DNA of 64,000 nucleotides, taken from contig NC_134028.1 of assembly GCF_964204645.1 (NCBI RefSeq), forward strand, positions 13,709,653 through 13,773,652, in the 5' to 3' direction. Source of the stretch: Tubulanus polymorphus (taxonomy: Eukaryota; Animalia; Nemertea). The position numbers were made by a program, and so were the translations under genes. Below, piece after piece: positions 1-64,000 of this stretch; position 1 is the first letter of the stretch; each line of letters opens with the position of its first letter. Under the pieces are notes generated by a model, which was given only the letters and a program-made list of their open reading frames with translations, did no database searches and was not told the DNA's origin.

Positions 1-115
1 CCATCAGGTTTGAGATTTTTGAGTTTGTCTAAAAGGTCCATATTGTGCCGAATGTGAGAATCAGAAAAAGTACCCAGTGCCGGGGAGTACTTTAGCCAGA
101 TATTTGGACGTAGTT
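1..115 (-). pseudogene. Fragment of a Penelope-like (PLE) reverse transcriptase running off the window edge
   Basis: Minus strand reads SKYLAKVL/PALGTFSDSHIRHNMDLLDKLKNLKPDG with one frameshift. This resembles the PLE RT segment just before the catalytic motif A. Confidence 0.5.
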
Positions 116-3100
116 TTTATTCTGAAGAAATCTTGTTTAAAAGTATTAAGCGTTAAATATTTATGTACCCTGTGTTAAAAGTTTCAGATGGAGAGGCCCG
201 TGTACTTCTTCACAAAAATAGCATTTTGACCTTTCAAGGACATCGGTGTGCAGCAAAGATATACGCGTTACGCTATGAGATTTTCAGGCAGGTGGGGAAT
301 TCGGGTCACCCGGGTCTATAGTCATGAACACTGTACTATAACGTCCAGACATCCATCTAAACGAGTCCATGCTCGTAGGTACCAGGTTTTTAGTATCCAG
401 GCTGCAGGCGAATCATTTGGGTCACCTGCAATGTACTATAACCATAGAAATTTAGCACTGCTATGCTTTAACCAACCAACAGCTGATAGAGTTCATCAGA
501 GCATCCAAACTTTAAATCTCCAGAAAACTATCTACTGTTTCATAAGCAGTGGATGCCATGTATCGCCTTCAGCAACGCAAACATTAAAAAAATGTGACGA
601 TTTTAACAGCTAAATCTGCCAGCGATCACTCGATACCGTTACTTTTCATAGTTGATATCTTAAAAGTGAGATTGAAACAAATCCTTCCTGGATAAAAGGA
701 ACACCTTAAACAGTCACCTAAAACATATTCATAGTCATACAGTCTTGGATAATTACATGCCACATAATTATTTTAGTTCAGAAATCGAAATATTTGAAGC
801 TCGGCTTAAAATAAAAATCCTCCGATATTTAACAAGTGTTTTAAAGAACAATGATATGTTTGATAACAGGGTCGAATGGCTTATTTTGAACATTTCATTC
901 AATTCCAAATTGGCTACATATTTCAGCCTAGATTTCTCACTTGAGACAGGATGATTTGATATTGTTTTAACAATCAAGAGAAATCCCTCCAGAAAATCAA
1001 GACGCGGGGAATATATTTAAGGCAACGTTTCGCCTAAAAAATTGAAAAGTCATTTTGTATTTCTAATATAAAACATGTGCATCATCAGGCCTCATGACAG
1101 ATAGGCTACTACTCAACGGTGAAAGCCCTTAAATTCTGCTGACCTGTATTAATTTGTATTGGACAACAAACGTAAGTGACCTAACGCGGACAGCGATTTT
1201 ATTGTCTGTATCAATAAAATACATAATTAAGCATATATAGCCTTGGTATTTTTCTGCGCAGAAGTGTGTTTGTTGTTTGAGCTAAATGGATGAATGCCAT
1301 CTGTATAACTGAGCAATAATGTTTTAATGCGATAGAGCTACCCCTCCCTCTCCGTAACTTTCAATCAATCTACGGTCCTAAAACGGTTTCGTATCAATAG
1401 ATACATTAGATGTAGATGTTGATTTAATTTCCGATAACAGAAACAATTAGTAGTCGTACTTTTCGGAAATTCAACTTAAGCCAGACTTTTCTAAGTCTGA
1501 GGATTTTTCTTAGTTCCAAACGATTCGACTTGTCACCGAATAACCAAGACCTCAATTCTTGTTATATCTTCGTGTTCATTAGTTAAATCTTATGTACATA
1601 TCCAAGCACGAATCAAGGACTTCGGTAAGAAACAGATTTTGACAAAACTGATTCTGATATATGTCATCTGTGAGGGAAACGAGACATCAAGCTTAATTGC
1701 TGTTCTTGGTTCGACTCTGTTTTCATAGCCATTTAAAACATAGTAGTGCGGACCCGGTAAATCGAACTTCCGTCTTACCGAGTCAACAGGTCATTTTTTT
1801 CAAACTCAAAATAAAATGTTGTTCGCCGCATTGCTCTTCCGGATCGATATTTGAATATTTATTCAAACAAAATGTTTGTTCTGGATATATTTAACATAAA
1901 ACCAGACAGGAGAAAGTTAGACACAATTGTGTATATATGTTGATATTTCCTCTGTTCACAAGTTTACAACTGCTTACATCTGTTTTTATAAATAATTTAA
2001 ACCGTTGTTGACTCCTGACCATCCAACTTGAGTACGTCCACTAACAACCGTCTTGTTTGGTTCTCGCGTGGAAACCACGCATATTTTTTTGTTTATATCT
2101 ACTTGTTAAACTAGACACGACGTAATGATTGACAGTTCAGATAACAGCGTGTTGTTTTGCTGTTAGCGGAAAATTAGTCCATTGTAAATAATTCTTTGAT
2201 TCATAAAATACTAAATCACCCTAATGTAAGGGAATATTCTCCCTACTGAACTCAATTCAAATTGTTTTGCGCCATCGTTGACCTCGAACGATAAATTCAA
2301 TGTAATTTTAAAACGCACTGAAAAATAACCAAAATATAGCGATAAATTTCCGTCAATAAGATTTTATTAATTATGGTATTTAATTGAATTTTAACGGAAT
2401 TCGCCGAAGTTCAAACACCCTTCAACCTAGCAAGATAGCTATATCAGTGCGATTATACATTCCTCTGTCAGGAAGAAAATTTTGGTCAAGCCCATTTTCA
2501 TGTATAGTCAATTAGCACGCTGTCCTTTAAAACTAAGCAACATGTGATGCTCACAGTGTGCAGACTATTTTTGATCAGCGCGCTCAGTGACGTCACACAG
2601 AGCTCCTAAACTATAATGATTCAAAAATTGAACTAAACTCAATGTATCGGTACAAATCCGAACATGTACACGGCCGGTATTTTACATTTGATACCAAACA
2701 CCCGATCATGCAGCGCACAGACCGCACCAACCCGTGAAGTTTCGCCGTTAGTTTCTTATAGTATACATTTGCTCGGACGAAACTTATTTAGTTAACATTC
2801 TAACCGTGTGAATCCCTAGTTTTCGGAATTCTGACATTTTAGGAATTGTGCGCATAAACGCCGCTTTTCAAATAAAATTTGGAATTTAAAGATGATTGTC
2901 GTTTTCTAATCCGTGAATTTGAAACTGTCGTAGGTTATCACTATTATTGCTATAACACAACTATCCTTCATGATTAACAGCATAAATACAGTATCGGGAA
3001 AGGAAACTAACTCCATCCTTTATATTTCAATTCATATTTTGACACAGAATAGCGAACAGTAGGACCTTCTCAAGACGAAATAAAAAACAGATTCTCTCTG

Positions 3101-3194
3101 TCCCCACATCTTCAAAATACTGTTTATTTATGGTAACATCCAATTAAAAACAACCGACTGGAGTTGGGCCAGTAATCGCAAGCAAAGGTCATGC

Positions 3195-3297
3195 AGTGAA
3201 CCGACCTAGGCTACAATATTGTAGCCTCGGTCAGTGTTTACAAAAAAAGTTGTGCCGTGAACCGACCTAGGTTACAATATTGTAGCCTCGGTCAGTG
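3195..3297. repeat. Two ~41-bp direct repeats, each containing a palindrome (AGGCTACAATATTGTAGCCT)
   Basis: GTGAACCGACCTAGG(C/T)TACAATATTGTAGCCTCGGTCAGTG occurs at ~3196 and ~3257. Confidence 0.8.
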
Positions 3298-4812
3298 CTA
3301 ACAGCTGAATCACACGTTCTGCGCAGACCCGCACTGCTAGGTAACAAATTATCTATCATTCCTTTGACCGAAGCATAACCGTTTTCTTTTTTCAGCTTTA
3401 CAATTGATTCCATGAATTTAATAATTCCATTTTCGAATAATAATGTGTTATAACTACTAGCTCTAGTTTATTTATCAAGACATATGTTGCCAGCGTTACC
3501 ATAGTGACAGACGGTGTCTGTTGAGTCTGGACGTATTGCGCCATACTGAATCACCGCAGACATATACCATTTAGTCAGGACGCATTGCAACATATTGGAT
3601 CGCCGCTTTTTCAAAGAACAGACGGCATATACAGGGCACGTATATTTCTATCTTGTAATACAATTCGGAGTTATCAGTTCCAGCTATAAAATTTATATCT
3701 TAATAACAACAAAAAACAGTACTTACATTTAATGTAAGTACTGTTTTTTGTTATTAAGAAATCAGAAAACGGGTTGCTTTAAATATGTTTAAGTGTATTA
3801 ATCTATATTTAACAACAACTCTGTGAATTTGGAGTACTCCGTGTTGTAATAAAGTGAGATACGAGCCACTTCCCAAACTCACAAGCAATGATTTGACTCG
3901 TGCTAAATTTTAGCATAAACCTGGTTTAACTTCAAGTTAATTATATTCTACGCCAGATATCTTTTAGATAACAAAATGAAGACAATTGCCATTTGAATCA
4001 AGAAAGTGATGATGGATGTGGAATCAGAAATTATGGATGTTTCATCTCAAGAGATTGTAGCTGTTTTGTCGTGCAGTATAGATTTTCAATTTGCCGGAAT
4101 TGCAGTCGCGTGTACAATTGTCGTTCGGTCGTTGTTAATGGTGACAGCCGTTCTGTATTAATTGGTTACAGTTCTGTGTTTGAATAATTATATAACTGTG
4201 TATTGCACAATAAGCGGTCATTGATGACCGCTTTTCTATTGTTCTTCGGGCGTTGTTAATGGTAATGACTGTTCTGTATTGATTGGGTACTCTTATGTGT
4301 TTGAATGTTGTAGTTTAGAGAATAAATATATAACTGTGTATTGCGCAATAAGCGGTCATACAGGACCGCTTTTCTATTGTTCTCAATTATTCTATCTTCG
4401 ATTGTTACAATTCGCATGATAAATATATGTGTTTTTGAAATCGGCCAGCATTTTCGTTAAATTACTTTTCAGTTTGAGGATTTAATATCGAGAATACGAA
4501 ATGACTTATCCGGACAATTTAATTGCTCCTATAGATAGACAAACGAAGTGAGATATTTTGAATCCTAATTTAAATAAATAGTATTCAAAATTACATAACT
4601 TCAACTAGCCATTATTTCTATTTTTCAAAATCTAATATTTTCTTATGCAATTCTAATTAACACTAGATTAAATAGATTGTGATAAGATTTGAATAAAAAA
4701 CAATAACTTCAAACAGATAGTATTCTTAGTGTTAACACTAGTATTAACCCAAAGAGGTACTAGTATCATTTTAGAATAAGAATTATATTTTTTCACTTTT
4801 TTGCTAAAATAA

Positions 4813-5393
4813 ATGTCTACGAAATCGAGTAAGAATAATATTGATATTGAAAAGACAATTGAAGATTTAGGTATTACTGATAATAAGGTTATTCCAACCA
4901 AAATTGAAAATAATATTGATAATGAATATATATTACGAGTACTACTTATGTTGTAAGCACCATCTTGAGTTACTAATTGCTAGTGGAAAGTGTAATGAAT
5001 TTATCGGAAAAATTATAACTTTTCAAGAACTAGATTCTATGAAACCAGATAAAGTAATCAAACATTTCAAAATATATGAAGAAGCTAGATTAGCTAGAAT
5101 AAACGATTCTATTAGTGATGGAATAGTTAAATGTTATCCTAAGTTATGTAACCGGATAATACCAATTGATGATGAAAATAAATTATATACTGATTTAAAA
5201 AATGACTACTTAGTCATGAAAGAATAACAAAAATGGGTTGGATACGCTTCATTTCAGTTAGGCAGAATAATGATATTAATTTCTACTGGTGTAATAACAT
5301 TTTCCAATATCAAACCTATAGTATATAAATCAGATAATATCGAAACAGCTATCGAAACAGATATTAAATCAGAACAAAAATTAGGTGAAATAA
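4813..5393 (+). pseudogene. Conserved Polinton-like virus hypothetical protein (copy A)
   Basis: KHHLELLIASGK...MKPDKVI..FKIYEEARLARINDSISDG is shared with 24125-24735. It has a frameshift and an internal stop at ~5225. Confidence 0.8.
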
Positions 5394-5690
5394 ATGAGTG
5401 ATGATGTTAAGAAGAAGCCTAGATCTGGAAAACAATTTATATGGGCAAGGGATTTGGGAAAAAGATCTTCCGAGTTAAAAAAAGCTAAGAAAGATAAATT
5501 AACTGTTATCAATGAATCACCTGTTATTAATTCGAATGATAATCCATCTAATGCTTCTAATACTGGAAGAAATAATTGCTTATATATTACAATTGGGTTA
5601 ATCACAGTAATTATATTCTCTGGCGTAATATATAAATCTAAATTTAATAATAATGACGATAATGATAAACCTTATATACCAGAAAAATAA
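5394..5690 (+). CDS. Small basic protein with one predicted TM helix (copy A)
   Basis: Lys/Arg-rich N-terminus and hydrophobic LYITIGLITVIIFSGVIY. Homolog at 24728-25098. Confidence 0.7.
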   Translation: MSDDVKKKPRSGKQFIWARDLGKRSSELKKAKKDKLTVINESPVINSNDNPSNASNTGRNNCLYITIGLITVIIFSGVIYKSKFNNNDDNDKPYIPEK

Positions 5691-5748
5691 ATCAAAAGAT
5701 AAAATAATTGAAAATAAATCAAGATTATTATTAATGGATTAAAATAAG

Positions 5749-6839
5749 ATGAAAAAAGGACAATATTTAAGAGATTTATATTATAACCCAGAGAGTGAAG
5801 TAACATATTTGAGTGTTTCAGAATTATGGGATAAAATATATTTGATAATGAAAATATGAAATATAGTGAATTAAAATTAGTGGTTACAAAATCAACCAAC
5901 ATATCGAATCCATAAGAAAATGGATAAACATTATTTAACAAGAAAAGTTATGGTTTCATATATTGATCAACAATTGATCAGCAAGCAGATTTAATTTACA
6001 TGAAAAACATAGAAGAATACAATAAAGGTTATTTTTAGATATTAAATGTTATAGATATAATCAGTAGATACGCATGGAGTATACCAATCAAAAATAAAAC
6101 TTGTATAGAAGTAACAAATGCTTTTAAAAATATATTTAAAGAAGCTATTCCAGGTAATATACAATTTGATGAAGGTAAAGAATTTTATAATAAACATTTA
6201 AAAAAATTATAATCTGATGACGATGTGGATTATTTTTCAACACACTCAGATAAAAAAGCATCTATTATAGAAAGATTTAAAAGAACATCGAAAACTAGAA
6301 TGTGGAAATATTTTACTGCTAATGAAACATATAAATATATCGATGTATTAGATGATTTAGTGAAAGGTTATAATAATTCTAAACATAGTTCTATATATAT
6401 GAAACCTATACAAGCTAGAAAAGAAGATAATTCAGAAGTTGTTTGGAACAATTTATATAGAGTATTTGTAACACATGATTTTGGAGAACCTAAATTTAAA
6501 ATTGGACAACATGTTAGAATATCTAAATATCGAAAAAAGTTTTTATAAAGGTTTTACTCCAAATTTTACTGAAGAAATATTTATAATTAAAAAATAATAT
6601 TAGCGAAACCATTTGTTTATAAATTAGAAGATTTAAAAGATGAAGAAATATTAGGTTATTTTTATGAACAAGAATTATCACTTGTAACGAATCCAGATGA
6701 TATAGAATACAAAATAGAAAAGGTATTGAAAACAAAAAATATTAAAGGAAAAAAGTATTCTTTAGTGAAATATAAAGAGTATGATGATGAATTTAATGAA
6801 TGGATTCTATCTAGTAAAATTAAAAGAATAAATGCATAA
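5749..6839 (+). pseudogene. Retroviral-like (rve, DDE) integrase with C-terminal chromodomain (copy A)
   Basis: QADL, IDIISRYAW, IQFDEGKEF, KASIIERFKRT, YNNSKHSSI, FKIGQHVRISK, then chromo-like YKIEKVLK...VKYKEY..EFNEWI. Multiple frameshifts. Confidence 0.92.
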
Positions 6840-7445
6840 AGATTTATTTATATTTGAACCACATAATATGTTAGTAACTGGAGTAACAAATTGTGGTAAA
6901 ACGCATTTCATATTAGATTTGTTAGAAACTATTTATAAAAATCATTTTGATATTATAATATTATTCTGTCCTACTTATGAAATGCATAAAACATATAATA
7001 GGGATATATTTAAGATAAAAAAGTTGATCATATTAAATCCTAAAACAGTAAAAGAAAATTTAGATAATTGTATTGAAATAGCAATTGATATTTATAAAGC
7101 ATCAAATACATTATTCATTGTAGACGATTGTGGAAATTTACATGATTCAAAAGTTAGAGAAAGTGAACAATGCTATTTAGCTTTCTCTGGTTAACATTTT
7201 GGAATAACAATTTGTGTTTTGAATCAAAAATATATTTCGATTGTGAAAGATTTTAGGGAGAATATTAGGTTTTTAGTTTTATTATATATAACACAGATAG
7301 AAAATCAACGCAACAATTATTGGAAGAGAATCAAATTATACCTACTGAATTACATGATGAATATATGAATAAATTAAAAAGTAATACAGGTTCCAAATTA
7401 CTTCTGAGGCTTCAATTTCCATATGAATATAAATTTATAAAATAA
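6832..7445 (+). pseudogene. A32/FtsK-like genome packaging ATPase (copy A)
   Basis: Walker A GVTNCGKT and Walker B FIVDD. The SGRH motif is mutated to a stop at ~7192. Confidence 0.88.
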
Positions 7446-8271
7446 GATATTATAAGTATTTATGTATTAGATACGTAAAAATACATAAATACTCAAAACC
7501 CATGTATTAAATGCGTATTAAATACGTATTTGATACATAAATACTTAAAACCCCTTTTTTAAATGAATATTATTTATACAATTTATTTTACATTTTCAAC
7601 CAAAATATTTTTAATTGTTCAACTTATATATAAATAAGTTTGAAAATAATAAAGGTTATTTATTTTTTATTTTCAAACTTCAATATAAATTTATTTTAAT
7701 TAATACATATTAAATACGCATTAGATACCTTAATACTTAAGACCCTTTTTTTATTAACTATTATTTTATACAATTTTCTACCAATATATTATGTGAGATA
7801 ATTTAAATTACTATCTGAATCACTTCTATTATCAGACGCTAAAACTTCATTTAACCTATTTAATTTATCTAAAACTTTTTCTTATAAAACTTTATCATTA
7901 CTTGTAAATGTATCTTCAATTTTCAATTTCTTAGTACCTTCATTATTATTATAATCAATATGTTTACCTTTAAATATATTTTCTATTGTTGTTCTATAAA
8001 TTCTCTTATACCAACACTTTTACAACATTATTAATATGTACAAATGTATTCATATGATTATTCCAATTTGTTGGGGCGTTTGAAAATTCACCTTTACAGT
8101 AACCACAATAATTTCTATTTTCACTATAATTTAATATTATTTCATATAAGACGTAGAAGGAATAACATTACTATCAATTTCATTACTTAGATTATCAACA
8201 ACACCACTTTTAACCATAGAAGCGATAACATTAAAAACCTCATTTTCTAATGAGTAAATACAGTTTATTAA

Positions 8272-8308
8272 CACGAACGTTTTCGGGATCATATCCCCTC
8301 ATCAGGTG
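8272..8308 (-). ncRNA. Minimal type I hammerhead ribozyme in the PLE pseudo-LTR
   Basis: Minus strand: CAC-CUGAUGA-GGGG(AUAUGA)UCCC-GAA-AACGUU-C-GUG. The core is intact, stem II forms, stem III is palindromic and stem I is CAC/GUG. Confidence 0.85.
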
Positions 8309-8421
8309 AAATACAAGTGAATCAAATGATTAAACTACAGGTTTATATACAACATAAGTTACAAAATTACAAGTGCTAAATTCTAAGCTAATTACAAACC
8401 AAGTATTTAATTACAAACTAA

Positions 8422-8920
8422 TTATTTGAATACATTTAGGATAAAGGATGAGCCGTTTTGAAATAATTGTTGATTTAAAGAGGGTCGTTGCGCTTTAATA
8501 AACAGGGCCTCCCTAATTTTACAGTCGAGATCAGATGAACCTTTGTCTAGAATTTTGAATTTGTTGTTACTGAATTCCTGATCACAAGTGTGACAAATTG
8601 CGAGATGTTGTCCAATCGCAGAAGTCTTTGATCTGTGTTCCTTAATCCTGATGGCCAAATGTCGTTTAGTTTTCCCAATATAGGAAGTGTTTATATCACA
8701 TAAACAATTAAATTTATATATGACTTTAGCCTTCAGCGATTTAGGGGTAGCACATTTCAAAGAGAAAAAATTCTTAATTTTGGTCGTAGTGAATGCACAT
8801 TTCAAGTTGATTTCAAAATTCCTTTTAAATAGATATTTTAATTTTCGGGCAAATAGGATTGACGGGTTACCAATCTACGGTAATGAAATGAATAGATCAA
8901 TTCCATCTTCAACAGGTTTC
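8422..8920 (-). pseudogene. PLE GIY-YIG endonuclease (C-terminal fragment)
   Basis: VIYKFNCLCD..SYIGKTKRHLAIRIKEH, SAIGQH, IREALFIKAQRPSLNQQ. Confidence 0.9.
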
Positions 8921-9217
8921 GGTTCGTGTTAATAAACTGTATTTACTCATTAGAAAATGAGGTTTTTAATGTTATCGCTTCTATGGTTATTCGGATATTT
9001 GAACTCTCTTCCTAAGATCTAACACCACTTTTATTATTATTGATTTCTATTAGTTTAGTTTTATAATTTTTAAAAATAGGATCAAATATCAAAGCTATAT
9101 TACAAGGTATTACATAATATAAGTCATCATTATTTTCATGTTTATCAATGTAAGGAATATGTTTATATACTTTACCTTCATCCATTTAATATATAAATTT
9201 CTATCAAAGTTAAAATT

Positions 9218-10460
9218 CTAATATATAACACTGTGTAATTGAGAATTTGTAATATTTAATTGCGCATCACATATAAAATAAATATGCATTTTGAAATTTT
9301 AACTTCCTTTTTTATTTTCCATTAATAATTCTATTCCATCTTTAGTGTTCTGCAGCTTTTTACCAGAACCACGTAATAAATGATCCTCCGTTGTTCTAAA
9401 TCTAACCATAATGCATATTTATAACCAGTATAATAATCTATTTGATTAATATAACAATTTTCAGATGATTTTATTTTTTCATTCATAAAATGTTTTCTAA
9501 TTTCTGGCCATTGATCAATCATTTTCATTCCTTGACAAAATATTTTATTTGCTATTCCTTGAATTGTTATTTCTATTTTTGATATTTCAGGATTATAATA
9601 ATTATCAACCTGTATTGCACGATTAGAATATGTTGCAATTGTAAAAAATATTAATAAACCTTCAATAGAACTTCTTGGGATGTTGATATTCTCATTAATT
9701 ATTTCATCATTTGCATTAATAGTTACAGTTTTAAATTTATCAATATAATCATATTATAATGAAAATCCTTGATCATACTGAGTTTGAATTATACTTGAAA
9801 TATTTTCATCGGTTACTGTATCAAATTCTAAACATATATTCGATAGGTTATCACCCATACCTTTAACAACGCTAGATAAAACAACTTCATTAACAGGAGC
9901 AAATGTTATTTCGAATATAATATCTTCTTGTAAAACATTTATATGAAGGCGCATTATTATTTAACAATTCAAAATCTAATGGAACTTTATATTTGCTTCC
10001 ATGAATCTTTTTTATCAAATTATCTGCGTACGAGTTACTATTGCGTCATAAGCTCCTGATCTTAATTTATTTTGATTTTCTGATTGGATGCTTGAGGTAT
10101 CATATTATTTCTATTTTCTTTTGTTAACCATAAATCTTTATAACGCTTAAATAAATTATAATCATCTAATGAAAAAACTGTTTCTGGTCCAATCTTTATA
10201 GTTAATTTTTTAATCAAATATCTTCCAACATTATCAACAACATAATTATTATCATGACCAGTTACTTTTATATCAGCTGATAAATGAATGCTATTTGGAA
10301 CATAAAAAGTATTTTGTGTTTATCGAGGAATTCTAACATATAAAGTTTCATCGGGATTAATATTAGAAGGATTATGAGTAATTATATGATGAGATCTTTC
10401 TGCTTTAATAGCATTTGATATTCTAGAATTCTTAGAAGGATTTATATAACTTCCACTCAT
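9218..10460 (-). pseudogene. Putative major capsid protein (copy A)
   Basis: Frameshifted homolog of 28129-29385 (IITHNPSNINPDETLYVRIP, EITFAPVNE, QWPEIRKHF, YALWLD). Confidence 0.7.
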
Positions 10461-12378
10461 TTATTTAAGAGAAAAAATTGATAATTTATTTTTAATCATA
10501 TTCACTAATCCAATAATAATTGCACTCACAACTGTAATTAAAAATAAAATAATAAGCTCAGCAGCAAAGTTAATAATACTTCCTGCAGATTTCAATATAA
10601 AACCAACAATTGATGCAATAATTCCAGGTAAAGCTGCGGCAGATTTTTTAGATACTTCCCATGAATATTTTGCTAATTTTTTCAAACCATCCTTAACATT
10701 ATCTTGTAATGAATTATTACTCGCAGTTGGTTTATCAGTTGGTTTAGGACTTGGTGTAGATTTTAATGAATTTGATATAGCTAAACGTATTGTTGTAAAT
10801 ACCATAGTTACAGATGATAGAATTGAACGAAATGTGATAACTTCTAATTTAAATGATAATTTTATATCTTTCAATGATACTTTAGAAGTTGGGTTTATCA
10901 ACATATCTTTAAAAATAACTTTTAATCTATTAATACAATAATCACATGATTTTTTAAGAATTTAATTTTTTCTTTCTTTACTTCTATTTTATATTTTATA
11001 TGAAACCTTTTTTTTCAAACCATCTTTAACTTTATCTTGTATATAATTATTATTATTCGGTGGTTAATCAGGTGGTTTAGGATTTGGTGTAGATTTTAAT
11101 GAATTTGATAAAGCTAAACCTATTGTTGTAAATACCATAGTTATTGCTGTTGAAATTGAAAGAATTGTTTTACCTTCTAACTTGAATAATAATTTTATTC
11201 TATCTTTTAATGATATTTCAGAAATTGTTTTTATCAACAAATCTTTAATAATAACTTTTAATCTATTAATATTATAATCATATGATTTTAATAATAATTT
11301 AATTTCTCATTTCTGTAATTCTATGTTATATATTAAATCATCAATTTCTTTTTTTAAATATCCATTTCTTTTTTTAAAATTCAATTCCATCAATAGCTTT
11401 ATTATCTCTATCTAACTTTAATTGTTCTATTTCTTTTCTTAATTTAGTTAATTCATATTCTAAAGTATTATTTTTTTATCTCTTATCATTTTATCGTGCT
11501 TAATCTTATCAGCTGATTTTTGTACACCTTTAATTTCTCTACGTGCTTGTTCAGGAAATGTTTCTTAATCTTCTTCAGTTAAACCAAGAATTCCTTTTTC
11601 CAATAAACTTAGTTTTTGATTTATTTCAGTTTCGGTACGAGATGAATATAAAGTACTATTCATCTCTTCTTCTATATCACTTAATCTATCAATTTGTTCT
11701 TCCAATAGTAATTTAGTAATTGACTTGAATCATTATTAATTGGTTGAATATCTATTCTCGATGTTTCTGGTGTTGGAGTTCTTATTTCATCTGTGTACTC
11801 TTCCATTTTTGGTTTTGGATAATCTTGGATTATATCAAATAGTATATTAATTCTTTGATAAAATAATTTTTTAAACTTTTCATTTACTTCTTTTTCTTTA
11901 ATATTTTCTATTTCATTTCTATTATTTATTCTTTTAATTCTAATGTTCTCAAAGTTGATTCTTTTAATAATTGTTTTCCTTATCATAAGTGATATCAATA
12001 TAATATTCACCTTCCAAATGATAATACCATCGACCAGGTTTTAAAATTTTTTATTCATCTGCCAAAGGTCCAACGTCTTTATCATTTATAATGAAATTAG
12101 AATTTTCAATTATACCTTTTAATTTAGGTATTTTGTTTAAATTATCAAAATCTCTTTCTTCTAAATATGAAACTAAAATTTTCAGGATATATTCTATCTT
12201 CAGCATTTCTAACAAAATCATCAGTACCAGACGTATTTAAATTAGAATTATATTCTGGTTTATTATCATAATCAATATTAGTTTCATTAAAACCTGGATT
12301 GTAATCAATATATTCATCATCACTATTTTTCCTTTCATTTAAAGGATCAATATCATAACCTTTCCCACCTTCTGCCAC
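10461..12378 (-). pseudogene. Coiled-coil protein with C-terminal hydrophobic helices (copy A); C-terminal module tandemly duplicated
   Basis: KKSAAALPGIIASIVGFILK...LIILFLITVVSAIIIG. A ~335-bp duplication pairs ~10680-10960 with ~11015-11290. Homolog of 29406-31134. Confidence 0.75.
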
Positions 12379-12389
12379 TTACATAATAA

Positions 12390-13557
12390 AACCAGAAAGA
12401 AACTTTCCATGATGGGTTTCTGTGTAATTGTTTCTGTTTCATTCACCGAACTCGCTGTCAAAAAGGCGATTCTCGATATAAATAGTAATGGGTTTTCCCC
12501 GCGGGATACCCGCTTTGGGAAAGGCACCTGAATCGATGCTACGAGTTCGAATCCCAATATTTAGACGTAATTTATTATTCTTTGAAATAAATTCTTAGAA
12601 TTTCTATTTATGATAGGATGTGCAGGTTTTGATTTGGTAATGATGTTAATAAAAGTTAACCTCTGAAGGTATTGTTTTCTATCTATTATTTGTGACGGAT
12701 TAGTTTCGATGCTCCTCACAACCCACCCCACCACGTGTCACTTATTCACACACGCGGATTGTATCATTTGTAATAGGCCTACCACATGAGAGAGTCCATG
12801 GCCTACCGTAGAATAGTAGGGCCTACCGATCACGCTATGTGCGATGAAAGTAGTGTTTGAATAAAACAAATTTTTAATGAAATAAACATTATTTATCATA
12901 ATTAATCAATACATCAGGTGCCGCCTAAATAATTGTTTGTTTCGTGAAATTTGTACAAAACTTTGCGACTTCGCCATGTGACCCTGTCTTGTGACCCTGA
13001 AAATACTAGAAGAATCATCGGTAAGCTTATAAAACGGCGAGGTCAACATAGTAACAACAACTTCGGGGATTGAAAAAAAAAAACTCGAAAGAATTATTTC
13101 TTATACTGATGAGTTATACTGATGGGGAGTAGCATTGTGACATTGACACCGGTTATTTATCTATTCACTATCAAATGTGACGAGCCCAATAAATGATTGC
13201 GCATAGATTCGGCCTCTCAGCATTTAGCACAGCAGTTCCGAGAAGTGTTAAGACCGATCAGCGCGCGCGCTATCTGAAAGCGGTGCTAGTACGATCAATA
13301 TCTACAGGTATATACGTGTTCAGTATTACACAGCGAGTACCAGTATGTTGATCGAGCGTCGTCGTAGCAACGCGCTATACAGCGGCTTGAACTAGCGAGT
13401 AACGTTAATTATCTTTTAACCAAATTAGAGCACTTATAACCATCGGAATCAAATATAAACCAAGCTGCACCATCTACATCAAGTAGAGAATACCTGTGTG
13501 AAATTACAGAATTGTCGGTCCACACAAACAGCTTAAATCGTGTCATAAAGAAACATC

Positions 13558-13601
<44 letters not shown>

Positions 13602-13646
13602 TGACGACGATGCCATAGATGGGTTCGTCTGACGACGAAACCCATC
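12390..13646. mobile_element. Helentron-associated (HINE/DINE-like) non-autonomous element
   Basis: Subterminal inverted repeat GATGGGTTTC (12411) / GAAACCCATC (13637), a (CAGA)n microsatellite at ~13560-13600, and a terminal hairpin at 13618-13646. It sits in an A-run that is uninterrupted in copy B (~31141). Confidence 0.7.
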
Positions 13647-13657
13647 AAAAATAAAAT

Positions 13658-13902
13658 TTAAAATTTAATATTCCTCCTAATACAATTCCAAATACAAGTT
13701 ATAGCTAATTTAGTATTTTCATGTGATTTACTATCATTATTGGTTTCAATTATTTCATGATGAATATTATCAGTTTTAATATTTTCTGATGTATTGTAAT
13801 CTTTTATTTGGGAATCATTATTTAATTTAATATTCTTAGTTTTAGTTTCAGTCGATTGAATATTTTTTTTAATTTTTTCACCTTCCATTAGTTTTGGAGC
13901 TG
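13658..13902 (-). pseudogene. 3' fragment of the conserved PLV gene seen at 31086-32416
   Basis: MEGEK..IQSTETKTKNIKLNNDS is nearly identical to 31150-31397. Confidence 0.8.
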
Positions 13903-16900
13903 ATAAAAAACATTTAAAATCTAAAAGTCATATTAGAAATATTAATAATGATTATTTTAGGTGAAGATTATTTTGATAAAGATACTGATAAGAAACAAAG
14001 CACAATTAATAGAATAAACAATAAATTAAACAATAAAAGACCATACATTCATTCATTAGATAATAAAAACGAAATAGAGATAACTGAAGCATTTAAAAGT
14101 GATATAGGACCAGCCGCTATCGAGTTTAAATTTCATAAAGGTATAAACATTAAAAGAAAATAAAAAAATTTAGAAAATATTAAAAATATTATAAAAATAA
14201 TTACAGGCGTAGAATATCCACAATTTAGTATATCAGTTAAAGTTAAATTCATAAAATCAGAAGATAAACCAATATATAATATAATTTATCATTCACAACA
14301 TATTATTTCAAAACAGCATATAGATGATAGATTAGATGAATGTTATAATGATATAAAAAGTAAAAGAGAAATAAGGATATGGTTCAATATTTGATGAAAT
14401 TATATTTATGACTTTACATGTGTATAACACAAAATATAATAAGTTAACTAAATCGAAACCAATTGATAAAAATAATTTAACATATTATAAAGAACTAGAT
14501 ATTGAAGCATCGAGTTATATTAAACTACCATTTAAAACTAATTCTGTTATAAATGTACAAAATTTTAATGATGAATGGTTTTTTTATGGACAATAATTAG
14601 TTGCTTACATCCTGCAACTGATAATACACATAGCTTTAGAGTATCAAATTATAAACAATTTGAAAAATTTTATAAGATAAACAGTTATCCTGTTAGAATT
14701 GAAAATATTCAAAACATGGAAAGAGATAATAATCTAAATAAATAAAAATATAAATGTATTCGATTTAATTAAATTACCAAATACAAAACGTGATAAAATT
14801 GAACATTATACATTAGAACCTTTGTATTTATCAAAAGATTATGATTCAAATGGTGTTATAGATATATCATATTATGAAAATCATTATATGTGGATAAAAC
14901 AAATCGATTTATTTTTTAGAACAGAAAAAACCACAAAAAATATATCTATGTAGAAAATGTATAACTAAATTCAGTAATGGAAGTGCATTATTAAATCAAA
15001 AACAATTATGCGAAAATCATGATTATTGTAAAATGATTTTACCAAATGAAAAGGATAAGATATTAGAATTTAAAAAAAAACTGATTACAAGAATGAAGTA
15101 CCATTTGTAATATATGAAGATTTTGAATCATTAAATAAAGAATTAACTGATCAAGATAGAAAAGAAATATATTATAAAAGAAAGAAATTAAATTCTAATG
15201 AAAATGATTTTTCAGAAGAACCACCAAAAATAAATACTATTAAAAAGATTCATCAATCAGCTGCAGCTTTCGGGTTATATATAAAATCTGATTATCCAGA
15301 ACCAATTAAAAGTGAATATTATAATTATAGAAATGAAAATGTTATCAATCATTTTTGTGACTTATTAATTGAATATGAAATAAAATTTAATAAATTGTTA
15401 AATGAAAATAAAGAAATTATAATAAACAGAAGAAGATAATGAAGAATTTGAGTTTTCAGATGAATGTTATTATTGTAATCAAGTATTCTATTCATCTGAT
15501 GAAAAAGTAAGAAATCATGATCATTTGAATGGTAAATTTAGAGGTGCAGCGCATGCGAATTGTAACTTACAAGCTGAGAAAATCAATTTAGTTCCAGTTA
15601 TATTTCATAATTTATCAAGGTATGATGCACATTTATTTATAAAACAGTTATGTCATAAAATAGAAGGAATCAATAATGAAATAGAAAGATTAAATTCAAA
15701 TAGATCAAAAGATAAACTTATAAATTTAAAATGTTAGCTAAAACATCTGAGAATTATATATCTTTCCAATTTGGATGTCTAAGATTTATAGATTTATAGA
15801 TTCATATAGATTTTTAAGTAGTTCATTAGATAATTTATCAAAATCATTAGTTGATGATGAATTGAAAATATTAAAGCAACACTATCCAAATAATGATGAT
15901 TTTCAATTAATGAGGTTTAAAGGCGCGATTCCATATTCATTTTATAAAAATCATAATGATTTTAATATGACTGAACTTACAAAAGAACAATTCTATGATG
16001 AATTAAACAATGAATATGTTAAAGATAAAGTTTATAAAAGAACACTGAATATTTGGAATCATTTCAAAATAAAAAATCATGGAGGATTAGTAGATTTATA
16101 TTTAGAATCGGATGTATTATTGTTAAATTGTGGATTAAATTTACAGATATAAAAATGGATTTATTAACAAATATAGATCAATTATTATTATTTAAAAATG
16201 TATAAGAGGAGGTGTTTCAGGTGTATTAGGTGATAGGTATTTCAATGTAAATGATAACCCTGGATATAATCTATTATAATAGATGCAAATAATCTATATG
16301 GTTGGGCAATGATGGAACCACAACCTTATGGAGTATTTGAAAGTTTTACAGTATGAAAATAATGATAAATTTGATTGGAAGAAAAGAATTCTAGATATTT
16401 CAGATGATTCAGATACTGGTTACTTCTTTGTTGTAGATTTAGAATATCCTGAACATATTAAATTCAAATCTAGAAATCTAGCATACTGTCCCGAACATAA
16501 AACTGTAACACATGAAGAATTATCAAATTATCAAAAAAGAATTAAACCTAAAAATCATATTCATACAGAAAAGTTAATGGTAACTCAGGAAGATAAATAT
16601 AAGTACGTAGTGCATTATCGGATGTTAAAATTCTAAAATCTAAAACGAGGAATGATTCTAAAAAAAGTACATATACATACTTCATTTAGTCAACCTAAAT
16701 GGTTAGAAAAATATATAGATTTTAATACCAAACAGAGAACTAAAGCTAGACTGAATTTGAGAAAGATTTTTTCAAACTAATGAATAATGCATTTTATGGT
16801 AAGACTTGTGAAATAGTAGAAATTATATTAGAAATAGAAATGATATTGAGTAAGTTAGTAATGCTAAAAGAATTAGACATTTACCAAAATATCCTAAATT

Positions 16901-17622
16901 TATTGGTATCAGAATATTTGATGAAAATTTAGCTGCTGTTAAAATAAGGAGGACTTCTATGAAGTTCAATAAACCTATTTATGTTGGAGCATCAGTTTTA
17001 GTAATATCAAAATTATTGATGTATGAATTTTACTAAAACGTATTACAACCTCATTTTGGAGAAAAGCATATAGAAATCTTAAATTTTGAAACAGATTCTT
17101 ACGTATTAAAGATAAAAACTAATAATATAACAGTTGATTTAACAACATTAAAACATCATTTCGACTTTAGTAATTATCCTAAAAATCATGAATTATATAA
17201 TACTGAAAATAAAAAAGTTCCAGATAAATTCAAAGACGAATTAGGTGGCGAAGAAATGGTAGAGTTCATTGGAATTCGATCGAAAATGTATAGTTATAAA
17301 ACTAAAACTCATGAAGCTAAAAAGTTGAAAGCAATAACCAAAAGTGTAGTAGAAAAAAAATATTCATTTCAAAGATTACATCAATTGTATATTCAATGAA
17401 GAAGTTAGAAAACATAAGATGAAATGTTTGAGATCCAAAGATCATGAAATGTTTATTGAAGAGATAGAAAAGGTTAGTTTGAACCCTTTCGATGATAAAA
17501 GATATATATTAGACGATGGAATTCATACAGTCGCTTATGGTTGGAATTTAGATTAATACTTAAAGTTCAAAAGAGAAGAAACAAAAGAGAATGAAATTAT
17601 GAAAAGAATTCTAGCATGCTAA
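13903..17622 (+). pseudogene. polB: Protein-primed family B DNA polymerase (copy A, inverted relative to copy B)
   Basis: FHNLSRYDAHLFIK, FIDSYRFL, DANNLYGWAM, FFKLMNNAFYGKT, NPFDDKRY. Many frameshifts and the 5' end is truncated. Confidence 0.93.
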
Positions 17623-17651
17623 TCAATTTTAATAAAAAATTTTATATTAAA

Positions 17652-18006
17652 ATGGGGAGTAAACAAATACACAGTGAGAACCACAAATCATTTCTAGATA
17701 GGATAAAAGATACCACAAATGCTAAAACAGTAGATTATAAATTTATAAAGTTAACAGAATTAACATTACATAAGAAATATTTAATTACAAATATTGAAAC
17801 AATTACAAACATATATAGAGATAAATAAGTTATATCATTTAGAATATGAAGGATTAAAAGGAAATAAATATAAATTCAGAACTTATTTACCAGATAGATT
17901 TCATAGATTATCAAGTGAAGATCTAGAAGAATTATGTTCAGGTGATTTCTATTTCATATACAAAGGTAAGAATGAAAAAGGGCACCATGATATAGGTTTC
18001 GAATGA
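17652..18006 (+). pseudogene. PolB-adjacent ~117-aa protein (copy A)
   Basis: Frameshifted homolog of 34676-35029. Confidence 0.75.
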
Positions 18007-18019
18007 GAAAAAAAAATAA

Positions 18020-18775
18020 ATGGTAGAATTAAAAGAATTTAGAATATCTTTTAATTCTAGAAGACTTACAAATCATAAATCACATAATTTACTAGTACAA
18101 TTAGATAGAGAATTCAAAAACTGTGTAGATTTAAAATTAGTAAATGTAAATTTATGTAACTCTTTTTATAATGTATCGGATACAAGTATTGAACATAGAG
18201 TCTTTTTAATTCATGATAGAAATAAAAAAAGATGGTTTCATCTTTATCTTAAACCAGGATTATATAATTTAGAAACATTAGCTCAAGAAATCAATAAAAG
18301 AGCACGCTCAAAAATGGGTGCATCTACTGGATTTGGATTAAGACTTAATAAAAGTGTTAGCTCTGATAAAATAAGAATAAAATTAGGCAATGAAGTTCAA
18401 CATCAATTTCTAGTTAAAAAACCTTCAACTAAAATCTTAGGAATCAACCCAGATGTAAGGATACGTAATGCTGATGCTACACCAAATATAATGCCTTTTA
18501 CACACTTGTATTTATTGCAATTTAATTGACCAACAAAAGCATTCGAAGCAACTAAAGATACAATTTGTAATTCTGGTTTATTAAATATTTTACCATTAAA
18601 CAATGTTAAAGAATTTCGAACACAAATAAATTATAATTTAGCTGAGTGTGATTTCAAACCATGCATTCCTCAATTTCATAATTTTAGATTAGAAACTAGA
18701 AATCACAATGGATATTTAATTGATTTAAATAACTTTCCTGTAATTAATGAATTAGTTGTAAGATGTAGAGAATAA
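18020..18775 (+). pseudogene. Putative minor capsid (penton, single jelly roll) protein (copy A)
   Basis: LKPGLYNLETLAQEIN, KILG, YCNLID, LLNILP, RNHNGYLIDLNNFPV. Frameshift near 18512. Confidence 0.75.
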
Positions 18776-18800
18776 TTAATAATTTTTTCACTATATAAAT

Positions 18801-19008
18801 ATGAATATACCATAGTAGGACCGAGTTTATGTTTTATTAATGCATCAATGATTAATAAAGAAAATTATAATATAGAAAAAGTAATTGATTTAATTAAAAC
18901 ATCTTTAGAATATTATGAATTAAATGAAGATGGAATTATCGATGATATTAAAAACATATTATCTAAAATATATGATAATCACAAAAATAGTAATGAAATA
19001 AATGTATG
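18801..19008 (+). pseudogene. Truncated small PLV gene (copy A)
   Basis: INKENYNIEKVIDLIKT.LEYYELNEDGIIDD matches 33587-33772. Confidence 0.7.
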
Positions 19009-19368
19009 ATTTCGATGATATGCTTTTTAGATAAATTTCTAAGATACAGTTGACCTTTTAAACTGAAGCTGAATCAGGTACCGATATGTTAAAATTGATT
19101 TCCAGTATGCTAGCCACATGCATAGCAGACCGCTTGTTTGTATGCAGAGAGCCACAGTCTCAATGATGAATCTGGTTACAAGAAAAAAATAGGATGGTTG
19201 ACCAGTATTCAGACTGTAAGCCATCGGACGTTTGGGTCTAGCTTGATAGTTTGAAGCTCTCCTGGTATGCTACGTCTTGTAAATACTACTTGTAAATATC
19301 ACTCTGTACATCTCGACCCGAAAGGGTGTAATCAGTATAATAAAGAGTTTATTGAATTGAATTGAATT
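19009..19368 (+). mobile_element. Probable 3' end of a non-LTR retrotransposon
   Basis: Composition changes abruptly at the end of copy A. The segment ends in AATAAA followed by an (ATTGA)3 tail. Confidence 0.4.
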
Positions 19369-20089
19369 ATCCACTCCTGTCAAATCTTCTGCATGGAACA
19401 AAGATATCTCAACGGGAAATTATCATATTTGAAAATTCCGCTAGTAGTTTCCTAATGTTACTTATTACCGGGTAATCATTGATAATTTTTATCACAACCC
19501 CATTCGACATACAGTAAGTGGAAATCATATGCTTAGATGCAAAAAGGCACTGGCTTATACTCTACCAACGACTGTCAAAGAAATGTTGTTTGAAGTTGTT
19601 TTGTTGGTTGGTAATGATAACTATCTGAAATTGGTACAGCAAAGAAAAATACAAGTTGAGGAAACCTTGTTCTGGGTTGAATATAAACTTGGTTGATAAT
19701 TTAAATCAAGAAGACAATCAAATGTAACGACCATCTTCAAACCCCGTTGAAGTTTGTTACCTGTTCCTTATTCTTTATTTGGTTACTTTTTCCCTCGAAT
19801 AATAAGGAACCTGTTCCCGATTCGGTTTTTCTTGTTACCAGTTAGGCTTTTTATGTGTTTTGTTCTCCAAATTTACTCTTTTATGCCGAAATTTACTCTT
19901 TTATGCCGAATCATTCGGCATAAAGGTTTTAGTATAAGCGCATCCTCTAGTAAGAAATACCCGCAAGAAAAACCAACAGTCGACCTAGAGGCATGTTTTT
20001 TTTTTAAATTCCGAATTGGCTAGCTGGCGCATTTATACGCTATTCCTCTATCCTTGGTCCAGACACTTTTGCATTACCATGTCGCATCT

Positions 20090-20910
20090 CGGATCCTGAA
20101 CTTCGCTGAAAAAGCTAAAACACTAAAACACCGGAACGCTGAAAAAAAAAGGTTCAATTTCAGGAAATTCCCGAAAAAGCTGGCTTACAAATAGAACATG
20201 GATATGCCCGAAAAACGCTGAAATCGTGCTAGGAGCCGACAATACCTGTTTGTAATTTCTTCCGGGCCGGTGTCCGCTGTCGAGTCCTGAACCAAGTACT
20301 TTAGTCTCTACCTAATTTTTGGTTTCAGAGACATGCATAAACGGTATGTGTGGAGTATACTTGGACAAATTAAGTCGGTTGTAATCGGATATTCAATGCA
20401 TATGGGCAGCATAATGAAGAATACACATTCACAAATCGTGCGAGCCAACTAAAAACACTATGCTGAATTTTACAAGAATATGGTTTACTTCTCTGCAAGA
20501 CCGTAAGAAGAAATTCTAAAAATGGGCTTGCTGACATGGTTGTACTGAAAGCTTGCTTGGTGGTTTTATATTTCTGTAGTAGAATTAATCGAACTTTAAA
20601 CTTATCACTTTTTAAAGAGGTAAGAGATCGGTGTTGTCTTACATCGTTACGTGAAATGTTACACCCGGGGACTGGGGTTCGGAATGATTTTTTGGTAGAC
20701 ATGGACAAATTTTTTGGATCGTTGTTCTTTGAATATTGTGGTTTCTTAACGGAAACTATGATCATGTTGATAATTGCCAGATTACTTCTATCAGATTATG
20801 TTCAAATGATTTTGTAGTATAAAAACTTTACAACTGAAAGAAATAATGTGACTTACTCGATTGACTTTAGGTGAAGAGAAGCGAACACGGAAATATATAG
20901 AAGCCACGAT
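20090..20910. mobile_element. Left arm of a non-autonomous TIR DNA transposon (CGG(A/T)TCCTGAA family) that hosts copy B
   Basis: Homologous to 50755-51160 and 41831-42237. Its terminus is inverted relative to 40575. Confidence 0.8.
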
Positions 20911-21057
20911 AGTAATGGGGGTTTAGTGGTTCTAGATCAAAGGTCGAAAGGTCGAGCTCGTAAAAAATGAAAAAATATGAAAATAACAATAATTTCTATT
21001 TGAATTAGTCACCCGCCCTTTCAACCTTTAATCTAGAACAACTAAACCCCTATTACT
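20911..21057. repeat. Terminal imperfect hairpin of copy B
   Basis: AGTAATGGGGGTTTAGTGGTTCTAGATCAAAGGTCGAAAGG pairs with CCTTTCAACCTTTAATCTAGAACAACTAAACCCCTATTACT. Confidence 0.85.
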
Positions 21058-21251
21058 CTTAAAATATTTATATACATGAATAAAATATATATGAATAACA
21101 CATAAATTGATAGATTATTCGATATAATAGGGTGAGTAAAGTGTGAGCTCTTATAGATAGATATATAGATATATTTTAAACATATTTCAATATTTATATT
21201 TGTATGAGTTAGATTTTTAAACATTAAAAGTGTTAGTAAAGTGTGGTTGAA
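21036..21251 (+). repeat. Left terminal inverted repeat of copy B
   Basis: Reverse complement of 39408-39644. It also explains the duplicated spurious ORF MFKNLTHTNIN. Confidence 0.92.
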
Positions 21252-21308
21252 ATAATACTAGAGTAGTGCGCCGCCAAGTTCAAGATTCGGCCGCTAGAGG
21301 CACCACCG

Positions 21309-21477
<169 letters not shown>

Positions 21478-21519
21478 TTTACAAATTTTATAGGCTAAGT
21501 AAAAAAATATGTATAATAA

Positions 21520-22120
21520 ATGGAATCAGAACAACCACAAACTATCAATATTACAAATAACACTGCTGTCATAAATATATACTACAAGAAGTGCTCTAAA
21601 TGTGAATTAGATAAATTAGCTATAACAGATAACAAATTAGCTATATACCAAACAATATCGAGAAGATAATAGAGAAGCTTACAATGATTATATGACAGAA
21701 TATATGAGAGGAAGATATCAAACAGATTTTAATTTTAAAGTGAAACAATGTTTAAGGTCTAGATTAACACAATTATTTAACAAAGGAACGCATTCAGAAA
21801 CACTATCTAATTTATGTTGTTCAGATGCATTTTTCATATCGTGGATAATATATCAATTCGACGATAAAATGAATATAGATAATTATGGTAAATACTTTCA
21901 TATTGATCATGTGTTGCCGATTTCTAAATTTGACATGAGTGATGAATACAATAAAAAACTATTTTGGAATTGGAAAAATTTAAGACCTCTAGAAAAGAAG
22001 GAAAATATAATTAAATTTAATAAACTAGATTTACAGTTATATTTAGATCAACTGGATAAAGCAAAGACATTTGTTGAATTATGGAATTCAAAGCAGAATG
22101 AAAAACATGTTGAAGCTTAA
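21520..22120 (+). pseudogene. HNH endonuclease, large-DNA-virus type (copy B, internal deletion)
   Basis: QFDDKMNIDNYGKYFHIDHVLP...NWKNLRPLEKKENIIK. Intact homolog at 58997-59665. Confidence 0.8.
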
Positions 22121-22172
22121 GCGGTTATAATAAAAACTCTACTCGAGTCGCTCGTGTATGTGTGTGTTTAGT

Positions 22173-22394
22173 TAGGCTAAACAAAAATTATACCTTGTTT
22201 CTCCGCAGCGGCCGGGTCATTTTTGTAAAATTTGATAAAATTTGTAAACAGTTCATTTCTATAGCGGCCGGGTCTGTTATGGTAAAATTGATCACGATTT
22301 AAAAAAAGTAATGTATAGGGTAGATAGGCGGCCGGCCGGGTCAACATTTAAGCTCAGCAGAGCGGAGAAACAAGGTATCAATTTTTTTAGCCTA
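22173..22394. mobile_element. MITE with ~33-bp TIRs inside copy B
   Basis: TAGGCTAAACAAAAATTATACCTTGTTTCTCCGC ... GCGGAGAAACAAGGTATCAATTTTTTTAGCCTA, with internal GGCCGGGTC repeats. Absent from copy C. Confidence 0.75.
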
Positions 22395-22788
22395 TCCATT
22401 ATAACTGCCTATATGCAATTATACTAACATCTGTGCCACATTTTATATTCAGTTGAATGGGGTGTACCTCATTTGAATATTGATCGAATGTGCTATTATA
22501 GTTGAAAAGGATTAATCAATTACATCACAAAGGAACATCTGTTGCTTAGACAGACAGGGCCTGGGTATATTGAGCGCAGACGCATTACTACATCCGAACT
22601 GATCAGACGGTATATATAGAACGTATAATATCTTTCTCTAGAAACACATTTAGTTATAAATGTAAGTACTGTTTTTGTTGTTATTAAGACGCCGGGAAAC
22701 GTTAAACATGTTTAAGTGCTGTAATTGATATTTGACAACTACAACTTCAAGTTAGTTTTATTCTACATTCTAGATATTTAGTAAAAAA

Positions 22789-23528
22789 ATGTCATACAGA
22801 TCAAGAACTCCACCATCTACTCCAAATCTAACGCAAGAAAGTGAGGAGCCAGAATGTATGGATGTCAACACACCGTCACAAGAGACTGTAATAGATATAG
22901 AAGAAAAAAATATCAAAAACTCAGGAAACATATGTTTTATTATAAACAATTAGTGTCAATTTTGGACGAAGTAATTACAACCAAACAATCAAAGATACAA
23001 GAATTACCAAAAATACCAACACCAAGTTTAAAAACATTATTAGGACTTAAAGAAAATAGAATCAAATTGAGCGGTTGTGAACTACACGAATATTTAAAAT
23101 CAAAATTACTGGATCATAGAGATTTATCGAACTTTAGTGAAATAGACGCGCATTTATTTTCAGAAATTAGTGGATTGCTGATAAGCGAGTATGAAAAATT
23201 GTTAACGAAACAAACAAATCATCTTTGGGATTTTATAATTTTTGGGAATTCCTTGAATAAAGGGTTTGTTCTTTTTCATTCGACTCAAACTATAAATATT
23301 TCATGGGCTAATTGGGTTAAAGAAAATATACATATTAGTGTCGGGTATGAAAGAAAACTTAGAGGGATTGGGAAATTATATTCATTTAAAAAATTTCAAT
23401 GATTGGGTTTACCATTTGATACAGTTATTAATCATTTGACAGAAATCGAAAAAATGTTTGAAAATTACCCCGAAATCAAAGAATTCTGGTCGGGATTATA
23501 TGATCCCAAGGATGATTTGCTTGTTTAG
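22789..23528 (+). pseudogene. PLV hypothetical protein with possible helical DNA-binding (DUF3102-like) C-terminus
   Basis: Acidic N-terminus and FGNSLNK...SWANWVKENIHISVGYERKLRGIGKL. Frameshift plus an internal stop. Homolog at 60015-60474. Confidence 0.6.
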
Positions 23529-24124
23529 TTAACAATTTTTCATACTATATAGATTTTTTGTATTTGTATTATATTTACCCTAATTGCATTTTCTACTATT
23601 CTATATTCAGCTGTTGTTAATGTCACACACAGTGACAGATGTTGTATTATACTTTATTGATTCTGCATTCCACGCATACCTTACCGCTCGGCTCCCGAGC
23701 GGCTTGGAATGTGGAAATCGATAATGATTGTAGAATAAAATATATGTGTTTATGAAATAGTAATTCCACCAGTCGTTTCTTTGAATTTATTTTCAGTTTG
23801 AGTATTTATTATCGAGAATCCGAAATGACTTATCTGGACAGTTATAGTTACCGCTCCTATAGATAGACAATAGAGATATTGAATCCTAATTTAAATAAAA
23901 AATATTAAAAAAACAATAACTTCAACTAACCAGTGAATTCTATTATATTTTTAATATTTTCTTTTCAAAAAGAGAATACTTTATATTTTGAATAGATTCA
24001 AATAGAAATTCTTTAAATTCAAATAGCTAGTATCAGTAGTCAATACTAGAATTCTTTAACTTTAACTATCTAGTATCATTTTATAATACTTATAATATTT
24101 TTCTTGCTTTTTTCTCCTATATAA

Positions 24125-24735
24125 ATGTCAAAGAAATCTAATAAGAATAATACCAACATTGAAAAAACATTAGATGATTTGGGCATTAGTGATAATAAGG
24201 ATATTCCGGCCAAAATTGAAAATAATATTCAAGTTAATAACAATATTTTTATGAATACTACTTCTATTGTAAGCACCATCTTGAATTACTGATTGCTAGC
24301 GGAAAGTGTAAACAATTTTTAACTAAGATCATTACTTTTCAAGAATTAGATGCTATGAAACCAGATAAAGTAATAGAATATTTTAAGATTTATGAAGAAG
24401 CTAGATTAGCCAGAATAAATGATTCTATTTCAGATGGTATTGTCAAATGTTATTCAAAATTATGTAACCGGTTAATGTCAATTGTTGATGAAAATAAATT
24501 ATATAGTGATTTGAAAAATGACTACTTAGTTATGACTGAATTACAAAAATGGGTTGGTTACCCTTCATTCCAATTAGGATCGGTTATGACATTAGTTTCT
24601 ACTGGTGTCATAACATTTTCGAATATAAAGCCTATGGAATATAAATCAGGTAAGAACGAAACAGATGGCGCCGTACAACCAAACGGTGAAACAGAAAATG
24701 AATCAGAACAAAAATTAACTAAAGTAAATGAGTAA
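24125..24735 (+). pseudogene. Conserved PLV hypothetical protein (copy B)
   Basis: Homolog of 4813-5393 and of the gene start at 61312. One frameshift near 24250. Confidence 0.8.
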
Positions 24736-25098
24736 TGGTCCGTACACGCACAGTGACGTTACGAAAAAGGCTAGATCTGAGAAACAAATTAAATGGGCAA
24801 GAGAATTAGGTAAAGATCTGCACAATTAAAAAGAGCTAAGAAAAAGAAATTAACTGATATAAATGAATCACAGAAATTATCTGATATTGATTCGAATGAT
24901 AATCCATCTGATTCTTCTAATAGTGGAAGAAATAATTACTTATATATTACAATTGGGTTAATCACAATTATTATATTCTCCGGTGTAATATATAAATGCA
25001 AATTCAATAATGATTCTGATGATAAACCTATTATACCAGAAAATAAATCAAATCATAAAGTCATTGAAACTAAATCTAAATTATTATTAATGGATTAA
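24728..25098 (+). pseudogene. Small basic TM protein (copy B)
   Basis: KKARSEKQIKWARELGK and YLYITIGLITIIIFSGVIYK. Frameshift near 24812. Confidence 0.7.
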
Positions 25099-25133
25099 AT
25101 AAAATTTATTATTAATGCATTAAATAAAATAAG

Positions 25134-26208
25134 ATGAAAAAAGAACAATATTTAAGAGAGTTATATTATAACCCAGAAAGTGAAGTATCATATTCTAGCG
25201 TTTCGGAATTATGGGATAAAATTAAATCTGATAAAGAAAAAGGTAATATAAAATATAGTGAATTAAAATCATGGCTACAAAATCAACCAACATATCAAAT
25301 CCACAAGAAAATGGATAACACTTATTTAACAAGAAAAGTTATGGTTTCATATATCAATCAACAATGGCAAGCTGATTTAATTGATATGAAGAACTTAGAG
25401 GAATATAACAAAGGATATTTCTGGATACTGAATATTATAGACATATTCAGTCGATACGCATGGTCAATTCCAATCAAAAATAAAACTGGTATAGAAGTGA
25501 CAAATGCTTTTAAATTAATATTTAAAGAACCTATTCCAGATAAGATACAATTTGATGAAGGTAAGGAATTCTATAACAAACATTTTAAAAAACTATTATC
25601 TGATAACGATGAAGAATATTTTTCAACACACTCAGATAAAAATCTATTATAGAAAGATTGAAAACTAGAATGTGGAAATATTTTACTGCTAATGAAACAT
25701 ATAAATATATCGATGTGTTAGATGATTTAGTGAAAGGTTATAATAATTCTAAACATACTTCTATAAATATGAAACCTATACAAGCTAGAAAAGAAGATAA
25801 TTCAGAAATAGTATTGAATAATTTATATGGTGCATTTGTTACACATGATTTTGGTGAACCTAGATTTAAAATTGGACAACACGTTAGAATATCTAAATAT
25901 AGAAAAACTTTTTATAAAGGTTATACCCCAAATTTTACTGAAGAAATATTCAAGATTAAAAAGATAATACTAACTAAACCTTTTGTTTATAAACTAGAAG
26001 ATATAAAAGATGAAGAAATATTAGGTTATTTCTATGAACAAGAATTATCACTTGCACCAAATCCAGATGAAATAGAATACAAAATAGAAAAAGTATTGAA
26101 AACAAAAACTCTTAAAGGAAAAAGTATTCTTTGGTGAAATATAAAGGGTATAAGGATAAATTTAATGAATGGATTTTATCTAGTAAAATTAAAAGAATAA
26201 ATGAATAA
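25134..26208 (+). pseudogene. rve integrase with chromodomain (copy B)
   Basis: WQADLIDM, IIDIFSRYAWSIP, IQFDEGKEF, YNNSKH, KGYTPNFTEEIF, YFYEQEL and a chromo tail. Frameshifts near 25640 and 26125. Confidence 0.95.
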
Positions 26209-26816
26209 AGATTTATTTATATTTGAACCACATAATATGTTAGTTACTGGAGTAACAAACTGTGGTAAAACACATTTATTTCATATTAAATTTGTTAGAA
26301 ACTATTTATAAGAATCATTTTGATAATATAATATTATTTTGTCCTACTTATGAAATGAATAAAACATATAATAGGGATATAGTTAAGATAAAAAAGTTTA
26401 TTATATTAGATCCTAAAACAGTAAAAGAAAATTTAGATAATTGTATTAAAACAGCAATTGATATTTATAAAGGATCAAATACATTATTCATTATAGATGA
26501 TTGCGCAAATTTACATGATTCAAAAGTTAGAGAAAGTGAGTTATGTTATCTAGCTTTCTCTGGGAGACATTTCGGGATAACAAAATGGGTTTTAAATCAA
26601 AAATATAATTCAATTGTTTAAGATTTTAGGGAGAATATAAGATTTCTAGTTTTATTTTATAACAAAAATAGAAAATCTATGCAACAATCATTGGAAGAAA
26701 ATCAAATTATACCTACTGAGTTACATGATGAATATATGCATAAATTAAAGAATAATAAAGGTTCAAAATTATTACTGTGACTACAATTTCCATATGAATA
26801 TAAATTTATAAAATAA
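26201..26816 (+). pseudogene. A32-like packaging ATPase (copy B)
   Basis: GVTNCGKT, FIIDD, SGRHFGIT..VLNQKY. Frameshifts present. Confidence 0.9.
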
Positions 26817-26940
26817 AATGAGAATAATTATTCTAAAACTATTTATATATTTATTATTAAGGCACTAGACGTACTAAGCCTACTAATTTTTATTTTATCG
26901 TTATTGAAACAGTAATATATAATAAATAGTTTTATAATAA

Positions 26941-28067
26941 TTATTCTAATTTTGTTTCTAATACATTTGTAAATTTATCTTTGTTTATATCAAATTCATC
27001 ATAAGTCTTTGGTATATCTATTGATTCTAGTCGAGCCATCATTAAACTATAATCAGAAGGCATATTAATTTTTTCTCCTATTTTTCAAAGTATTTATCAA
27101 AATCATAATAATAAAAAATCAATATCATATCCAAAATTATTTATCAGATAAGTTGAATCTTTTTTTCTCAAATAAAATAATTTATACATTTGATCAAGAT
27201 AATCGTTTGCATAATCTTGAAATTTACTAAATAACAAATTATAGAATATTTCATATTGTTTATTATAATCATTAAAATTTTTGATATATTCTATTGGGTT
27301 ATTTAACAATGGTAACATACCCACCTTTTTATAAACACTAATTAGATGTAATTTTGATTTATAATGAGTAATTTAATCAACAGGTTCAATTTCATTATTT
27401 TTTTAAAATCACATATTAATTCTTTTTCATGTTCTATGTGCCCCTTAGATTTTTTATGTTTAGAAAAATTACTTTTAGTAATATCTAAATTACAAATGTT
27501 ACAATGTTTTTTAGAATCATCAATTATTTCATTATCTGTTATATCATTATCATTAGTTTCAATTGGGTTAACATTGTTTATAAAATTATCTTTTATATTA
27601 CTATCAGATATATTATTATCATTATTCAATTCATTTATAGTCTTATTCTTATTTTTCTTATGCTTAAGTGAATTAAGATGAGTTGCCCAATTCTTATAAC
27701 TTTTATACTGTTTACATACGTCACAATATTTTTCCTTTGACTTTTTGGTTTTGATATCATATGTAGAGGGTATATTATAAGATGTAGATGCTGTTACATC
27801 TTCTATTTTAGTTTCAATATTATTACTATCTTCTATTTTAGTTTCAATATTATCTTCTATTTTAGATTCAATATCATTCTTATCTTCTATTTTAGGTTCA
27901 ATATTATTTTCTATTTTAGTTTCAATATTCTTATCTATTTCACTTATTCTATATTTGAATTGATTAAAGAATTCTCCAAAATAATTACTATATTCATAAG
28001 GTAATATATAATATATATCTGTTATCATTTCACTTGGAGTTTGTATTTCATATATTCCACCTTCCAT
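26941..28067 (-). pseudogene. Variable protein with matrin/U1-type C2H2 zinc fingers and IETKIED repeats (copy B)
   Basis: YCDVCKQY..NWATHLNSLKH, HCNICNLDI.KSNFSKHKKSKGH and tandem IE(T/P/S)KIED repeats. Continues through a frameshift into ORF 27103-27324. Confidence 0.7.
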
Positions 28068-28128
28068 TTATTATATAAATGTTTATTAAAATTAAAATTT
28101 AAGTTAAAATTTAAATATTTCATAACAC

Positions 28129-29385
28129 TTAATACATAACACTATTTAGTTGAGAATTTACAATATTTAATTGCGCGTCAGATATGATGTAAATGTGCAT
28201 TTTAAAATTTTAAGCTTCCGTTTTTCTTTGTCATGAATAATTGTATCCCATCTTTAGTGTTCTGTAGTTTTTTCCCAGAACTATGTAATGAATTATCCTC
28301 TGTTGTTCTAAAATCTAACCATAATGCATATTTATTACCGGTATAATAATCAATTTGATTAATATTACAATTTTCAGATGATTTTACTTTTTCATTCATA
28401 AAATGTTTTCTAATTTCTGGCCATTGATCTATCATTCTCATTCCTTGACAGAATATTTTTTTTGCTATTCCTTCGATAGTTATTTCTACTTTTGTTATTT
28501 CAGGATTATAATACTTATCAACCTGTATTGCGCAATTAGAATATGTTGCAATAGTAAACAATATTAATATACCTTTAATAGATCCTCTTGGGAAGTTAAT
28601 ATTCTCATTAATTATTTCATCAATTGCATTAATAGTAACAGTTTTAAATTTATCAATATAATCATATAATAATAAAAATCCTTGATTGTATTGAGTTTGA
28701 ATTGTGTTAGCAATATTTTCATCAGTTACTGTATCATATTCCAAACATATATTCGATAATTTATAACCAATATCTTTAACAACGTTAGATAATAAAATTT
28801 CATTTACAGGAGCAAATGTTATTTCGAATATAACATCTTCTTGAATTGCATATTTATATAAAGTGCATTATTATTTATCAATTCAATATCTAATGGAATT
28901 TCATATTTGCTTCCTTAAATTTGCTTGCTCTTTTTAATCAAATTATCTACGTCATTAGCTACTACTGCATTATTGGCTTCAGATCTTAGTTTATTTTGGT
29001 TTTCTGATTGGATGCCTTGAAATATCATATTATTTCTATTTTCTTTAGTTAACCATAACTCTTTATAATGCATAAATAAATTATAATCATCTAATGAGAA
29101 AACTGTTTCTGGACCAATCTATATAGTTAATTTTTTAATCAAATATCTTCCAACATTATCAACAACATAATTATTATTATTACCAGTTACTTTTATATCG
29201 GCTGATAAATAAATACTATTTGGAACATAAAAAGTATTTTGTGTTAATCGAGGAATTCTAACATATAAAGTTTCATCAGGATTAATATTAGAAGGATTAT
29301 TGGTAATTATATGATGAGATCTTTCTGCTTTAATAGCATTAGATATTCTAGAATTCTTAGAAGGACTTATATAACTCCCACTCAT
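28129..29385 (-). pseudogene. Putative double-jelly-roll major capsid protein (copy B)
   Basis: About 415 codons with a beta-rich pattern: ITNNPSNINPDETLYVRIP, NVGRYLIKK, YYNPEITKVEITIEG, ALWLDFRTTEDNSLHSSGK, ISDAQLNI. Size and context fit a PLV MCP; the fold is inferred. Confidence 0.72.
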
Positions 29386-29405
29386 TTATTTAACAAAAAA
29401 ATTAA

Positions 29406-31134
29406 TTATTTATTTTTTATCATATTCACTAAACCAAAAATAATTGCACTTACAACTGTGATTAAAAATAAAATAATATGTTCAGCAGCAAAGTTAATAA
29501 TGTTTCCTGCAGATTTCAATATAAAACCAACAATTGCAACAACTCCGGGTAATGCTGCAGCAGATTTTTTAGATAGTTCCCATAAATATTTTGCTAATTT
29601 TTTTAAACCATCCTTAACTTTATCTTTTAACTTTATCTTGTATAGAATTATTATCATTCGGGGGTTTATCTGGTTTATTAGAATTTGGTGTAGATTTCAA
29701 TGAATTTGATATAGCTAAACCAATTGTTGTAAATACCATAGTTACAGTTGTTAGAATTGAAAGAATTGTTATACCTTCTAACTTAAATAATAATTTTATT
29801 CAATCTTTCAATGATATTTCAGAATTTGGTTTTATTGTCAACTCTTTAAAAATAACTTTTAATCTATTAATATTATAATCATATGATTTTAATAATAATT
29901 TAATTTCTTCTTTCTGTAATTCTATGTTATATTTTAAATCATCTTTTTCGTTTTCTTAACGTAATTCTTTTTGCCTATATTCTATTTCATCAATTACTTG
30001 ACGTTCTAAATCAGACTTTAATTGTTCTATTTCTTTATTTTTATCAGTCAATTCTTTTTCTAAAAATCTAATTTTAATATCTATTTTACTTTTTTTCATG
30101 CGCAATTTTATCAGCTGATTCTTGCATACCTTTAATTTCTCTACGTGCTTGTTCAGGAAATGCTTCTAATTCATCATCAGTTAAATCAAATAATCCTTTT
30201 ACTAGTAAAGATTGTATTCGATTTATTCCAGTTTCAGCACCGGGTGTATCTAAAACACTATTCATCTCTTCTTCAAATGAATTCATTGTATCCAGTAAGT
30301 TATCTGAACGTTTTCCTAATTGTAATTGGCTTGAACAATTATCAATTTGTTGAATATCTCTTCTCGATGTTTCGGTTGTTGAAGATTTTAATTTATCTAA
30401 TCGATCTGCATACTCTTCCATTTCTGGATAACATCAGTAGGATTTGGATTTGGATTTTTAAATGGTGAATATTTGTTAATATCAATATTCTTAATTGGTT
30501 CTTCTTCATTTATTCTATCGATTGCATTCCATATAATTCTGAGAAATTCTGTGCCGCCCTTTGAACGTTCAATTGTAGATCTTGCTAGCATTCCAGGTTC
30601 AAATATATTTTCTTGTCCCATTCTAGATAATTGTATTGATGCAGTTTTGTTATTTAATTCAACATTATAATACTATGAATCATTTTTAAATTCTAAATTA
30701 TTCATGAAAAATTTGTCATCTTCTAAAATTTGCATTACAACACCTTCTGAATCAATTTCATCTATTACAACTTTTGGTAATAATTCGTTAACAATTGTAT
30801 CTATTAATCTACTTTTCATTCCATACAACTGGTCTTTCAAATAAGGATCAGTTGTATTTACTAATTTATTCATTAAATCTTTTCTAAATGTAATGGGTTT
30901 AATAACTTTCCTTTCGGGAGCTGTCATATATTCTTCACGCGTTTTATAATCAATTACACCATCATCTTCATCAGCTAAACTAGAATTATATGATGGATCA
31001 TCATCTTGACCTAAATTAGTATTTTAAGCTGATTCATCATCATTATCAATATTAGTTTCATTAAAATCAGGTTGTTGTTCATCACTTATACCGGGGGCGT
31101 CACCAAAAGTATCCATTGGAATATCTTCTTCCAT
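29406..31134 (-). pseudogene. Large coiled-coil protein with C-terminal hydrophobic/TM helices (copy B)
   Basis: Acidic N-terminus, E/K-rich coil, LFKLEGITILSILTTVTMVFTTIGLAI, KSAAALPGVVAIVGFIL, HIILFLITVVSAIIFG. Confidence 0.75.
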
Positions 31135-32416
31135 TTATATAATAAAAAATTGAATTTAAAATATAATATTCCTCCGTTTACAATTCCTATACAAGTTATA
31201 GCTAATTTAGCATTTTCATGGGATTTATTATCATCATTTAGTTTAATTATTTCATTTTGAATATTATCAGTTCTAATATTTTCTGATGTAGTATAATCCG
31301 GTTTAGAATCATTATTCAATTTAATATTCTTAGTTTTAGTTTCTGTTGATTGAATATGTTTTTTATTTTTTTCACCTTCCATTAATTTTGGAGCTGTCAT
31401 AATCTTTTTATTTATATCATTTAATCCAAATGAATTATTTATTGTTGCAGTCTTAATTAGATTATTATTACCAATTATATTTCCCATCTTTAATACTAAA
31501 TCATTAGAAATGATTAATAGATTAGGGCCTATACAATAACTTAATCTAATATGTGATTTATCTAAATAATTTTGATATCTTACAATGTTTTCTGGAATCG
31601 ATCTATTTTTATCATTATGAATAGAATCTTCAAATAATACTTTAAATTGTTTCTGCGCATCAAATGAAGTGTTATCATAAAATACATATCAAATAAGTTC
31701 TAATAGATTGATTCATTCTTTGTATTCCAGCTTTAGTAAAACCTTCACTATTTTCTAAAATGAAATTAATCCATCCATTATTGTTTTGTTGTTGTATATT
31801 ATTATAATATTTTGGTAATTCATTCCAATTTAGTGTTCTTATATCTGTATTTGTCATTATTTTTCCAAATTCTTTAGTATATAATATTCCTATTCCTAAT
31901 CCACCCTCTAAAATCATTATTTGAATTAATATTAAATTCATTACATGTTTTATAAAACTTAGAAAAATTAATATTATCATTCAATTCTTTAAAATATTTT
32001 GAACCTGGTAAAGGACATTCTTATTCATCTAATATTAATTTTCTTTGAAAATAAGTATGAAATCTAAAACGAGATAACATCAATGGTAAACTTGGTTTAT
32101 TTAAATGATCATTCCAACTAATTCCACATCCTGTTGTTGCGCAATAAACAGCAAAATTTAATTGGTTCTGCCAATACTTCATATTAGATTTTAATAACCA
32201 TTGTTTTGCCTCATTTAAATTTTTAAAATTAATTACGTAAACATTGAATATATTTTCCACCTGAATATTATAATTATTAGTTTCAGTAACATAAATTTCT
32301 AAATTAGTTAATGAATTTAAAACTAAATTTTTATATGTAATACTTGTGTTAAAATCTATAGCAGGAATATTATATTTAATTGATTTATTATATTGGAAAG
32401 CTTTTGGAAACCCCAT
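31086..32416 (-). pseudogene. Conserved PLV protein with C-terminal TM segment
   Basis: WQNQLNFAVYCATTGCGIS, RFHTYFQ, SEGFTKAGIQRMNQSIRTY, FDAQKQF and C-terminal LAITCIGIVNGGILYF. Frameshifted. Confidence 0.7.
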
Positions 32417-32434
32417 TCATATAATTAAGAAATT

Positions 32435-32863
32435 AATAATTTATTAATTCTTTTAACAATTTATCTTGTTCTTCAACTGTTATATGGCCATTTAAACTTA
32501 TTATATAATCTAGTGTATTTTTCAATTTATTAATTTCTTTTATATTAGTTTTAATTTTTTCTTTATTACTTTTTATATTTAATTTTGAACTTATACCAGT
32601 TAAAACACTTGAACTTAAACCTAATACACCAATTGATATAGCTAAAGGTGTTAATGGTGAAAATATTGCTAGAAATGTTATTAACTAATTGTAACTGAAC
32701 CACTGATAATAAAATAATATATAATTTCATTTTTAAAATATTTTTTCTTTTTTATCTTTAAGTCACTTTCAAATTATAATATTTGTTTTTCTAAATATGT
32801 TTTTAATTTAGTTTTATCTATATCATGAGGAATAATATCAATATTATCAACTTTATCATCCAT
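32435..32863 (-). pseudogene. Small two-TM protein
   Basis: MDDKVDNIDI..., hydrophobic IIYYFIISGSVTIS and ITFLAIFSPLTPLAISIGVLGLSSSVLTGI. Frameshifted. Confidence 0.6.
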
Positions 32864-32883
32864 TTATTTAGCAAAAAAAATTA

Positions 32884-33306
32884 CTAATTAGTAAATTTAT
32901 AAGCAACAAATGTAAAAAAAACTGTTCCACCTAAAATCCAAATTATTTCATATTTCTGTTGTTCTTTACTTGGGGTATAATAATCTGATAAATTAGGTTT
33001 GTATAGATGTAATTTTTCTTTATTGGTTACTGCGTTATATAAACTCATTGCATCATCGACTGATTGAAAATCTCTATGTGAAATCTTCTGATCATATAAT
33101 TCCTTGTTAATATAATCCATATAGTTTTGTCTCTTTTCTCTATATTCTTCTGCAGCTTTATTGTATTTCTCTAATGCTAAGTTATGTCTTTTTTGTTCTG
33201 ATAATGATCCATTTTTATCAATATGCTTAAATAAATAACCACCACCAGTAAATGCTAAAGCGTTAACAATTGCCGATCCTATAATAGTTATAATTGCAGA
33301 AGCCAT
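32884..33306 (-). CDS. Conserved PLV membrane protein (N- and C-terminal hydrophobic helices, central coil), 140 aa
   Basis: Intact ORF: MASAIITIIGSAIVNALAFTGGGYLF...EQKRHNLALEK...PNLSDYYTPS...IIWILGGTVFFTFVAYKF. Confidence 0.8.
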   Translation of the reverse strand: MASAIITIIGSAIVNALAFTGGGYLFKHIDKNGSLSEQKRHNLALEKYNKAAEEYREKRQNYMDYINKELYDQKISHRDFQSVDDAMSLYNAVTNKEKLHLYKPNLSDYYTPSKEQQKYEIIWILGGTVFFTFVAYKFTN

Positions 33307-33322
33307 TTATTTAGCAAAAAAA

Positions 33323-33553
33323 TTATGCATTTATATGGGAGGAATATTTGTTTGTTTTTCCAAATAATCAATAGTTAAATTAGATAAAGTAACTGCTAAT
33401 GTTAATTTTAAAATATCATTTATATCAAATCTATCAACATTAACACTTCCCATTTTAAATACTTTTTTTTAATACCATTGAATAACCAACAGTTCCAACT
33501 GAAAATAATGCTCCATTATATAATCCAGTTATTATCCACTTATTACCACTCAT
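33323..33553 (-). pseudogene. Small hydrophobic PLV protein (~75 aa)
   Basis: MSGNKWITGLYNGALFSVGTVGYSMVLKK / DRFDINDILKLTLAVTLSNLTIDYLEKQ. Starts at TAAATG. Confidence 0.6.
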
Positions 33554-33569
33554 TTATTTATCAAAAAAA

Positions 33570-33882
33570 TTACTATTTTCAAAATATTAAGTTATCTTAG
33601 TTATGATTATTTCAACATTTATTTCATTACTACTTTTATGATTATCATATATTTTGGATAATATGTTTTTAATATCATCAATAATTCCATCTTCATTTAA
33701 TTCATAATATTCTAAAGGCGTTTTAATTAAATCAATTACTTTTTCTATATTATAATTTTCTTTATTAATCATTGATGCATTGTTTTTATATCAGTAATTA
33801 CATCATTTAGTTTAATTCTCATTTCTTTACCATGTTTAAAATCAAACCCAAAACATATACTTGGTCCAACAGTTATATTCAT
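33570..33882 (-). pseudogene. Small PLV hypothetical protein (~100 aa)
   Basis: Starts MNITVGPS at TAAATG and includes ORF 33587-33772. Homolog at 18801. Confidence 0.65.
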
Positions 33883-33898
33883 TTATATATCAAAAAAA

Positions 33899-34661
33899 TT
33901 ACTCTTTACATCTTATAACTAATTCATATATCACAGGAAAGTTATTCAAATCGATTAAGTATCCATTGTGATTTCTAATTTCTAATCTAAAATTATTAAA
34001 TTGAGGAATGCTTGGTTTGAAATCACATTCTGTTAAATTATAATTTATTTGTGTTCCAAATTCTTTAACATTCTCCAATGGTAAAATATTTAGTAAACCA
34101 GAATTACAAGTTATATCTTTAGTTGCTTCATATGTTTTTGTAGGATCGATTAAATTGCAATAAATATAAAAGTGTGTAAAAGGTATTAAGTTTTGTGTAG
34201 CATCAGCATTGCGTATCCTTACATCTGGGGTTATTCCTAAAATTTTAGCTAAAGGTTTTTTAACTAGAAATTGATGTTGATCTTCATTACCTAATTTTAT
34301 TCTTACTTTATCGCAGCTATCACTTTTAGTCAGTCTTAATCCAAATCCAGCAGATGCACCCATTTTTGAGCGTGCTCTTTTATTAATTTCTTGAGCTAAT
34401 GTATATATCTAAATTATATAATCCTGGTTTGAGATAAAGATGAAACCATTTATTCTTATTTCTATCCTGAATTAAAAAGACTCTATGTTCAATAGTTTTA
34501 TCCGATACATTGTAAAAAGAATTACATAAACTTACATTAACTTATTTTAAATCTACACAATTCTTAAATTCTCTATCTAATTGTACTAGTAAATTATGTG
34601 ATTTATAATTTGTAAGTCTTCTTGAATCAACAAATATTCTGTATTCTTTTAATTCTACCAT
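33899..34661 (-). pseudogene. Putative minor capsid (penton) protein (copy B)
   Basis: KPGLYNL, LAKILG, FYIYCNLID, LLNILPL, LEIRNHNGYLIDLNNFPVIYEL. One frameshift near 34405. Confidence 0.78.
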
Positions 34662-34675
34662 TTATTTTACATATT

Positions 34676-35029
34676 TTATTCGAAATCTATTTCATGGTGC
34701 CCTTTTTCATTCTTACCTTTGTATATGAAATAGAAATCACCTGAACGTAATTCTTCTAGATCTTCACTTGATAATCTATGAAATCTATCAGGTAAATATG
34801 TTCTGAATTTATATGTATCTCCTTTTAATCCTTCATATTCTAAGTGTATAACTAATTTATCTCCATATTTTTTAGTAACTGTAACAATATTTGTAATTAG
34901 ATATTTCTTATGAATTGTTAATTCTTTTAACTTCTTAAATTTATAATCTACTGATTTGACATTTGAAGTATCTTTTATTCTATCTAGAAATAATATGTTG
35001 TTCTCACTGTTTGCTTGTTTACTCTCCAT
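34676..35029 (-). CDS. PolB-adjacent 117-aa protein, possible OB-fold ssDNA-binding protein
   Basis: Intact ORF with a beta-rich pattern (KYLITNIVTVTKKYGDKLVIHL, FRTYLPDRF, FIYKG). Function is inferred only. Confidence 0.7.
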   Translation of the reverse strand: MESKQANSENNILFLDRIKDTSNVKSVDYKFKKLKELTIHKKYLITNIVTVTKKYGDKLVIHLEYEGLKGDTYKFRTYLPDRFHRLSSEDLEELRSGDFYFIYKGKNEKGHHEIDFE

Positions 35030-35058
35030 TTATAATACATATTTTTATAAAAATTTGA

Positions 35059-38000
35059 TTAACACGTTAGAATTCTTTTCATAATCTCATTCTCTTTTGT
35101 CTCTTCTCTTTTAAATTTTACGTATTCATCTAAATTGCAACCATATGCAACCGTATGAATTCCATCATCTAAAATATATCTTTTATCATCAAATGGATTC
35201 AAACTAACCTTCTCTATTTCTTCAATAAACATTTCGTGGTACTCAGATCTTAAACATCTCATCTTCATTGAATATACAATTGATGTTATCTTTGAAATGA
35301 ATATTCTTTTCTACTACACTTTTGGTAATTCCTTTTAACTTTTTAGATTCATGGGTTTTAGTTTTATATGAATACATTTAAGATCTAATACCAATGAAAT
35401 CTATCATTTCTTCACCACCTAATTCATCCTTGAATTTACCAGGTCGCTTTTTATTATCATTGCTAAACAATTCATGATCTTTAGGATAATTACTGAAATC
35501 AAAATGATGTTTTAATGTTTTTAAATCATCAGTTATGTTATTAGTTTGCAGAGGCGGATCCAGACCGTATTAGCCGTATTGCCCAATACGGTCTAGAATT
35601 TTTAAGTGCCCTTCGAAATTTCACCGGCAATGTTTTTAAAGGCATTATTTCAGCAACCGCTAATTCCGTGTCCGGGTCGTTTATTCTGGATTGCTCTGCA
35701 AGTCTCTAGAAGCCCTCTAAAAGCCTTTAAATGGTACCATATTTTCAAAATTTTCTGGGGGAGGGCCCCCATACCCCCTTCGAAGGACGTCGCGCCTTCG
35801 GCACTCGCATTGACCTGGCTACTGGGTGTGCCCTACGATCAGAAAGGTGCCCTTAAGTTTCCTTCCAATACTGTCTACCCATCCCCCTGGATCCGCCCCT
35901 GGTTTGTATCTTTAATATGTATCAGTATCAAAATATAAGATTTCTATATGTTTTTCTCCAAAATGAGGTTGTAATACATTATAATAGAATTCATACATAA
36001 ATAACTTGGATAATTCTAAAACTGATGCTCCAACATAAATTGGTTTATTAAATTTCATAGAAGTTTTTCTCATTTTAACTGCAGCTAAATTTTCATCAAA
36101 TATTCTGTTACCCATAAATTTAGGGTATGATTGTAAATGCCTTATCCTTTTGCCATTACTTACTAACTCAATATCATTTCTATTTCTAATATTTTCACAA
36201 GTCTTACCATAGAATGCATTATTCATTTACTTGAAGAAATCTTTCTCGAAATCAGTTTTAGCTTCAGTTCGCTGTTTGGTGTTAAAATCTATATATTTTT
36301 CTAACCATTTAGATTGACTAAATGAAATATATCTATGCACTTTTTTTAGGATCATTCCTTGTTTCAAATAAAACTTTAACATTCTATAATGTACTACATA
36401 ATTATATTTATCTTCCCGAGTTACCATTAACTTTTCTGTATGAATATGATTATCGGGTTTAATTCTTTTTTGATAATTTGATAATTCTTCATGAGTAACA
36501 GTTTTATGTTCGGGGCAGTATGCTAGATTTCTAGATTTAAATTTAATATGTTCGGGATATTCTAAATCTACAACAAAGAAGTAACCAGTATCTGAATCAT
36601 CTGCAATATCTAGGATTCTTTTCTTCCAATCAAATTGATCATTATTTCCATGTTGCAAAACTTCACTTATTTCAAATACTCCATAAGGTTGTGGTTCCAT
36701 CATTGCCCAACCATACAAATTATTTGCATCTATATATGATAACTTATATCCAGGGTTATCATTTACTTTGAAATATCTATCGCCTAATACACCTGAAACT
36801 CCTCCTCTTACAGATTTTTCAAATAATAGTAATTGATCTATATTTGTTAACAAATCCATTTTTATATCTGTAAATTTTAAACCACAATCCCATGTCCACA
36901 AGCCCAACCTGGGCTAGAATAACAATGACAAGGATCAATATTAAAAAATTTTAGGTTTACATCTCTAAACCTTTCAAATATATCCGATAATAATAATACA
37001 TCTGATTTTAAATATAAATCTGCTAATGGTCCATGATTTTTCATTCCAAAATAATTCCATATATTCAATGTTCTATTATAAACTTCATCTTTAACATGTT
37101 CATTTTTCAATTCATCATAAAATTGTTCCTTTTTAAGTTCAGTTATATTAAAATCATTATGATTTTTATAAAAACTATATGGTATTGCCTTTATATAGCA
37201 ATAATTTAAAATCACTATTAGTTGGGTAGTGTTGCTTTAATATCTTTAATTCATCATCAACTAATGATTTTGATAAGTTATGTAATGAACTGTTTAAAAA
37301 TCTATATGAATCTATAAATCTTAGGCACCCAAATTGGAATGATATATAATTCTCAGATGTTCTAGCTAACATTTTAAATTCATAAGTTGGTATTTTATCT
37401 TTTGATCTATTTGAATTTAATCTTTTTATTTCATTATTGATTTCTTTCATTTTATGACATAACTGTTTGATAAATAAATGTGCATCATATCCTGATAGAT
37501 TATGAAATATAACTGGAACAAAATTGATTTTCGTTGCTTGCAAATTACAATTCTCATGTGCTGCGCCTCTAAACTTTCCATTCAAATGATCATGGTCTCT
37601 TACTTTTTTTATCTTTATAATTAAATATCTTTTCACAATAATAACATTTATCTGCAAACTCAAATGCTTCTTTATCTTCTTCTGTCATTAATATTTCTTT
37701 ATTTGTATTCAATAATTGACTAAATCTTATTTCATATTCAATTAATAAGTCACAAAAATGATTGATAACATTTTCATTTCTATAATGATAATATTCACTT
37801 TTAATTAGTTCTGGATAATCAGATTTAATATATAACCCGAAAGCTGCAGCTGATTGATGAATCTTTTTAATTGTATTTGTTTTTGGTGGTTCATCTGAAA
37901 AATCATTTTCATTAGAATTTAATTTCTTTCTTTTATAATATATTTCTTTTCTATCTTGATCAGTTAATTCTTTATTTAATGATTCAAAATCTCCATATAT

Positions 38001-39412
38001 AACGAATGGTACTTTATTTTTGTAATCATATTTTTTGAATTCTAATATTTTATCATTTTCATTTGGTAAAACTAATTTACAATAATCATGATTTTCACAT
38101 AATTGTTCATGATTCAATAATGCACTTTCAGTTCTGAATTTATGTAAACATTTTCTACATAGATATATTTTATCATCAAAATCATTTTCTGATTTAAAAA
38201 ATAAATCAATTCTTTTAATCCACATATAATGATTCTCATAATATAATATATCTATAACATCGTTTGAATCATAATCTTTTGATAGATATAAAGGTTCTAA
38301 TGTATAATGTTTTATATTGTTGCCTTTTGTTTTTGGTAATTTGATTAAATCAAACACATTTATCTTCATATTATTATCTCTTTCTATTTTTGGGATATTT
38401 TTAATTCTAACTGGGTAATTATCTATCTTATAAATATTTTCAAATGGTTTATAAATTGATACTCTACAAATATTAACAGTTGCAGGATGTAAACAACTTA
38501 TTATGGTCCATAGAAAACATTTATCATCAGAATTTTGTATATTTATAACAGCATTAGTTTTAAATGGTAGTTTGATATAACTTGATCAATTTATACTATC
38601 ATCATTATAATATGATAAATTATTTTCATCAATTGGTTTTGATTTAGTTAACTTATTATATTTTGTGTTATACACATGTAAAGTCATAAATATTATTTCA
38701 TCAAATATTAAATCAGATCCTTCAAAATATTTCTCTTCTATTTTAGTTTTTATTTCATTATAACATTTATTTAATCTATCTTCTATATGTTGTTTTGAAA
38801 TAATATGTTGTGAATGAGAATTTATATTATATATTGGTTTATCTTCAGATTTTATAAAATTAACTTTTGATTAGGATATTCTACGTCTGTAATTATTTTT
38901 ATTATATCTTTCATATTTTCTAAATGTTTTTTATTTTCTTCCAATGTTTTTCCTGTATGAAATTTAAACTCAATTGCAGCTGGACCAATATCACTTTTAA
39001 ATGCTTCGGTTATTTCTATATCTTTTTTATTATCTAATGAATTAATATAATTTCTTACATCTTCCATGTATGGTCTTTTATTGTTTAATTTATTTTTTAT
39101 TCTTTTAATTGTCTTCTGCTTCTTATCATTATCATTATCAAAATAATCTTCACCTAAAATATCATTATTCTTATTTCTAATATGACTTTTAGATTTTAAA
39201 TGTTCATTATAATATCTTTTATCACTGAATGGTTGATTACATGTATCACATTTGTATGTTTCTTTTTCATTCTTTAATTCATCTAATTTAGTTTCTAATA
39301 TATCATCTTCATATTCTAATTTTAATTTATTCTCTAAATGTGTTTTATTTTTATTGTGTCTTGCTTTTTGAGATTTATCTATGTTGATTTTACATGTTGA
39401 ACAGTAGTTCAA
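35059..39412 (-). pseudogene. polB: Protein-primed PolB with N-terminal zinc fingers, OTU-like protease motif and endonuclease VII-like insert (copy B)
   Basis: Zn fingers YCSTC..H...H and YKCDTC..H...H. Protease-like NSDDKCFLWTI and ENHYMWIK. Exonuclease IYGDFES, FHNLSGYD and YLKSDVLLL. Insert VRDHDHLNGKFRGAAHENCN. Polymerase YIDANNLYGWAM, MNNAFYGKT and YFDTD. Confidence 0.95.
35549..35901. mobile_element. hAT-like MITE inserted in PolB, 5-bp TSD
   Basis: TIRs CAGAGGCGGATCCAG / CTGGATCCGCCCCTG, flanked by GTTTG on both sides. GC-rich, and absent from copy A PolB. Confidence 0.88.
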
Positions 39413-39644
39413 TCACACTTAATGACACTTTTAACGTTTAATGTTTAAAAATCTAACTCATACAAATATAAATATTGAAATATGTTTAAAATATATCTAT
39501 ATATCTATCTATAAGAGCTCGTTAATTACTCGTTACTTTTTTACTCAAACTTTTATATTGAATAATCTATCAATTTATATGTTATTCATATATATTTTAT
39601 TCAGGTATATGATCATTTTAAGAGTAATAGGGGTTTAGTTGTTC
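39408..39644 (-). repeat. Right terminal inverted repeat of copy B (outer hairpin truncated)
   Basis: Reverse complement of 21036-21251. Ends at ...AGTAATAGGGGTTTAGTTGTTC. Confidence 0.92.
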
Positions 39645-40575
39645 AATTCAATTCACAATTAATTTAACAGAAAAGCGGTAAGTTTTAGGTATTTAAACTT
39701 AAAGATACAAATGTACATACAGAGATTTTTCAAATGGCCGCTAACGTAAGCATCCAATGAAAGTAAAAGAACATTAAGATAATTTTCTAATAACGTGAAA
39801 GTGGATGTTTTATTCTGAAATTTGATTTGTGCCAATAAAGAATGATTGAATTGTTGGCATGAATACCAATTTCAAGACTGATCACGCATGCTCAACCAAG
39901 GTTGGTTTGCGCTGCTGAAATGCAATATGGGCTTGCAAGTCTGCAAAATCTCATTTGAACGTTTCAAATGTATTAGATATGATTATGAGAGCAACTTTAC
40001 TTTTGTCAACACGTCATGATGGGCGACTGTGGTAATTTCTGGGCGTAAGGTAAATTTGACAGCTTATTATGATGATGATTACGGGTTTTTGACAAATGGG
40101 ATCCGGCTAAAATTATTTATAACTCGTCGCGCCCAAGGAATGGATTGACGCCGACGGCATTCAGTACCTATTAATCTAAATTGGGCAAACTTTTTTTAAC
40201 GACTGCGAATGATGTTTTTGCTGCGTTGTGATAATTATCATTTTTTTGAGGAATGACGTACCATCTGTTAGAAAATGTATCAATTCTTAATTTCAGACCA
40301 TCGAGGAAAGGAGGAATCATCGAGGAATGGAGGAATCATAGACAAGGCTGATTTTTTTGTTAAACCGTGGCAAAGACGACCTTATAGGCATATCTATATA
40401 ACCGAAAATTAGGTAGAGACTTCAGGACTCGGTAGCGGACACCGGCCCAGAAAAATACATAACGCGTGCTGTCGGTTCCTAGCATGATTTCAGCGTTTTT
40501 CGGGAATTCCCTGAAATGTCAGCGTTGTTTTCAGCGTTTAAGTTTTTCAGCTTTTTCAGCGAAGTTCAGGAACCG
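39645..40575. mobile_element. Right arm of the TIR DNA transposon hosting copy B
   Basis: Homologous to 42286-42735 and 51190-51580. Ends ...GCGAAGTTCAGGAACCG. Confidence 0.8.
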
Positions 40576-41415
40576 GCCCCTGCTGGATCCCTGGACAAAA
40601 CTTATCGCCGTTGCGAAAATTACCAGCTCGAAAGAATGATGATTATGTATTTATGTAACATCATCTATGGTGAAAAACTAAAACTAATTAAGCGCCATTA
40701 GATCTTTAAACGACGACTGATTCCCCACATCGAGTGAAACACCTGAACGTTTCTCCCGGGCGCATGTCGACGCGTCAATGAATGCAGGACATGAACAAGA
40801 CAAAACATCCGATATGGTGACCTTGGCCATTGACCTAGACAACCCGAACCGTTACCCACGGTGTCTAGGATAGTGCATTCATCAAATGGCACCAAAATAT
40901 GTCGAATCGTCTACGAGTAAGAGCACGGAAATAAAATAAATAATACAAAGCAGTTTCCGGTGAACTTGGTCTTTGGCATACACAACCCGAAATCTATCAG
41001 TTATCCGTGGTTGCTGGTAGAACCTATCCAAGTTATTTCAAACCGTTTTTTTTTATGAGAAAGAATCTGGAAACGAACGATAATCGTAAAATGGCTTCAT
41101 GTCACCTTGGCCTTGGCCTTGAATAAACATGACCCAAAATCTAATCAATTGAAAATCTTATGTAGTACAATACAATTTTTGAATTTCAAGAAAATCTGTC
41201 AAATGGTTTGTGCGATGGCACAGATACGACTGCCGACAGAGAGACAGTGAAACCAGTACGCATAAAACCAACCGAATTGAAAGATATTCGATAGATCTCG
41301 GAGTAATTGCTTGAAAATGTACATGTATGTAGCCAATATCGTAAATTGCTCATTGTTCTCAAATGGCTACTAATTCACCTCTTACATAAAGGCATGTACA
41401 TCAACATTGACTTAC

Positions 41416-41816
41416 CCATAGCAGATTTCCAATGTGCGTCCATATCACCAAGCGATGTTAAATGTTTCTGAAATAGTTTTTGAAAATTGGTGAAACTGAA
41501 TTCTCTTTTTCCTGTTGCTCTGATTGCGGATAAGACGTCAGACATGAGTTGTTGACTTTTTTCTATAGTCGTTTCACTACACGCCATATCGGTGAATGAC
41601 CTGAAAAACACATTATCATTCAATGGTTACAGTACCCTTGATAACTTCGTCCAATAACGCTTTTGAATTTTTTTTTGCTTGGCATCAGATGCGTTTCTTC
41701 TTCAATTGACTGCATTTCAAACCTGATCATATGCTCAATTTCATTGTGATCCAGATAACCGTTTCCATCTACGTCATACATATCGAAAAACATTCTCAAT
41801 TTTTCTTCAACTGTTC
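41416..41816 (-). CDS. Duox: Two spliced exons (41723-41816, 41416-41600) of a dual-oxidase-like EF-hand host gene
   Basis: AG/GT-bounded exons join in frame: GTVEEKLRMFFDMYDVDGNGYLDHNEIEHMIR|SFTDMAC...KREFSFTNFQKLFQKH. The EF-hand loop is canonical and the context resembles the DUOX second EF-hand. NOX5 or another EF-hand protein is not excluded. Confidence 0.72.
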
Positions 41817-41830
41817 CTGTATAAAAAACC

Positions 41831-42735
41831 AGAAAGAAATTCTGAAAATGGGCTTGCTGACATGGTTGTACTGAAAGCTTGGTGGTTTGTTTTCTGTAGT
41901 AGAATTCATCGAACTTTGAACTTTAAAAAGAGCTTAGGGATCAGTGTTGTCATACATTATTACATTAAATATTTATTACACCCCGGGGTTGGGAATCGGA
42001 ATGGTTTTATTGTAGATGTGGAAAAAGTTAGTGCAAGCTTTTAGATGGCTATTATTTGAAATTTTTGGTGTCTATTCGGAATCTATCATATGATGATAAT
42101 TGCTAGATTTCTAATGAAGACTTTGCTGGAATAGTTTCGCTGTATTGAAACGTTTACAGCTGAAATAAAAAAACGTGATTAAGTCGAGTGACTTCAGGTT
42201 AAGAGAAGCGAACTCGAAAAGAGATATGAGGCACGATTTTTACGTTTTAAATAATAAAGACATAAAGACATGATCTCTGCAGTCAGTTCAATTCAATTCA
42301 GAATTTATTTTACAGTTATAGCGGTTTTAAGTTTTAGATAACGTATAAGTGTTCATACAAATATTTTTCAATGGCCGCTTATGCAAGCCCCCAATGAAAG
42401 TTAACAAAAATTAAAAGAATTTGAAAAAAAGGGAAAGTGTTTGCTGAAAAGAATGTCAATAAAGAATGAATTGAATTGTCATCAGCACTATGCCGCGCAT
42501 AAACACCAATTTCAAGACTGATCACACGATCAAGGTTGGTGTACGCTGCTGAAATAACAAAAACCGATTAAATTAAATCATAAAACAAAGAAAACGACAA
42601 CCAATAAAGCCAATATACGAAAGGAACATTGATTTTTTACTGCGTTAAATGTGTGTAAATATCAGAGCTCAAGAAACTTTCTAACGAAAATTATTGACTT
42701 TCCGAGCAAGTTTGGGCTTGTGCAAGCCTGCAATC
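41831..42735. mobile_element. Internal fragment of the same TIR transposon family; spans the empty insertion site of copy B
   Basis: Matches 20508-20910 and then continues into sequence matching 39641 onward. Confidence 0.8.
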
Positions 42736-43238
42736 CCATGAAAATAATCTTTCTTTGCAACTTTTAACTTCAGAGTATCGACGATAAGCTTTCGAAATTA
42801 AGCCTAACACTCATTATCATGGAAACAATCGCATTTTTGCTATAATCGGTTGCTACGCCACCCGATACACATCCTCTTCTCCGATACTTTATTAAAGAAG
42901 GGTAAACCTTCATTCGATAATCTATCGCCTCGTGTTATAGTATACTATATTATGGTAACCCTTCTTAGATACTCATCGCCAGAAGGGCGCGCGCGTTAAC
43001 ACTCGGTCGTTTATTCTGGGATTCGAACATCAACAGTATTGGCCGTAAATCGGTCGACATTCTGCATTTTAGTGAACGTGGCGCGTTACTTTTTTACTTA
43101 AAACCCACTGGATCTTACGATACATCGTCGTCGATAAACGTGAATTAAAGTCTATTATTATCTCTAAGTGATCAAGTAAGTCATTTGCACGTCGTCGAAG
43201 AAGAAAGCCTTACCGTTAATCCAAATGCATTTAATAAC

Positions 43239-43661
43239 GGTCCTCCTTCTTATTACCATACCGAGGGCGAGATCAGATGACGTATTTACCGAGATGAACC
43301 GAGATGACATGTAGAAATATAACATATTTATTTATTCCTTATCGATTTTAACACTTGAAATCATATTATATCAGTAATAAATGCCTGCTGGAGTCATATT
43401 TTACATATTTTATCGGATATTTTGTAGAAAAATATCTTTACTGAGATGAGATCGTCGATCAATCAAATTTAATGAAATTTTATTGCTAACCGAGATTACG
43501 ATTAAGTCAAATTTTTTTTTACAAAATATCCGGAAAAATATGTAAAATATGACTCTAGAAGGTATTTATTACTGATGCAACATGATTTCAAGTGTTAAAA
43601 TCGATAAGGAATAGTTAAATATGCTATATTTCATGTCATTGTCATCTCGGTAATAAGGACC
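43239..43661. mobile_element. Foldback MITE
   Basis: Arms ~43299-43432 and ~43513-43650 are imperfect reverse complements. Outer ends GGTCC..TTATTACC / GGTAATAAGGACC. Confidence 0.75.
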
Positions 43662-44177
43662 CTTTTATAATGGAAAACGAAAATGAGTAATGCACGATGC
43701 CTTAGATTTCCGGGCCTATTATAAATTCCAACTTAGCCTAGGCCTATTCAGTATTTTGCCGACCTATTCATTATTTTATGAAATCAAATAGGCAGTGCGC
43801 CATCATGGCCGTATACTCAAAGTGCTTCCAGTGAATCACCGCTTTAGGCCTAATACGGGCATGGCTACTGCATTAATCGCATGAAATATTCAGTCGGTGA
43901 CGACAAACGCCTAGTGAATCACCTGTATCAAACTTAAAATTTTCGGCCGATTATTTTTAGGAAGTGGTTATTTAGCCAGATCTGGTTACCGACTTAAAAG
44001 ATATTTTGCCGGATCCATATATTATGTATTAGTAAAATCATTATATTGGGTTTAGGGTTAGGGTTTTGATAGGGTTAATGTCAAGAGGGTGAGAAGAGGG
44101 TCCAGGGTTCTGTTTCACAACTAGTGATAGGGTTAGGTGGGGCTATATATGTAGTTAAAACATTCGGGTGGTTTTCA

Positions 44178-44400
44178 GCGAGCTCGGTGGTCTAGTGGGA
44201 AGACACTGCGCTAGGTGAATTTACTGACCCGGATTCGAGTCTCGCTCTATGCGCTCAGCTTTCTCAAACTCAGTTCTGCATACCTTCCTTCAAGTCGCGC
44301 ACCTCTCTGCGCATGCGCGGAGAAATATCCGGCAAAATATTGTTCAGAAGTCGGTGACCGGATCCAACTGAATAACCACACCCTTATTTTTACACCCGCA
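44178..44400 (+). mobile_element. tRNA-derived SINE (head region; 3' end uncertain)
   Basis: A-box TGGTCTAGTGG and B-box-like GGATTCGAGTC at Pol III spacing. No full cloverleaf. Confidence 0.5.
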
Positions 44401-45309
44401 CTGGACGTATTGAGCCGGTGATTGACGTTTATCAACCAAATAGCCATGGGCCTATGATGCATTGTTTATATTATGAGATTTGTTAATTCTCTCCCGCTAA
44501 GCAGCGTACACTGTCAGCACTTCGATTTAATCACTTCCCGCTTGAATCTCCTCAAATAGCCACCTTTGTCAGTCATTACTTGTATCTACGAGCGATCATC
44601 TCGATGAATGCTCGTAGCATCAGTTCTATCAAATTGTAAATGAAAATCATCCTCCCTCGGCAGGGAGTTAAACCTTTTGGCATTACTACACAGCCACAGC
44701 GCGCACCCCTGCCACACTAAACCAGGTGCCCGGTCAATGTAATACACCATTCCACCTCTGGCACCACTGGAATCCAGTTATATGTGGTGAGTTTCAAGCT
44801 CATTTGTTTCTATATATGGTCCACAGGGGCATTGAATTTTGTGACAAGTGGTCATGTTTCCTTAGCCTCTGGTTCAGCTGGTGGACCGCATCTTATAATA
44901 GGGGAGGAAAATAGGCACTAATCCTGGCCCCCGTTGAGGTCTTGAACTGGTGCTTTCCTATTAGTGTACTAATATAACGAAAGACCAGAAAGGCTACATG
45001 CAATCTGATTACTTCTAACCTTATCTGAGGTAACCATCGTAAAATCTGGAAAAATGAAGCCTATTAAAGTTGTAAGAGAGAAACAAAAAGAACCGATGTT
45101 ATACCTGGTCAAAGATGGTGTTTTTCAAAGCGTCAGTGGGCAGTCAGAAATAAAAGGAAATGTTCCAGTTTCTGGCTCATCTAATTTAACTGAGCCTGAA
45201 TCTTCGGACTATGAATTCACTTGATCCAACTGATAGTAAGTCAATACTAATACACTCTTATTCAATCAAATGAATTCGTTGAGGGAAATCCATTTGTATG
45301 GTACATGTA

Positions 45310-46003
45310 ATTTTTAGCTCGGCTGTGACCGAAGGTCAGTGGAGCTGATGGGTTAGAGTGATTATCTGTCGTCGTCCGTCCATTCCTCTGTCAGCTTTTG
45401 CTTCAATTTTCTACTAGTGCTACAGTTCTTTTTTAATCTTGACTAAACTTCGTATGAAGTGAAAATGGGCCAAGGGCTAAAAAGTTATAGAGCCGTTTTT
45501 CCGAATTTGATCTCTAGAGGGCGCTGTATGGGTGGCGCTTGTAAAATCTTTAAATCGCTTCTTGTCCAACAATTATAATCCCATCTTGACGAAACTGGGA
45601 ATGTAGATACTACGGGCCAAACACTAAAAAGTTAAAGAGCCGTTTTCCGTTATAGAGCCGATCTCTTTGAACTCTTGAGTGCTGTGAAAGTGGTCCTTGT
45701 AAAATCTCATCATAAAACAGGGGGGGGGGGGGGACATTTTGTAGCAGCAATTTTTTGCGTAGCTGTAGCTCATGAGATGTTCCATGATTGTGGTCAGTTT
45801 CAAGGTCATTGCTCTCTGTATTGTAATGTTCACCAGGGGGCATTGAATAGTGGAATAACGTATGATATTTCCATATTGCATGTTTTGTTACCACGATCGA
45901 ATGCAACATTGTAGTTGCAAAAGGTCATTGATATCTGTATTTTATAGATCGCCAGATTGTGAAGCCTTTCAACCAGCCAGTAGGCATGGTGCCCCCTAGT
46001 TAA
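45310..46003. mobile_element. Helentron-associated (HINE-like) element with satellite core
   Basis: T-run start (TTTTTAGCTC), short hairpin, (CGTC) microsatellite, core repeats shared with 54600-55200, and a CCCCTAGTT end shared with ~55263. Confidence 0.5.
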
Positions 46004-46023
46004 TTTGCCGGATGTTCCCATTA

Positions 46024-49000
46024 GGCATTGGTGATGGCATTGTACTACTATAACTACATCTTGTTTTGAAATGATTGATCCAAATGAATATTCTTTTAAC
46101 TCAAAAGGTCATTCTGAAAGTGCAACGAAAGGCAGTTATGGTGATTATGGAAAGAGACGAGTGTCTGAAGTCCATGCGTGGGATGATTTATCGGACAAGC
46201 TCACTGAATCTGCTCTGAAGCTGTACAAACCGATGTCGTTGGAATGTTTTATCTGCGAAAAAATTGAACAAGAGCCTTTTTGATGTGATGATTGTCATCC
46301 ATTTGCTACATACTGTTTGGAATGCAGCATAAACTTACATACATGTTTGCCTTTCCATCGATTGAAGCATTGGCAAGCTGTAAGTATTTATAGCCCATGT
46401 GGGACTCAAGTCCCAGGGGCCTAGCTTTCACTATTCAACTGTCATATGTCCATTATTTTGTCAAGGCGAACTTTTGAAGACACTTAATTCAATTGTCTGT
46501 CCTTATATTTGGCTTGCTAAAATCAGCTCTTTTGAAGTTTTCAAGGGAAATTTCTAATACACTTCATGGTCAATTGGTATATTTGGTCAAAAATTGTTCA
46601 CTCTAGGTCTTTTTTTGCGTCTAAAAAGGATGTTTTTTATTTGAAATCTCATGTCTCTATCGCTTCTTTGCTTGGAAATATTGCACAAAATTTGACATTG
46701 GTACACGTTGGAAATGTTTTTGAATAATAAGCTCACGCCAATACAAACCCTGGCCACAAACCCTTCATATGGTCTATTACATTGTCCATTTCTTGGCCAG
46801 ACAGTGCCCGCCAGTCTATATTTCACTCCAGTCAATCATATGCGTGGTAATGATGTAGGACAAATCATGCATCTCTTTGGCTAGATATATAGACTGGTGG
46901 GCATTCAGTGTTAACCTCTCGTTAATTTTGGGTGATGTAATAGACCAATGAAGGGTATGGGGCCAGGGTTTGTGTTGACAGGAGCTTTAGCGGGCGGTAA
47001 TCAAGCCCTGGCAAGTGAGGATGCCTGGATTCAGTGATAAAAATCGCCTATTGTGGGCCCTGCTTGGGTCCTAATTTTGCTGGAAAGTATTCTTTTTCAG
47101 TCAAGAAGTCCTTCCATTTGGGTCTAAAATTGCTGAAAAATTCCTTAGTACTTCTTTTTGTCCTGGCCTTACCAGTGGAAACCGTGAATGAATGGTAAAA
47201 ACTCTACGTACATTGTATTTTATGATGTCTTTATATTGTACAGATGGAGATGCCCCTCCTCAGCAGATTACCATGCAATTGTACCTTGATTGAAGAAAAA
47301 ATCATTACAGTCTTCGATTCTTATGGTATGTATAATTTGCTCAAGATTTAACACTTGTTTTATAAATGACATTATCTGTCAGTAGGTTAAAATGCATGCC
47401 AGTATCTGGATTTAGATCCAAAAAAGTAAATTTCTCCAAACAGCAAGAATTCACCAGGACGGTTAAAATCAAAATCAACCATAATTTACTTAGATTTATT
47501 CACTGCTATGTTTGATATTGATTAATAGGTCGATGTGATGCGAAAAAAGTTCAGCACTGCGAATGTCACAGTCTACCTATTGCTTTAACCAATCATCGTT
47601 TGTGGCCTGCATCTCCTTCCCAACATACGCTGCATCATTTGATTTTCTCAAACTTTTTACGACTCTCCAAATAGAAGGTCAGCTGTCAGCAAGAGCATTT
47701 GCAGACACGTATGCTGTGATGAATGCTTATTCGCTTGACCAGGTAAAGTAATACACCCCAAGTGCACATCTCCTGTCTATATTTCATTGTTAACTAAAAT
47801 TTGATGTGCTTTGATGTTACGTAGGTCTCACAGTTGTATAGACTGCTGACAAGTGAGAGTCTGAGTAGATTTAGATTGATAACTTGTGAGGAATATCTGT
47901 TGTCGAAATCTTACACTTGTAAGCGGTGCTTGGCTTGTCCTGAGGTATGGCTTCTGGCTGCATTTCTGACACTGGTTTGCCATATAAAATAGACTCCGCC
48001 TTAACCGGTACCATTTGGACCTTCATTTAGATTGAATGGATTACCGGATAGGCAGAGTCTTCTGTATTCTGAAATATTTTTTGAAAATTAATTTTCATCT
48101 TCCTAGGATAATGGTAAACTTTTTGTGTCAGCTGATGCTAATTTTGGATTGGTTTGGAAAAAGAATGCAGGAAGGAGTTACTCTACCCCACAAATCTTAA
48201 GACCAATATTTTTAGACCAAGGCAATGTTGATTCGTATGTTTTGAGATGTTGTGATACATCCAAACTTGATGATGGTGTAAATATTTTAGTTTTGAAAAA
48301 AATGGTTTTGATTGTATACAATATATATATATCAATATATTTAATTGAAATTGCCATTTGATTAATTTTTCCAGGAATGTAATAATTTCCAGGCAGGAAC
48401 AGACATCCGTGCCAAAAACAAAGCTGTCAATTTGGATTATACTGGTGTGATGGGTTTGGCATGTTCACGACATGAGATTCCACTAGCGATGCTAAATCTA
48501 AGGCACGGTGAAAGGTAATCTAGTTCTGTCTCTTACATGTGCATATTTTGGAACCACAATCAATTGCAAATATGTAGCTCATGAAATCTTCTCTGATGAG
48601 TGCCAAGATCATTGGTTTCTGTGTATGTTCATTAGAGGCCGTTGAATATTAAAATAGTCAATGATTTCATGGAGTCCTTGGATCCCTAGTTTTGATGTGT
48701 GAGAATGTGTTTGATTCATATTCCAGGCTCAGTTACGTTGTTTCGCTGTTGAATCATATGGTTGCTGAGCTGCAAGTTGAGCATAATCAATTAGAATTGG
48801 TAGTTATGTATGACATAGCTTGTGTATTGCAAAAATATCCGAAGGTAGATGCCATTTCTAAGTTATTGCCCATAGACCATGTTATTGAAACAATATCCCT
48901 AGTTCCCAAATGAGAATGGTTTCCCTGAACCCATTCTAACTACCACGTGCATTTGATATTTTTTCAGAAACCAGATATTTCAAGAATGTTGCCGGGTAAT

Positions 49001-52000
49001 CTCCAATTTGCCATTCCATTATTTCACTGCTATGGTCATCAAGCCAATTGTCAAGTATGGATCTAACTTAGGTTTAAGTTTTCTTCTGACTGGATCATTA
49101 TATTTATTTGAAAAAAAAATGTTTTTTTATCTTTTATTATCACTCATACAAACTTAAGTCCACGTTGCTTGGAAAATTTTGGTTTGACGGATGGAGAAAC
49201 TATGGAACGATTTTGGTCTTATATCCGACGATTTGCTCTAATCACAAAGGAACAGACTCCAAATCGTAGGTTAGAGTTACTTACATTAGCAGCCCAGCAT
49301 TATACATGGAAGAAAATGAATAAAATTGGTAAGTAAATCCAGGATGGTATGGTTATCACATATTGATAATTTTGACATCATTTTTGTTTGTGGTTTCAGA
49401 ATTCGCATTGTTTGAGCGGTTTAAGAGAGCAGATGTAGCTATAGAACAAGCAGATAAGGAACTTGCCGATATATCATTGATAATTCCAGGTCTCGATTTG
49501 TCACCATGTATCTTATTTGCTAGATGAATAAAGCTGAATTTACATGTATCTTTTCATTATTTTTAGAAGTAGCTACTGGAAGAGATGATATCTTTGAACA
49601 GTGGAATTTCCAGGAAAAGGTATCAGTGACTCATAAAAGAGATAAAGGTAAAAGTTATGGCATGGTGTTAACAAGTTTAACTCTTTCCATGTTAATCATG
49701 ATAAATGAAATTCCACTCAGCTATGATGGACCTTTTCGGGGTTGAGAATACGCGGCATTGAACTAAGTCAACACCCCAAAACCAATAATTTTCTGAAAGC
49801 TCATGGATGGTTTTATGATACACTCTACGGTTTGGGTCCATTGGGGGCCACGCTGACTTATCGACCTTTGAATTAGAAATCTGGGAAAAAATGGAGGTCA
49901 CCTGCCATAAGTTACTGTGGGCACAGCTTCGCCATCTAATAGTTCTATACTATACCAGATACATGACTGTGAGATCTCGTCCACTTGACAAACCAATAAA
50001 AATTGCCCTATAAACTTTTTTTCAATGAAATTATTTTAGATATATCCCTGGCAAATGAGTTTGCCCACGACATCAGCTATAGTCATCTCATGAGGCGAAA
50101 TATTTTGCCCACGATGTGGAAAGAGTTTTAAGGCCTGTTGTATTGATTATTTTTCTTTTTCAATATTACGGAAACCCATCCACATGGCAAGAAATATACG
50201 TCAAGCTCTTGTCTACATACTACAGTGTCTGGTAAGTTATAGTAATTATGAGATAAATCATCAGAGGTGCACTTATTAAGTACTTAAATGAAATATGAAT
50301 GTAAATATATTTTTTTCTCAGTACAATGATAAAGAGCTCTAATGATGGTGCCACATGTATGACCCTTGTTAAAGAGAGAGATGAGTAAGTTGGAATAACT
50401 ACGTACATTGGTATTAGTTTTCAGCTTGTTTTCTGTCAGTTTTCATTATGGTGGCATTGTGATGATACTGATACTGTTGTCTCGTTTAGACTAGATGCAA
50501 GACTTCAATCAACTGAAAATATTCGGAATCTCACTCGATGGTCCAGTTCTCAATACGAATACATCAATCTAATGGAAGCAATGAATGACAGGAAACGTTG
50601 TGCATATCTTCGACGAATGCGAACCTTAGCATGTGAGATGAAGGTTCATGATAAAGCTTCAAAAAACATGCAGGTGATTCTGCCATCCCATGTGACATAA
50701 TTGCAACATTGTCATTCCTCCCTTGTAAATCCCTTCAGAACAGACATAACTCATCGGTTCCTGAAAAAGCTGAAACACTGAAACGCTGAATCGCTGAAAT
50801 AAAAACGCTGAAATTTCAGGGAATTTCCGAAAAACGCCGAAATTTCAGGGAATTCCCGAAAAACGCTGAAATCGTGCTAGGTACCGACAATACACGTTTT
50901 AAAATTCTTTCCGGGCCGGTGTCCGCTGCCGAGTCCTGAACCGTCTTTTAGTCTCCACCTTCGGTTACAGAGACATGCATGGGCAGTAAGTGTGGAGTAT
51001 ACTTCTAGAGGGCCACTTGTTGGACAAATTAATTCGCTTGAAATCCGGATTTTTAATGCATACAGGCAGCATGATGAGGAAAACCAATTCACAAACCGTG
51101 CAAGCCAACTTAAACACTATGCTCAATATTCCAAGAATATGGTTTACTTATGCAAGACTTAGGCCTATCGTTCATGTATAAAACAGGATTATAAGCAACT
51201 TTTCTTTTGTCAACACGTTGATGGGCGACAGACTATGGTATTCTCTGAAGGAGGTAAATTGAATTTGACAGCTAGTTATATAAATGACGCAGCTTTTGGA
51301 CGAAAGGGCTCTAACTAAATTTCTTTTTAATTCACCGTGGAATGGAATGGATTGACGCCAATGACATGCAGTAGACCCCTACTTATAGGTCATACTAATT
51401 AGCGTCAACCAATTAATCTAAATCGGGCAAACCATTCAACAACTGTAATTTATTTGCTGTGTTGTGATAATAATAGGTTGTTTTTTTTTTTAAATGACAT
51501 ACCAACTGTTAGAAAAATGTACTGATTCTTATGTTTAGACTACTACGGTATCTATAAAAGGAGGTGTCATAGACAAAGTTGATTTGCTCAGCAGGACACA
51601 CTTCTTGTCAAGTACATCATCTCAAGTATTGGGTGTTTTGTAAGTTTGATTTCAGTATTTATTTACTAAGTGCTGTCCCCTCGGACCTCAGTGCTTTCAA
51701 ACTAGGCCCACCCCATAGGCTATATCTCCAGAGTGTATTAGCCACTATTCTTTTATTTCCTACTTTAAATGCACTTTTTTCTATTTTTAGACTCGGGCTA
51801 AGAATGTGCAAATTTGAGATACTGAGAAATCAGATGGCACTAGTTAACTTGAACTGCGAAATTTGCAGCAGGATAGCTGAACGGAACAATTTTTAAAAAC
51901 AAAATGGCTATTCGAATGCTATTTCAGTAATAACTTGATTCAACCAGAGAGAAATAAGTCAATTGGGGATGTACAGTACACCCACTTTACTTCCCGTTTT

Positions 52001-53762
52001 CCTGGTACCAAATTTTTTATCTTAAGCTAAGCAATATTCTAAGGTATGCTTTCATTGAAGGTATGATTTCATTAGAATTTAAAGCAATGGAACCAGAATT
52101 CAAGCCCGAGTTAAGCGAACTATTGATTCTGATATAATGTAAGAACTGATTTCTTTTGTGTACTCTTGCAGAATGTGTTAAGTATTATTTTAAGCTGTTA
52201 AATAATATAATTAGACAAACGTCAAATTATTGGATCTTTCTTGTTGACTCGTTTAATTTTGTGAGTTTAGAGTTCCAGTCAATCCACAATGTGCAGTGCC
52301 TAGCCTTCATCTAGTACTAAAGCCAAGCTTGTGTATGGGAAAATATCGTTCGACTCCTATAGGCCAGACAAATCAAAGCATGCAATACATTGCAGATAAT
52401 AGTCTCCGGCAAGTCGAAAGAGAAAGTAAACCAGGTTTTACCCCATACCCTACCGGGGAACAAAGACACTTAAAGACTCCTTCCTCCTGGTAGAAATTGT
52501 TGAAATATGGCACCCAATCGTAGCAATGCTAAGTACAGTATACTATGACGGTTGAACCTTTATTAACGAATTTCAATGACACCGAAAATAGAATCAAAAT
52601 AATCATTAGTTCCATGCTAGCACTTAATTTGGGTTATCAGGTTCAGCCTAACTGTACTTTCATTCAGCTACTACTTGTATGAGACTTGGCAATGATAAGT
52701 TGCAAGAAATCACTAAACATAAGAAAAAATATTGTGAATTAATATTTAACTGTAATTAAGAATTTATTCAAATGAAGTGATAACTTCATTGTTAGATCGT
52801 ACCGGTATATGCACATAAAACTATGGCGAAAAACACATCTAACAATCCACGCAATCCGCAATCGATCAAGTCGATCATGACGACGACCTTAAGGCATGTC
52901 TTTGTAACCGAAGGAAGAGCATAAAACACGGTTCAGGACTCGTCATCGGACACCGGCCAAGAATGATTTTCAAAACGTGTATTGTCGGTACCTAGCACGA
53001 TTTCAGCGTTTTTCGGGAATTCCCTGAAATTTCGGCGTTTTTCGGAAATTCCCTGAAATTTCAGCGTTTTTATTTCAGCGTTTCAGCTTTTCAGTGTTTC
53101 AGCTTTTTCAGCGAAGTTCAGGAACCGCATAACTCATATGTATTTTTTTTAAACCCCACTAAATTTTAGGTGGCCAGAAAATTGCAAGTCGTCTGATCAA
53201 GCAGCGGAAGCGGGTTGTGAAAAGTATAAAAAAGGCCATTAACTTGTACAATTGTCTGACTGCGGATATCAACAGAATTAGTTCTAAAGATGCGCTGAAT
53301 CTCGAAAGCACAATTTACCAGCCATTGTCTAACGAGGTTGGTCTTTATTTTTCTCGGTGGAGCTTGCTACTAAATTTTTCTCGTATTTGATTTCCTGTCT
53401 TGTTCTTCCTTTAGATGTCAGCTTTAACTACAATGCAACGTAAAGCCTTAGGCAGTTCGTTTACTCTGAAAAGGTCGATAGAAGAAAAGTAAATGGTTCA
53501 GGTTGAACTTTCTCATGTGATACAGAATTTAGAGATTCAACGAGCTGATCTTCTTGCTGCCAGGGAAGATGACGATGCAGATCTGGGACTTAAGAGTTTG
53601 ATATATGAAAAACTGAAGTTCCTTCATAAACGAATTTCCTCGTGTCAAGAAATATACTCAAATTTAGTGGAAAAACAAACTGCTGAACCGGAAGATTCCA
53701 ATTCCGCACTGTATACTTTTGATTCTGATGATCAAGAGTCTGACACAGAAGTAGTTGTTTAA
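46024..53762 (+). pseudogene. Intron-rich KDZ (Kyakuja-Dileera-Zisupton) transposase with N-terminal CxC domain
   Basis: GT-AG exons encode CDDC..YCLEC...H..LPFH..W, LWPASP, DANFGL, GVMGLACSRH..GER, YDIAC, IPLFHCYGHQANCQ and GLTDGETMERFWS. In-frame stops at ~46281 and ~53490 and a frameshift at ~47620. A first exon may lie near 45054. Confidence 0.85.
50755..53127. mobile_element. Non-autonomous TIR DNA transposon (MULE-like) with 10-bp TSD, in a KDZ intron
   Basis: About 230-bp TIRs CGGTTCCTGAA.../...TTCAGGAACCG with internal CTGAAA repeats. TSD CATAACTCAT at 50745-50754 and 53128-53137. Confidence 0.9.
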
Positions 53763-54599
53763 TTTTGAATTTAGGCCACACAAATTTGGAATTTAGGCCA
53801 CAGAAAAGAAAACTCTGTTTCTCGCGCCCGACTGACCCGATATTTCGTCGTTTCAAATAATCATTTTCAGAATAAGATATAATTGCCTATCGACCCTTTT
53901 TCAAAATTCTGGGTAAAATAACTTTTTTCAAAAATATATTTGGCTACCAAACTCCTTTCTCGTAAATTTAAAAAAAAAAATCAAATCGTTATATCGGCAC
54001 TGAGATCATTATCAAAAAATATTTTAATACATCGGATTTAACAAATTTGATTGGAAATGGTGCAGCCATGCTCAGACAACTTTGCTAATCGGACATTGAT
54101 GGCGACCTTGGATTGTAAAATTAAAATTCCCGGAATTCCGTGAAATATATTCAAAATATAATCTTTTATAGGTAATTGTACAAACACCTCAATTTCCTTT
54201 TATTATTGTGGTCTACTAGCTGTTGATCATATTCCTGACTAAAAATTTGAACTTTTTGAGGGAAATTTTGAAGACGCTTTGATCAATTACCTTGATCTTT
54301 CGGATGTATGTGTATCTTCCCACGGCCCATCAGCATAACAAAAATTGGGTTGATCGGACTCAAGATGGCCGTCCTATGACCTTTTTAGTGCCCAAAAATG
54401 TAAATTTTGGCCCAAATTCTGAGTCCTGTAGCTTCCTACTGGTTTGCCATTTCTCAATTTGCAATTTGTGATGGGTATTCTTTGGAAAGGGATGTCTTAA
54501 AACCTGAGACAGGTATTTTTCATCAGCCAATTATGGCGCAATTGGCAGCCATCTTGGTGTCACTAGTACTCATTTGTAAGTGGGAAAACGTTTTTCCAC

Positions 54600-55200
54600 A
54601 TTATATTGATACCTAAGCGTATTTTGATACCACAATCAATTAGAAAGTTGTAGCTCATAACGTGTTCTATGATTGTGGTGAGTTTCAAGGTCATTGGATT
54701 TTGTCAATGACCACCAGGGGGCGTTGAATAATACAATATCTTAGCATTTCTTTATTATATTCGTACCTATGCATATTTTGTAACCACAATCAATTGGTAA
54801 GTTGTAGCTCATGACATCATCTATGATTGTTGAGAGCTTTAAGGACATTAGTTATTCTATATGGTCAGCAGGGGGCGTTGAATAGTAGAATAACTTAGTA
54901 TTTCCTTATTATATTGGTACCTAGGCGTATTTTGTTATCATGATCAATTGCAAAGTTGTAGTTCATGACATGTTCTATGATTGTGGTGAGTTTCGAGGTC
55001 ATTGGGTTTTGAATATAATCACCAGGGGGCGTTTAATAGTAGAATAACTTAGTATTTCCATATTAGATTGGTAACGAGGCATATTTAGTTATCACAATCA
55101 ATTACAAAATTGTAGCTGCTGACATGTTCTATGATTGTGATGAGTTTCAAGGTCATTGTTTTTTGTATATGGTCACCAGGGGGCGTTGAATATTGAAATT
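54600..55200. repeat. ~154-bp tandem satellite (~4 units), core of a HINE-like element
   Basis: Units start at ~54611, 54765, 54919 and 55073. Each carries GTAGCTCATGAC...CACCAGGGGGCGTTGAAT or a close variant. Confidence 0.9.
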
Positions 55201-55800
55201 GTTTGATTGTTGAGCATTTGGAACCACTTCCCAAGTGGGCATGGTGTCCCTGGACCCCTAGTTATCAATCTCTGTTCATCCACTACTGTTCCCCTATGAA
55301 TTTGGAACAATATTTTTGCAAATATGTCCTGGCCAGCTACAGTATTGATTTCTTTTCAATGGAAATTATAAATTATATCAAATGAGTTTTTAAGTATTTT
55401 TCTGAATTTTTGCATCAAATTATTGAATAAAAAACTCATGTACATCAGATTTTATTAACATAGAGTAAAATTTATAATAATTTATATTGTGATATATTTT
55501 GGCTAGAAATGCGATGTTTGTTTTTATTAGTCTATGCCTGTATGCGTGGTATGCTAGTGTAATGATATATGAATATTTATATAATATGTGTATGTGTGTA
55601 ATTATCATGTTCATGAATAAATAGATATGTGGCGCTAAACGTTCATTTGTCATTCACAATACATTGAAGATGATTTCGTTGTTCGTTATTTCTTTGAATA
55701 TAATACTTGGATGAGCCGGCTAGATCTATTTTGTGGTATTTTGGATTTAAAATGATCTTCAAACACCAGGAGGCCCGTAGAGTCGAACAACAACAACAAC

Positions 55801-56357
55801 AACAATGAGAAATTGATCGAAACTTCTATTTCACGATTAATATAGTCGAAAAATGTGGATATTGAGGATTGTTCAATGTTTTCTGTCTGCTTGGTCGTTC
55901 TTGTCTCAGTATGTTTCAGGTGAATTGCGAATGTGGTTATATATTAGCAGTTGCGCGTTTCTGATATCGTCGTTCAAACAAGAACGACCAACAATGAGAA
56001 ATTGATCGAAACTTCTATTTCACGATAAATATAGTCGAAAAATGTGGATATTGATGATTGTTTAATGTTTCCTGCCTGCTTGGTCGTTCTTGTCTCAGTA
56101 TGTTTCTGGTGAATTGCGAATGTGGTTATATATTAGCAGTTGCGCGTTTCTGATATCGTCGTTCAAACAAGAACGACCAACAATGAGAACTTGATCGAAA
56201 CTTCTATTTCACGCTTAATATAGTCGAAAAATGTGGATATTGATGATTGTTTAATGTTTTCTGCATGTTCTCTCAGTATGTTTCAGGTGAATTGCGAATG
56301 TGGTTATATATTAGCAGTTGCGCGTTTCTGATATCGTCGTTCAAATAAGAACGACCA
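55801..56357. repeat. ~189-bp tandem repeat, 3 units
   Basis: AACAATGAGAA(A/C)TTGATCGAAACTTCTATTTCACG recurs at 55801, 55990 and 56179. Confidence 0.95.
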
Positions 56358-56637
56358 TTATAATTACTATAATAATCGTGGTGACGTACTTGCTTCGTAT
56401 TTTGTTTTAAACTTCATCAAGTGTTTGAAGCGATGACGTATGTGAAATACAATGATTTTGATTATAATCTAAAATCGTACGGTCCAGGCAATGCGCATGC
56501 GCATGCACAACACGGGTGCGTCAAGAGTAACATCTAACATCAGCTTTCTTTTATCATACTCGAAGCGACGATACGATCCAATTCTTTTCTTTCTATACAT
56601 TATATCAATTATATCAACCGAACGCGTCAGTATCGTG

Positions 56638-58136
56638 ATGGCTGAATGTCTAGGCGTGGATCTGGATGCAAGTAGCGATATTAGTGGAATATAACCATTC
56701 AATGTAAGTGATGAAGAAGATAGTGACAAAGAACAAGGCCGGCAGAAAGTCGGCAGTGAAACCCCGATCCTCGGTACGCCCGTTGAAACAGATGGGCTCC
56801 GACTCAACAACCAGTACCCGGCCAACAAGCTTACTGGAGCTGCTGTAAAAGGTACATACCGTAATTGTTTAAATTTATATACTGTCAAGGCATAGCTGTA
56901 GGACTTGGTATTAGCTGATCTGATGCCAATGATAAGTAAGAAACCTCTTTATTTACTTCGCACAGAGTCAGAGAGAATACGAGTGGGATTTGCGTATGTT
57001 CGTAAGTTTCCTCCCAGATGTATGGGGGGGATGAATGTAGCGGAAAATACACAGGCCCAAAAACAGATCTGTGGACTACATGATATTCCACCAACATGCC
57101 CCTATGGAAGTGGGGACCTGGTCGTTGAAATACACGGAAATGGCTATGGTTATTTGTAAGTATGGTCTATAAATCCTCTTATAAACCAAAATTCTTATCT
57201 TACCTGTACTAAACTATCTTCTAATTGAATATCTTTCTTTTCAGCTTTTATACTCATGAATTTCAAGAATTTCTTCCCTCCTGCCCAATTATTAGCGAAA
57301 TTGATACGATTAGACGCGTGGAAGCTCTGCGGTTAAAGTATGGTGGAGCATTGCCAATTGGGCCATGGCCAATGGAGGAAGTTAAAGAACATGCAAAATC
57401 GATTATACCATTGTTTATGGAAAAAAAAGCGATTGGACTTAAGCCCTCTCTAAATATTGGACTTCATTTCCTCGCATCGAAGTATGATTCGATTAGTTTT
57501 GAACAACAGTGGAATATTCATGTCGACCAATTAAAAAAGCTCAAGCAGCAACAGGACATCGAAGAAAATGTATCTGTAAAACGTGTTGATGTTACGACAA
57601 CTTTGTCCAGGCGTAAAAGTAATAGACGTCGTGTTGTTTCCGTTCTAAAAAGTGACGATAGCGAAAAGAACCAAGACTCGTCATCAGTTATTGCGCCCGA
57701 TACAGCTAGAGTATTATGTAAAAAAGTAGACAGTGGATATGAATGTTCGGTGTGCGGCAGAATTTTTGGCAATAAATCAAATTTTAATCGTCATTCAAGA
57801 ATACATTGCAAAGAACTGAAATTTTCATGCAAGATATGCGGTAAAAGCTTTACCGATAGGAGCAATTTGAACGTTCATGTTAAAAGACATGTGCCAAAAG
57901 GACAATATGCTTGCAATATTTGTGGATTAAGATTTATGTCTAGAGGGAACCTGACTGACCATAAAAAGCGTCACACTTCTGAAAAAGTTGTTATTGCTGA
58001 TCGATGTATTTTGCCTTACTGCAAAAAGTATGGTGAAAAATTTAAAGATCTCCTTCAGCATGCTCGACAAATGCATAAACTAGATACGATATGTGCCTAT
58101 AACGAAGCGGTTAAAAAAGTATTGACAAAAAATTAG
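56638..58136 (+). CDS. Spliced C2H2 zinc-finger protein gene (last exon 57245-58136; upstream exons degraded)
   Basis: Three canonical fingers (YECSVC..H...H, FSCKIC..H...H, YACNIC..H...H) plus a degenerate fourth. AG acceptor at ~57244; upstream GT donors at ~56852 and ~57156. Confidence 0.75.
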
Positions 58137-58185
58137 GTAGTTCGAGTACCACCACAAATTGCCATTGTCCGAAGCATGATATCTG

Positions 58186-58590
58186 AGTAATAGGGGTAAT
58201 AGGCTTTCATACCAAAGGTCGAACGGTCGAGCCCATTAAAAAACAAAATATTAAAAGTAATTAAAAACTATAATATATTTTCATAACCGCGTGCATTTTA
58301 TATCAAAACTAAATATTTATTCTAAGATATCAATAATATAAAAAGCATATTGTATTAAATCAATTGGTCGCTCCGCTTCGCCACCGCTCCGCTCCGCGAC
58401 CAATTGATTTAATTACAATACACAAATTCAAATAATCAAATATATTCAAATGATAATAATTATTCTATTATTCAACTGAAATGCACGCGGTTATGAAAAT
58501 ATATTATAGTTTTTTAATTACTTTTAATATATGTTATTAATGAACTCGATCATTAAACCTTTGATATGAAAGCCTATTACCCCTATTACT
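58186..58590. repeat. 405-bp terminal imperfect hairpin with GC-rich apical loop
   Basis: Outer arms 58186-58298 / 58479-58590. Inner stem 58348-58371 / 58396-58420. Loop TCCGCTTCGCCACCGCTCCGCTCC. Confidence 0.92.
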
Positions 58591-58672
58591 CTTAAAATAT
58601 TCATATATATATGAATAACATTTAAATCATTGGACTTCTAAAATCAATTTTAATAAAAAATATAGTATTAAA

Positions 58673-58924
58673 ATGGAAGCAAATAAGTATTACTGCCCAA
58701 CATGTAATATCGATATAGATAAATCCCAAAAAGCAAAACACAATAAAACTAGAACACATTTAGAGAATAAATTGAAACTAGAATATTTACAGTTATATTC
58801 AGAACAGTTAACAAAGGGAAAGAAATTTATTGAATTATGGAATAATGATCCAAATAATGAACAATACGTTGAGGAATTTATTATCAAGGAATCGAAAGAA
58901 CTTATCAAAAGCAGCGAGGAATGA
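58673..58924 (+). CDS. Chimeric 83-aa ORF: PolB-like N-terminal zinc finger fused to an HNH-protein-like C-terminus
   Basis: YCPTCNIDIDKSQKAKHNKTRTHLENKLKLEY matches the PolB N-terminus (39412). LQLYSEQLTKGKKFIELWN matches the HNH C-terminus LQLYLDQLDKAKTFVELWN. Confidence 0.7.
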   Translation: MEANKYYCPTCNIDIDKSQKAKHNKTRTHLENKLKLEYLQLYSEQLTKGKKFIELWNNDPNNEQYVEEFIIKESKELIKSSEE

Positions 58925-58996
58925 AAAAGGATGACGTTGGTCGAAGAAATGGAAGAGGATTCTAAAATTATACGTATAAAAAAATACGTATAATAA

Positions 58997-59665
58997 ATGG
59001 AACCAGAACAACCACAAATTATCAATATTACAAATAACACTGGTGTTATAAACATATACTACAAGAAGTGTTCTAAATGTGAATTAGATAAATTAGCTTT
59101 AACAGAATTTAGTAAGCGTAAGATTAGCAAAGATGGTTTTCAATATTGCTGTAAAACTTGTTTTAAACTATATACCAAACAATACCGAGAAGATAATAGA
59201 GAAGCTTATAATGATTATATGACAGAATATATGAGAGAAAGATATCAAACAGATCTTAATTTTAGATTGAAACAATGCTTAAGGACCAGATTAACACAAT
59301 TATTCAACAAAGAAACACATTCAGAAACACTATCTAATCTATTGGGTTGTTCAGATGAATTTCTCAAATCATGGATAATATATCAATTCGACGATAAAAT
59401 GAATATAGATAATTATGGTGAATACTTTCATATTGATCATGTGTTGCCGATTTCTAAATTTGACATGAATGATGAATACAATAAAAAACTTATTTGGAAT
59501 TGGAAGAATCTAAGACCTTTAGAAAAGAAGGAAAACATTATTAAATCCAATAAACTAGATTTACAGTTATATTTAGATCAACTGGATAAAGCAAAGACAT
59601 TTGTTGAATTATGGAATAGTATTTCACAGAATCAACCGCATTCTGAGGTTTTGATCAGTGGTTAG
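58997..59665 (+). CDS. HNH endonuclease with N-terminal C4 zinc ribbon (intact, 222 aa)
   Basis: KKCSKC...DGFQYCCKTC, LLGCS, NYGEYFHIDHVLP, NWKNLRPLEKKENIIKSNK. Confidence 0.85.
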   Translation: MEPEQPQIINITNNTGVINIYYKKCSKCELDKLALTEFSKRKISKDGFQYCCKTCFKLYTKQYREDNREAYNDYMTEYMRERYQTDLNFRLKQCLRTRLTQLFNKETHSETLSNLLGCSDEFLKSWIIYQFDDKMNIDNYGEYFHIDHVLPISKFDMNDEYNKKLIWNWKNLRPLEKKENIIKSNKLDLQLYLDQLDKAKTFVELWNSISQNQPHSEVLISG

Positions 59666-60014
59666 AAAGCTGGTAATTCTATTTGAGCTTTGTATGTATA
59701 TAATACATAGCTTTTGCTTACTACTAAAACATATGTTGCCAAATATATCTTGTTTTCAATTCTAGAGGAATTAATTAACTTCATCATAAAGAACATCTGT
59801 GCAGAAGTAATTAGTTTGGTCGAACGTGCGCCACGTCGGCAGTTAGAAATCAACTTTCACATACATAGTACGTATTGGATATTCTCTCTCAAAACACAGT
59901 TTACAGTTCTAAATCTAAATGTAAGTACCGTTTTTTTTAGTTATTATGAAGTAGGGAAACCTTTAAACATATTTAAGTATAGTAATTCATTTTCACGACA
60001 TCTTTTAGATTAAA

Positions 60015-60474
60015 ATGGAATACAGAGATCAACCAGAAATTCCAAGTCAACCATCGGAAGAGGAACCAGAAACGATGGATAGTGAAACACAGGAATCAAT
60101 AGAAATGGAGGATGAAACTCTCGTAATTGACGAACAAACTTCACAAAATTTTAAGAACATTTGGACTATCATCAAGACATGGTGAAAACTCTGAGTGATG
60201 TAATACATAATAAACAATTACCGCGCGAACTACAATTACCAAAATTACCAGCAACGCGACTCAAATTGCTGTTGGGGCTCAAAGAATCGAAAACTAAGAA
60301 AATGAGTGGAGATATCAGTGCCGGTTTTGAAAGAAAAGAGTAGGTAGATTAATAAAATATGAAAAATTCAAAATATTAGGATTAGCATTTAGTGAAGTAG
60401 TCAGATATTTACTAGAAATTGAAGAAATGATTGGAAACAATCCAGTAATTAAAGAAATCTGGACAAAATTATAA
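60015..60474 (+). pseudogene. Internally deleted homolog of the 22789-23528 gene
   Basis: LPKLPATRLKLLLGLKE, ISAGFERK, KFKILGLAF, IKEIW. Confidence 0.7.
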
Positions 60475-60548
60475 ATTATAACACTGAAGTTCTTTGTAAT
60501 ATAGATATCAAAAATGTAATCTCGATTGTATATATCTGTTTTAATATT

Positions 60549-60903
60549 GTATTGATTACTGTTAACTGTGTATTGCGCAATAACCGGTCCGATTGAACCG
60601 CTTTTCTATTGTTCTCCATTGTTCTATTATTGATCGTTGTTAATGGCGGCGGTTGTTCTGTATTGATTGTTTACTGTTAACTAAGTGTTGCGCAATAACC
60701 GGTCCGATTGGACCGCATTTCTATTGTTCTCCATTGTTCTACTATTGATCGTTGTTGATTGAAACAGCTGCTCAATATTGATTGGTTACAATTCTATGTT
60801 TGAATGTTGTAGTTTACAGAATAAAAATATAACTGTGTATTGCGCAATAACCGGTCCGATTGAACCGCTTTTCTATTGTTCTCCATTGTTCTATTATTGA
60901 TCG
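60549..60903. repeat. Tandem palindromic repeat array (3 units) in the viral intergenic region
   Basis: TATTGCGCAATA + CGGTCC-GATT-G(G/A)ACCG + T-rich tail. Related units occur at 4190-4385 in copy A. Confidence 0.85.
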
Positions 60904-61388
60904 CTAAAATTTACATAATAAATATATGTGTTCATGAAATAGTAATTCCACCAGTCGTTTCTTTGAATTTATTTTCAGTTGAGGATTTGATATCGAGGAT
61001 CCGAAATGACTTATCTGGACAGTTATAATTACTGCTCCTAATAGATAGACAATAGTAGTGAGATATTAAATCCTAATTCAAATAAAATATAATAAAAAAA
61101 CAATAACTTCAACTAGCTAGTGAATTCTATTATATTTTTAATACTTTCTTTTCAAAAAGAATACTTTATATTTTGAATAGATTCAAATAGAAATTCTTTA
61201 AATTCAAATAGCTAGTATCAGTAGTCAATACTAGAATTCTTTAGCTTTAACTAGCTAGTATCATTTGAAGAATACTTATAATATTTTTTTTGCTTTTTTT
61301 CTCTAATATAAATGTCAAAGAAATCTAATAAGAATAGTATTGATATTGAAAAGACATTAGATGATTTGGGTATAAGTGATAATAAAGA

Positions 61389-64000
61389 CCTGTTAAGGTG
61401 TTTGGGTCCGCTGGACCGTTAGAGGCTGGGCAACACAGCCAGTGTAGTTTAAATATCCACAGTAGAAAAAGTTGTATTTAGGTCCGTAAGACCGTTAGAG
61501 GCTGGGTGACGCAGCCAGTTCACGAGGGTGTAGCAATGTAACAATTATATCATTCACAGTAGAAATAAAAACGAGTAATTCATATTGAGAATGTGAGGTA
61601 CACATTGTGTTGTTTCTTTTATATATAGTAAACAGGCGTCGGTGTATGACTGTATTATATTGCAAGTCATTGCAAATAGTGCTGATAGCCTAATCAGATA
61701 GATGGCGTGTGTATCAGCAACACATTCGAGGCCTTACGGTGGCGGGTAGTGGTGAGAACCGATATAGATGTTAGATTTGTGCAAAGGTGGGACGGGCTTT
61801 CCTCGTCTCGTGTGGAGAGTACTTTCCGTCCTGTCAAAACAGGGTCCGTTGGTGTTGCGAGGGTAATCGCACCGATCATCTGTCGGCGTATGTATCAACT
61901 ACGTCTATATTTCAATCTGTTTGGATTGAGGAGGTTCTTAAAATCATCGATCTGATGTGATCTGAAGCGATTTTTTGTGTGTGACCGCCGGGCGGTATCG
62001 ATTCGACCAGGTATTCCTTGGTTGTCGAATATGGACATAGCGTTATGTTGATAAAACGACACGTCGGGAGTAAATTGACTGCCCTTAGCATCAGTCCGAG
62101 CGGCTGTATATCGAGTCCTGAGAGTGTCTATACATGAGCGGAACGGAAACTGATTTAAACGGTTTTCACCTTATTTTGCATAAATCTTGATTGAAGGATT
62201 CGTATGAAGCACATAAAACCGACTATTATTACGGTATTGAGGTTGAGATGGTGGTGTGCCTTACACACATCTCGCGCGGACTAGAATGTCTCTAAGATTT
62301 TTGCCGCGTGTAAATAGTATTCTAGGAGGTTCCTTGAATATTATTCTCAGAGTCGCGTTCGATTGGATTATCTTCCAGTGTTTTGTAAGCGACTGACGGA
62401 TATTATCCGTGTTCGGATGGTATTTGGTGATCAGTGAGATTGAATCAAATGAGCGCTTTTTTGTGCGCGTGTGTAAGAGATCCGTACGATATCGTTGGTC
62501 CGCTTTGTAGATTTGAGCGCGGATTTCGCGAGCACTATAGCCTCGGGCCCGGAGGTAACCCTGTAGTTTTTTACATTGTGAGCGGTATTCGCTTTCGTCC
62601 GAGCAGATTTTCTTAAATCTGAGAGCCTGTGCGTATGCAATGTTGTTGCTGCAGTGAGGCGGGTGACACGATTCTTTGTGTAGGAGCGAGTGTGCGTCCG
62701 TGGGTTTTGTGTACACCCTTGTTGAGAGTTTACCTGAGTTCTCAAAATCTTTCCCTTTGTAGACTTCAACGTCTAGGAAGGGTACCTTCTCCCTTGATTG
62801 TGTCAGTTCGTATTGGATGGTACGGTGTGATTGGTTCATATGTTCGAAAAATTCGAGTAGTTTATCTTCACCGTGGGTCCAGATTGAGAATATATCATCT
62901 ATATATCTCCAATATAACATGGGTATAGTATTGTTCGGTGCCGAGCGGAGACATTTAGTCTCGAGATAATGCATGAATATGATCGCTAGACTCGGGCTGA
63001 CTGTTGAACCCATGGCGCAACCCTCTATTTGAAGGCGGTGTTCGTTTTTCCCGAAAGAGAATTCATTTCTCTTCAGTATTAGATTCAGGAATTGAACGAA
63101 GCGTCTTTTGTCTGGACGGCGAACTGCGTATTGTAGCGGGAAGTCATCTAGACTTCTAAGGATGCTACTGATGGCTTCTCCGTGAGGGATGTTGGTGTAT
63201 AGACTTTTGACATCCATTGTCACCAATATCGCATCTTTCCGGAGGGGAGGGAGGGAATTGATTTTGTTGAGAAAGTCATTGGTATCTTGGATGTATGTTG
63301 ATACTCGACTCGCGATTGGTCTCAGAAAATAGTCCAGATATTTGGATATCTTTTCCGTGGGGCCATTGTTGCCGCTTAGGATCGGTCTCCCCGGGTTGTT
63401 GACCTTGTGAATTTTCGGTAGAAGGTAGAACTCGGGGATTTTGATATCAGATCCCGGTGTTAGATATAGCCACGTAACATGGTCTATTTCTTGGTTGTTT
63501 CTCATATCGTCTATGATTCTTTTTATTTCACTTGCGACTAAAGTAGTGTCGGGTGGAGCGATTGACCGGTAGCTGTTGGTGTCATTTAGCTGTCTCAGAG
63601 CTTCTTTTTTGTAAGAGTCTTGGCTCATGATAGCTATGGCTCCCCCTTTGTCACAGGGTTTTACAATGAGATCTTTATTCCGATTTAGTTCGTTGATCGC
63701 TTTCATCTCGTTTCTCGATAAATTGGATTTGAATTTTTGTGTGAGATTGAGTTTTTTGAGCTCTGTACGCGTTAGTTCAAATGTTACGTGACCATGTTAC
63801 GTGGCTATATCTAACACCGGGATCTGATATCAAAATCCCCGAGTTCTACCTTCTACCGAAAATTCACAAGGTCAACAACCCGGGGAGACCGATCCTAAGC
63901 GGCAACAATGGCCCCACGGAAAAGATATCCAAATATCTGGACTATTTTCTGAGACCAATCGCGAGTCGAGTATCAACATACATCCAAGATACCAATGACT
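61389..64000 (-). mobile_element. Penelope-like (Neptune-type) retroelement with inverted 5' duplication
   Basis: Carries an RT ORF. 63790-64000 is an inverted copy of 63274-63484. It interrupts copy C. A degenerate Cys linker/GIY start (MCC..THAIYLI) lies near 61690-61730. Confidence 0.88.
62261..63780 (-). CDS. PLE reverse transcriptase (5'-truncated, C-terminal endonuclease lost)
   Basis: KPCDKGG, FYLLPKIHK, PGRPILS, DVKSLYTNIPH, GCAMGS, YWRYIDDIF, FLDVEV, YTKPTD, SCHP, NLRDILVRA. Confidence 0.93.

Follow-up and report, generated by a model that had tools for sequence, protein, structure and literature searches.

Mavericks/Polintons (Polintoviricetes; the "adintoviruses" of Starrett et al., PMC8502044) are integrated, usually multicopy DNA elements with genes for a protein-primed DNA polymerase (PolB), an A32-like packaging ATPase, a double jelly-roll capsid protein and an rve integrase with a chromodomain. 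Whether those of animals replicate autonomously or with the aid of a helper is open, and their virions have never been observed (10.64898/2026.06.19.733378). Within the passages covered of PMC8502044, PMC11161782, PMC11131425 and the Jeong and Bellas preprints no promoter code is described for Mavericks/Polintons, and no promoter analysis of such elements was found in print.

Helpers have been proposed for some Polinton-type elements. Barth et al. (PMC11296320) described the Polinton-type elements AHEV_PLV1/2, CBEV_PLV1 and Ca_PLV1, three of them from entomopoxvirus occlusion bodies, as putative hyperparasites of poxviruses; the paper contains no analysis of their promoters, motifs, transcription or upstream sequences. 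There are also small DNA viruses of protists and algae that carry the promoter motif of their mimivirus-type helper, namely mavirus with CroV (motif TCTA), Sputnik with mimivirus and Gezel-14T with PgV (motif AAAATTGA) (PMC6428243; 10.1101/2022.07.28.501842). Virophages and helpers have their late promoters in common (PMC6428243), and mavirus, which integrates by means of an rve integrase, is woken by its helper (PMC6428243; 10.1101/2022.07.28.501842).

In the window analysed here, a stretch of 64 kb from what is probably an animal genome, there are three copies of a single Polinton/Maverick family, all of them decayed. The central copy B (21036 to 39644, about 18.6 kb), delimited by self-blast and gene map, lies between inverted repeats (21036-21254 and 39405-39644; 240 nt, 85% alike), which are likely its terminal repeats; no target-site duplication was present at the two flanks read. 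Copy A (4117 to 19005) is rearranged and 80-96% identical to copy B. The partial copy C (58540 to 61390, plus strand) holds the start of PolB, the HNH gene, a homologue of the open reading frame at 22789 and the start of a gene for a 206-amino acid protein.

Several genes of copy B are those of a Maverick/Polinton. The integrase gene (25134 to 26208, plus strand), which begins with TAAAATAAGATG in both window copies, is broken but matches PF00665 (E 1e-9), its orthologue in the relative L003 having a chromodomain; the adjoining ATPase gene (26201 to 26816, plus strand), also broken, matches PF04665. The broken PolB gene (35059 to 39412, minus strand), the start of which is absent from copy B, matches PF03175 weakly, and its pieces are 22-47% identical to the 1253-amino acid PolB of the distant relative L131 over 35140-38585. 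The major capsid protein gene (28132 to 29385, minus strand) is in three reading-frame pieces, the two long ones 72-75% identical to the capsid proteins of the relatives L001 and L003. The model of the L003 orthologue (pLDDT 88) finds double jelly-roll capsids in Foldseek (E 1e-16 to 1e-19), and the same fold is predicted for the window's protein. A Pfam match to the Sputnik capsid protein, present in the control element L130, is absent for this family, which sets it apart from the virophages. The one family match of the penton candidate (33899-34661) is a weak DUF5901 match of the copy at 18020. An adenovirus-like cysteine protease, which belongs to the core of group 1 Mavericks/Polintons and is variable in group 2, was not recognized by a family match among the genes scanned; a gene for a 442-amino acid protein is without assignment. 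The entomopoxvirus elements carry a cysteine protease, and they differ in their smaller capsid protein (about 365-370 amino acids); the capsid of their IMG/VR relative L151 has no match to the 415-amino acid profile of the window's family, which is known as integrated or metagenomic DNA alone.

The preliminary description had drawn attention to the sequence TAAATG at the starts of nearly all genes of the element, preceded in the structural and membrane genes by a run of T and a short spacer, and in others by a run of A. Letters and strand were as quoted at every site, namely at 29385, 10460, 31134, 32863, 33306, 33553 and 33882, and also at 4813, 24125, 61312, 21520, 58997, 35029 and 34661. 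On the minus strand a 6-nt spacer separates TAAATG from T7 at the capsid gene (29383 to 29401; an arrangement shared by the start at 10460 and by L001-L003), from T6 at a gene for a 485-amino acid membrane-anchored protein (31132 to 31149), from T8 at a SLATT-like membrane gene (32861 to 32880; the SLATT matches of its L003 orthologue fall under the cut-off), and from T7 at three genes: one for a 140-amino acid two-helix membrane protein (33304 to 33322), the reading frame of which is open (32884-33306), one for a hydrophobic 75-amino acid protein (33551 to 33569) and one for an acidic 126-amino acid protein (33880 to 33898). On the plus strand the gene of the 206-amino acid family (24108 to 24127), with no co-directional gene directly upstream, has T6, an 8-nt spacer and TAAATG, as at 4813 and 61312. 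TAAATG of the A-run type heads, on the minus strand, the zinc-finger gene (27342-28067; start at 28065 to 28086), the predicted penton gene (34659 to 34680) and a PolB-adjacent gene for a 117-amino acid protein (35027 to 35048), and on the plus strand, with A7, the HNH/endonuclease VII gene (21501 to 21522; the same at 58997). At the ATPase gene (26182 to 26203, plus strand) TAAATG lies within the 3' end of the integrase frame, an overlap found again at 6832, in L001 and in L002, and at the small membrane gene of the 130-amino acid family (24709 to 24730, plus strand) it overlaps the end of the preceding gene (by 80 nt for the gene in L003). Three starts of the central copy are without it: the integrase gene (25134), the open reading frame at 22789 and the gene for the 442-amino acid protein (32414 to 32434, minus strand; start at 32416), the L003 orthologue of which has the T-run layout.

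When the 16 gene starts of the central copy are compared with its 698 other ATGs, TAAATG stands at 13 of the former and 47 of the latter (p 1e-12). The wording "nearly every gene" amounts to these 13 of 16 and, in copies A and C together, to 8 of the 12 listed starts. With T5 or longer at a gap of 4-9 nt the count is 7/16 versus 0/698, and 10/15 in L003. The layout is also enriched over shuffled sequence: between 29383 and 33920 six sites have T6 or longer, a 5-8-nt gap and TAAATG, and 200 dinucleotide shuffles gave a mean of 0.12 and a maximum of 2. Since the window's starts were picked by homology and partly by eye, a count with an automatic first-ATG rule on intact relatives is the cleaner test. 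By this rule TAAATG is at 22 of 25 starts in the largely intact L001 and L003 (the count used for the window gave 7/7 and 15/15) and at 7/7 in L131, together 29/32, as compared with 9/135 in 14 control contigs, polinton-like or virophage, whose PolB is related (p 3e-21). At -3 the family has T in 22 of 25 open reading frames, and the controls have A in 90 of 135. More distant capsid relatives, L004 (0/4) and L005 (0/3), have no TAAATG at their starts, nor has L145 (0/12), which by eye shows the usual gene order of animal Mavericks. These counts support TAAATG as a start-linked signal specific to the Polinton lineage of the window.

That such a signal might be no promoter at all, and instead a device of stop-start translational coupling, the poly(A) signal of the upstream gene (AATAAA), a splice acceptor or a product of AT-rich packing, is suggested by the TAA directly 5' of ATG, by the AATAAA at many sites and by the short, AT-rich intergenic gaps. 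The counts largely refute this and leave it highly improbable. In L003 the TAA of the motif is the upstream stop at only 1 of 13 junctions, and in the window the upstream stop precedes the T-run at 32863 and 33882, as had been noted. The motif is kept where a start is isolated, where it lies within the frame of the gene before it and where two genes diverge, one such divergent pair being headed by it, so stop-start packing is not the explanation. Many sites read TATAAATG, without AATAAA; AG is missing from the last 20 nt of the T-run starts, which hence are not splice acceptors; and the controls with 9/135 are equally AT-rich and compact, whereas L131 has 7/7 at a GC content of 38%. It is therefore supported that AT content, Kozak context and stop-start packing do not account for the motif.

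A published match is that to the post-replicative promoters of vaccinia virus. In its late promoters TAAAT is preceded, at a distance of 5-7 bp, by a core that contains T (PMC5294985); one T, 10 nt upstream and accompanied by others, is conserved (PMC11980589). The TAAA is read directly by the viral polymerase (PMC12917281). In the window's family TAAAT overlaps the start codon (13/16 in the central copy, 15/15 in L003, 7/7 in L001) behind a T-containing core, and the conserved T agrees to within one base: of 38 starts, 36 have a T at 9 nt ahead of TAAAT and 26 have one at 10 nt, the offset given in the published description. The published layout of vaccinia late promoters, in which a T-rich core is followed after 5-7 nt by a TAAAT that overlaps the ATG, is matched by that of the family. 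At 58673, the start of PolB in copy C (A-run and TAAAATG), and at 17652 the arrangement recalls vaccinia intermediate promoters, in which TAAA or TAAAAT follows an AT-rich core about 12 bp upstream. Of the intermediate class proposed for the A-run starts, the TAAA and an A-run 10-18 nt upstream are present; the conserved T, said to be missing at -10 from vaccinia intermediate promoters (PMC11980589), is however common to the T-run and A-run starts, and the class is blurred and not established as an equivalent of the vaccinia one. Nor is the class fixed per gene. The capsid gene and several membrane genes have the T-run that was ascribed to structural genes, but the predicted penton gene has an A-run, and two genes change class relative to L003, the acidic one having an A-run there and the PolB-adjacent one a T-run; the HNH gene, too, is among those that vary between copies or relatives. 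In L131 only 1 of 7 starts has a T-run. A TAAAN initiator giving poly(A) leaders is also known from the yeast cytoplasmic linear plasmids pGKL1/2, likewise elements with a protein-primed PolB; these differ in using an upstream conserved sequence and in having a gene of their own for a pox-related RNA polymerase (PMC6211774), whereas among the genes scanned in the window's element no RNA polymerase gene was found: RNA polymerase subunits, TBP and TFIIB gave no Pfam, PHROGs or NCBIfam match.

We propose that the TAAATG sites are promoters for a pox-like helper polymerase, as the preliminary description had suggested, and give this reading a probability of about 0.5. The late layout and the lineage-specific start signal speak for it; the name of the helper does not stand firm, since in the giant-virus bin G003, an iridovirus relative, 13 of 21 genes also start in TAAATG, and a poxvirus is thus not established. 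Transcription by some large DNA virus of whatever kind is probable. A nucleocytoplasmic large DNA virus other than a poxvirus, such as an iridovirus relative, could be the owner of the late promoters: the capsid of G003 is closest to those of Singapore grouper iridovirus (E 4e-132) and Melbournevirus, TAAAT comes after a long T-run at the gene for this capsid, and the deoxynucleoside kinase of L003 is equally similar (29%) to a turkeypox and a Megaviridae protein. We consider such a helper unlikely. T5 or longer at a gap of 4-9 nt precedes 0 of 13 TAAATG starts in G003 versus 13 of 22 in the window's family, and T6, 5-8 nt and TAAATG occur 4 times in 280 kb of G003 versus 7 times in the 18 kb that the central copy contributes; in a second bin TAAATG is at 2 of 18 starts, the two bins each having been examined in part.

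Alternatively, host RNA polymerase II could transcribe the genes in the nucleus; TAAAT and the T- or A-run would then form a core promoter peculiar to the element, for which it might encode a factor. This would suit an element that is integrated in the host genome and has at least six genes without assignment, any of which could encode a transcription factor. Moreover, ordinary RNA-seq samples show expression of hallmark genes for about half of 49 coral polintoviruses (PMC11131425), and animal Polintons may therefore be able to do without a helper. We nevertheless find this doubtful. The motif overlaps ATG, and a polymerase II start within its AAA would give no 5' untranslated region unless a leader were added. 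With a TATA-like box at ATG, polymerase II would start only some 30 nt into the gene. At -3 the T of the family runs counter to the preference of the control elements, family matches to TBP or TFIIB are lacking among the genes scanned, and the 0/12 of L145 shows no such motif with the usual animal gene order.

With a pox-like helper the cycle would run as follows. Upon infection by the helper the DNA of the element would enter the cytoplasmic virus factory; in infected cells, transcription from a vaccinia intermediate promoter is known to take place on a transfected plasmid (PMC12722222). A-run promoters may drive the PolB, ATPase and penton genes somewhat earlier, while the late expression of capsid and membrane genes would fall to the T-run promoters. 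A poly(A) leader, added without template to transcripts that start in TAAAT, would stand in for the T at -3, which is unfavourable. Replication by the element's PolB, packaging in its capsid and re-integration through its rve integrase would follow, a cycle like that of mavirus with CroV. The window copies, with their capsid, polymerase, integrase and ATPase genes broken, would be fossils of this cycle, and the suggestion that they serve antiviral defence finds no support in them. The entomopoxvirus elements lend the pox-like reading partial support: in L151, a 44-47% capsid relative of those from occlusion bodies (PMC11296320, table S3), TAAATG is at 6 of 12 starts, including those of capsid and ATPase (p 3e-4), none of the six with a T-run.

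More tentatively, this animal Polinton lineage could consist of integrated poxvirus hyperparasites that carry a copy of a two-step post-replicative promoter code, in which A-runs may mark replication genes and T-runs capsid and membrane genes, and that stay silent until a poxvirus of an unrecognized invertebrate host infects. A helper's promoter ahead of nearly every gene would make helper dependence testable. If true, the finding would extend the lifestyle of mavirus from protists to animals, give the proposed entomopoxvirus hyperparasites a transcriptional basis and point to large DNA viruses so far unseen in the host of the window. If the elements are hyperparasites, the class of the helper would be readable from any animal genome, and undiscovered poxviruses could be predicted from it.

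Three copies of a single Polinton/Maverick family, all of them decayed, lie in the window; copy A and the central copy B are 80–96% identical where they align (self-BLAST). The central copy (approximately 21036–39644) is bounded by 240-nt inverted repeats and carries genes for an HNH/endonuclease VII, an rve integrase, an A32-like ATPase, a zinc-finger protein, a major capsid protein and a protein-primed PolB, together with several membrane proteins and a predicted penton. The capsid orthologue of L003, a metagenome relative, has a double jelly-roll in its predicted fold (pLDDT 88). Frameshifts or stops break the capsid, integrase, ATPase and PolB genes of the copies in the window. An unassigned gene is found twice (22789–23402 and 60015–60330), both times broken and 42% identical over 58 amino acids, with starts that read TAAAAAAATG and TAAAATG. 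A search among similarly sized proteins found no homologue of this gene or of the ORF at 22845, and a 442-aa protein had no match in Atlas. In copy A about 333 nt are duplicated in tandem within the 3′ part of a 485-aa gene (10677–11358). A SLATT-like membrane protein, scoring below the family cut-offs, is encoded at 32433–32863 and in L003 at 2541–2975. Bacterial antiviral systems commonly include SLATT domains. They have also been reported in other polinton-like viruses (PLVs) (10.64898/2026.10.13.758929).

An EF-hand exon lies in the flanks in the window, as do a C2H2 zinc-finger ORF and a reverse transcriptase; together they suggest an animal host. Similar EF-hand sequence lies on either side of the central copy (41620–41922 and 20508–20910); judged by eye, the exon may be NADPH-oxidase-like. 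The reverse transcriptase ORF (62261–64000), possibly Penelope-like, ends in a perfect 211-nt inverted repeat (63274–63484 and 63790–64000), and tandem arrays with units of 154 nt and 189 nt occupy 54590–55200 and 55783–56357 of the host flank.

The preliminary description had placed poxvirus-type late promoters at gene starts of the form TAAATG, and every site it quoted is present. The motif stands at 13 of the 16 starts of the central copy versus 47 of 698 other ATGs, and at 8 of the 12 starts listed for the remaining two copies, the starts having been fixed by homology to relatives and partly by eye. The full layout of a T-run, a spacer and TAAATG occupies this position at 7/16 starts of the central copy versus 0/698 other ATGs. 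The motif is enriched over a dinucleotide-shuffled background: the interval 29383–33920 has 6 T-run TAAATG sites (mean of the shuffles 0.12) and the whole central copy 7 (mean 0.3), numbers reached by 0/200 shuffles. The host flank has one such site, a number that 17/200 shuffles reach.

The motif is conserved in three metagenome contigs (L001, L002 and L003) with capsids 74–75% identical to that of the window family, where it is found at 7/7, 3/3 and 15/15 curated starts, respectively. To avoid the choice of starts by eye, a single automatic first-ATG rule was used, which gave TAAATG at 22 of 25 starts in L001 and L003 (L002, a near copy of L001, was omitted); the three exceptions were one cut gene, one internal ATG and one antisense ORF. 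By the same rule, L131, a distant IMG/VR relative (38% GC) with a related PolB and an integrase 45–48% identical, has the motif at 7/7 starts. The controls, 14 further contigs from IMG/VR that are polinton-like or virophage and have a related PolB (22–36% GC), have it at 9 of 135 starts; L137, being the same contig as the control L130, was dropped, and L006 (55% GC, starts not assignable) was excluded from the counts. The distant capsid relatives L004 (0/4, all with TAA and then extra As) and L005 (0/3) lack it, and the TAAATG start signal is therefore restricted to a sub-lineage, of which it is a trait. The integrase and ATPase trees (13 rows each, the latter a quick version) did not settle whether the motif had a single origin, and capsid and ATPase scans of IMG/VR yielded no member of the window family. 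L131 (1–9034) also encodes a 503-aa integrase whose N-terminus weakly resembles small protease-like proteins, and has ATAAG, a baculovirus-type late motif, just upstream of several starts. The control L130 has a Sputnik-type virophage capsid, a PolB about 40% identical to that of the window family and 0 TAAATG starts.

It is very improbable that the motif sites are something other than promoters. Stop-start coupling, splicing and poly(A) signals fail as explanations. The TAA is the upstream stop at only 1 of 13 L003 junctions; both in the window and in L001, the ATPase and 130-aa genes start inside upstream frames; and in L003 the kinase and zinc-finger genes diverge from adjacent starts that each have a motif. 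No AG precedes the ATG at T-run starts, and AATAAA is missing from many motif sites. A Kozak context was rejected because at −3 the family has T and 90/135 control ORFs have A, so that the motif opposes the usual start context; AT bias was rejected by the shuffles and by the 9/135 in the controls. The family's coding strands avoid the early terminator of poxviruses, T5NT (7 versus 18.5 expected, z −3.8), but this does not discriminate because those of the controls avoid it equally (65 versus 100, z −4.1). A looser TAAA(A)nATG, found at 4/4 L004 starts, was not taken as support, since it also stands at 25/135 control starts.

In vaccinia late promoters TAAAT overlaps the start codon, usually followed by G, and of several Ts upstream the one at 10 nt is conserved (PMC11980589); a T-containing core lies 5–7 bp before TAAAT (PMC5294985). 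The vaccinia polymerase itself reads TAAA (PMC12917281), and the G8R initiator, TAAAAT, is functional on a transfected plasmid (PMC12722222). In the window family and its relatives T stands 9 nt before TAAAT at 36/38 starts and 10 nt before it at 26/38, so that the peak is at 9 nt, whereas the conserved T of vaccinia is at 10 nt. The T-run genes include those for the capsid and for 4/5 L003 proteins in which a membrane helix is predicted; the products of vaccinia late genes are virion membrane and morphogenesis proteins (PMC5294985). The T-run layout matches vaccinia late promoters, as had been claimed, to within one base. The A-run class had been likened to intermediate promoters, whose core in vaccinia is AT-rich, without consensus and 12 bp upstream (PMC12917281). 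This fit is poorer: the conserved T is common to both classes and the predicted penton is among the A-run genes. For the acidic, PolB-adjacent and HNH genes the class differs between copies or relatives.

We estimate a probability of about 0.5 that the motif sites are promoters for a pox-like helper. That the helper would be another large DNA virus is unlikely, although the attribution to a poxvirus in particular is weakened by the giant-virus bin G003. Its nearest capsid match is from an iridovirus, and it has TAAATG at 13/21 starts, but T5 or longer at the vaccinia-type gap at none of them, the T6 pattern counting 4 within 280 kb. A second giant-virus bin has TAAATG at 2/18 starts, the two partial bins being a thin sample. 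Because G003 has the initiator without the T-run at that gap, TAAATG by itself would indicate the polymerase of a large virus of any kind, and it takes the two-part layout to favour a poxvirus, as judged from two partial bins. G003 also has AAAATGA upstream of several other genes, which with TAAATG looks like a pair of early and late promoters; no such pair was found in literature passages on iridovirus promoters. Possible but doubtful is transcription by host Pol II from a private promoter, which we keep because genes of coral polintoviruses are expressed in ordinary samples (PMC11131425) and several genes of the element are unassigned; against an element-coded factor, the genes scanned gave no match to RNA polymerase, TBP or TFIIB families.

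A motif scan of IMG/VR for a helper gave at least 120 loci, 23 of them at open frames among the matches listed; the two examined further proved to be a phage (1/30 TAAATG starts) and a giant-virus contig (2/16). L003 carries within the Polinton a deoxynucleoside kinase gene (10343–10981) with a putative T-run promoter upstream. As a pointer to poxviruses the kinase was discarded, its best structural matches being turkeypox and Megaviridae kinases (29%), which do not single out poxviruses.

PLVs have been found in entomopoxvirus occlusion bodies by Barth et al. (PMC11296320), in whose available text promoters were not analysed. Table S3 of that paper lists an IMG/VR contig, L151, with a capsid 44–47% identical to those of the entomopoxvirus-associated PLVs. 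TAAATG stands at 6/12 L151 starts, including the capsid, ATPase and phospholipase A2-like genes (p 3e-4 versus controls), none of the six with the T-run layout. The TAAATG starts suggest that the pox initiator may also be present in the published PLVs. L146, an unrelated match, belongs with L157 to G003.

A literature search, mainly of sources other than subscription journals, found no description of poxvirus-type promoters in Polintons. The word 'promoter' is absent from the main text of PMC8502044, 10.1101/2023.08.22.554363, PMC11161782, 10.64898/2026.10.13.758929, 10.64898/2026.06.19.733378 and PMC11131425. Yeast linear plasmids are covered in PMC6211774.

The role in antiviral defence that had been proposed is not supported, because the copies in the window are incapable of forming particles and have no known helper. 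In the proposed cycle, a helper polymerase would start in the A-run of TAAAT and add a poly(A) leader, and the element would replicate and package itself inside the helper's factory and re-integrate in the manner of mavirus (PMC6428243). Mimicry of helper promoters is already known from virophages (PMC6428243) and Gezel-14T (10.1101/2022.07.28.501842), and poxvirus-associated PLVs are an already known kind.
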